Part shown: positions 1-32,000 of the stretch, piece by piece
Position numbering within the stretch: the first letter of the stretch is position 1
How the letters are laid out: the number at the start of each line of letters is the position of its first letter
Origin: Acaryochloris thomasi RCC1774
GTDB taxonomy: Bacteria > Cyanobacteriota > Cyanobacteriia > Thermosynechococcales > Thermosynechococcaceae
Direction of reading: 5' to 3'
Assembly: GCF_003231495.1 (NCBI RefSeq)
Contig: NZ_PQWO01000017.1
Span: 30,001-62,000, forward strand
Length of the DNA: 32,000 nucleotides
The notes under the pieces: model-generated
Seen by the model: only the letters and a program-made list of their open reading frames with translations
Database searches by the model: none
Told to the model about the DNA's origin: nothing
Translations under genes and position numbers: made by a program

Positions 1-70
1 TCAATGCTACTCAACTGATCCTAATGGCGATCAGGGAGCACCGTCACGTTACTCGTGGAATCTTAATAGC

Positions 71-1603
71 CTAGGCATGATCCAATAGTGGTAAGGCAGA
101 CTGTGTAAATAAACTTGAGTCGAGGTAATTAATCCGTGCGTAGGGACTAAGCGCATCTAGAATCTGCTGACCATAGCTACGATGTATAACTCTGGCATCT
201 AAAAGCGCAACAACGCCTTGCTGCTCACGAGCAGGTGCGATCGCATCTTGCAGCATTCTCAGCGTCTGGGGCAGGAGATAGAGACGGAACCAATCTTGAC
301 GCCGCCGCTTATAGTAAGCCACTCGCCCAGCCACCCGCGGATCCTCCAATGATGGAATAGGCAGCGTTGCAATCACCAATAGAGGCGGAGCCGGAACATG
401 ATGCTGCACCTGCAGCCAGTAGTCCCAGCCCGTGACTAAAATGCTGTCTTGGCCCAAAGCAGGTGTCTCAACCTGTACCCGAGATCCAAACTCAGCCGCC
501 AGCAAAGCCGCAATCTGCGCTTTCAAAGGCAGGTCATCAATTACCAAGACGGTAGGCCGACCTAGCCCTCGACTAAGGGCCAACAAATCACGAATTTGAA
601 TCATGATTCGCGCCTGAAATTCAGGCGTATTGGGCATGGGTAAACCATCGGGAATATAAAGCTGAATAGCCTCTGTATGCCGATCCGCACCAAACTGAAC
701 ACAGGTTACATCTTCGATCCCCAGCGTTTTTTCATAGAGGTGGGCGCTCGCTTGCACGTTCACACCTCCACCGAAAAGCACTGTTGTCTGCTGCTCCCAA
801 ATCGCCCGTAGATAGGGTTCAACATCAATCGGCGCACAGTGAAGCGTGAACGATCCCTGCTGCCGATGGATCTCTGTCCAAAGCAGTTGATCCGGCCGAG
901 TATACTGCTGCCAAAAACGTTGCCAAGACTTAGGCCCCATGCTTAAGTCGCAGCTCAGCAGATCGTGATGCAGATGCTCAAGAACTTGATGCTCACCCTC
1001 GGTCAATAAAGCACAGCCATAGGGATTAACCGGATGCTGAAAGATGCTGCGAGTTAACTGCGCGCGCGCACCTCGCAGAAGCTGGGTCTGATGAGGATAG
1101 CACCATCGCAGCTGCTCCCAATCTTGCAAATCAAGGGAGACCGTTAAATGCTTGCGAGTCCAGCTCTCTAGTTCATCCACCCCATCCAGCAGCACTAGGC
1201 CAGATCCGATTGTCCAATCAGACCGCTGTGCCAACCACTCCTGAGGCGAAAGAATAAGGAGACCGCTAAAGTGAGGCCCGGGCCACTGCTGCACAGTGCA
1301 AACCGGCTTTTTAAACCCCAGCCACTCACTCAACTTAGGAATATCTATCTGTAAAAGCCGTTGCTGAACAGCAGCAGGAGTAACCAGTACAACAGGATCA
1401 GGCCACAGCAATAGAGGTACAAGATAGCTACAGCGATAATGCCCCCGATACCGAGCTGCCGCACTCACCTGGATGAGAGCGCTCCGCTGAAGGCGTAAAG
1501 CTCGGGCGACCAGTCGGGCCACAGACAAGTGGTGGGGCCAGCGAACTTCTCCCTGATCACGCAAAAAAGCATGTAGTTGCTGGTGGACGTCTACCTCAAG
1601 CAA
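71..1603 (-). CDS. DinG/Rad3-like SF2 helicase-family protein with degenerate ATPase motifs
   Basis: Intact 510-aa ORF. The C-terminal half reads like the second RecA lobe of DinG/XPD helicases (VLVIDDLPL, LLVIATLPIPSLEDPRVAGRVAYYKRRRQDWFRLYLLPQTLRMLQDAI, VVALLDARV..SYG). No GK[ST] Walker A and no DEAH box is visible anywhere in the translation. Confidence 0.6.
   Translation of the reverse strand: MLEVDVHQQLHAFLRDQGEVRWPHHLSVARLVARALRLQRSALIQVSAAARYRGHYRCSYLVPLLLWPDPVVLVTPAAVQQRLLQIDIPKLSEWLGFKKPVCTVQQWPGPHFSGLLILSPQEWLAQRSDWTIGSGLVLLDGVDELESWTRKHLTVSLDLQDWEQLRWCYPHQTQLLRGARAQLTRSIFQHPVNPYGCALLTEGEHQVLEHLHHDLLSCDLSMGPKSWQRFWQQYTRPDQLLWTEIHRQQGSFTLHCAPIDVEPYLRAIWEQQTTVLFGGGVNVQASAHLYEKTLGIEDVTCVQFGADRHTEAIQLYIPDGLPMPNTPEFQARIMIQIRDLLALSRGLGRPTVLVIDDLPLKAQIAALLAAEFGSRVQVETPALGQDSILVTGWDYWLQVQHHVPAPPLLVIATLPIPSLEDPRVAGRVAYYKRRRQDWFRLYLLPQTLRMLQDAIAPAREQQGVVALLDARVIHRSYGQQILDALSPYARINYLDSSLFTQSALPLLDHA
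237..244. repeat. HIP1 octamer GCGATCGC (first of about 19 copies in the window)
   Basis: Exact copies found by eye start at 237, 6717, 10523, 13201, 17245, 17421, 17831, 20944, 21322, 21764, 23278, 24475, 24960, 26809, 27518, 29295, 29439, 31430 and 31891. Confidence 0.9.
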
Positions 1604-1754
1604 AATAAACCCATTGACGGTAACGGCATGACCTTCATTGTGGCATAGTCCATCCCAGAAGCTGATAGGTAGAAATAACTCAGCATTCCTAGTCGCGAAG
1701 CTTTAAGAACTGAACACTGCACCGATACACTAACAAAAACAGCCCGGTGGATTT

Positions 1755-2612
1755 ATGACACTGTCAATCGCCCATTTAGGTCCTCCTGGAACCTATGCTG
1801 AGCAAGCCGCACTCGCCTATCTAGACTTACATTCCACGCCGTCTACGACATTGCGTCCCTATGCCAGTATTGCCCGTACAATCCAGTCAACCGCCCAGGG
1901 AGAGACCCATCTAACGATTGCTCCCATCGAAAATTCAATTGAGGGTAGCGTTGCCACAACACTAGACACTTTATGGCAATGCTCCGACCTCCAAATTCGT
2001 CAGGCTTTGGTCTTACCCATCAGACACGTATTGATTGCTCAAACTCCTAATCTGCAAAAAATTAAAGCAGTTTACTCACATCCTCAAGCGTTGGGGCAAT
2101 GCCAAAGATGGCTAGCCACTAACCTGCCTCAAACAACTGCGATTGCGACCAACTCGACAACAGAAGCTCTCCAATACGTCCAGGCAGATCCGTCAGCCGC
2201 GGCTATTTCTTCTGAGCGGGCAGCCCAGCTCTATGAGCTACCTATCGTTCAACGCACCATTCAAGACCACCCAGATAACTGCACGCGTTTTTGGGTAATC
2301 AATCAGCAAAAAACTGCAGACCTACCTCCCGTGATTGAAACAGATCAAACTTACACCTCACTTGCTTTCAGCTTGCCCGCCAACCAACCAGGAGCACTAC
2401 TCAAAACCCTCCAGATATTTGCAGAGCGCAGTATCAACTTGAGCCGCATCGAATCTCGACCCAGCCGACGATCAATGGGGGACTACGTATTTTTTATTGA
2501 CGCAGAAATCAGTGCGGAGCAAACCACTTTCCACTCTGCTTTGGAGCAGCTTCAAGCATCAACAGAGGTGCTGAAAAGTTTTGGGAGCTACCCGCTAGTC
2601 ACGATCAGCTAA
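1755..2612 (+). CDS. pheA: prephenate dehydratase
   Basis: 285 aa. N-terminal LGPPGTYAEQAA and C-terminal ACT-domain signature (NLSRIESRPSRRSMGDYVFFID) are typical of PheA. ATG start with GGTGGA 4 nt upstream. Confidence 0.9.
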   Translation: MTLSIAHLGPPGTYAEQAALAYLDLHSTPSTTLRPYASIARTIQSTAQGETHLTIAPIENSIEGSVATTLDTLWQCSDLQIRQALVLPIRHVLIAQTPNLQKIKAVYSHPQALGQCQRWLATNLPQTTAIATNSTTEALQYVQADPSAAAISSERAAQLYELPIVQRTIQDHPDNCTRFWVINQQKTADLPPVIETDQTYTSLAFSLPANQPGALLKTLQIFAERSINLSRIESRPSRRSMGDYVFFIDAEISAEQTTFHSALEQLQASTEVLKSFGSYPLVTIS

Positions 2613-3253
2613 GAATTGAGCGTATCCTTCAAAACCGTTCGGGCTGCCAAATGATTCCGTGTGGATGTCAGAATTTCGGTCTCTCGCTCTAGCCGCAGTT
2701 GTGTGTCCTGCATCTCTAAAAGAGCCTGCTGTTCAGGCGCTGCTCCATGAAATTTGCTAGCGACCCAGTAGGACAGCTGAGTGGCCTGTTCAGGAATATC
2801 ATCAGGAAGTTCAGTTTCTTGATCTGTGAGCTTATCCGACAAACCCACAACATCTTTAAATAGCTGCTTAACGTCAGAGGCTAACGGCTGTAGATCCGTT
2901 TGCGTTGACGTATCCCCAATCCATTCAACTAAACCCACTCGATAGGGCTTATCTCGCACATAATCAAGTACACGAAACCGCTGTTGACCGAGACAAAGAA
3001 CCATCATCCGGTCATCAGGAAGACGCTCATAGCGAATGACTTCAGCACAGCAACCAACGGCTGCAGCTTGCCCCTGCTCTGGGTCCCACATGAGGACACC
3101 GAACCGATGATCGCTCTCTAGGATCGTGTTCATCATGATCCGATAGCGAAACTCAAAAATATGAAGAGGCAGGGGACAGTTGGGGAATAGAACAACCTCA
3201 GGAAGAGGAAAGAGAGGAAGTTCTCTAACTGCGAGCGAAGAAGGAAAAGCCAT
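2609..3253 (-). CDS. LON N-terminal (substrate-binding) domain protein, stand-alone, without AAA+ or protease domains
   Basis: 214 aa. Starts with the canonical Lon-N motif LPLFPLPEVVLFPNCPLPLHIFEFRYRIMM. Too short to include ATPase or protease modules. Confidence 0.8.
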   Translation of the reverse strand: MAFPSSLAVRELPLFPLPEVVLFPNCPLPLHIFEFRYRIMMNTILESDHRFGVLMWDPEQGQAAAVGCCAEVIRYERLPDDRMMVLCLGQQRFRVLDYVRDKPYRVGLVEWIGDTSTQTDLQPLASDVKQLFKDVVGLSDKLTDQETELPDDIPEQATQLSYWVASKFHGAAPEQQALLEMQDTQLRLERETEILTSTRNHLAARTVLKDTLNS

Positions 3254-3415
3254 TGCCGAAATGCAGATATGTTGACGCGTTGAAAATTAGTATTTCTTAC
3301 TCTAGCCCATCTAGCTTAGTAAGTCTCAGGAAGAACAACTGAGTTCCTCCCTAATTAACGTCCTAACTCAGTTTCTGCCGATCTTTCCGCCGTTTCGACT
3401 ACCGCAACAAGAGAC

Positions 3416-3733
3416 CTAGAGCTTGACTTCAATATCGACTCCGGCAGGCAGATCTAGCTTCATGAGTGCATCAATTGTCTTGGGTGAAGGCTGATAGATA
3501 TCAACGATGCGGCGATGGGTTCGGGTCTCAAAATGCTCTCTAGCATCTTTATCAACGTGAGGTGATGTAAGCACACAGTAGATGCGACGGCGGGTAGGCA
3601 AGGGGATAGGACCAACAGGCGACGCATTCGTACGCTTTGCCGTTTCGACAATTTTGTCGCAGGAGGTATCAAGAAGTCTGTGGTCAAAAGCTTTTAGTCG
3701 AATCCGGATTTTCTGCTGATCTAAGGTTGCCAT
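3416..3733 (-). CDS. rpsJ: 30S ribosomal protein S10
   Basis: 105 aa, [15 protein letters not shown]...[35 protein letters not shown] is unmistakable S10. It follows tuf as in cyanobacteria and plastids. Confidence 0.97.
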
Positions 3734-3813
3734 AGGTCTGTTCTCTTTTATTTTCTAGGTTCAGGGGAAAACACGGGATTGTGCCTCCCAATAATTTTTG
3801 GCCTGATGCGATT

Positions 3814-3850
3814 AAGACAAAAAGAAGCTGCTGGACAGGTTCCAGCAGCT
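3814..3850 (-). terminator. intrinsic terminator or attenuator between tuf and rpsJ
   Basis: On the minus strand, 17 nt after the tuf stop: perfect 10-bp stem AGCUGCUGGA / UCCAGCAGCU (3841-3850 pairs with 3826-3835), 5-nt loop, then UCUUUUUGUCUU. Confidence 0.65.
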
Positions 3851-3867
3851 CTCTTCAGTACCTGGTT

Positions 3868-5097
3868 TTAAGCGAGGATTTTGGAGACAACGCCAGCACC
3901 AACAGTACGACCACCTTCACGAATCGCAAAGCGCATTCCTTGCTCAATGGCGATGGGGTTGATCAGATCAACTGTCATTTTGATGCGGTCACCGGGCATG
4001 ACCATTTCAGCCGAGCTACCATCATCAGCCGTAAAAGCATCAATGGTTCCGGTTACGTCAGTTGTACGAACGTAGAACTGGGGACGATAACCAGGGAAGA
4101 AAGGCGTATGACGGCCACCCTCATCTTTCTTGAGGATGTAGACCTCAGACTCAAACTTGGTGTGAGGCGTAATCGAACCAGGCTTGGAAATAACCATGCC
4201 CCGCTCAATATCTTCTTTTTGAACACCGCGAAGGAGTAGGCCTACATTGTCGCCAGCCATCCCTTGATCCAGAGTCTTCTGGAACATTTCTACGCCCGTA
4301 ACGGTAGTAGAGTTTGTATCCTTGATGCCCACGATTTCCACAGTTTCGCCAACATTGACGACGCCGCGCTCGATTCGACCTGTGGCAACGGTTCCTCGAC
4401 CTGTAATTGAGAAAACGTCTTCAACAGCCATCAGCAATGGCTTGTCAACGTCACGTTCAGGTGTAGGAACGTAGGCATCCACTTCGTCCATGAGGGCTAA
4501 AATCTTATCAACCCACTTGTCATCACCCTTTTTAAGGTCAGTTTTTGACGTGAGGGCTTCCACTGCGTTGAGGGCAGAACCTACAACGATGGGGATATCA
4601 TCGCCAGGGAAGTCATATTCAGAGAGCAGTTCACGAACTTCTAGTTCGACTAGCTCTAACAGCTCTTCGTCGTCAACCTGATCTTCTTTGTTCAAGAAAA
4701 CAACGAGGCTAGGGACACCGACCTGCTTGGCGAGCAGGATGTGCTCACGGGTCTGGGGCATAGGACCATCGGCAGCGGAGCAAACCAGAATCGCACCGTC
4801 CATCTGAGCTGCGCCTGTGATCATGTTTTTGACATAATCAGCGTGTCCAGGACAGTCAACATGAGCGTAGTGACGACCATCGGTCTCGTACTCAACGTGG
4901 GCGGTATTGATGGTAATCCCGCGAGCTTTTTCCTCAGGGGCAGCATCAATTTCGTCATATTTTCTGACTTTCGCATTACCCTCTGCTGCCAGAGACATAG
5001 TAATGGCTGCTGTCAGTGTTGTTTTACCGTGGTCAACGTGACCAATGGTGCCAATGTTGACGTGAGGTTTGTTTCTTTCAAACTTTGCGCGTGCCAT
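3868..5097 (-). CDS. tuf: elongation factor Tu
   Basis: 409 aa, [32 protein letters not shown] and full-length EF-Tu similarity. Confidence 0.98.
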
Positions 5098-5122
5098 GAA
5101 TCAACTATTCCTTTTCAATGAT

Positions 5123-7198
5123 CTATGCGTACCCTTTGTTTTTTTCGATGATTGGTTCAGCCGCACTCCGAGGTACTTCATCATAACAGCTAAACTCCAT
5201 AGAAAAGATACCTCGACCTTGGGTCATAGACCGGATATCCGTGGCATACCCAAACATGGTTGCCAAAGGAACTTTGGTTGTGACCTTAGACAGCCCTTGG
5301 GTCACTTCCTGTCCTTCAATTTGGCCCCTGCGAGAGATTAAATCTCCCATGACAGGCCCCAAAAACTCTTCGGGGACTTCGACCTCAGTTTTCATCATCG
5401 GCTCTAAAAGAGCGGGTGATGCTTTGAGGGCACCTTCTCGAATGGCCATGGAACCGGCAATCTTGAAGGCAATCTCTGAAGAGTCCACATCGTGATACGA
5501 CCCATCAATCAGGGTCACTCTGACATCTATAAGAGGATAACCCGCTAAGACACCAGATTCACAAGCTTCTTTCATACCCTGCTCTGCAGGTTTAATAAAT
5601 TCCTGGGGAATTGCTCCCCCTGTAATCTTGGATGTAAACTCAAAGCCTGTCCCTGGCTCGCCCGGCTCGAGCTGAATCACAACGTGGCCATATTGACCTT
5701 TGCCGCCGCTCTGACGCACAAATTTTCCTTCCGCTTCTACAGCTTTGCGGATGGTCTCGCGATAGGCGACCTGTGGCGCACCAATATTAGCCTGTACTTT
5801 AAATTCCCGCAGCATCCGATCAATCAAGATTTCAAGGTGGAGTTCACCCATCCCTGCAATCACGGTCTGATTGGTTTCGGGATCGATACTGACTTGGAAG
5901 GTCGGATCTTCCTGAGACAAGGACTGCAGCGCTTTGGAGAGCTTGTCCATATCCTGGGTTGTTTTAGGCTCAACGGCCACCGAAATAACGGGTTCAGGGA
6001 TGAAAAGAGATTCCAGGATGATTGGAGATTTGGAATCGCACAGTGTTTCGCCTGTGAAGGTGTCTTTGAGACCGAGAGCTGCACCTAGATCGCCTGCCCG
6101 GAGTTCATCGACTTCGATACGATCGTCTGCCTTCATGATGATCAAGCGAGCAATCCGCTCTTTTTTATTTTTGGTTGGGTTGAGGACGTAGCTGCCTTTC
6201 GTTAAGACACCAGAATAAACCCTGAGGAAGGTGAGGCGACCGTAGGGATCAGTCATGACTTTGAAGGCTAGGGCCGACAGCGGTGCATTGTCGTCAGCAG
6301 GACGCTCGGCTTCACTCCCGTCTTCTAAGTGCCCCTGAATGGCGGGAACTTCTATGGGGGAGGGCATGTAATCAATGACGGCATCTAGCAGGAGCTGCAC
6401 ACCTTTATTCTTAAAGGCAGAACCACACAGCATGGGAATCATGGTGCCTGCAATGGCACCTTTTCTCAGCGCCACGGTAATCTCCTCTTCAGAGAGTGCT
6501 TCACCTTCTAAATACTTTTCCATCAACGTATCGTCGGCTTCAGCGACGCTCTCCACCAGACGGGTGCGATAGTCTTCAGCTTGATCTTTGACTTCGGCGG
6601 GAATCTCTGTCTCTTGAATATCGGTGCCTTCATCGTTGTTGTAGATGAAGGCTTTCATTCTGACGAGGTCAACGATTCCGCGAAAGTTGTCTTCGCTACC
6701 GATGGGAATTTGAGTTGCGATCGCATTTCCTCTCAGCCGCTCACGGATCTGATCGTAAACTTTGAAGAAATCGGCTCCCGTGCGGTCCATTTTGTTGACG
6801 AACACAACCCGAGGTACTGAATAACGCTCAGCCTGTCGCCACACCGTCTCTGACTGGGGCTGCACTCCTCCCACAGAGCAAAACACAGCAATCACGCCAT
6901 CTAACACGCGCATCGAGCGCTCCACCTCAATGGTGAAGTCAACGTGTCCCGGCGTATCAATGATATTGATGTGGTGGTCTTTCCAAGTTGTTGAAATAGC
7001 CGCAGCTGTGATCGTGATTCCCCGCTCTCGCTCCTGATCCATCCAGTCCGTCACGGTGTTGCCATCGTGAACCTCTCCCACCTTGTGAACCACGCCGGAA
7101 TAGAACAGAATACGCTCTGTTGTTGTCGTTTTGCCCGCATCAATATGAGCAGCAATTCCGATATTACGTATTTTTTCGAGGGGGATGGACCTTGCCAC
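5123..7198 (-). CDS. fusA: elongation factor G
   Basis: The ORF track starts at TTG 7222. GTG at 7198 sits 6 nt after AAGGAG and yields the canonical N-terminus (M)[30 protein letters not shown]. Full-length EF-G similarity. Confidence 0.96.
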
Positions 7199-7282
7199 AG
7201 CTCTCTCCTTACGTCTGAGCAAGCTAACTTACCCAGGCTCCACTGGATCTTTCAATCAACTGATGCCTGTCCTCAATCCGCT

Positions 7283-7753
7283 TTAATAGCGATAGTGAGC
7301 GAAGGCCTTATTTGCTTCAGCCATGCGATGCGTCTCTTCTCGTTTGCGAATTGCACCACCGGTCTCATTGGCTGCATCGATTAGCTCATTAGCTAACTTA
7401 CTAACCATCGAGCGACCTCCACGCTGACGCGAGAAAGAAACCAACCAACGTAACGCAAGCGCAATACCACGTTCAGAGCGAACCTCCATGGGCACCTGAT
7501 AGGTTGCACCACCCACCCGTCGAGCCTTGACTTCAACCAGTGGCGTCGCATTCCGCACCGCCGTCTCAAAGACCTCAAGGGGGTCTTGATTGGTGCGCTC
7601 TTCGATGACTTTCATGGCGTCATAGAGGAGGCGCGAGGCAACCGACTTTTTGCCACTTGTCATCAGACGACGAATAGTCATGCTGACCAATCGACTGTTG
7701 TAAACAGAATCAGGTGGGACGGGACGCTTTTGGACGCGAATACGACGAGACAT
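7283..7753 (-). CDS. rpsG: 30S ribosomal protein S7
   Basis: 156 aa, [23 protein letters not shown] and the C-terminal [20 protein letters not shown] are S7 hallmarks. Confidence 0.97.
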
Positions 7754-7896
7754 GGAGACCTACTTTAATCTTTCAGGACAATGATTGAACAACTAACCCA
7801 TAGAAGAGGGCTAGAATTCGATGGAATTAATCTCAGAGCCTATTTCCAGACCTTTTCCCAGGACTCGAAACATCTATCTTGACGGGCAAGCAATGC

Positions 7897-8277
7897 TTAC
7901 TTCTCTGGCTTAGGCTTCTTAGCACCATATTTAGAACGGCTCTGACGGCGATCCTTCACGCCGGCTGTATCCAAGGTGCCTCGGATAATGTGGTAGCGCA
8001 CACCTGGCAGGTCCTTAACACGACCACCACGAATCATCACAACCGAGTGTTCCTGAAGGTTATGTCCAATCCCTGGGATGTAAGCTGTCACCTCAAAACC
8101 GGAGGTGAGACGAACCCTAGCAACCTTTCTCAAAGCTGAGTTTGGCTTTTTGGGTGTTGTAGTGTAAACCCGTGTGCAGACGCCCCGGCGCTGGGGACAG
8201 CTTTTCAAAGCTGGAGATTTCGTCTTCTTCAGGATTTCTTGCCGTTGATTACGGATTAATTGCTGAATTGTGGGCAT
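7897..8277 (-). CDS. rpsL: 30S ribosomal protein S12
   Basis: 126 aa, MPTIQQLIR...[52 protein letters not shown] is S12. Confidence 0.97.
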
Positions 8278-8331
8278 GGATTAATATCGAAGCAAGCGTA
8301 TGCTCAGTAGTGATTATTTTACCAAACCCTG

Positions 8332-8361
8332 ACTATATCGCCTGCCAATTACAACTGTCAA
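8332..8361 (-). promoter_or_regulatory. candidate sigma-70-type promoter of the str operon
   Basis: Minus strand reads TTGACA (8361-8356), an 18-nt spacer, then TATAGT (8337-8332). It lies about 55 nt upstream of the rpsL ATG and downstream of the ybaB terminator. Sequence match only. Confidence 0.4.
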
Positions 8362-8445
8362 ATGTCGAGTTGTTAATTTCCGAGCCATCTACTCAATGGC
8401 TTCTTATACAACGCAGTGACTTCATATGATACAAGGACTGAGCAG

Positions 8446-8500
8446 CAAAAAAAAGTACAAGACATGAGCATTTTTATCTCTAACGCTCGTGTCTTGTACT
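8446..8500 (-). terminator. rho-independent terminator downstream of ybaB
   Basis: Minus-strand RNA AGUACAAGACACGAGC-(15-nt loop)-GCUCAUGUCUUGUACU is a 16-bp stem with one G-U pair. It is followed directly by UUUUUUUU (A-run 8446-8453 on the plus strand) and lies 91 nt after the ybaB stop. Confidence 0.8.
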
Positions 8501-8591
8501 GATATCAATGAATTATCAATGGGACAACGCCTCGACTCTACCCAAACAGAATCGCTGTAGAGTATCGCCGAAGATCAACGGTCTCTTGAAA

Positions 8592-8948
8592 TTACATATT
8601 GAGACCGGGCAGATCAAGCCCGCCGGTCAAATCTTCCATCCGCTCTCGCATGGTATCTGTTGATTTGACGTAGGCATCTTTCATCGCAGCGGCGACCAGA
8701 TCAGAGAGAACTTCAGCACCTTCTTCAATGGCCGCTGGAGAAATTTCTACTCGAAGGGGTTCTTGGTTACCACTCATGAAAACTTTGACCATGCCGCCAC
8801 CGGATTCGCCTCCGATTTCCATAGCCTCTAGGTCTTCCTGCAGCTGCTTGGCACCTTCTTGAACCTGCTGTGCTTTCTTAATGGCTTCAGCCAGCTCTTT
8901 CATTTTGCCGAGACCGAAACCAAAACCTTGTCCTTGTCCTTCTGCCAT
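8592..8948 (-). CDS. ybaB: YbaB/EbfC-family nucleoid-associated protein
   Basis: 118 aa. [26 protein letters not shown].., [22 protein letters not shown] and [13 protein letters not shown] match the YbaB fold signature. Confidence 0.88.
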
Positions 8949-9037
8949 ATTTCCTAGCTTTAATCTATAGATGGGTATTGACGATTTCGAGATCTAGGCC
9001 GTACGGCACAGACTCTCTTCATGATACTGGGATATCT

Positions 9038-9955
9038 CTACGCAACCTCAAAGAATTCTCCTAACATCTTGACTTCTGGATGCAGAGAGAGAGACCATTC
9101 TTGCTCAACGCGATGCTGAACATGGCGAATCAAGTTGAAGATATCACTTGCCGTAGCATGCCCACAATTCAGAATAAAGTTGGCATGTTTCTGCGCAACC
9201 TGAGCGCCACCAAGTTGGTAGCCCTTCAGCCCCGCCTGCTCAATGAGCCACCCTGCAGAGCGCGGTAGGGGATTTCGAAAGACGCTGCCACAGCTTGGCC
9301 AGTCGTAGGGCTGGGTATTGAGGCGATGGCTGAGGTGAGTCTGGGTGGTGGTCTGCACAACCTTAGGATCTGCACCTGGCTGCAGCTGCAGCACGGCGCG
9401 AATCAGAGGACGTCTATCTTGCTGCAGGATAGATGAGCGGTAGGTATAGTTGAGGGCTGATGCGGGCAAAATTTCAATAGAGCCGTCGGGATTGAGAACG
9501 TGGGCCTCAACTAAGTTGTCAGCGGTGCAGCCGCCGTGGGCACCGGCATTCATCACCACGGCTCCACCCACGGTCCCGGGGATTCCAACCGCCCATTCTA
9601 GACCGGCCCAGCCTTTGCGCGCGGCTTGTTTGGCAAGCTTGGGGAGAGGTTTGCCGGCTTCAACCGTGATTCGCCCGGTTTGCTCATCAAAGTTGTGATG
9701 CTTGAGAAAACGCGTAGAGATAATTAAGCCAGGTAATCCCTGATCGCTAATGAGTAGGTTAGACCCTGCCCCCAGCAAGGTAGCAGAGATATTATTCTCA
9801 ACGGCCCATACATAGCTGGCCTGCAGATCTTCAACGGACTGCGGTGCAACAAACCATTCAGCAGGACCACCGACCTTGAAAGTTGTTAGATCTGACAGAG
9901 TGAACTGCGTCTGAATCTCGCTGCCAGAGGGTAGGTTAATGAGCATCGGAGTCAT
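9038..9955 (-). CDS. murB: UDP-N-acetylenolpyruvoylglucosamine reductase
   Basis: 305 aa. FAD-binding motifs TFKVGGPAEWF, LGAGSNLL and GIPGTVGGAVVMNAGAHG, plus the C-terminal GSVFRNP. Start overlaps the murC stop by 4 nt. Confidence 0.9.
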   Translation of the reverse strand: MTPMLINLPSGSEIQTQFTLSDLTTFKVGGPAEWFVAPQSVEDLQASYVWAVENNISATLLGAGSNLLISDQGLPGLIISTRFLKHHNFDEQTGRITVEAGKPLPKLAKQAARKGWAGLEWAVGIPGTVGGAVVMNAGAHGGCTADNLVEAHVLNPDGSIEILPASALNYTYRSSILQQDRRPLIRAVLQLQPGADPKVVQTTTQTHLSHRLNTQPYDWPSCGSVFRNPLPRSAGWLIEQAGLKGYQLGGAQVAQKHANFILNCGHATASDIFNLIRHVQHRVEQEWSLSLHPEVKMLGEFFEVA

Positions 9956-11460
9956 GGTAGCGCTACCCTATCTAAGGAATCCGCTGCTTTAGCTTGGAAA
10001 TGGGAAAGAACATCAGGAATAATTCTGTTCAAGTTTCCCGCCCCTAAGAACATGACGAGATCACCAGAGCAAAGATTCTGACAAAGATAGTTTGTAACAT
10101 TTGTAAGCTCGGGCTGGTAGCACACGGTACCTGAATGATGAGCAGCAATTTTTGCCGTCACCTGTTCGCCATCGATCAGGCCAGAATCCTCTTCACCTGC
10201 ACTATAAATGTCGGTCACAAGGACGACGTCAGCGTCGCTAAAGGCTTGGCTAAATTCTTCTAGAAAAGTGTGGGTCCGGCTGAAGCGATGGGGCTGGAAG
10301 ACGGCGATTACGCGCTTATAGATGGGGGCTGGTGCTGACTGTGACGGCTGTACCTGCAGTCGCGCTGAAGCCAGAGTCGCCGTGATTTCACTAGGATGGT
10401 GGGCATAGTCATCAATGAAGCAGATTCCTTGGGCTTCGCCGCGATGTTCAAACCGTCGTCTGGCCCCTTCGAAGCTAGCCATAGCATTAGCAATGGTGGG
10501 AAAGTCTAGGTTGAGTTGACGTGCGATCGCAACTGCAGCCAGCGCATTACTCAGATTATGCTCTCCCAGCAAATTGAGATGCATCTCTCCCAATAACTCT
10601 CCCTTTTCCAGGACTTGTGCAACTGTCCCAGAGGCCGTATAGATCACCTGTCGCACAGAATAATCAGCCCCGACCTCTTCGTTGAGGCTGTAGGTCAAAA
10701 TTTCTTTTGTGGAATTTGCCGGAATCAGACGTTCACGAATATTTGGGCAATCAATACACACAATCAAACATTGGCAGTGGTTGACAAAAGCCTGAAAAAT
10801 CTCGAGTACCTGATCCAGCGTCGTATAGTGATCAGGATGATCGAGCTCAATATTCGTAATCACACCCATTTTTGGAGAAAACTTGACGAGCGACCCATCG
10901 GACTCATCGGCCTCAGCAACCAAGTAAGGACTATTACCCACCCGAGCATTACCATTCCAGGCCGCCACCTCTCCACCCACCACAATTGAAGGATCTAACC
11001 GCCCCTCTAAGAGAACGTAGCCCAACAAACTGCTAGTCGTCGTCTTACCATGCGTTCCAGCCACAGCAATACCGCAGGGCGTTTCCTTAATTAAGGCCGC
11101 TAGTACATCTGAACGATGAAAGATCGGGCAACCTAACTCCACTGCTGCCCGATACTCGGGATTATCAGCATGAATCGCGGTTGAACAAACGACTTGAGGC
11201 AGAACGGGAGAGGCATCCTGACTCTTTTGATTTGCCTCGGCCTGTGACGCTAGAAGTTGAGTGAGATTACCCGCATCCTGCCGCCAAAAAATCTGAGCAC
11301 CCAGTGCCTGTAGCTTCTGAGTAATGCTACTCTGACGGACATCCGAGCCAGAAATGGGTAAATTTCGCTGAACCAGCACGTGAGCAAGGGCCGACATTCC
11401 GATGCCGCCAATCCCGATAAAGTGGACTGGTCGACCAGTTAAATCAACGGAATCAGGCAT
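9952..11460 (-). CDS. murC: UDP-N-acetylmuramate--L-alanine ligase
   Basis: 502 aa. HFIGIGGIGMSALAHVL (Rossmann N-domain), AVAGTHGKTTTSSLL (P-loop), DDYAHHPSEI. Translationally coupled to murB. Confidence 0.92.
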   Translation of the reverse strand: MPDSVDLTGRPVHFIGIGGIGMSALAHVLVQRNLPISGSDVRQSSITQKLQALGAQIFWRQDAGNLTQLLASQAEANQKSQDASPVLPQVVCSTAIHADNPEYRAAVELGCPIFHRSDVLAALIKETPCGIAVAGTHGKTTTSSLLGYVLLEGRLDPSIVVGGEVAAWNGNARVGNSPYLVAEADESDGSLVKFSPKMGVITNIELDHPDHYTTLDQVLEIFQAFVNHCQCLIVCIDCPNIRERLIPANSTKEILTYSLNEEVGADYSVRQVIYTASGTVAQVLEKGELLGEMHLNLLGEHNLSNALAAVAIARQLNLDFPTIANAMASFEGARRRFEHRGEAQGICFIDDYAHHPSEITATLASARLQVQPSQSAPAPIYKRVIAVFQPHRFSRTHTFLEEFSQAFSDADVVLVTDIYSAGEEDSGLIDGEQVTAKIAAHHSGTVCYQPELTNVTNYLCQNLCSGDLVMFLGAGNLNRIIPDVLSHFQAKAADSLDRVALP

Positions 11461-11662
11461 CTCTTCAGCTTTACTCCTTCACGCATCACACTGGATTACA
11501 CGCGACATCATAGCAGGAATCCACTGAGATCTCGGTAGATTCTAAGCCTTACCCCCAGATGGCTCTACATTTGCTTAATCTTTGCCCAAAACATTGATTA
11601 ACGGTCGGAGCCTAGCTCGCCAGTAGAACACGTGTTTTAACCAGAGTGTGCGGGATTGTCGG

Positions 11663-11680
11663 ATTTGTGTCAACACAAAT
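11663..11680. promoter_or_regulatory. perfect 18-bp palindrome ATTTGTGTcaACACAAAT in the murC / trmJ-like divergent promoter region
   Basis: Arms 11663-11670 and 11673-11680 are exact reverse complements with a 2-nt centre. That centre is too short for an RNA loop, so a dimeric-protein operator is the more natural reading. Confidence 0.3.
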
Positions 11681-11803
11681 TTTCGTAAAGCAGGATGAAG
11701 CTTTGCCTGTATGCTAGAGACCCACATTCTATCCGTAATGTTGCTGGCGTTATCCCCCTAAAAACGGATGCTCGCCCTATCGCTAAAGGCTCTCCACCTA
11801 TAG

Positions 11804-12571
11804 ATGAGTCTCTCCTCTCAAACCCTCAATAATATTCGCGTTGTCTTGGTTGAACCTGCTGGGGCAGCCAATGTAGGCTCCGTGGCCCGAGTCATGAAGA
11901 ACATGGGGCTGCAGCACCTTACCTTTGTAAACCCTCAATGCGATCCCCTGGGGCAAGAGGCCCAATGGATGGCAGTTCATGCTAAAGACTTACTTGAATC
12001 AGCTCAGCAAGTTGCAACTTTACCAGAGGCCCTTTCGGGTTGCCAGCGAGCAATCGCCACAACAGCCCGGAGCCAGCGTCATTTAGCTATTGAGCCGCAT
12101 CCACCTCGCACCGTGCTGCCGTGGCTGTTAGATTGCCCGTCAGCCCTTATTTTTGGTCCAGAGGATCGAGGCTTAAGCAACCAGGAATTGAACTATGCCC
12201 AGCGATTTTTGTGCATTCCCACCAGCGATGAGTACAAAGCGCTCAACTTGGCTCAGGCCGTTGCAGTCTGTACCTATGAACTGCGTCAGGCGATCATTCA
12301 TTCCGGTCCTGACCTTCCTGCACCTATAGTAGAACCGCACAACATCTTACCCCGCGACCATGTGCCTGCAACGCTTGATCAAATAGAAGCCCACTACGAG
12401 CAGCTAGAGGCACTCTTGTTGGAGGTTGGGTTTCTATACCCTCATACGGCCCAGGCACGGATGATGAAGCTGCGGCGATTGTTTAATCGAGCCAATCTCT
12501 CAGAATCAGAGGTTGCAATGCTGCGCGGTATTCATCGCCAGATTAGCTGGAAGCTGTCGCAAATTCGTTAA
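11804..12571 (+). CDS. trmJ: SpoU/TrmH-superfamily RNA 2'-O-methyltransferase, TrmJ-like
   Basis: 255 aa. N-terminus IRVVLVEPAGAANVGSVARVMKNMGL..L.FVNP closely follows the TrmJ pattern. The SPOUT knot region reads ALIFGPEDRGLSNQEL...IPT....ALNLAQAVAVCTYEL. Confidence 0.75.
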   Translation: MSLSSQTLNNIRVVLVEPAGAANVGSVARVMKNMGLQHLTFVNPQCDPLGQEAQWMAVHAKDLLESAQQVATLPEALSGCQRAIATTARSQRHLAIEPHPPRTVLPWLLDCPSALIFGPEDRGLSNQELNYAQRFLCIPTSDEYKALNLAQAVAVCTYELRQAIIHSGPDLPAPIVEPHNILPRDHVPATLDQIEAHYEQLEALLLEVGFLYPHTAQARMMKLRRLFNRANLSESEVAMLRGIHRQISWKLSQIR

Positions 12572-12598
12572 GATTTGGGTCTGCATTGTTCGAGAACC

Positions 12599-12614
12599 TT
12601 GGCAATATTGCCAA
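12599..12614. promoter_or_regulatory. perfect 16-bp palindrome TTGGCAATATTGCCAA upstream of the serine-hydrolase gene
   Basis: Exact self-complementary 16-mer located 28 nt after the trmJ-like stop and about 100 nt before the next start. The flanking A/T runs are on the wrong sides for a terminator on either strand. Confidence 0.3.
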
Positions 12615-12714
12615 AAAACAGATACTTTGATACAGCCAGTACACAAGGCGCTAGAGTAGCAAGAACAATTTAGACCGGTTGTAGGATCGGTGAAATTCCT
12701 CTAGCAACTGTAGC

Positions 12715-14214
12715 GTGCTAGCATTCATGGCCGTATATTTTAGGTCGCTTAATCGAGGAGAATTCCCAGTGTTACAAAGCTCTGGACAAACATTAAGTTA
12801 CCGAAAACGTCGATACCTTCTTAAACAGCGACGGCAGCGTGCCCATCAACGGTCTCGAACCGTTTCGTTCCATCGCAACACTCCATCTCCTCAGGGAAGC
12901 TCTCGAAACGTGGCCCATGGCATAGCGTCAAAGCGTCGCTCCCCGATGATTTCGTCTACGCCTTCATCACGGACAAGGTCGCCCCAGATAAAGCCTCTGC
13001 AAACAGCCACTGCTCCTCGCTTCACAATCGCTAGTCAATCAGCAGTGAATCGAAAACCTGTGGTGTCACCGGTGGTCGAGACCCGCACAAAAGCCATCCC
13101 ATCTAAGCGAGCGCCGTTAAATTCCTCTCGCAATGAAACTTCTGCACAGCGTCCGATCCTTTACCCGGTTCGGCTCTTGGTGACAGGGTTAGGGGTAGGT
13201 GCGATCGCAGGCACAATTCTTGCCATTGTCGATCCAACGCCTAAGTCAACACTATCAACTCGCTCAACAGAGGTTTTATCTGTCCCGGAAGCCACAGTAC
13301 AGGCGTTAGGCCCTTCAGGTTCTCCAAGTACACTTAACTCATCTATCAATGCAACCCTCGCAGAAGAGGCAAAGCAACCAAAAGTCAGCAAGCCACGACA
13401 CCCCCAACAGCTAGCGCTCGATGCTCTGAAATCGGAAATTGGGCAAATGGCGGCGGCCCAAAAGGGTTTGACGCCAGGCATGTACTTCCTGAATGCAGAC
13501 ACAGGCGCAACTCTTGATATTGCTGGAGACCAAGCTTTTTCTGCGGCCAGCACTATCAAGGTACCTGTACTGCTGGCCTTCTTCCAGGCGATTGATGCGG
13601 GTGAAGTTAACCTTGACGATAAGCTGGTCATGCGTCCTGATCTGATTGCAACAGAGTCAGGGACGATGCAGTATCAGCCCCCCGGGACTGAGTTCAGCGC
13701 CCTGGAAACAGCGCAGAAAATGATCACCATCAGCGACAATACTGCGACCAATATGCTGATTGATTTACTGGGTGGCGCAGATCGTCTCAACCGCCAGTTC
13801 CGGGGGTGGGGGCTGAAGCATACTGAGATTCGTAATCCACTGCCTGATCTAGATGGGACAAACACCATAAGCCCTCAAGATTTATCTAACTTGATGCTGA
13901 AGCTAAGCCGTGGCGAGCTACTGTCTATCGAGAGTCGCGATCAGACACTCAAGATTATGCGCAACACGGTGACCAAAACGCTGCTGCCTCGGGGACTCGA
14001 TTCAGCGGCCAGCATTGCTCATAAAACCGGAGATATTGGTTCAATTGTCGGAGATACAGGTCTAATCGAGATGCCCAACGGTCAACGGTATGTTGCAACC
14101 GTGATGGTTGAACGTCCCCATAATGATCCTCGGGCTCAGGAGCTGATTCGTAAGATTTCTCGCATGACCTACAAGGTGTTCAGTCAAAAAACTCAGCCAG
14201 AGCTACCCCAATAG
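12715..14214 (+). CDS. membrane-anchored class-A beta-lactamase-fold serine hydrolase with a long basic N-terminal tail
   Basis: 499 aa. The catalytic triad of motifs is seen: S-T-I-K (AASTIKVPVLL), S-D-N (ISDNTATN), K-T-G (HKTGDIG). One TM helix (LLVTGLGVGAIAGTILAIV) follows about 150 residues rich in R/K/S/P. The start is uncertain: GTG 12715 or ATG 12727. Confidence 0.75.
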   Translation: MLAFMAVYFRSLNRGEFPVLQSSGQTLSYRKRRYLLKQRRQRAHQRSRTVSFHRNTPSPQGSSRNVAHGIASKRRSPMISSTPSSRTRSPQIKPLQTATAPRFTIASQSAVNRKPVVSPVVETRTKAIPSKRAPLNSSRNETSAQRPILYPVRLLVTGLGVGAIAGTILAIVDPTPKSTLSTRSTEVLSVPEATVQALGPSGSPSTLNSSINATLAEEAKQPKVSKPRHPQQLALDALKSEIGQMAAAQKGLTPGMYFLNADTGATLDIAGDQAFSAASTIKVPVLLAFFQAIDAGEVNLDDKLVMRPDLIATESGTMQYQPPGTEFSALETAQKMITISDNTATNMLIDLLGGADRLNRQFRGWGLKHTEIRNPLPDLDGTNTISPQDLSNLMLKLSRGELLSIESRDQTLKIMRNTVTKTLLPRGLDSAASIAHKTGDIGSIVGDTGLIEMPNGQRYVATVMVERPHNDPRAQELIRKISRMTYKVFSQKTQPELPQ

Positions 14215-14269
14215 GCATCTGCCGCTTCCATCGTGGCGTGGCCTGCAATACAACTGGGATGTTACGTTC

Positions 14270-14656
14270 ATGACTTTGTCAGCGCCCATCAATCGCAATC
14301 GGTTACAAGAATACTCTGGGGGAGATATTGAGTTTGAGCAAGAACTCTTGGATCTATTCGTAACGGATGCACGGCAGCACCTGAACAGAATAGAAGATGC
14401 AGTTAACGGTATGTCTTCAGCAACAGGCTTACAGAGGAGTGACATCTCTCAAACGCTGGAGATTATTTATGAAGAAGCCCATCAACTCAAGGGGGCCAGC
14501 GGCAATATCGGTGCCGATGCCTTTCAAAGCATCGCGGCGCAGTTAGAACAGGATGCAAAGCAGGAATTAGCTGAGCGCTGTGAGCATCACCTAGCTGATC
14601 TAAAGCGTGTTTTTGTTGATCTAACCGATCAGGTCCAGGAATGGTCCAAGGTCTAG
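14270..14656 (+). CDS. histidine phosphotransfer (Hpt) domain protein
   Basis: 128 aa four-helix-bundle-sized protein with the Hpt signature EEAHQLKGASGNIGA (phosphorylatable His in HxxKG). Confidence 0.8.
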   Translation: MTLSAPINRNRLQEYSGGDIEFEQELLDLFVTDARQHLNRIEDAVNGMSSATGLQRSDISQTLEIIYEEAHQLKGASGNIGADAFQSIAAQLEQDAKQELAERCEHHLADLKRVFVDLTDQVQEWSKV

Positions 14657-14780
14657 CCTGCAGCCCTGCATCAGATCCAATTTATAGAAAGGGTTTTCAA
14701 GTTTTGTCGCGCTCCAAAGTGATGGATCACAGGGCCAACCTCTACAATCAGAGTAAATATGTTGGGGTACTAACCGCTAG

Positions 14781-15809
14781 ATGCGATTTATTGATCAGGC
14801 AGACATTCGAGTGCAAGGCGGCAAGGGGGGCGATGGAATGGTGGCCTTCCGGCGCGAGAAATATGTGCCAGCGGGCGGACCGGCAGGCGGCAATGGTGGG
14901 AAAGGTGGCTCCGTCATTTTGCAGGCTGTGTCGAACCTCCAGACTTTATTAGACTTCAAATATTCCCGGATCTTTGCAGCCCAGGATGGGCGAAAGGGAG
15001 GCCCCAAAAATTTGACGGGAGCGGGAGGAGATGATCTGAACGTCGAAGTTCCCTGCGGCACGGCGGTATACGATGTTGACTCGGGTGAACTACTTGGTGA
15101 TCTGACAGAGGTCGATCAAACTTTGATCGTTGCCATCGGTGGCAAAGGGGGGCTGGGAAACAAGCATTTTCTGAGCAATCGAACCCGCGCCCCCGAACAT
15201 TCGCTGCCTGGACTGTTGGGACAAGAGCGGAACCTCCGTTTAGAGCTGAAGCTGCTGGCAGATGTAGGTATCATTGGTCTACCCAATGCCGGGAAATCAA
15301 CGCTGATAGCAGTGCTATCTGCAGCGCGTCCTAAAATTGCAGACTATCCGTTTACCACTTTGATCCCTAATTTAGGCGTTGTTCCTCACCCGAGCGGGGA
15401 CGGAATTGTCTTTGCCGATATTCCAGGTCTAATCGCGGGTGCCCATGAAGGAACGGGCCTTGGGCATGACTTTCTTCGGCATGTCGAGCGAACCCGATTG
15501 TTAGTTCACCTGATTGATGCCACTGCGGAAGATCCGGTACGAGACTACCAAACAATCCAGAAAGAATTGCAGGCCTACAATCGTGACCTGGCCCAACGAC
15601 ACCAGATTGTGGTCTTAAATAAAGTCGATGCAATATTGCCTGAACAGTTGGGGCACACTCTGGAGCAAGTCCAGCAGGCAACAGCAACTCCTGTCCTGAC
15701 GATTTCTGCTGTGGCGAAGACAGGCCTCGATCCTTTACTACAAAAGATCTGGTCACAACTTGAAGTCATTAAAAAATCCGTAACCACCAACATGAATGTC
15801 ATTTCTTAG
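14781..15809 (+). CDS. obg: GTPase Obg
   Basis: 342 aa. [39 protein letters not shown] (Obg fold), then G1 [10 protein letters not shown]3 DIPGLI and G4 NKVD. Confidence 0.95.
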
Positions 15810-15960
15810 GTCAAAATAAACAGTAGAGTCAGCATAGGTTTATTTATTTTCGTATCGTTTTGAAGATTTATCGTTGTTTTAATCATTTTTGTACGCGATC
15901 TTGCCCGGTCGCAGCCTGATATTAGCGAATCAATATAGACTCCAGATTGGACCCTTAAGC

Positions 15961-16608
15961 ATGCCAGACCTAAGCACCACTGAACAAAATAAACTGCTGC
16001 TCATTGATGATGATCCGAACCTTGTTTTATTGGTGAAAGATTATTTAGAGCTGCGGGGCTACGAAGTGGTCACCGCAAAGAATGGCCGCGAGGCATTGAG
16101 AGTTCTGGAGCAAAATTTGCCCAGTCTGATTATTTGCGATGTCATGATGCCAGAGATGGACGGCTATTCGTTTGTAAAGCGGGTTCGCGACAATCCTCAA
16201 ACGAGCTGGTTACCGGTCTTATTTTTATCTGCAAAAGGACAAATTCAGGATCGAGTTACAGGTTTGAATACTGGGGCCGATGTTTACATGGTGAAGCCCT
16301 TCGAACCGGATGAATTAGTCGCTCAAATTGAGGCATCGCTGAAACAAACGGCGCGAATGCAGCAGCAACAGAATGCCCCCATTGAGGGTGAAGTCTCCAT
16401 TAATGTTCCTTTTGATGTTGATTTGACACCGACAGAACAAAAGGTGATTCAGCTGGTGGCGAAGGGCATGTCAAACCGTGAAATTGCGGCAGGGTTAAGC
16501 GTGAGTCAGCGTACGGTTGAGAGTCACGTCAGCAATATGCTGGGCAAAACGGGACTCAACAACCGGACAGAGCTTGCTCGCTGGGCCATTGAACAACGCA
16601 TGATCTAA
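15961..16608 (+). CDS. NarL/LuxR-type two-component response regulator
   Basis: The ORF track starts at TTG 15889. ATG 15961 gives MPDLSTTEQNKLLLIDDD. REC domain with acceptor Asp in IICDVMMPEMDG and KPF. C-terminal LuxR HTH LTPTEQKVIQLVAKGMSNREIAAGLSVSQRTVESHVSNMLGK. Confidence 0.9.
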   Translation: MPDLSTTEQNKLLLIDDDPNLVLLVKDYLELRGYEVVTAKNGREALRVLEQNLPSLIICDVMMPEMDGYSFVKRVRDNPQTSWLPVLFLSAKGQIQDRVTGLNTGADVYMVKPFEPDELVAQIEASLKQTARMQQQQNAPIEGEVSINVPFDVDLTPTEQKVIQLVAKGMSNREIAAGLSVSQRTVESHVSNMLGKTGLNNRTELARWAIEQRMI

Positions 16609-16874
16609 GATGGGCGACGTTCCAGCCACAGTAGGCCAACCATCAAACCAAAAACACTGAGCTGCACCATTAGGTTAAAGAAGGTCGTGCTGAAGTCTTC
16701 TCCGGCTAGAAGCTTGAAGAAGAAGATGAAGCCTCCTAGCAAAGCAGAGGCGGCAAAGGCGATGTAGAAAAACTGCCTCAGGCCTCGGAAAGGTGCTTTG
16801 GCTTCAGCCCGCAGGCGCTCTAGGCGTTCTGGATCAAGGGAGTTTTTGGGGTTAGATGAGTTGGGATTTGTCAT
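16605..16874 (-). CDS. small two-TM membrane protein (resembles the cyanobacterial/plastid DUF3493-type family, from memory)
   Basis: 89 aa. Basic amphipathic N-region (ERLERLRAEAKAPFRGLRQFFY) followed by two hydrophobic helices. Family name is recollection only. Confidence 0.55.
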   Translation of the reverse strand: MTNPNSSNPKNSLDPERLERLRAEAKAPFRGLRQFFYIAFAASALLGGFIFFFKLLAGEDFSTTFFNLMVQLSVFGLMVGLLWLERRPS

Positions 16875-16991
16875 GCAGGTGCAGTCGGCTTTAGACGGGG
16901 TGGCAGGGGGACTAGAATACTAATCATATCAATCTGGCTCAAGTCTCACGTTTTAGTTTGAGCGTGTGGCTCATTCTCAGCAGGAGTTCCT

Positions 16992-17684
16992 ATGCCTCAG
17001 CCTTCTCTTGAAACCGACCAAATGCCGGTGCCATTGCGGATTTTTGCAACACAACAGCTTTTGGGTGCTGAGCAGCTATCGGTCCTCTGTCAGCTTGAAA
17101 CGTTTTTCCCTGAGGGACTGCAAGATCGTCATTGGTCGTACGATGAGCCAGATACTGATGTGCTAAACCTTCGGATTGATGCTCTGATGAAGACTTGGCG
17201 AGATAAGCGGCCTGAACAGGAACCCCCGGCTCCCGTTTGGAAATGCGATCGCAACTCAATCACCACTCACCCTCAACTCTTGCATTTACTCACCTGTCAC
17301 GATCAGCTCTGGGAAGAAGCGATTGCCCATGATCTGAGCCTTCCGCAGTGGGTGGTTGCAGCCTGGTGGTGGGGCTGTGCTGCCGTTGTCTGCAATACCT
17401 CAGCGGAGAAGCTGGAGTTTGCGATCGCAGGGTGGCAGCAGCGCTATCGCTGTGCGGTTCTCTATCTTCAGTCCCCTGAGATGAAACAAGATCCCAAGCT
17501 TGTCGCAGAATATCAGGCCGACTTGAAATACAGCAGCTCAGCCCATATCCCTCAGACCGTCGATCTGGCTTGGGCCGCAAAAGATGATTTCAACTGGAAA
17601 CATTGGCAGCTCCCCTCTGCTCTGCAGCCTTGGGGAAGTCGCGCCCAGTGGGGAAAAGAAGTCATGGCCCGGCCCCAGGCCTAG
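16992..17684 (+). CDS. hypothetical Trp-rich protein
   Basis: 230-aa ORF with ATG preceded by AGGAG at a 7-nt spacing. 14 Trp residues, including a WWW run. No family recognised. Confidence 0.6.
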   Translation: MPQPSLETDQMPVPLRIFATQQLLGAEQLSVLCQLETFFPEGLQDRHWSYDEPDTDVLNLRIDALMKTWRDKRPEQEPPAPVWKCDRNSITTHPQLLHLLTCHDQLWEEAIAHDLSLPQWVVAAWWWGCAAVVCNTSAEKLEFAIAGWQQRYRCAVLYLQSPEMKQDPKLVAEYQADLKYSSSAHIPQTVDLAWAAKDDFNWKHWQLPSALQPWGSRAQWGKEVMARPQA

Positions 17685-17782
17685 ATTTTTGAGATGGGGC
17701 ACGATTACTAGCTGTCAAGCGTCTAAATGTTGGATTGCATATATGTGGAAACTAGACAGTTTTGAAGTATTGGAGTGAATGG

Positions 17783-18814
17783 GTGCGTCGAGCAAAGTGG
17801 GTAAGATGGGGACAAGTCTTAGGATTATTTGCGATCGCACTTTCCCTAACGCTGATCGCCTGCAACAGCATTGCCCCCCCAACAGACCCCATCCCTACAG
17901 CAGCCCCGGCAAGCCCAGCCCCCATTCCAGAACCGACAGCATCGGCTCAGCCCCCAGCTCCACAGGTGAGTATTGAGCGATTGATGGGGCATATGGAAGC
18001 CCTCAATCATGAGCGATTTACAGAGGACGATCGCCGACGCACCCGTGACTACGCTTCAGAGGTTCTGCAAGCCGAGGGATGGGTGATCAGTGAACAAACC
18101 TTTGACACCGGCGTTAATCTTGTCGCCCAACGTCCCGATGCCGATCCCAGCGCAGAGAAAATCCTAGTCGCCGCCCACTATGACAGCGTTAGAGGATCTC
18201 CAGGCGCAGACGACAATGCCAGCGGCGTGGCCGCAGCGCTCGAAGTCGCCAGCATTTTAGGCAACCGCCCTACAAACCGGACGCTGCAGATTGTTCTCTT
18301 TGATCAAGAAGAAGCTCAATTAGTGGGCAGCTCCGCCTATGTCGAAGAAGCTCGCAATCTAGAAAATGTAGCAGGGGTTGTCGTTCTGGAAATGCTGGGC
18401 TATGCCTGCTATACAGAGGGATGCCAGCAACAACCCGCAGGCTTGTCCATCGCCACCCCCAGTAAAGTCGGTGACTTTCTCGCCGTCGTCGGAGACACCG
18501 AACATCGCCCACTGTTAGAAGCCTTTGAACGAACGGATGCCAATCTGCCCACTACCTTGACCCTACCGGTCCCCGCAAAAGGCCTACTGTCCCCCATGTT
18601 GCTGCTGAGCGACCACACCCCCTTTTGGTTCAAGAACGTGGGTGCCGTCATGGTCACAGATACCGCCTTCTTGCGGAATCCTCACTACCATCGCAGTAGC
18701 GACACCCCTGACACCTTCGACCGCGACTTTTTCCAGGGCGTAACGCAAATAGTCGCCAACGCCACCTCTGGCCTCTTAGCTGGACAAACCCCACTACTCA
18801 CGCCTCGCCCTTAA
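17783..18814 (+). CDS. M28-family metallopeptidase (aminopeptidase), probable lipoprotein
   Basis: M28 zinc-site motifs ILVAAHYDSV, GADDNASGVAAALE and FDQEEAQLVGS. GTG 17783 sits 7 nt after GGAG and gives a lipoprotein signal (V)RRAKWVRWGQVLGLFAIALSLTLIAC. The ORF track starts at TTG 17762. Confidence 0.85.
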   Translation: MRRAKWVRWGQVLGLFAIALSLTLIACNSIAPPTDPIPTAAPASPAPIPEPTASAQPPAPQVSIERLMGHMEALNHERFTEDDRRRTRDYASEVLQAEGWVISEQTFDTGVNLVAQRPDADPSAEKILVAAHYDSVRGSPGADDNASGVAAALEVASILGNRPTNRTLQIVLFDQEEAQLVGSSAYVEEARNLENVAGVVVLEMLGYACYTEGCQQQPAGLSIATPSKVGDFLAVVGDTEHRPLLEAFERTDANLPTTLTLPVPAKGLLSPMLLLSDHTPFWFKNVGAVMVTDTAFLRNPHYHRSSDTPDTFDRDFFQGVTQIVANATSGLLAGQTPLLTPRP

Positions 18815-18951
18815 GATCGCCCGTGATTATGAGAATTGGGCATCTTTATATTAATTTTTGATTCGGCTCTGCTCCATAGCTGCTTACCCTAGAAGGAGCA
18901 TCGCTTATGACCTAATCCGCTCTATTGGATGAAAATCTTAGAACTTCTCTA

Positions 18952-18957
18952 TATAAT
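18952..18957 (+). promoter_or_regulatory. candidate -10 box (TATAAT) upstream of psbD
   Basis: Exact TATAAT in the AT-rich 286-bp region upstream of psbD. No good -35 at a 16-18 nt spacing (nearest TTGGAT is 21 nt away). It would imply a leader of about 135 nt. Confidence 0.25.
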
Positions 18958-19100
18958 GAGAAAACGTACAAATCATAAAGAAACTTAAACAATCACTCGT
19001 TGAGGCTCATATTTAATTCTGATGAGCCACCATCATTATCAGTTAAGCGAGTGGCTGAGTCTATTTGTGAAATTTGCCATTATTATCCGGAGAATTGTCC

Positions 19101-20156
19101 ATGACCATAGCAGTCGGACGCGGCCAAGAGCGAGGATGGTTTGACGTCCTCGACGACTGGCTCAAGCGTGATCGGTTCGTCTTTATTGGTTGGTCCGGCG
19201 TTTTACTATTCCCCACCGCCTTTTTGGCACTGGGTGGATGGTTTACCGGCACAACCTTCGTTACATCTTGGTATTCCCACGGTCTTGCCAGCTCCTACCT
19301 AGAGGGCTGCAACTTTTTGACCGTTGCCATTTCCACACCTCCCGATAGCTTAGGGCACTCCCTCTTACTACCTTGGGGACCCGAAGCACAGGGTAACCTG
19401 ACCCGCTGGTTCCAGCTGGGCGGCCTGTGGACTTTTGTGGCACTGCACGGTGCCATTTCACTGGTGGGCTTCATGCTGCGTCAGTTTGAGATTGCGCGTC
19501 TTGTCGGCGTGCGTCCTTACAACGCCATTGCCTTTAGTGCACCCATTGCAGTTTTTGTCTCAGTCTTTTTGATGTACCCCTTGGGCCAGTCAAGCTGGTT
19601 CTTTGCACCGAGCTTTGGTGTCGCGGGCATCTTTAGATTCATTCTGTTTGTTCAAGGTTTCCACAACTTCACCCTCAACCCCTTTCACATGATGGGCGTT
19701 GCCGGTGTGTTGGGTGGCGCGCTTCTATGTGCGATTCACGGTGCCACAGTGGAGAACACCTTGTTTGAAGACGGTTCAGAGTCCAGCACTTTTGGTGCCT
19801 TCAACCCGACTCAAGCAGAAGAGACCTATTCAATGGTCACAGCAAACCGTTTCTGGTCACAGATTTTCGGTATTGCTTTCTCCAACAAGCGCTGGCTGCA
19901 CTTCTTCATGCTGTTTGTACCGGTTACCGGTCTATGGATGGCATCGATTGGAATTGTGGGTATTGCTTTGAACCTGCGTAGCTACGACTTCATCTCTCAG
20001 GAAGTCAGAGCGGCAGAAGACCCTGAGTTTGAGACGTTCTACACCAAGAATATTCTGCTCAACGAAGGTCTGCGTGCCTGGATGGCTCCGCAAGACCAGC
20101 CTCATGAAAACTTCATCTTCCCTGAAGAAGTACTGCCTCGCGGTAATGCTCTCTAA
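19101..20156 (+). CDS. psbD: photosystem II reaction-centre protein D2
   Basis: [28 protein letters not shown] ... [11 protein letters not shown], full-length D2. ATG 19101 gives the canonical N-terminus; the ORF track begins 9 codons upstream. Key residues are present: His in [25 protein letters not shown]. Confidence 0.97.
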
Positions 20157-20190
20157 AGAGAAAGATGTCAAAGTTTTAGCTTTATAGCTG

Positions 20191-20224
20191 AAAGGAGCCT
20201 TGCTAGTCGAGGCTCCTTTTTTAT
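20191..20224 (+). terminator. rho-independent terminator of psbD
   Basis: AAAGGAGCC (20191-20199) pairs perfectly with GGCTCCTTT (20211-20219) around an 11-nt loop. The T-run continues to 20222. It lies 35 nt after the psbD stop. Confidence 0.8.
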
Positions 20225-20312
20225 GCTTAGCCATCTGGAAGCTTCCAGCCAGCTAAATCATCTATCTGAATGTTGTAATTGATAAGTCAATAGGTGAGCC
20301 GGAAGGTTGATT

Positions 20313-21029
20313 CTAAAAACCACCTCCAGCACCCCCACCTCCACTGGAACCACCTCCAAAACCTCCACCGCTACTCCCTGCATGATGATTGTGGCTACTT
20401 CCTCGATTAAAGAATAGAGAGCATAACCATAAAATACCGAAGAGCATTATCTTCCACCATTGCTTAATCCACGTAGACCAGGGGCGGCTCGAACGACCTG
20501 AGTCCTTGTTTTGCAATGCTGTGACTAAAACCGATGTTCCCGAAAGAACGCCTTGATCAAAGTGATCTTGCTTGAGACTGGGGATAATCTGATCGTCAAT
20601 GAGCTGCTTCACTTCGGTATTGGGCAAGATGGGTTCGATGCCATAGCCGGTCTCAATTTCTACTCTACGATCGCCCTTTGAGACCAAAAATAAGACGCCA
20701 TTATCTTTCCCTTTTTTACCAATCCCCCAAGTATTAAACAACTCGGTTGCAAATGTCTTTGGAGATTTCGAGGGAGAAGTCTCTGGGACCGTGACCACTG
20801 CAATCTCACTACTATTTTCAGCCTCTAGCTCTGAGATCATCTGATTAAGCTTCAGCTCTGTCGGCGCGCTCAAAACATCAGCCATATCAGTGACCCAACC
20901 ACCATTGTTCTGTCGCGGGTTGGGAACTTGTTCAATAGAAACGGCGATCGCAGGCAAAGTTGAACTCGCAATGGCTGCAGCACTTGCAAAACCTGCACAC
21001 TGAATTTTGAAGGGCGTAGAAGCTAGCAT
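20313..21029 (-). CDS. TPM-domain (TLP18.3/Psb32/MOLO-1, YgcG-like) protein with C-terminal TM and Gly-rich tail
   Basis: TPM pattern VTDMADVLS...L...EAENSSEIAVVTVPE...FATELFNTWGIGKKGKDNGVLFLVSKGDRRVEIETGYG. Signal-like N-terminus starts at ATG 21029; the ORF track starts at GTG 21104. TM helix IMLFGILWLCSLFF, then SSGGGFGGGSSGGGGAGGGF. Confidence 0.8.
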   Translation of the reverse strand: MLASTPFKIQCAGFASAAAIASSTLPAIAVSIEQVPNPRQNNGGWVTDMADVLSAPTELKLNQMISELEAENSSEIAVVTVPETSPSKSPKTFATELFNTWGIGKKGKDNGVLFLVSKGDRRVEIETGYGIEPILPNTEVKQLIDDQIIPSLKQDHFDQGVLSGTSVLVTALQNKDSGRSSRPWSTWIKQWWKIMLFGILWLCSLFFNRGSSHNHHAGSSGGGFGGGSSGGGGAGGGF

Positions 21030-21207
21030 TCGTTGCCTCGTAGTTGTAACTGAAAGCACTGTCCTTGTGCTGTTATGAGTAGCTTCCTGTAAAAATAGGA
21101 GCACTACAATCGGGTTTTTTCAGATCTTTGTCATGCGATCCTCAACGGCTCGAATTAGCTTTAGGGAGATTCCGTCTCTTTCCGAAGCTGCAGAGAAACG
21201 CTTCGGA

Positions 21208-23835
21208 TCAGGAAAAAGACTCTTGTTTCTGAGTTTCTGTTTGACAGGTATTGTCAAGGGGTACGAAATCTATTTTTGAGTTGCACTGCAGGGGCTCAAT
21301 CAATACCTGTGGAGGGAACTTGCGATCGCCACTCTTCTCAAAGGCAATCTTCCCGGTTGCCCCCCAAACACTGAAGCTAGGGTCAGCTAGGGCATTACGG
21401 GTTCCTGTCGGACTAGGTTGAGTCTGGGTCCGCAAGGCAGCAATCATGGCACGCGTTGCATCATAGGTCAGGGCCGTTTGTCCTTGAATCGAGGTGCCCC
21501 ACAGTTGGGCTGTGTGCTTGGGGAAATCTGGGTTGGGGCTAGTGGCAGGATGCCAGGGGACAGAGACGACAAGGGATGGCTGGCGTACATTCGGCAGCAC
21601 TTCTAAGGTTTTAGCGTTGTGGATTCCCCACGAACCGACGATGGCGTGGCGTCCGGCGTTGGCAGCAATCAGTTGAAAGGCGTTCTCCTGAGCCGGAGAG
21701 ACTTCGCCGTCTGGAACCAGCAGGATTGCAATCTCACTGGGGTTGCCGTATTGGGCTAGGGTTGCGATCGCATCTTCAGGATCAAATCCAGGGCTAGCTA
21801 AATCTGAGAGTGGATCGTTTTGCTGCACCTGCCGAACGATCTGGCCGCCTGCTTGCTGATAGATGTCCTTGAAGTCATCCCAAAAAGAGTGGGTAAAGGG
21901 ACTCTGAGGGTTGTAGTAAATCATCACTTTTTTCTGATTGGTTTTGATCAGATGGTTCGCGACAGACGTTGCTTCCACCGTTGTGACCGGAACCGTACGG
22001 AAAAAGTATCCCCCACCCATTTGCACCAGATCCTTGGCTGTCGAACCCGGCGAAATGACCGGAACCTGATGCTCCCGATAGATGGGGATTGTAGGTTCAG
22101 ACATGTCGCTAGCGTAGTGACCCACCACCCCCATAATCCTCGGGTTAGAGACTAGATCCCGTGCTCGCTGCTGAGCTTGATCGGCCACGTTCCAGTCATC
22201 GGCAATCACAACTTTGAGACCGATTTGGTCACCCACAGGGTTTGGTTTCAGAAATGAGACATCTAGCGGTTTTGGCAGCTTACCTAGATTGAGATTGGCC
22301 TCTGTCTGGGCCTGGGCAATGCCTCGAAGGAGTTGATAAGCCAATGCGTGACTTGAAATTTGGTTGTTATCTTGACGATGCAGAAATGGAACGCTCACGG
22401 CAATCGTGTGGTGCTTGATTTGAGAGGCATCTATGATCGCATTGTTGAGATAGATCAGCGTTTCAGGATCGGCTCCATCGTCTTGCCAAGATTCCAGTAG
22501 TTTCTGGATACCCTCTTGATACTTTGCCTGGGCCAGCAAACGAACTGCTTTAACTTTGTGAACCGGACGAGACCCTAGAATCTCCTCGCCCGTGCTGATG
22601 TAGTCACCTTGCAGCGGATGAGTTAATGGATTTCTCCAGGGCTGTGCTACGAGTAGAATGCCCGCAGCGACAGCACCCAGAATTCCCCCACATTTTGCCC
22701 AAAGACGAAGAGGCTTGAGTAATCTGTTCGGCACAGTAGGGGCCTGAGGCCAAGTCAGAGCAGTAGCCTGAGGCTGCTGGAAGAGGGTCGGTAGCCAAGT
22801 TGCATAGGGAAAACGATCTTGAAGAGCCTCTAGATCATGCTGGGCCGCCAGCACCGCGTGGTGAATTGAGCGACCCGCAATTGAGAACTGTTGGATAAAA
22901 GACTGGAAAAAACGGTGGGCGACCGGATCAGGGACCGGCTCTCGCATGTAGATGACGTAGGGAATCTTTAGATCTGAGAGATGACGCGCTAATCCTAAAC
23001 CATCACAGGAATTGAAGATGCAGATTTTCAGTCCACTGGCGGCTGCGATCCTTAGATGATGATGGAGTTCTTTCGAGGTAAAGCTATCGGTCTCGTTAAT
23101 GGATAAGATGCCTCGCTGGTCTTCTGTGCGGCTGTGGCCAGCGAAGAATAAGATATCCCAGCCCTGTTCATGCATGAGGGCTTGAGCAACTTGATGACGA
23201 TTAGGCTGTTCGAGACAGGTTAGCTCGATGTGGGGAATCGCATTGAGGATTTCTAGGTCTGGGGTTAGGTTAAGGTTGCGATCGCATCCCAATATTGCCA
23301 ACACCCGCACCGGAGAGGTCAAGGTACTGGCCTGACCCTGCTGATACTCTAGAGAACCTAGCGAAATAGGAATTTGGCGATCGTGTCGCTGTAACTGATC
23401 CCAAAGATGCCACGGTAGCCGCTGCAGCTCAGGGTTATCCGTTCGAATCAGCAGCCGGATATCCTCAGAAGCACCATAAACTTCAGAAAGCTGACGAGTG
23501 ATGCGCTGAAAATCTCCAGAGGCGTTGAGCCATTGCCGAAAGCGACTCTCCAATTGCTGGGCAGCAGCATCACACTGCTGCTTAGCCTGCTGCTTTTTGC
23601 GCCTTAGATTCAGACTCTGTGCTGAGGCCGCTTCAAATTCGAGTCGAGTGGCTTCACCCAAATTGCAGTAGTATCCGTGCCAGTCTGCATAGAGAGTCGT
23701 TAGATCGGTATTCGGTGTCAAAGTGCCCAGCAGGGTGCCCTGGGTTTGAAAGCTTCCTTCTGTGCGCCACTCCAGTGCAGCTTGGACCCCTTCAGACAGT
23801 TGGCCCCGCAGCCTCAGCACGATAATATGCATCAC
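21208..23835 (-). CDS. CHAT (caspase-fold) protease - single TM - periplasmic type 1 PBP (LivK/Venus-flytrap) fusion protein
   Basis: 875 aa. CHAT core at about aa 170-350 with dyad His234 in ILFFAGHS (codon 23134-23136) and Cys277 in IFNSCDG (23005-23007). Conserved-looking LPWHLW at 23401-23418. TM helix aa 377-399 (22639-22707), with 4 basic residues on its N-side. Residues 410-850 read as a LivK-type binding protein (KVVIADDWNVADQAQQRARDLVSNPRIMGVVGHYASDMSEPTIPIYREHQVPVISPGSTAKDL). Start is GTG 23835 or ATG 23832. Confidence 0.85.
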   Translation of the reverse strand: MMHIIVLRLRGQLSEGVQAALEWRTEGSFQTQGTLLGTLTPNTDLTTLYADWHGYYCNLGEATRLEFEAASAQSLNLRRKKQQAKQQCDAAAQQLESRFRQWLNASGDFQRITRQLSEVYGASEDIRLLIRTDNPELQRLPWHLWDQLQRHDRQIPISLGSLEYQQGQASTLTSPVRVLAILGCDRNLNLTPDLEILNAIPHIELTCLEQPNRHQVAQALMHEQGWDILFFAGHSRTEDQRGILSINETDSFTSKELHHHLRIAAASGLKICIFNSCDGLGLARHLSDLKIPYVIYMREPVPDPVAHRFFQSFIQQFSIAGRSIHHAVLAAQHDLEALQDRFPYATWLPTLFQQPQATALTWPQAPTVPNRLLKPLRLWAKCGGILGAVAAGILLVAQPWRNPLTHPLQGDYISTGEEILGSRPVHKVKAVRLLAQAKYQEGIQKLLESWQDDGADPETLIYLNNAIIDASQIKHHTIAVSVPFLHRQDNNQISSHALAYQLLRGIAQAQTEANLNLGKLPKPLDVSFLKPNPVGDQIGLKVVIADDWNVADQAQQRARDLVSNPRIMGVVGHYASDMSEPTIPIYREHQVPVISPGSTAKDLVQMGGGYFFRTVPVTTVEATSVANHLIKTNQKKVMIYYNPQSPFTHSFWDDFKDIYQQAGGQIVRQVQQNDPLSDLASPGFDPEDAIATLAQYGNPSEIAILLVPDGEVSPAQENAFQLIAANAGRHAIVGSWGIHNAKTLEVLPNVRQPSLVVSVPWHPATSPNPDFPKHTAQLWGTSIQGQTALTYDATRAMIAALRTQTQPSPTGTRNALADPSFSVWGATGKIAFEKSGDRKFPPQVLIEPLQCNSKIDFVPLDNTCQTETQKQESFS

Positions 23836-23844
23836 TTTACTCGC

Positions 23845-24792
23845 CTAAATGACAAAATTTTCAACGTGTTGGGCCTCGCCATAGCTCAGTTGAAGATAGA
23901 AACGTTCATCGAGAGCCGCACTAAAGGGTCGAGGAATCAGGTCACCACTACTCGTTGGCGAGAGCTGCTGAAAGGTCTGTCCGGCGGCATCGACAACGGC
24001 AAGCTGTAGATTACTGGGCAGTGGCTGCTCAGCCTCAATGACTAGTTCAATTTTGAAGCTACCCTCTGCTTTCGGCGATAGAGCCATGATCACTTCCACA
24101 TTAAGATCATGGAGCTGAATCGTTTTGGACACCAACGCCTGATCACGAAGGTCAGAAGCAGATAACTGGAGCTTCTCAGCCTCAACGCTGCGAGTGGCGA
24201 GGCTCATCTCTGCCAACGTGAAGTCTTGCGATAGCTGCCACCCGTGGAATGCTCCCACAGCAGACTCTACCAGTATATTCCCTTGTTCTCTTGCCCAGGC
24301 CCAGACTTGACTTAGGACCGTAGTTTGACTCTCATGCAGGTACTGAGGGAGTGCTTCAATAGGCTGAAGCTGACTAAGGAAAATTTTTCCGCTGGGTGGA
24401 ATGGGCTGAGGATTAAAGCCTAGAATTTGAGCCTGCTCAAGATGATCTTCAATCTGCACCATTACGTAGGCGATGCGATCGCACCAAGCATCCACCGGCA
24501 CCTGAAAGGTTGTCTCGCCAGCCTGGATCGGGCAGCACTCCAGTCGGCCCATATCTTTGACCACGAGATCTGCTCCCTCTAGCAGCTGGGAAAGAATGGA
24601 ACTGTGGCGCGGTTCAACCTCAAAGGCCATGCATTTCAGATAAAAATCAACGGCATAAACCGCTAGACCATTGCGAAACTGCTGCTGATTGTGATCGGCA
24701 TCGAACTGCGGCTGTACCTGTTTTTGGGCAATGTTCCAGGCTTTAGAAGTCAGCGGAACCGGAAAACCTGAGATTGAAGTTGAAGAGGTCAT
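23845..24792 (-). CDS. DUF1822-family protein
   Basis: 315 aa. Matches my memory of the cyanobacterial DUF1822 pattern: PVPL....A...A......NGLAVYAVDFYLKCMAFEVE, GRLECCPIQAGETTFQVPVDAWCDRIAYVMVQIEDHLEQAQILGF. Its stop is only 9 nt before the CHAT gene start. Confidence 0.8.
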   Translation of the reverse strand: MTSSTSISGFPVPLTSKAWNIAQKQVQPQFDADHNQQQFRNGLAVYAVDFYLKCMAFEVEPRHSSILSQLLEGADLVVKDMGRLECCPIQAGETTFQVPVDAWCDRIAYVMVQIEDHLEQAQILGFNPQPIPPSGKIFLSQLQPIEALPQYLHESQTTVLSQVWAWAREQGNILVESAVGAFHGWQLSQDFTLAEMSLATRSVEAEKLQLSASDLRDQALVSKTIQLHDLNVEVIMALSPKAEGSFKIELVIEAEQPLPSNLQLAVVDAAGQTFQQLSPTSSGDLIPRPFSAALDERFYLQLSYGEAQHVENFVI

Positions 24793-24832
24793 AGGTAAGG
24801 GTTAAAGCAACGACAGGTTCTAAGGAGTAATT

Positions 24833-25531
24833 CTAGAGATACTGATTAAAGTAGGGCAGTAGTTTCTGCAGAGTCCGCTGGAAAAAACAGGACAGCGTTT
24901 GGATCGGGATGCCGGTTTGGTCCGCCAGCTCTCGCCAGGTTTTGCCTTGGATATGACGGGCGATCGCCAAACATTGAAACGTAACCGTTGGGTGATGTCT
25001 AACGGCATAGGCGGCCAGCTTGCCCTCTGGATCTGTTTCTAGAAAAACCTGAAGTTTTTCATGTTCACGATCTGCCTCAGGATAGGGGATTTTATCCGGC
25101 TCAAAAAGAGGGACAGCAGGCTGTTCGCCCATCAGCTCTCGAAACTTGAAGCTCAGCGTACTGTTGACCCAAGCCATCACGGGATGCTCGCGTCGGTAAA
25201 GCTCAGGCTTCTGACAGATATAGAAATACATTTTCTGTTTAGCCTCGTTATATAGGTCAGCAAAGGCAGGGGCTGAATAGAACTGAGCATACTTTCTCAA
25301 TCGATTCAGTTGCCCTGACTGCTCAATGGTGATCACCAGCCGAGTCAATGCTTGCTGCCGAGCAATGGACTGTGAAGGATGGCCTTGAGCTTCTAACACT
25401 AACGCCAATAATTTTTGATCAATGGACTCATCCATATCTGGCTCTGAGGTTGAAGAGAAATGAGAGAGTCCCTCCTTTGTAAGCACTAAGGTCTCTATTT
25501 CTTTTGAATCAGGAACTGTGGTCTCCAGCAT
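24833..25531 (-). CDS. sigma-70-family-like (ECF-sized) protein
   Basis: 232 aa. LLALVLEAQGHPSQSIARQQALTRLVITIEQSG, then a region-2-like block (LYNEAKQKMYFYICQKPELYRREHPVMAWVNSTLSFKFRELM). C-terminal region-4-like HTH (GKTWRELADQTGIPIQTLSCFFQRTLQKL). Stop lies 40 nt before the DUF1822 start. Confidence 0.7.
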   Translation of the reverse strand: MLETTVPDSKEIETLVLTKEGLSHFSSTSEPDMDESIDQKLLALVLEAQGHPSQSIARQQALTRLVITIEQSGQLNRLRKYAQFYSAPAFADLYNEAKQKMYFYICQKPELYRREHPVMAWVNSTLSFKFRELMGEQPAVPLFEPDKIPYPEADREHEKLQVFLETDPEGKLAAYAVRHHPTVTFQCLAIARHIQGKTWRELADQTGIPIQTLSCFFQRTLQKLLPYFNQYL

Positions 25532-26267
25532 TGGCGCTTTTGGCCCCTATTCGTGCAAAAATTCGGCTCCATTCATAGGGTCTTATGGACTGATGGTCCT
25601 ATATTCTGCATTTCGTTACAGAGGTTAATATTTTCCGATTTTGCAGAAAAAGGGATGACTTTTCTCTATAGAACATCAGAAGGGTTTGCGGGCATCAACT
25701 GTTAGCCTGTTTTGGCAAAAGATGTGCCGGATTCTTTTACCCCATGTGGTGAAGGCTCCAAATCAATCCACGAAATTCCACGATCCAGTCCTGTTGTTTT
25801 CACAAGCGTCTGCATGAATTTTAGGTAAGGCTGTTGCGCAGGCAATACAGAATTATCCAGAACATTTGGGTCACGTCCTCATTACCGATTTCCAATAAAT
25901 CCTGAAAATATCCAATTGTTCTTTGAAGTTCATCATCAGACGCTAGAACTAAGCCGAACGGAGGGTTATTTTTATTCTTCAATTCTCCTCTTGAGGCGGT
26001 TTGCATCATCAATTCTATCTGAAAAAAATTTCGCCAAATATTCTAGGACTCTTTACTCAATGAGGCATTTAAATCATGCGAATCACAACTCGCTGTATTG
26101 GATGAACCGTCAGCGCTATCCTTTCCGGCATGACGGCACCACCCGCTGTAGGTCAGGCTCAGCCCTATCCATCGGTTGTCGTTGAGACTTATCTCGCAGC
26201 ATGTTCCAAAGATAGTCATGTTCCTCAGTCCTACTGTGAATGCACCATTTGAGAACTGCAGCGAACC

Positions 26268-26684
26268 ATGAGCTTCGGAGATTACATGAAATTTTCTCTC
26301 GCGCTGCAGCAAAATCCAAAGACTCCATCGCCGACGGCCTTAACGAGTGCTGTCGCTGCTTGTCTACCCGCAAATGATCAGCAAGCTGCTCCAGAGAAAG
26401 ATCGTTCCACGTTCTCTCAACGTCCCCCGTCAGAGTACCCCTCTATCGCTGTGCAAGCCTTCATGAAGGGATGTGAGCGGAGTGGTGAAGCGCCGCCCGG
26501 ATTCTGTCAGTGCTCGATTGATGAAGTTCAAAAGCAGATGTCTTTTGATGCATTTGTACGGTGGACGTTTCAAGAACAGCAAGATGTATCTAATCTCCCT
26601 CCTGCATTTCAGAAGTCTGTACTTCTATGCGCCCTGAAGCATGGCGAGCCTCAGCGGGGGAGGCCACAACTGCCTAGCGTTTGA
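26268..26684 (+). CDS. hypothetical small Cys-containing protein, first ORF of the NfeD-flotillin operon
   Basis: 138-aa ORF. The C-terminal half looks protein-like (AFMKGCERSGEAPPGFCQCSIDEVQKQMSFDAFVRWTF). The N-terminal part is low-complexity with a possible lipobox (AVAAC). Start uncertain (ATG 26268 or 26286). The 5' end overlaps minus-strand ORFs. Confidence 0.45.
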   Translation: MSFGDYMKFSLALQQNPKTPSPTALTSAVAACLPANDQQAAPEKDRSTFSQRPPSEYPSIAVQAFMKGCERSGEAPPGFCQCSIDEVQKQMSFDAFVRWTFQEQQDVSNLPPAFQKSVLLCALKHGEPQRGRPQLPSV

Positions 26685-26757
26685 GCTGGTGAGTCCTTAT
26701 TTATACCCTGCTGTGCCTGATCATCGCTCCTGATAAATACTTTCATGGTGAACCAAC

Positions 26758-27081
26758 ATGGTTGTACTGATCTGTTTTTCCATTGGCGTTGGTGTCGGTT
26801 GCGGGGTTGCGATCGCAACCCTCATCTGGCTGCGGCGGCGAGACCAGGTTATCGACAGTCTCATCCAGCTAGAGCAGTTAGTGGGTCATGCGGGCACGGT
26901 GGAAATGCCGTTTGATCACCACAGTCAGGGCAAGGTGCGGGTGGATATCAATGGCTCTGCCCTTAACCTGCGGGCCTTTACTGACGACGTTCAGGGGTTC
27001 AAATTAGGCGATCGTGTCGTTGTGATGGCAACCCAGGGCGATCGGGTGTGGGTGGTCTCAGAGCAGACTTTCAAAACTTAG
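26758..27081 (+). CDS. short NfeD-family protein (TM helix + C-terminal OB-fold)
   Basis: 107 aa. N-terminal TM (VVLICFSIGVGVGCGVAIATLIWL), then the NfeD OB pattern GHAGTVEMPF....GKVRVDINGSALNLRAF......FKLGDRVVVMATQGDRVWV. Sits directly upstream of the flotillin genes, as in known NfeD-SPFH operons. Confidence 0.75.
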   Translation: MVVLICFSIGVGVGCGVAIATLIWLRRRDQVIDSLIQLEQLVGHAGTVEMPFDHHSQGKVRVDINGSALNLRAFTDDVQGFKLGDRVVVMATQGDRVWVVSEQTFKT

Positions 27082-27124
27082 CGAAAGTCATACTTCCAGC
27101 GTTTGCAATTGTATCGAGGTAACC

Positions 27125-28513
27125 ATGAATAAGCAGCTTTATTCAACTGACCGGATCATCGCTCAGTCTTCAGAAGGAACCACAACTCAGCCGGGGTTCG
27201 ATGTTGAAATTCAGCCCCCCTCTAATATTCTGGGTGTCGGATTGCCTCTGGCTTTAGCCGTCTGCGGTAGTGTGCTGAGCGTTTGGTTTTTGAAGTCTTT
27301 CTTAGTGATTTGTAAGCCCAGCGAAGTGGTCATTCTCTCGGGGCGTAAGTGGCGCACTCCAGAGGGTCAGCGGGTCGGCTACCGCGTGATCACCGGGGGG
27401 CGTGCGATGCGCATCCCCATCGTGGAGACGGTGAAGCGGATGGATGTCACGACGATGCCCGTGCCGGTGGAAGTCCATAATGCCTATTCCAAAGGCGGAA
27501 TTCCCTTGCATATTCAGGCGATCGCAAATATCAAAATCTCCAGCAATCCCAAGGTGGTCGGTAATGCCATTGAGCGATTCTTGGGGCATAAACGCACAGA
27601 AATTATCCGAGTCGCTCAAGAAACATTGGCGGGCAATCTGCGCGGCGTTGTCGCCACCCTAACCCCAGAACAGGTCAACGAAGATCGTCTCAAATTTGCC
27701 GAACATATTGCCTCAGATGTCAGCCGACAACTGCAGACCTTAGGGCTCCATTTAGATATTCTCAAAATTCAGAGCGTTGCAGACGATGTCGACTACCTCA
27801 GTTCTCTCGGTCGCAAGCGAATCGCCATGATTTTGCGTGATGCCGAAGTGGCAGAGTCTGATGCACTAACGGCGGCAGAACAAGAGGAGGCTGAGTGCCA
27901 GGAGCGGTCGCAGGTGGCCGAGACTCAGGATCGGATTGTGATCATTGAGCAGGAGAATCAGCTCCGTAAAATCACAGCCCAACTGGAGCGACAGGCGCGC
28001 TCTGAAGAAGAAATTACCGTCGCGGCGACAAATGAACGACAGGCCAAAATGGAGCAAGTCTTACAAACCCTCCGGGCCAAAGTAGAGCGCTTGCGGCTGC
28101 AGGCCGATCAAATCTTACCGGCTCAAGCACAACAGCAGGCCGCAGAGCTACGACAGCGGGGCAACGCCGCCATTTTGGAGGAGAACGCTCGCGCTGCGGC
28201 CCTCGTCAACGACATGCTAGCTGAGGTATGGCAAGAGATTGGCACGGATGCCTCTCAAGTCTTCTTAAGTCAGCAGATCGAAACCGTGCTGCGTGAGGCA
28301 GTGCAGATTCCTGAGCGACTGAAGCTGCACCAGGTCAGCGTGGTGGACAACGGCGATGGTAAGGCCATCGCGAGCCTAGTCAAAGTTTACCCCCAGGTAG
28401 TGCGCCAGTTCCTAGACAGTCTCCACGAAACCCTGGGGATTGATGTCGTCGGCACGCTGACGCAGGCACAACTGCCTTCCTCGGATAGCCATTCTCATCA
28501 ACTACAAGCATAG
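27125..28513 (+). CDS. flotillin-family SPFH (band 7) protein, paralogue 1
   Basis: 462 aa. Membrane hairpin, SPFH core (AYSKGGIPLHIQAIANIKI...NAIERFLG...ETLAGNLRGVVATLTPEQVNEDR...DYLSSLGRKRIA), then a long E/A/Q-rich coiled-coil flotillin domain. ATG preceded by GAGGT. Confidence 0.85.
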   Translation: MNKQLYSTDRIIAQSSEGTTTQPGFDVEIQPPSNILGVGLPLALAVCGSVLSVWFLKSFLVICKPSEVVILSGRKWRTPEGQRVGYRVITGGRAMRIPIVETVKRMDVTTMPVPVEVHNAYSKGGIPLHIQAIANIKISSNPKVVGNAIERFLGHKRTEIIRVAQETLAGNLRGVVATLTPEQVNEDRLKFAEHIASDVSRQLQTLGLHLDILKIQSVADDVDYLSSLGRKRIAMILRDAEVAESDALTAAEQEEAECQERSQVAETQDRIVIIEQENQLRKITAQLERQARSEEEITVAATNERQAKMEQVLQTLRAKVERLRLQADQILPAQAQQQAAELRQRGNAAILEENARAAALVNDMLAEVWQEIGTDASQVFLSQQIETVLREAVQIPERLKLHQVSVVDNGDGKAIASLVKVYPQVVRQFLDSLHETLGIDVVGTLTQAQLPSSDSHSHQLQA

Positions 28514-28523
28514 GGGAACAATT

Positions 28524-29741
28524 ATGGAACTCATTCTCATCTTCATGGGCCTCGGAAGCCTTAGCGTTGCCACTGGCTGGGGCGTCATTCAAAACTTCTA
28601 TCGCATTTGCCAACCCAGCGAAGTCTTGATCTTTGCCGGTCGCCGGACGCGATTAGCCAGTGGTCAGTCCATGGGCTATCGCCTAGTCAAGGGCGGCAGC
28701 AGTCTGCAGGTGCCCCTATTAGAGCAGACCTTCCACATGGATCTGACGAATATGATTATTGACCTGCAGGTGACCGGGGCCTATTCCAAAGGCGGCATTC
28801 CGCTGACGGTTACAGGGGTCGCCAACATCAAAATTGCCAGTACAGAACCGACTATTCACAACGCCATTGAACGTCTCTTGGGTAAAAAGCGGGAGCAGAT
28901 TGAGCAACTGGCGAAAGAAACCCTAGAGGGAAATCTACGGGGAGTACTAGCAAGTCTCACACCAGAACAGGCCAATTCCGACCAGCTTGCCTTTGCCAAG
29001 AGCCTTTTAGACGAGGCCGAAGAAGATCTAGAAAAACTGGGCCTTTTATTGGACAGCTTGCAAATTCAAACCATTTCTGACGAAGTGAGCTATCTCGATT
29101 CTTTAGGGCGTCAGCAGCAAGCAGAGCTGATCCGCGACGCTCGCATTGCAGAAGCTCAGTCCAGAGCCGAGTCTGTGATTAAGGACTCGGCCAACCTCCG
29201 CAGTACCGCACTCCGAAAGCTGCAGCGGGACGAAGAAATTGCCAAGGCTAATGCGGAAAAACGGGTACGGGATGCGCTGACAAAAAGGGTAGCGGCGATC
29301 GCAGAGGTTGAATCTGTTGTAGAGGTCCAGGTTGCTCGCGTCAAGGCTGAAGCTGCTGTGGAAACAGAGCGAATTCATCAGGTAGAGCAGCAGCTTCAAG
29401 CGGAAGTGATTGCCCCAGCTGAAGCGGACTGTGAAGTTGCGATCGCATCTGCCAAAGGCCAAGCCGCCCGCATTATCGAAGAAGGTAAAGCCCAGGCCAC
29501 CGGCACTCGACAGTTGGGGCAATCTTGGCAGTCGGCTGGGTCCAATGCTCAGGACATTTTTATGTTTCAGCAGCTGCATATTTTAACCAAATTAATGGCC
29601 GCTAGCGTCCCGGAAGTAAGCGTGAAAAACGTCAGCGTTATCGATACCCAAGACGGGGCCACCGCCACTAAATTGGCCGCCTTCATAGAACAATTCCAGC
29701 AAGCCACCGGCATAGATATGTATCGAATGCTAGGGAAATAG
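28524..29741 (+). CDS. flotillin-family SPFH (band 7) protein, paralogue 2
   Basis: 405 aa. Same architecture as paralogue 1 (AYSKGGIPLTVTGVANIKI...NAIERLLG...ETLEGNLRGVLASLTPEQANSDQ...SYLDSLGRQQQA). Starts 10 nt after the paralogue 1 stop. Confidence 0.85.
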   Translation: MELILIFMGLGSLSVATGWGVIQNFYRICQPSEVLIFAGRRTRLASGQSMGYRLVKGGSSLQVPLLEQTFHMDLTNMIIDLQVTGAYSKGGIPLTVTGVANIKIASTEPTIHNAIERLLGKKREQIEQLAKETLEGNLRGVLASLTPEQANSDQLAFAKSLLDEAEEDLEKLGLLLDSLQIQTISDEVSYLDSLGRQQQAELIRDARIAEAQSRAESVIKDSANLRSTALRKLQRDEEIAKANAEKRVRDALTKRVAAIAEVESVVEVQVARVKAEAAVETERIHQVEQQLQAEVIAPAEADCEVAIASAKGQAARIIEEGKAQATGTRQLGQSWQSAGSNAQDIFMFQQLHILTKLMAASVPEVSVKNVSVIDTQDGATATKLAAFIEQFQQATGIDMYRMLGK

Positions 29742-29772
29742 GCTGCCTTCGATCCCCCCGTCGCTTCGCACC

Positions 29773-30816
29773 CTATTTCCAACCCGCTCGGTCAGCTATC
29801 TTCAGCGCTTCTGGATTATTGCGACCATAGGCACTGACGTTAACCGTATCAGCCTTAAACTCGCCATAGGTATCAATAATCTTAGAGTTCTTAGTTCCCT
29901 CTACGGCCGGATACTCATTATTGCTATCGGCAAAAATAGCTTGGGCTGCAGGGCTGGCTAAATACTCAATAAACTTGACGGCGTTCTCTTTATGAGGTGC
30001 ATTAGCGACAACACCTGCGCCACTAATATTAACGTGGGTTCCACGCCCGTCCTGATTTGGAAACAACACCGTTGTTTTAGCAGTAACGTCCAGATCTTCT
30101 GCCTTCTCTGAACTGGCAAGTCGAGCCACATAGTAGTGATTGGCAATAGCGGCATCGCATTGTCCCGCAGCCACCGATTTGATTTGTGAGATGTCGCCCC
30201 CTTCAGGATCACGGGCAAAGTTGCTCACCAGCCCCTTCACCCAAGCTTCCGTCTTTTCAGTACCCTGCGATTCAACCATAGAACCCAGAAGTGACTGGTT
30301 ATAGACATTACTAGAGCTACGAACACAGACGCGTCCCTTCCACTCTGGCTGGGCAAGATCTTCGTAGGTCGAGAGCTGATCAGGTTGGACGCGGTCTTTG
30401 TTATAGACAATGACTCTGGCTCGGCGCGTCAACCCAAACCACAGCCCCTCCGGGTGGCGCAAACTTGCAGGAATTTTTTCTTCTAGCGCAGCAGACGAGA
30501 TAGGCTGCAGCAGCTGAGCTTCTTCTGCTCGCCATAGACGGCCAGCATCAACCATCACCAGCACATCGGCCTTTGTATTGCTGCCTTCATTTTTGATCCG
30601 CTCCAGCAGCTCGTCGTTTTTGCCCTCTATCAAATTCACCTTGATGCCGGTTTGTTCTGTAAAGGTGTCATAGAGAAGCTGATCGGTATCGTAGTGACGG
30701 GCCGAATAGACATTGACCTCAGCCTGCGGCGATGAATCTTGGCTGGCACACCCCCATAGAGCTAATGCAGCGAGTCCAGCAAGATAGCAACGTCCCATAT
30801 GCCTGTAATTACGCAT
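29773..30816 (-). CDS. futA: Fe(3+) ABC-transporter periplasmic substrate-binding protein (FutA/IdiA type), lipoprotein
   Basis: 347 aa. Lipobox LALWGC, then VNVYSARHYDTDQLLYDTFTEQTGIKVNLIEGK..EL.ERI..EG....ADVL and ...NEYP, typical of FutA/IdiA/AfuA. Alternative start at ATG 30798. Confidence 0.88.
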   Translation of the reverse strand: MRNYRHMGRCYLAGLAALALWGCASQDSSPQAEVNVYSARHYDTDQLLYDTFTEQTGIKVNLIEGKNDELLERIKNEGSNTKADVLVMVDAGRLWRAEEAQLLQPISSAALEEKIPASLRHPEGLWFGLTRRARVIVYNKDRVQPDQLSTYEDLAQPEWKGRVCVRSSSNVYNQSLLGSMVESQGTEKTEAWVKGLVSNFARDPEGGDISQIKSVAAGQCDAAIANHYYVARLASSEKAEDLDVTAKTTVLFPNQDGRGTHVNISGAGVVANAPHKENAVKFIEYLASPAAQAIFADSNNEYPAVEGTKNSKIIDTYGEFKADTVNVSAYGRNNPEALKIADRAGWK

Positions 30817-31142
30817 GACAAGTATCGGTCTCTTTAATGAAAATCTTTCTTAATAGGAATCCTAAGGTATCGAAGTTTTGCCCCATCTGTCAATCCGAGC
30901 AAGGTTTCACTTGCTGTTCATGCCGTCAATCGGCGATATGGACGGGCTTCCTAAAAAGAGATTAGACCTTCAGCGAAGTCAGGCTCATCATCTTCGAGCA
31001 CTTGGGTGAAGTTCGCCACGTGCTGATTCGACGAGTCGATTCAGCATCATCTACACAAGAGAAAGAAGCAATCCGTTGGCTGTCGCTGTCTTTCAAGCAA
31101 AGCCTTGGCGGTTTCCGTGGCGAGCGATCTAGCCGGATCGTC

Positions 31143-32000
<858 letters not shown>

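What the first reader, a model, noticed from the sequence alone, without database searches (positions are those of the whole stretch)
21208..25531. Candidate uncharacterised signalling system: sigma-like factor, DUF1822 and a transmembrane CHAT protease with an extracytoplasmic ligand-binding domain
SEEN: three minus-strand ORFs are packed with 40-nt and 9-nt gaps and no intervening hairpin or U-tract, so they very likely form one operon. The order is sigma-70-like protein, DUF1822 protein, CHAT-TM-PBP1 protein. ESTABLISHED: CHAT domains are caspase-fold His/Cys proteases. In type III-E CRISPR systems (Craspase) the CHAT protease Csx29 cleaves Csx30, a protein that associates with an ECF sigma factor. 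Regulated proteolysis of anti-sigma factors is the standard way of releasing ECF sigmas. INFERENCE: here the RNA-guided sensor is replaced by a periplasmic Venus-flytrap domain. I propose that ligand binding outside the cell switches on the cytoplasmic CHAT protease. The protease would then cleave the DUF1822 protein (a candidate anti-sigma or adaptor) or the sigma-like protein itself, and this would launch a dedicated transcriptional programme. To my knowledge none of the three components has an experimentally defined function, and DUF1822 is a cyanobacteria-centred family of unknown function. I also recall DUF1822 genes sitting next to sigma-like and CHAT/CHASE2 genes in filamentous cyanobacteria, but I cannot verify that here.
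Basis: partly seen in the sequence, partly recalled or inferred. Interest (0 to 1): 0.88.

Follow-up and report, generated by a model that had tools for sequence, protein, structure and literature searches.

The report
Sensor-protease, DUF1822 and sigma-like gene module
Three adjacent cyanobacterial genes encode a membrane receptor with a caspase-like protease inside the cell, a DUF1822 protein and a divergent sigma-type transcription factor; the trio is conserved, was pointed out by computer analysis in 2021, and has never been tested in the laboratory.

Summary
Three minus-strand genes sit at the stated coordinates, separated by 40 nt and 9-12 nt. They are genes C1752_06372 to C1752_06370 of Acaryochloris thomasi RCC1774.

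- **Protease gene:** it has a conserved N-terminal module, a CHAT domain whose His234/Cys277 are invariant in 115 homologues, one transmembrane helix, and an outside LivK-like type I binding domain.
- **Middle gene:** DUF1822.
- **First gene:** a divergent ECF-type sigma. Region 4 is reasonably supported and region 2 only weakly.

The trio is a conserved unit. Of 74 related protease genes from other cyanobacteria, 56 have DUF1822 directly upstream. Of 64 with enough flank, 37 have the whole trio. The protease head is constant and the tail varies (CHASE2, binding protein, STAND-WD40).

This matches the "EACC2-caspase + DUF1822 + ECF sigma" neighbourhood that Kaur et al. (eLife 2021) described from sequence alone, with a similar proposal. 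So the finding is not new in kind, but it is untested experimentally.

The likeliest mechanism is inferred, not shown. A ligand activates the protease, which cuts DUF1822 and frees the sigma, as in CalpL-CalpT-CalpS and Craspase-Csx30.

The parts
24833..25531 (-). Gene for a divergent ECF-type sigma-like protein (232 aa; C1752_06372). The true start may be Met33 (ATG at 25435-25433), giving 200 aa.
   Evidence: The ORF is. The window protein gives only sub-threshold HTH_23 and ECF-sigma region 4 hits. In the wider family, Sigma70_r2 matches 3 of 43 relatives, Sigma70_r4_2 matches 5 and Sigma70_ECF matches 1. The family profile matches R. sphaeroides RpoE region 2 at E 0.03. hhalign against E. 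coli RpoE gives probability 69% and E 4e-5, colinear from sigma2 to sigma4. Foldseek matches to sigma region 4 have rmsd 1.1-1.4 A. Most of the 789 family representatives begin at profile positions 30-36.
23845..24792 (-). Gene for a short-form DUF1822 protein (315 aa; C1752_06371). It has an N-terminal alpha+beta domain, a flexible linker with a conserved L174...W185...R201 motif, and a C-terminal beta-sandwich.
   Evidence: Pfam DUF1822 at E 1.2e-33. The AlphaFold2 model has pLDDT 73. Residues 10-140 and 219-315 are confident and 157-215 are not. Linker conservation comes from 76 sequences. Foldseek returns only generic beta-sandwich matches.
21208..23835 (-). Gene for the receptor-protease (875 aa, or 874 aa from the ATG at 23832; C1752_06370). 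Publicly named 'ABC transporter substrate-binding protein'.
23326..23835 (-). Conserved N-terminal module of the protease (about residues 1-170). It corresponds to the 'EACC2' constant domain of Kaur et al. 2021.
   Evidence: G11, L39, W52, Y56, W102, W142 and W145 are at least 95% conserved. The module stays constant while the C-terminal domains vary. It tracks DUF1822 divergence with r 0.90. No reference EACC2 profile was available, so the assignment rests on context.
22786..23310 (-). CHAT (caspase-fold) protease domain, about residues 176-350. The catalytic His234 codon is at 23134-23136 and the Cys277 codon at 23005-23007.
   Evidence: Pfam CHAT scores 40.4 bits against a cut-off of 24. 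H234 and C277 are invariant in 115 and in 55 homologues. The codons were checked by translation.
22636..22704 (-). Single transmembrane helix (residues 378-400). The predicted topology puts the N-terminus inside the cell.
   Evidence: The Kyte-Doolittle peak is 1.89. The translation is LWAKCGGILGAVAAGILLVAQPW. Arg/Lys residues lie on the N-terminal side and acidic residues follow the helix.
21319..22221 (-). Extracytoplasmic type I periplasmic-binding-protein (Venus-flytrap) domain, residues 539-839.
   Evidence: Peripla_BP_6 at E 1.8e-21 and ANF_receptor at E 8e-11. The nearest solved relatives are Leu/Ile/Val and amino-acid binding proteins (4mlc E 1.6e-9; LivK 2lbp E 1.6e-7). The equivalents of LivK Ser79 and Thr102 are kept.
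25595..25652 (-). Conserved non-coding block upstream of the sigma-like gene. Its core TGTAACGAAATGCAGAA lies at 25604-25620. It is a candidate promoter or operator of the module.
   Evidence: The exact composite motif occurs in only 2 of 88 fetched loci, each about 100 nt upstream of the sigma-like gene. A block of about 55 nt aligns in six loci. TTGTAA[AC] is about 10-fold denser upstream of sigma-like genes than elsewhere. The window holds no second copy.

Best explanation
This is a self-contained three-gene signalling module. It belongs to the 'EACC2-caspase + DUF1822 + ECF sigma' class that is widespread in cyanobacteria.

The 875-aa protein is a single-pass membrane receptor. A LivK-like type I binding domain faces outward and probably binds an amino acid or a similar small molecule. 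A constant N-terminal module plus an active-looking CHAT cysteine protease face the cytoplasm.

Proposed mechanism (inferred, not shown):
1. Ligand binding, or ligand loss, changes the state of the receptor across the membrane and switches on the CHAT protease.
2. DUF1822 holds the divergent ECF-type sigma factor inactive. It docks on the protease head and is cut in its flexible linker. The conserved Arg201 is a candidate site.
3. The sigma factor is freed, probably after further degradation of the DUF1822 fragment.
4. The sigma factor transcribes its own operon, possibly from the conserved TGTAAC...TGCAGAA block, and an unknown regulon.

Shown: gene order, domains, the conserved dyad, predicted topology, conservation of the trio and co-variation of the three proteins. 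Inferred: every step of signalling and proteolysis.
For: **Domains and dyad.**

**Topology.**

**Constant head, variable tail.** Among 55 relatives all have CHAT, 43 have CHASE2, 6 have Peripla_BP_6 and 3 have nSTAND1+WD40. This pattern is what one expects of interchangeable input domains on a fixed output.

**Conserved trio.**
- 56 of 74 loci have DUF1822 directly upstream, and 37 of 64 have the full trio.
- Orthologous trios with the binding-protein tail sit in otherwise unrelated flanks (L001, L084, L085).

**Sigma identity.**

**Fusion evidence.** In L073 a sigma-region-4/GerE helix-turn-helix, a TRADD-like_N domain and DUF1822 form one 629-aa protein directly upstream of the protease gene. 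This links the DNA-binding part physically to DUF1822.

**Co-variation over 41 trios.**
- r is 0.85 for sigma-DUF1822, 0.90 for DUF1822-protease and 0.73 for sigma-protease.
- The partial correlation of sigma and protease given DUF1822 is -0.13.
- The partial correlation of sigma and DUF1822 given the protease is 0.65 (permutation p about 0.001).
- This places DUF1822 between the other two proteins.

**Shape of DUF1822.** It has two domains joined by a low-confidence linker that carries a conserved Arg. The proven substrates Csx30 and CalpT have a comparable layout and are cut in flexible regions.

**Precedents.** Protease, anti-sigma and ECF-like sigma work together in Craspase (PMC10028731) and CalpL/T/S (bioRxiv 10.1101/2024.05.08.593097). 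DdvA-DdvS also links a CHAT domain to an ECF sigma (PMC11506125).

**Earlier proposal.** Kaur et al. 2021 reached a similar model independently.
Against: - There is no experimental or structural evidence for any interaction or cleavage.
- The DUF1822 model matches no known anti-sigma fold and not Csx30 or CalpT. It has no zinc-binding anti-sigma motif.
- The sigma assignment is weak for the window protein itself. All its hits are below the curated cut-offs, and the model has pLDDT 60 with no Foldseek E-value below 0.1.
- The upstream motif looks like short direct repeats with a 10-bp period in some loci. That would suit a conventional DNA-binding regulator at least as well as a sigma promoter.
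- Roughly a quarter of related protease genes lack DUF1822, and about 40% lack a detectable sigma-like gene. The protease therefore has outputs that do not need them.
- The mirror-tree correlations were not corrected for species phylogeny, and the short, fast-evolving sigma gives noisier distances.
Confidence: 0.45

Rival explanations
1. Autoproteolytic switch, the emphasis of Kaur et al. 2021. The stimulus makes the CHAT domain cut its own polypeptide, between the head and the membrane anchor or within the head. The released or activated head then acts on downstream partners. DUF1822 is an adaptor or scaffold rather than the substrate, and the sigma factor is only the last step.
For: [quoted passage not shown] For the CHAT-bearing anti-sigma DdvA, autoproteolysis in trans is also the favoured model. 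The head-to-helix linker (residues 351-377) is among the less conserved, gap-rich stretches. DUF1822 tracks the N-terminal half of the head (r 0.90) more closely than the catalytic half (r 0.67), as a docking partner would.
Against: I found no conserved candidate self-cleavage site. This model does not explain why DUF1822 has a conserved Arg in a flexible linker, or why helix-turn-helix domains are fused to DUF1822 in some systems. It is not exclusive of the best explanation, since both cuts could occur.
Confidence: 0.2
2. Conflict or programmed-cell-death system. The CHAT protease is a death or dormancy effector with broad or lethal targets, triggered by an invader-derived or damage-derived signal outside the cell. 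The sigma-like protein and DUF1822 only regulate or amplify it.
For: Kaur et al. place EACC2-caspase proteins among apoptosis and immunity systems of multicellular bacteria. Some related loci sit beside Peptidase_C14-nSTAND1-WD40 genes, TPR-CHAT genes, transposases and toxin-antitoxin genes. Some family members carry nSTAND1+WD40 tails.
Against: None of the three proteins matches PADLOC. Every window neighbour I scanned is a housekeeping gene: tuf, fusA, murB, murC, obg, psbD, a TPM-domain gene and SPFH genes. I saw no cas genes and no mobile elements. A scan of viral contigs found no copy. The sensor resembles nutrient (Leu/Ile/Val) binding proteins. The host A. thomasi is, to my knowledge, unicellular.
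Confidence: 0.15
3. The first gene encodes an ordinary helix-turn-helix regulator, not a sigma factor. It binds the repeated TGTAA[AC] elements as a repressor or activator of the operon. The link to RNA polymerase is illusory.
For: The window protein passes no curated sigma threshold. The upstream element occurs as direct repeats spaced 10 or 22 bp apart in several loci. In fused forms only a region-4/GerE-type helix-turn-helix is attached to DUF1822, with no region 2.
Against: The family consensus 'YDPER..V.TWVN..L..R..D' aligns with ECF region 2.3-2.4. The hhalign match to RpoE is colinear through both domains (E 4e-5). Three relatives hit Pfam Sigma70_r2, the best at E 2.7e-6. The top Foldseek hits are mostly full-length ECF sigmas. 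JGI and UniRef also name members as sigma-70/sigma-24 family.
Confidence: 0.12
4. The public annotation is right: the 875-aa protein is simply a substrate-binding protein of an ABC transporter, and the adjacency of the three genes is incidental.
For: NCBI, UniRef and JGI name it and its homologues 'ABC transporter substrate-binding protein'.
Against: No permease or ATPase genes lie next to it. The binding domain is only the C-terminal 40% of the protein, behind a transmembrane helix and a conserved CHAT protease with an invariant dyad. The trio recurs across genera with different sensor tails.
Confidence: 0.02

Closest known systems
EACC2-caspase neighbourhoods with an ECF sigma factor and DUF1822 (Kaur, Iyer, Burroughs, Aravind, eLife 2021, PMC8195603). 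A computational description only.
   Same: - A constant N-terminal alpha+beta module plus a caspase-fold (CHAT) domain.
- A variable C-terminal tail that may lie outside the cell behind transmembrane helices.
- Adjacent DUF1822 and ECF-type sigma genes.
- Mainly cyanobacterial.
- The proposed logic is stimulus, then peptidase activation, then sigma.
   Different: - I did not find the type I binding-protein tail as a string in the supplement text held here. The paper speaks only of 'several small-molecule-binding domains'.
- The paper calls DUF1822 a TPR protein. The short form in this window is modelled as an alpha+beta domain, a linker and a beta-sandwich. Helical (HEAT-like) repeats appear only in longer forms.
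- The paper reports no upstream DNA motif and no co-variation analysis.
CalpL-CalpT-CalpS (type III CRISPR-associated SAVED-Lon protease, anti-sigma factor and ECF-like sigma)
   Same: A tripartite logic: a sensor domain fused to a protease, a two-part intermediary protein of about 300 aa that is cut in a poorly structured region, and a divergent ECF-like sigma that is released.
   Different: - The protease is Lon, not CHAT.
- The sensor is cytoplasmic SAVED, which binds cA4, not an extracytoplasmic binding domain.
- The system is soluble, not membrane-anchored.
- No homology between DUF1822 and CalpT was detected.
- CalpL/T/S is linked to CRISPR, whereas the window has no cas genes among the ORFs scanned.
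Craspase (Cas7-11 + TPR-CHAT Csx29) with Csx30, Csx31 and CASP-sigma
   Same: A CHAT-family His/Cys protease is activated allosterically by a sensor and cuts a two-domain protein that binds and inhibits an ECF-like sigma factor. The sigma factor autoregulates its own locus.
   Different: - The sensor there is an RNA-guided Cas7-11 complex.
- Csx29 has an N-terminal TPR region rather than the EACC2-type module.
- Foldseek found no similarity between DUF1822 and Csx30.
- Craspase is cytoplasmic.
DdvA-DdvS of Myxococcus xanthus (a transmembrane anti-sigma factor with a TPR-CHAT domain, and its ECF sigma)
   Same: A single-pass membrane protein carrying a CHAT domain is coupled to an ECF sigma factor. 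Signal-induced CHAT proteolysis is the proposed trigger.
   Different: - The topology is inverted. In DdvA the CHAT domain is periplasmic and the cytoplasmic part is a zinc-binding anti-sigma domain in the same polypeptide.
- In this window the CHAT domain is cytoplasmic, the outside domain is a binding protein, and any anti-sigma function would lie in a separate protein (DUF1822).
- The DdvA active site is incomplete. Here the dyad is intact and invariant.
Classical regulated proteolysis of anti-sigma factors (DegS/RseP-RseA-sigmaE; established knowledge, summarised)
   Same: An extracytoplasmic signal leads to proteolysis of a sigma antagonist and so to release of an ECF sigma.
   Different: In the classical pathway the antagonist is the membrane protein and the proteases are separate. 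Here the protease is the membrane receptor and the putative antagonist is soluble.

Membership tests
EACC2-caspase / DUF1822 / ECF-sigma module (Kaur et al. 2021) | A constant N-terminal alpha+beta module directly precedes the caspase-fold domain | tested here: met
   Residues 1-170 are conserved together with the CHAT domain in 115 and in 55 relatives. A scan with this head found 589 relatives. Identity with 'EACC2' is inferred from matching operon architectures in the paper's supplement. No reference profile was available.
EACC2-caspase / DUF1822 / ECF-sigma module (Kaur et al. 2021) | A variable C-terminal sensor region, sometimes extracellular behind transmembrane helices | tested here: met
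   Among 55 relatives, 43 have CHASE2, 6 have Peripla_BP_6 and 3 have nSTAND1+WD40. The window protein has one transmembrane helix followed by a type I binding domain.
EACC2-caspase / DUF1822 / ECF-sigma module (Kaur et al. 2021) | Neighbouring genes for DUF1822 and an ECF sigma factor | tested here: met
   In the window the gene order is sigma-like, DUF1822, protease. The same order occurs in 37 of 64 related loci.
CHAT peptidase (caspase fold, clan CD) | A match to the family model above the curated threshold | tested here: met
   PF12770 scores 40.4 bits against a cut-off of 24.
CHAT peptidase (caspase fold, clan CD) | A catalytic His-Cys dyad is present and conserved | tested here: met
   H234 (FAGHS) and C277 (NSCDG) are 100% conserved.
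CHAT peptidase (caspase fold, clan CD) | Proteolytic activity | not testable with these tools
   This needs an enzyme assay.
ECF (group 4) sigma-70 factor | A sigma region 4 helix-turn-helix (-35 binding) | tested here: inconclusive
   The window protein scores 22.1 bits on HTH_23 against a cut-off of 24.6, and hits ECF-sigma models at E 2e-3 to 6e-2 over residues 190-225. Five of 43 relatives hit Sigma70_r4_2. Foldseek matches to SigW and SigD region 4 have rmsd 1.1-1.4 A and probability 0.77-0.90, but E-values above 1.
ECF (group 4) sigma-70 factor | Sigma region 2 (core binding and -10 recognition) | tested here: inconclusive
   The window protein alone gives no hit. Three of 43 relatives hit Sigma70_r2, the best at E 2.7e-6. 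The family profile matches RpoE (2q1z) at E 0.03. hhalign against E. coli RpoE gives probability 69% and E 4e-5 over sigma2 to sigma4.
ECF (group 4) sigma-70 factor | Binds RNA polymerase core and directs promoter-specific initiation | not testable with these tools
   This needs a pull-down and in vitro transcription.
Type I periplasmic binding protein (Leu/Ile/Val-binding type) | A family model match and similarity to solved members | tested here: met
   Peripla_BP_6 scores 77.6 bits against a cut-off of 31.7. The nearest solved relatives are 4mlc, 3td9 and LivK 2lbp at E 1e-9 to 1e-7.
Type I periplasmic binding protein (Leu/Ile/Val-binding type) | Residues that hold the amino-acid backbone of the ligand (LivK Ser79 and Thr102, recalled from my own knowledge) | tested here: inconclusive
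   The alignment to 2lbp places S576 opposite Ser79, and the Thr of SPGST opposite Thr102. The second lobe (Tyr202 and Glu226 equivalents) was not aligned.
Craspase (type III-E CRISPR protease system) | A Cas7-11/gRAMP partner and a CRISPR array | tested here: not met
   No cas-like domain appears in any ORF of 150 aa or more that I scanned. There are no tandem repeats. The sensor is a fused binding domain instead.
Craspase (type III-E CRISPR protease system) | A Csx30-like substrate | tested here: not met
   The DUF1822 model returned only generic beta-sandwich matches against the PDB. The caveat is that the model has pLDDT 73 and only whole-chain searches were possible.
Class I anti-sigma factor (anti-sigma domain, with or without zinc) | A three- or four-helix anti-sigma domain, often with an HxxxCxxC motif | tested here: not met
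   The DUF1822 N-terminal domain is modelled as mixed alpha+beta. No anti-sigma structure appears among the Foldseek hits. No HxxxCxxC motif is present in the sequence.

The most novel reading that the evidence does not exclude
DUF1822 is a previously unrecognised class of soluble anti-sigma factor. The EACC2-CHAT receptors would then be a large cyanobacterial family of one-protein transmembrane sensor-proteases. They would read extracellular small molecules (here an amino-acid-like ligand, elsewhere through CHASE2) and release a dedicated clade of ECF-like sigma factors by cutting DUF1822 at a conserved linker arginine. That would be a stand-alone, non-CRISPR counterpart of Craspase and CalpL signalling, used for ordinary environmental sensing, with its own promoter element (TGTAAC...TGCAGAA).
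Probability: 0.3. Interest if true: 0.8.

Novelty: new member of a known kind. Interest (0 to 1): 0.55.

Why it matters
**If the proposed mechanism holds**
- It would give a function to DUF1822.
- It would also give a function to hundreds of cyanobacterial proteins now labelled 'ABC transporter substrate-binding protein'.
- It would add a new route for controlling alternative sigma factors, in which a membrane receptor is itself the caspase-like protease.
- It would show that the protease, anti-sigma and sigma logic found recently in CRISPR-associated systems is also used for sensing the outside world.

**Why it is testable**
The system is small (three genes). It has clear catalytic residues to mutate, a plausible ligand class and a candidate promoter element to use as a reporter.

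**What limits the novelty**
The gene association and the general idea were already published in 2021 from sequence analysis. The value here is a well-documented example and some new leads, not a discovery of a new kind.

Tried and rejected
- **Sequence search of the sigma-like family against solved structures.** Nothing was significant with the 13-sequence profile. The 43-sequence profile gave only marginal hits.
- **AlphaFold2 model of the sigma-like protein.** It reached pLDDT 60, and Foldseek gave no E-value below 0.1. I used it only as weak support.
- **Search for related loci with the DUF1822 alignment.** I used the protease head instead, so the large sample is centred on the protease. 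Only seven loci are centred on DUF1822.
- **Viral contigs.** No DUF1822 relative was found.
- **PADLOC.** None of the three proteins matched.
- **Rfam and RNA folding.** There was no Rfam hit in the window. The 5' leader folds no better than shuffled sequence (z -0.38), so I rejected a riboswitch or leader-RNA idea.
- **A second copy of the upstream motif in the window, as a regulon hint.** With up to 3 mismatches there were 5 matches against 2.95 expected, so nothing beyond chance.
- **Downstream TPM-domain gene (20313-21104) as a fourth member.** Rejected, because the downstream gene differs in each orthologous locus.
- **Bipartite -35/-10 search upstream of sigma-like genes.** It gave only T-rich pairs and no clean ECF-type promoter.
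- **Complex prediction.** AlphaFold-Multimer on sigma+DUF1822 or DUF1822+protease could not be run.

Full report
**1. What is in the sequence**

- 24833-25531 (232 aa)
- 23845-24792 (315 aa)
- 21208-23835 (875 aa)

The gaps are 40 nt and 9 nt. An exact-sequence look-up shows the window comes from Acaryochloris thomasi RCC1774. The genes are C1752_06372, C1752_06371 and C1752_06370. The public record starts the large protein one codon later, at the ATG at 23832 (874 aa), which makes the second gap 12 nt.

The consensus scan finds no terminator-like site in either gap, and the overall number of sites is no higher than in shuffled sequence. There are no Rfam matches and no tandem repeats in the window. 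The 5' leader folds no better than shuffles.

The neighbours I scanned are housekeeping genes, apart from a LuxR-type response regulator, a class A beta-lactamase-family protein and a few ORFs with no Pfam match:
- tuf and fusA, murB and murC, and obg
- psbD, which I recognised from the translation
- a TPM-domain gene
- an NfeD gene followed by two SPFH genes

**2. The three proteins**

*The large protein.* Pfam gives these hits, all above their cut-offs:
- CHAT, residues 197-339, 40.4 bits against a cut-off of 24
- Peripla_BP_6, residues 541-834, E 1.8e-21
- ANF_receptor, E 8e-11

There is one hydrophobic helix at residues 378-400. Arg and Lys lie before it and acidic residues after it. By the positive-inside rule the protease is cytoplasmic and the binding domain is outside the cell.

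In a MAFFT alignment of 115 full-length homologues, H234 (FAGHS) and C277 (NSCDG) are invariant. The first 170 residues also carry a set of highly conserved aromatic residues. I checked the two codons by translation.

The binding domain is closest to solved Leu/Ile/Val and amino-acid binding proteins: 4mlc at E 1.6e-9 and LivK 2lbp at E 1.6e-7. The alignment keeps the equivalents of LivK Ser79 and Thr102. That these two residues hold the ligand backbone is from my own recall.

The architecture is common. Among the 8000 candidates scored, 3356 proteins reached E 1e-3 or better, and nearly all of the best 120 combine CHAT with Peripla_BP_6. Sources that give a name mostly call them 'ABC transporter substrate-binding protein'. 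That name is very likely wrong.

*The middle protein.* It is DUF1822 (E 1.2e-33). An AlphaFold2 model (pLDDT 73) shows three parts:
- a confident alpha+beta domain, residues 10-140
- a low-confidence stretch, residues 157-215
- a confident beta-sandwich, residues 219-315

Foldseek against the PDB gives only generic Ig-like and beta-sandwich matches. No anti-sigma factor, Csx30 or CalpT appears.

In 76 non-identical short DUF1822 proteins, the 'disordered' stretch still holds a conserved motif. L174 is 99% conserved, W185 100% and R201 88%. A variable, gap-rich segment follows.

*The first protein.* This is the weakest assignment. On its own it reaches only HTH_23 at 22.1 bits (cut-off 24.6) and ECF-sigma models at E about 1e-3 over residues 190-225. 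The family gives more:
- Among 43 relatives taken from conserved trios, 5 hit Sigma70_r4_2, 3 hit Sigma70_r2 (best E 2.7e-6) and 1 hits Sigma70_ECF.
- The 43-sequence profile finds R. sphaeroides RpoE region 2 at E 0.03.
- A profile-profile comparison with E. coli RpoE aligns 117 columns colinearly from region 2 to region 4, with probability 69% and E 4e-5.
- The structure model is poor (pLDDT 60). Its best Foldseek hits are nevertheless mostly ECF sigmas, and region 4 superposes at 1.1-1.4 A.

An exhaustive profile search finds 789 cluster representatives at E 1e-3 or better. Most are 205-240 aa long and begin at profile positions 30-36. So this is a compact, divergent clade, and the window gene may really start at Met33 (ATG at 25435).

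My reading is a divergent ECF-type sigma factor. A plain helix-turn-helix regulator is not excluded.

**3. Is the trio a unit?**

I scanned one genome per species with the conserved protease head. The scan found 589 relatives, and 80 loci were kept.
- 56 of 74 loci with at least 1.2 kb of upstream sequence have DUF1822 immediately upstream on the same strand.
- 37 of 64 loci with at least 2.2 kb have the full order sigma-like, DUF1822, protease.
- The genera include Nostoc, Moorena, Calothrix, Pseudanabaena, Microcoleus and others.

If a genome carried as many as 30 DUF1822 genes among about 6000 genes, chance would give well under one such adjacency in 74. That gene count is my assumption.

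From the DUF1822 side I examined seven loci. A CHAT gene lies directly downstream in six. In the seventh (L088) the downstream 968-aa product has no domain record. Six of the seven have a sigma-like gene or an unannotated gene of 209-271 aa directly upstream or one gene away.

Orthologous trios with the binding-protein tail (L001, L084, L085) sit in unrelated flanks. The module is therefore self-contained, and the downstream TPM gene is not part of it.

Among 55 relatives the head is constant and the tail varies: 43 have CHASE2, 6 have Peripla_BP_6 and 3 have nSTAND1+WD40.

**4. Comparison with the literature**

'DUF1822' occurs in only two papers of the library. One is Kaur, Iyer, Burroughs and Aravind, eLife 2021 (PMC8195603). 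It does three things:
- It defines proteins with a constant N-terminal 'EACC2' domain plus a caspase domain and highly variable C-termini. Some of those tails are extracellular behind transmembrane helices, for example CHASE2.
- It proposes that stimuli trigger peptidase activation, with the sigma factor as the final step.

Its supplement lists operons such as 'HTH -> TRADD-N+TPRs (DUF1822 family) -> EACC2+CASPASE+X'.

My data reproduce this split. A subclass of long DUF1822 proteins (410-630 aa) lacks a separate sigma-like gene. One of them (L073) is a fusion of a sigma-region-4/GerE helix-turn-helix, TRADD-like_N and DUF1822. Others contain HEAT-like repeats in the middle, which explains the paper's 'TPR' label.

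I did not find the binding-protein tail named in the supplement text held here. The paper does mention 'several small-molecule-binding domains'. 'EACC2' appears in no later relevant paper.

The association and the general model are therefore published, but only from sequence analysis.

**5. How it most likely works**

Three experimentally studied systems share the logic:
- Craspase: the CHAT protease Csx29 cuts Csx30, which binds and inhibits the ECF-like CASP-sigma.
- CalpL-CalpT-CalpS: a sensor-protease fusion cuts a roughly 300-aa anti-sigma factor in a poorly structured region. Further degradation then frees an ECF-like sigma.
- DdvA-DdvS: a membrane anti-sigma factor carries a periplasmic TPR-CHAT domain.

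By analogy, I favour this sequence of events:
1. Ligand binding outside the cell activates the cytoplasmic CHAT domain.
2. The protease cuts DUF1822 in its linker.
3. The sigma factor is released.

- The helix-turn-helix fusion with DUF1822.
- Co-variation over 41 trios. Pairwise distance matrices correlate at 0.85 (sigma-DUF1822), 0.90 (DUF1822-protease head) and 0.73 (sigma-protease). The partial correlation of sigma and protease given DUF1822 is -0.13, while sigma and DUF1822 given the protease stays at 0.65 (permutation p about 0.001). This places DUF1822 between the other two proteins. DUF1822 also tracks the N-terminal half of the head (r 0.90) better than the catalytic half (r 0.67).
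- The two-domain, flexible-linker shape of DUF1822 with a conserved Arg.

None of this shows binding or cleavage. The co-variation is not corrected for species phylogeny. I put the mechanism at about 0.45, and the identification of the module class at about 0.9.

**6. A conserved DNA element**

Upstream of the sigma-like gene lies a block of about 55 nt (window 25595-25652, minus strand). It aligns with the equivalent regions of L001, L006, L084, L007 and L060.

Its core is TGTAAC-N3-ATGCAGAA at 25604-25620. The relaxed form TGTAA[AC]-N2-4-ATGCAGAA occurs in only two of the 88 fetched loci, each about 100 nt upstream of the sigma-like gene.

TTGTAA[AC] is about ten times denser in the 250 nt upstream of sigma-like genes than elsewhere in the loci (2.14 against 0.21 per kb per strand). 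It is present in 23 of 46 loci. Part of that excess will reflect AT-rich intergenic DNA and closely related Nostoc genomes.

In other loci the hexamer is repeated at 10-bp or 22-bp spacing. The block is a candidate autoregulated promoter or operator. The window contains no second copy.

**7. Verdict**

This is a well-documented member of a computationally defined, experimentally untouched class, in its binding-protein variant. It sits in a housekeeping context, in a cyanobacterium that is, to my knowledge, unicellular.

I set interest at 0.55. The system is attractive and easy to test, and it has good precedents, but a specialist who knows the 2021 paper would not be surprised by its existence.

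Noticed in passing
window 21208-23835 (and homologues P0034-P0153): Public databases name this CHAT-TM-binding-domain receptor and many of its homologues 'ABC transporter substrate-binding protein' or 'branched-chain amino acid transport system substrate-binding protein'. No transporter genes lie next to it. This looks like a systematic mis-annotation.
   Followed up: partly
window 25433-25531: The first 32 codons of the sigma-like ORF are not conserved, and most family members begin at profile positions 30-36. The real start may be the ATG at 25435 (Met33). An AAGGAGG at 25471-25477 lies about 36 nt upstream of that ATG, too far to be an obvious ribosome-binding site.
   Followed up: partly
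L054 2085-8860 and L019 (Pseudanabaena): Here the related protease ORF is only about 615-630 codons and has no binding domain. In L054 a separate gene on the opposite strand, highly similar to the binding domain, lies between DUF1822 and the protease gene. This may be a split version of the receptor.
   Followed up: no
L002 11588-12355, L086 9521-10300, L087 9556-10329: Modules with a CHASE2 tail carry a DUF928 gene directly downstream of the protease gene, and often a TPR-CHAT gene nearby. The binding-protein versions (window, L001, L084, L085) lack both.
   Followed up: no
L010-L012 and L016 (Nostoc spp.), about 300-9400: Two DUF1822-protease pairs are arranged head to head, with a single sigma-like gene in the '+' unit. 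One sigma may serve two sensor-proteases.
   Followed up: no
window 20313-21104 (-): A TPM-domain protein (E 7.5e-39) with a glycine-rich C-terminal tail lies 103 nt downstream of the protease gene on the same strand. A TPM gene also lies a few genes upstream of the module in the Nostoc locus L002. It is absent from the orthologous loci L001, L084 and L085, so I judged the link coincidental.
   Followed up: partly
window 19074-20220 (+): A psbD-like gene (photosystem II D2, recognised from the translation) is followed by a strong terminator-like hairpin at 20190-20220, with 13 pairs and a T-run. It converges on the module's strand.
   Followed up: no
window 26268-29741 (+): An ORF of 138 aa with no Pfam match is followed by an NfeD-like gene (sub-threshold) and two SPFH/Band 7 (flotillin-like) genes. 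This looks like a membrane-microdomain operon, transcribed divergently from the module.
   Followed up: no
window 15889-16608 (+): A response regulator with a receiver domain and a LuxR/GerE helix-turn-helix also touches Sigma70_r4_2 exactly at its threshold. This shows that region-4-like hits alone do not identify a sigma factor.
   Followed up: no
DUF1822 residues 82-89 (window about 24526-24549): The motif G-x-L-E-C-x-P-V is nearly invariant across DUF1822 proteins (G82, L84, E85, C86 and P88 at 85% or more). It lies in a beta-hairpin of the N-terminal domain. Its role is unknown.
   Followed up: no

What the first reader, a model, noticed from the sequence alone, without database searches (positions are those of the whole stretch)
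21208..23835. Receptor-protease architecture: cytoplasmic CHAT domain, one TM helix, periplasmic LivK-type binding domain
There is no N-terminal signal peptide. The only hydrophobic helix (aa 377-399, nt 22639-22707) has four basic residues on its N-side (RLLKPLRLWAK) and one on its C-side. This predicts N-in/C-out topology. The caspase-like module (His234 at 23134-23136, Cys277 at 23005-23007, LPWHLW at 23401-23418) would then be cytoplasmic, and the roughly 440-residue type 1 periplasmic-binding-protein fold would be outside. Type 1 PBP or Venus-flytrap domains normally feed ABC transporters, chemoreceptors, kinases or (in eukaryotes) class C GPCRs and guanylate cyclases. Coupling one directly to a caspase-fold protease across the membrane would be a one-component 'receptor protease'. 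The first roughly 120 residues (MMHIIVLRLRG...LYADWHGYYCNL...coiled QQAKQQCDAAAQQLESRF) form an additional N-terminal module of unknown role.
Basis: partly seen in the sequence, partly recalled or inferred. Interest (0 to 1): 0.75.

Follow-up and report, generated by a model that had tools for sequence, protein, structure and literature searches.

The report
Membrane receptor with caspase-like protease
This cyanobacterial gene encodes a single-pass membrane protein with an outside Venus-flytrap ligand-binding domain and an inside caspase-like protease, in an operon with a sigma-factor-like protein; it is real and conserved, but belongs to a family already predicted by comparative genomics and never tested experimentally.

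Summary
Window 21208-23835 (-) is one intact ORF. It is WP_110988060.1 of Acaryochloris thomasi RCC1774, 874 aa from the ATG at 23832, and is mis-named 'ABC transporter substrate-binding protein'.

- **CHAT protease domain:** it has an invariant His234/Cys277 dyad, and its modelled fold matches separase, Csx29 and SAVED-CHAT.
- **Membrane segment:** there is one hydrophobic segment (aa ~379-397). It is conserved in position in 108 of 114 homologues and shows a strong positive-inside bias.
- **Binding domain:** a LivJ/LivK-type type I binding-protein fold follows (TM-score 0.83).

More than 100 cyanobacterial homologues share this architecture, so it is not an assembly fusion.

The 'unknown' N-terminal 120 residues plus the CHAT domain form a constant module. 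The same module is fused elsewhere to CHASE2, PsbP, GUN4, macro, TPR and other domains. It is usually preceded by a DUF1822 gene and an ECF-like sigma gene, as it is here. This matches the 'EACC2-caspase' systems described computationally by Kaur et al. 2021 (eLife e70394). The same ectodomain also occurs on Ser/Thr kinases.

The most likely mechanism is inferred, not shown: an extracellular ligand activates the cytoplasmic protease, which cleaves DUF1822 or itself and so releases the sigma-like factor. I rate it a new member of a known but untested kind, of moderate interest.

The parts
21208..23832 (-). Gene for the receptor-protease (874 aa from ATG 23832; 875 aa if the GTG at 23835 is used). 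It is WP_110988060.1 of Acaryochloris thomasi RCC1774.
   Evidence: More than 100 full-length homologues share the same Pfam architecture.
23470..23835 (-). N-terminal alpha+beta domain, aa 1-122: three beta-strands (aa 3-39) and three long helices (aa 44-122). Assigned to the EACC2 domain of Kaur et al. 2021.
   Evidence: AF2 models have pLDDT ~90. The domain is conserved in CHAT proteins with other C-termini. The architecture 'EACC2+CASPASE+CHASE2+TM+TM' is listed in the paper's source data.
22771..23466 (-). CHAT (caspase-fold, clan CD) protease domain, aa 124-355, including the LPWHLW motif at aa 140-145.
   Evidence: Pfam CHAT E=3e-10. Foldseek matches separase at E=1e-9, Csx29 at 1e-8 and SAVED-CHAT at 4e-7.
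23134..23136 (-). Catalytic His234, within the invariant motif G-H-S.
   Evidence: Invariant in 45/45 sequences and 28/28 sequences.
23005..23007 (-). Catalytic Cys277, within the invariant motif N-S-C-D-G.
   Evidence: Invariant.
22645..22701 (-). Single transmembrane helix, core aa 379-397, predicted N-in/C-out.
   Evidence: Kyte-Doolittle peak 1.89. An equivalent segment occurs in 108/114 homologues, with K/R 3.85 on the N-side vs 1.87 on the C-side, p=1e-15. The model has low pLDDT only at aa 369-409.
22426..22608 (-). Extracytoplasmic juxtamembrane motif (S414-x-G-E417) and a TPR-like helical hairpin (aa 425-470, with invariant D456-P-E458 and Y462-x-N-N465).
   Evidence: Longer homologues (~1240 aa) carry TPR Pfam hits.
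21256..22413 (-). Type I periplasmic-binding-protein (Venus-flytrap) domain, aa 475-860.
   Evidence: Pfam Peripla_BP_6 E=2e-21. PDB profile hits are LivK/LivJ/HAAT proteins, E down to 4e-27. Foldseek gives TM-score 0.83 to the Leu-bound protein 4q6b.
23845..24792 (-). DUF1822 gene (315 aa), ending 12 nt upstream of the receptor-protease start. It is the candidate substrate or adaptor.
   Evidence: Pfam DUF1822 E=1e-33. A DUF1822 gene lies directly upstream in 39/55 module-bearing genes. The DUF1822 C-terminal domain is fused to the CHAT module in P0228. The middle linker is hypervariable.
24833..25531 (-). Gene for the sigma-factor-like protein (232 aa), first gene of the operon.
   Evidence: Weak sigma-70 region 4 hits. 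A family profile hits ECF SigE 2q1z at E=0.0026, with the sigma2 and sigma4 regions collinear. UniRef names it 'Sigma-70 family RNA polymerase sigma factor'. It is conserved upstream in 31/55 loci.

Best explanation
The gene encodes a single-pass (N-in/C-out) membrane receptor.

**Parts.** The cytoplasmic half is a constant EACC2-like domain plus a catalytically intact CHAT (caspase/separase-fold) cysteine protease. The extracytoplasmic half is a TPR-like hairpin plus a type I Venus-flytrap binding domain. It is the last gene of a conserved three-gene operon: ECF-like sigma factor, DUF1822 protein, receptor-protease.

**Shown here.**
- the domains
- the intact catalytic dyad
- the conserved TM with positive-inside bias
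- the operon linkage
- modular swapping of both halves

**Inferred mechanism.**
1. An unknown small ligand, probably carboxylate-bearing and not Leu/Ile/Val in the LivJ binding mode, closes or dimerises the ectodomain.
2. This repositions or oligomerises the cytoplasmic CHAT domains and switches the protease on.
3. The protease cleaves the co-encoded DUF1822 protein (most plausibly in its hypervariable linker) and/or itself.
4. The sigma-like factor is released or activated, which changes transcription irreversibly.

This would be a protease-based analogue of anti-sigma/ECF-sigma signalling. The DUF1822 protein would play the role that Csx30 plays for Craspase and CalpT plays for CalpL.
For: **Domains and dyad**
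- Pfam hits are above cut-off for both domains.
- H234 and C277 are invariant.
- AF2 models have pLDDT 89.
- The N-terminal half resembles separase, Csx29 and SAVED-CHAT.
- The C-terminal half resembles LivK/LivJ/HAAT binding proteins at TM-score 0.83.

**Topology**
- The TM is conserved in position but not in sequence in 108/114 homologues. The flanks carry net charge +3.0 (N-side) vs -0.3 (C-side).
- The homologous ectodomain sits after a single TM in Pkinase proteins.
- Cysteine pairs are conserved only in the ectodomain.

**Operon linkage**
- The gaps between the genes are 12 and 40 nt.
- The same gene order occurs in three distant cyanobacteria with unrelated flanks.
- DUF1822 is upstream of 39/55 module-bearing genes and the sigma-like gene of 31/55. 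Neither is upstream of any of the 15 kinase paralogues.
- A DUF1822 C-terminal domain is fused to the CHAT module in P0228.

**Sigma-like protein**
- The family profile hits ECF SigE with sigma2 and sigma4 regions collinear.

**Literature**
- Kaur et al. 2021 proposed stimulus sensing by the variable C-terminus, caspase autopeptidase activation, and output through the TRADD-N/DUF1822 product and/or ECF sigma.
- Csx29 (a CHAT protease) cleaves Csx30, which binds the sigma factor RpoE (PMC9825189).
- CalpL, CalpT and CalpS form a protease / anti-sigma / ECF-sigma tripartite system.
Against: - No experiment exists on any member of this family.
- The sigma-factor assignment is weak. The single sequence gives only a region-4 HTH hit and the profile reaches only E=0.0026.
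- Nothing shows that DUF1822 binds the sigma-like protein or is cleaved. DUF1822 has no recognisable anti-sigma domain.
- About 30-45% of module-bearing genes lacked a detectable DUF1822 or sigma-like gene upstream. Single-sequence phmmer makes this a lower bound on linkage.
- The ligand is unknown. The LivJ alpha-ammonium binders Y202 and E226 are replaced by V and W.
- Family variants carrying TIR or macro domains fit a conflict or cell-death role as well as they fit a sensory one.
Confidence: 0.55

Rival explanations
1. This is a conflict or programmed-cell-death system rather than an environmental signalling pathway. On activation the caspase cuts within its own polypeptide and releases the N-terminal EACC2 domain, or processes DUF1822, as a toxic effector. 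This would parallel EACC1, which a neighbouring caspase cleaves to form membrane pores. The sigma factor would be an accessory.
For: - Kaur et al. named EACC2 by analogy with EACC1 and place these systems among counter-invader and apoptosis-like systems of multicellular bacteria.
- EACC1 has been shown experimentally to be a caspase-activated pore-former (PMC12642450).
- The same module is fused to TIR and macro domains in other members.
- Genomes carry several paralogues, some in tandem.
Against: - EACC2 was named by analogy with EACC1. No relationship between the two domains was tested here.
- The EACC2-like domain packs against CHAT in a confident single-body model (pTM 0.88) that resembles the separase pseudo-protease plus protease arrangement. 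It does not look like a detachable propeptide.
- The sensor is an extracellular small-molecule-binding fold that is shared with Ser/Thr kinases.
- There are no PADLOC hits.
- The chromosomal neighbourhood is housekeeping: psbD, a Psb32-like gene and Obg.
- A dedicated sigma-like gene argues for a transcriptional output.
Confidence: 0.22
2. As annotated, it is a membrane-tethered substrate-binding protein that delivers amino acids to an ABC importer. The CHAT part would be an inactive scaffold.
For: Public annotation reads 'ABC transporter substrate-binding protein' or 'branched-chain amino acid transport system substrate-binding protein'. The closest solved structures are ABC-transporter binding proteins.
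Against: - No LivHMGF-type permease or ATPase gene lies next to it in the window or in the homologous loci examined.
- The His/Cys dyad and surrounding motifs are invariant, which is not expected of a dead scaffold.
- The CHAT module keeps its DUF1822 and sigma partners whatever the C-terminal domain is.
- The residues that bind the alpha-ammonium group in LivJ are lost.
Confidence: 0.03
3. The hydrophobic segment is not a membrane helix and the whole protein is cytoplasmic. The binding domain would then sense an intracellular metabolite.
For: The window's own segment is only moderately hydrophobic (Kyte-Doolittle 1.89) and rich in Gly and Ala. AF2 models only aa 387-394 as a helix.
Against: - The segment is conserved in position but variable in sequence in 108/114 homologues, with mean hydrophobicity 2.02.
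- It shows a strong positive-inside bias.
- Kinase paralogues have the same layout.
- Paired cysteines occur only in the C-terminal half.
- The sister architecture carries CHASE2, a known extracytoplasmic sensor.
Confidence: 0.05

Closest known systems
EACC2-caspase systems with a DUF1822/TRADD-N+TPR gene and an ECF sigma gene (Kaur, Iyer, Burroughs & Aravind 2021, eLife 10:e70394; computational description only)
   Same: - A constant N-terminal alpha+beta domain plus a caspase-fold domain.
- A highly variable C-terminus that can be extracellular behind TM helices.
- A DUF1822 gene and an ECF-like sigma gene upstream.
- Restriction to cyanobacteria.

The window's aa 1-364 are 37-42% identical to CHAT-CHASE2 proteins, which have the architecture the paper lists as EACC2+CASPASE+CHASE2+TM+TM.
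   Different: Here the C-terminal sensor is a single TM plus a TPR-like hairpin plus a type I binding-protein domain. I did not find this sensor named in the paper's text or in the Figure 3 source data that I could search (the figure itself was not visible). I could not test whether this DUF1822 protein contains a TRADD-N domain.
Craspase: Cas7-11 with Csx29 (TPR-CHAT), Csx30 and RpoE, type III-E CRISPR
   Same: A CHAT protease that is inactive until a sensor is engaged. Its substrate Csx30 binds an ECF sigma factor encoded in the same locus. Csx29 is among the best structural matches to the window's N-terminal half (E=1e-8, TMq 0.60).
   Different: The Craspase sensor is a cytoplasmic RNA-guided complex, not a transmembrane ligand-binding domain. 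DUF1822 showed no detected similarity to Csx30. There is no CRISPR context here. Cleavage is not shown.
CalpL-CalpT-CalpS (SAVED-Lon protease, anti-sigma factor, ECF-like sigma factor) and the classical RseA/sigmaE regulated proteolysis
   Same: The logic is the same: signal, then protease, then cleavage of a sigma-binding partner, then a transcriptional response. The components are encoded together.
   Different: The protease families differ (Lon, or DegS/RseP, versus CHAT). Here the sensor and the protease are one transmembrane polypeptide. The anti-sigma role of DUF1822 is only inferred.
Receptor Ser/Thr kinases and ANF-receptor/mGluR-type receptors with type I binding-protein ectodomains
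   Same: The layout is ectodomain, single TM, cytoplasmic enzyme. In cyanobacteria the homologous ectodomain (36-41% identity over aa ~370-861) is fused to Pkinase.
   Different: The cytoplasmic output here is a caspase-fold protease instead of a kinase, a cyclase or a 7TM domain. Signalling would therefore be irreversible.
LivJ/LivK (HAAT-family ABC transporter binding proteins)
   Same: The fold matches (TM-score 0.83). The lobe-1 residues that bind the ligand carboxylate are conserved: S79 maps to S576 and T102 to T599.
   Different: The protein is membrane-anchored, with no partner ABC genes nearby. The LivJ residues Y202, E226 and F276 are replaced by V, W and Q/R, so the ligand is probably not Leu/Ile/Val.
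Separase (peptidase family C50)
   Same: It is the best structural match over the whole N-terminal 362 residues (TMq 0.52-0.60). The His-Cys dyad has the same geometry.
   Different: There is no sequence-level similarity. Separase has no membrane anchor and belongs to a different biological context.

Membership tests
EACC2-caspase / DUF1822 / ECF-sigma systems (Kaur et al. 2021) | A constant N-terminal alpha+beta EACC2 domain directly preceding the caspase domain | tested here: met
   The model shows three strands plus three helices at aa 1-122 with pLDDT ~90. The region is conserved at 37-42% identity in CHAT-CHASE2, CHAT-PsbP and CHAT-COP23-trypsin proteins. 'EACC2+CASPASE+CHASE2+TM+TM' is the paper's label for that architecture. 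The test is indirect because no EACC2 reference profile was available.
EACC2-caspase / DUF1822 / ECF-sigma systems (Kaur et al. 2021) | A caspase-fold domain with a catalytic His/Cys dyad | tested here: met
   H234 and C277 are invariant. Foldseek matches separase, Csx29, SAVED-CHAT, gingipain and caspase-6.
EACC2-caspase / DUF1822 / ECF-sigma systems (Kaur et al. 2021) | A highly variable C-terminal region on a constant N-terminal module | tested here: met
   The C-termini found on the same module are type I binding-protein, CHASE2, PsbP_2, COP23+Trypsin_2, pentapeptide, GUN4, macro, NfeD, TPR and the DUF1822 C-terminal domain.
EACC2-caspase / DUF1822 / ECF-sigma systems (Kaur et al. 2021) | Neighbouring genes for a DUF1822 (TPR) protein and an ECF sigma factor | tested here: met
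   In the window, the sigma-like gene (24833-25531) is followed by DUF1822 (23845-24792) and then the receptor. The same order occurs in L001-L005. DUF1822 is upstream in 39/55 module-bearing genes and the sigma-like gene in 31/55.
EACC2-caspase / DUF1822 / ECF-sigma systems (Kaur et al. 2021) | A TRADD-N domain in the DUF1822-type partner (only a subset of systems) | not tested
   No TRADD-N profile hit appeared in Pfam for the window protein at E<=0.01. No dedicated bacterial TRADD-N model was available.
CHAT domain (Pfam PF12770, clan CD cysteine peptidases) | A profile match above the curated threshold and the conserved dyad | tested here: met
   The score is 40.4 bits against a cut-off of 24. 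The dyad is invariant. The structural neighbours are CHAT proteins and separases.
CHAT domain (Pfam PF12770, clan CD cysteine peptidases) | Proteolytic activity | not testable with these tools
   This needs an enzyme assay with a C277A control.
Type I periplasmic binding protein (Peripla_BP_6 / LivJ-LivK HAAT family) | The two-lobe Venus-flytrap fold, with a profile match above threshold | tested here: met
   The score is 77.6 bits against a cut-off of 31.7. PDB profile hits reach E=4e-27. Foldseek gives TM-score 0.83 to 4q6b.
Type I periplasmic binding protein (Peripla_BP_6 / LivJ-LivK HAAT family) | The LivJ-type residues that bind the alpha-amino acid (S79, T102, Y202, E226) | tested here: not met
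   S79 maps to S576 (45/45 sequences) and T102 to T599 (35/45), so these are kept. Y202 maps to V712 and E226 to W736 (W in 25, S in 9, D in 5), so these are lost. The LivJ sequence was recalled from memory and checked only against its published residue numbering.
Type I periplasmic binding protein (Peripla_BP_6 / LivJ-LivK HAAT family) | Genetic association with ABC permease and ATPase genes (the role the annotation implies) | tested here: not met
   The immediate neighbours are DUF1822, the sigma-like gene, a TPM/Psb32-like gene and psbD. No Liv-type ABC genes occur in the homologous loci examined.
ECF sigma factor (the partner protein at 24833-25531) | Sigma-70 region 2 and region 4 | tested here: inconclusive
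   The single sequence gives only HTH/region 4 hits, below threshold. A 29-sequence profile hits ECF SigE 2q1z at E=0.0026, with collinear sigma2-like (56-110) and sigma4-like (159-194) stretches, and SigK 4nqw at E=0.22.
Anti-sigma/sigma regulated-proteolysis modules (RseA-sigmaE, CalpT-CalpS, Csx30-RpoE) | The partner protein binds the sigma factor and is cleaved by the signal-activated protease | not testable with these tools
   Only operon linkage and the DUF1822-C/CHAT fusion bear on this. Pull-down and cleavage assays, or multimer modelling, are needed.

The most novel reading that the evidence does not exclude
Cyanobacteria may possess a third class of transmembrane signal transducer, beside histidine kinases and Ser/Thr kinases. 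It would be a ligand-gated, single-pass 'receptor caspase'. Its extracellular Venus-flytrap domain would control a cytoplasmic CHAT protease, and that protease would irreversibly cleave a DUF1822 adaptor to release a dedicated, divergent ECF-like sigma factor. The type I binding-protein subfamily would be the version that senses a small extracellular metabolite.
Probability: 0.35. Interest if true: 0.7.

Novelty: new member of a known kind. Interest (0 to 1): 0.45.

Why it matters
**Signalling.** If the inferred mechanism holds, this is a compact route from an extracellular small molecule to gene expression. It would run through proteolysis rather than phosphorylation, in a phylum where hundreds of such modules exist (at least 930 protein clusters carry the constant module). 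It would also give a bacterial example of receptor-coupled caspase activation that can be studied with a defined ligand-binding domain.

**Annotation.** The whole subfamily is currently mis-annotated as 'ABC transporter substrate-binding protein' or 'branched-chain amino acid transport'. This would mislead metabolic reconstructions.

**Experimental access.** The homologous ectodomain also occurs on Ser/Thr kinases. Identifying the ligand once may therefore help with the related kinase ectodomains, although they are only 36-41% identical and may not share a ligand.

Tried and rejected
- **Assembly or sequencing fusion:** rejected. More than 100 independent full-length homologues exist, and the exact protein is in RefSeq.
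- **PADLOC defence-system models:** no hit for any of the three operon proteins.
- **Sigma-like protein, single sequence vs PDB:** nothing meaningful. Only a family profile gave a weak ECF hit.
- **N-terminal module, sequence profile vs PDB:** only a marginal hit to the SAVED-CHAT entry 8tl0 (E=0.07). Structure comparison was needed.
- **LivJ alignment:** a first MAFFT --keeplength alignment of LivJ gave wrong numbering. It was replaced by hmmalign.
- **Promoter and terminator scans:** no more sites than in shuffled sequence. One promoter-like site at 25845-25818 (-) lies upstream of the sigma-like gene, but this is not evidence.
- **Literature searches:** 'CHAT domain' with CHASE2, and with cyanobacteria and periplasmic binding protein, found nothing.
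- **Not possible here:** I could not inspect pocket geometry because model coordinates are not exposed.


Full report
**Observation**

The region 21208-23835 on the minus strand is a single uninterrupted ORF of 875 codons. The first two codons are GTG ATG. The product that starts at the ATG (23832, 874 aa) is identical to WP_110988060.1 of Acaryochloris thomasi RCC1774. There it is called 'ABC transporter substrate-binding protein'.

- His234 at 23134-23136
- Cys277 at 23005-23007
- LPWHLW at 23401-23418
- hydrophobic segment at 22639-22707

The basic-residue count is also right: four K/R on the N-side and one on the C-side.

Pfam finds three domains, all above the curated thresholds:
- CHAT, aa 197-339, E=3e-10
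- Peripla_BP_6, aa 541-834, E=2e-21
- ANF_receptor, E=8e-11

Only one 19-residue window exceeds a Kyte-Doolittle mean of 1.6 (peak 1.89 at aa ~378-396).

**Not an artefact**

A search of about 5.8 billion proteins returned 3356 hits. At least 100 of the top 120 clusters are full-length (97-100% coverage, 29-66% identity) with the same CHAT + Peripla_BP_6/ANF_receptor architecture. Nearly all named sources are cyanobacteria: Thermosynechococcaceae, Moorena, Coleofasciculus, Okeania, Limnoraphis and Nostocaceae. One locus from the later genome-contig scan (L010) is labelled Candidatus Sericytochromatia. The Nostocales versions are ~1240 aa and carry extra TPRs. An assembly or sequencing fusion is excluded.

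**Structure**

An AF2 model built on 45 homologues has mean pLDDT 89.1. The only low-confidence parts are aa 369-409 (the TM and linker) and the last five residues.

The C-terminal half matches Leu-bound ABC binding proteins, LivK, LivJ and Atu2422 at TM-score ~0.83. mGluR, GABA-B and CaSR ectodomains rank lower. Sequence profiles agree, with 3td9 at 4e-27 and LivJ 1z15 at 1e-20.

A separate model of aa 1-362 (pLDDT 89.4, pTM 0.88) matches the following:
- separases: 9hma at 1e-9; C. thermophilum SPD at TMq 0.60
- Csx29 of Craspase: 8eey_B at 1e-8, TMq 0.60
- the SAVED-CHAT filament: 8tl0 at 4e-7
- gingipain R
- caspase-6

G233-H234-S235 and N275-S276-C277-D278-G279 are invariant in every alignment made. 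The protease looks catalytically competent.

**Topology**

- Among 114 full-length homologues, 108 have a segment with KD>=1.6 at the equivalent position (mean peak 2.02). Its sequence is not conserved.
- The 15 residues on the N-side carry 3.85 K/R (net charge +3.0). The 15 on the C-side carry 1.87 K/R (net charge -0.3). N>C in 89 proteins and C>N in 7 (Wilcoxon p=1e-15).
- No homologue has a signal-peptide-like N-terminus.
- Conserved cysteine pairs occur only beyond the TM: C851 with C864 or column 872, and a pair in an insertion after residue 435.
- The homologous ectodomain, including the juxtamembrane S-x-G-E and DPE..Y-x-NN motifs, is found behind a single positive-inside TM in proteins whose N-terminal half is a Ser/Thr kinase. 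A kinase must be cytoplasmic.

N-in/C-out is therefore well supported, although it has not been shown experimentally.

**The N-terminal ~120 residues and the operon**

The N-terminal region folds as three beta-strands (aa 3-39) and three long helices (aa 44-122). It is followed by a CHAT domain that starts with the typical 'L-x-x-LPW/F-E/H-x-L' strand-helix at aa 126-149.

A genome scan found three kinds of relatives:
1. Full-length proteins.
2. Proteins that match only aa 1-364 (37-42% identity). Their C-termini are CHASE2 (most), PsbP_2, COP23+Trypsin_2 or pentapeptide repeats.
3. Proteins that match only aa ~370-861. These are Pkinase-TM-PBP proteins.

A profile of the N-terminal module retrieves at least 930 protein clusters, all with cyanobacterial names. 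Their C-termini also include GUN4, macro, NfeD, TPR and zinc-ribbon domains. A TIR domain is found at the N-terminus of some. One cluster (P0228) carries the C-terminal domain of DUF1822 fused to the module.

The window gene is preceded by two genes on the same strand:
- a DUF1822 gene (23845-24792, E=1e-33), 12 nt upstream
- a 232-aa gene (24833-25531), a further 40 nt upstream

The same three-gene order, with unrelated flanks, occurs in a Thermosynechococcaceae-like metagenome contig, in Coleofasciculus and in Nostocaceae. Among genes that carry the N-terminal module and have at least 2.2 kb of upstream DNA, 39/55 have DUF1822 directly upstream and 31/55 have the 232-aa homologue. None of the 15 kinase paralogues has either. 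The partners therefore belong to the protease module, not to the sensor.

The 232-aa family has two conserved blocks. Its profile best matches ECF SigE (2q1z, E=0.0026), with both a sigma2-like and a sigma4-like stretch in order. UniRef calls it a sigma-70 family sigma factor. I treat it as ECF-like, but only weakly established.

**Literature**

[quoted passage not shown] They propose stimulus-induced autopeptidase activation, with output through the TRADD-N/DUF1822 product and/or the sigma factor.

Their source data list 'EACC2+CASPASE+CHASE2+TM+TM' next to 'DUF1822 family protein'. I found no mention of a type I binding-protein variant in the text or in the Figure 3 source data. I could not see the figure.

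No other paper in the library links CHAT with DUF1822, CHASE2 or periplasmic binding proteins. No experiment on any member was found.

**Mechanism**

Shown:
- the domain identities
- the intact dyad
- the conserved single TM and charge bias
- operon coupling
- modular exchange of sensor and output

Inferred: ligand binding by the flytrap changes the arrangement or oligomeric state of the cytoplasmic CHAT domains and activates them. Flytrap domains typically work as dimers in ANF and mGluR receptors; this is established knowledge and was not tested here.

Other CHAT proteases are activated by such sensor-driven rearrangements:
- Csx29 is activated by target-RNA binding and then cleaves Csx30, which binds the sigma factor RpoE (PMC9825189).
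- SAVED-CHAT is captured as an 'activated SAVED-CHAT filament' in PDB entry 8tl0; I did not read the corresponding preprint listed.
- CalpL, CalpT and CalpS form a protease / anti-sigma / ECF-sigma triad.

By analogy, the DUF1822 protein is the best candidate substrate or adaptor. It has a conserved N-domain, a hypervariable and insertion-prone linker at aa ~140-215, and a conserved beta-rich C-domain. That C-domain is fused to the CHAT module in P0228.

**Ligand**

The ligand is unknown. The LivJ residues that hold the ligand carboxylate are kept: S79 maps to S576 in 45/45 sequences and T102 to T599 in 35/45. The residues that hold the alpha-ammonium group and line the side-chain pocket are not kept: Y202 maps to V, E226 to W/S/D, and F276 to R/Q. 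The LivJ sequence was taken from memory and is consistent with published numbering.

**Main rival**

The main rival is a conflict or cell-death role. In that reading the caspase liberates a toxic fragment, as has been shown for the differently named EACC1 (PMC12642450). TIR and macro variants of the module fit that idea.

Several observations favour signalling for this subfamily:
- the extracellular small-molecule sensor is shared with kinases
- a dedicated sigma-like gene is present
- there are no PADLOC hits
- the chromosomal setting is housekeeping

**Verdict**

The receptor-protease reading is largely right but incomplete: it missed the operon and the constant module. It is also less novel than claimed. 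The gene is a further sensor variant within a family that has already been described computationally and remains untested. I therefore score it as a new member of a known kind, with moderate interest.

Noticed in passing
window 27125-28513 (+) and 28524-29741 (+); also L004/L005 1457-4170 and L013 50-2751: Two tandem SPFH/Band_7 genes lie next to the operon, divergently, ~1.6 kb upstream of the sigma-like gene. Clear orthologues of the same pair (E down to 1e-186) sit immediately upstream of the sigma-like gene in the Nostocaceae and Brasilonema loci. Separately, some EACC2-CHAT proteins end in an NfeD-like domain (P0147, Pfam 'NfeD-like C-terminal, partner-binding domain'). From my own knowledge, NfeD proteins partner with SPFH proteins. 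This may be a functional link to membrane microdomains, or it may be coincidence.
   Followed up: partly
window 24568-24576 (-), DUF1822 residues A74-D75-L76: The DUF1822 family has an invariant A-D-L within a consensus 'D-V-A-D-L....G-x-L-E-C-R-P' (31/31 sequences). It resembles a caspase-type Asp site, but it may simply be a structural motif inside the folded N-domain. I could not model it.
   Followed up: no
P0228 (525 aa): This protein is a natural fusion of the EACC2-CHAT module with the C-terminal beta-rich domain of DUF1822 (Pfam positions 226-370). It is a Rosetta-stone hint that DUF1822 acts directly with the protease.
   Followed up: partly
window 23832-23835: The ORF tool starts the gene at GTG 23835. 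The adjacent ATG at 23832 is the start used in RefSeq (874 aa). Residue numbers in the finding and in this report are therefore RefSeq numbers +1.
   Followed up: yes
L015 5001-10151; L038/L039; L077 2045-7733; L011 788-2170; L014 295-1695: Several genomes carry tandem paralogues: CHAT-PBP next to CHAT-PBP, or runs of Pkinase-PBP genes. L011 and L014 each have a separate ~460-aa ORF upstream of the operon that matches the window protein (E=3e-47 and 1e-50). I take these to be binding-domain-only proteins like the one confirmed by Pfam in L066. This suggests lineage-specific expansion and shuffling of this ectodomain.
   Followed up: partly
window 19074-20156 (+) and 20313-21104 (-): The downstream neighbours are a photosystem II reaction-centre protein and a TPM-domain protein resembling the PSII repair factor Psb32. 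The first has a Photo_RC hit and an N-terminus that reads like D2/PsbD; its real start is probably the internal MTIAVG. The second scores below the NCBIfam cut-off (70.6 vs 160 bits). Neither neighbour was conserved next to the homologous operons examined: the only other TPM match, in L044, lies beside a kinase paralogue, and psbD was not searched for.
   Followed up: partly
window 21418-22155 (+), 22604-22798 (-), 23619-24009 (+): Short ORFs of 60-111 aa overlap the large gene on other frames or the other strand. They look like by-products of the ORF listing, and nothing supports them.
   Followed up: no
aa 1-362 model vs separase: Foldseek alignments to separase are long (464-506 alignment columns, gaps included) and give TMq up to 0.60, which implies that much of the 362-residue query is matched. 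The EACC2 strands and helices together with CHAT may therefore mimic the separase arrangement of pseudo-protease domain, helical insert and active protease domain. This could mean that EACC2 is a degenerate second caspase-like lobe rather than an independent effector.
   Followed up: no
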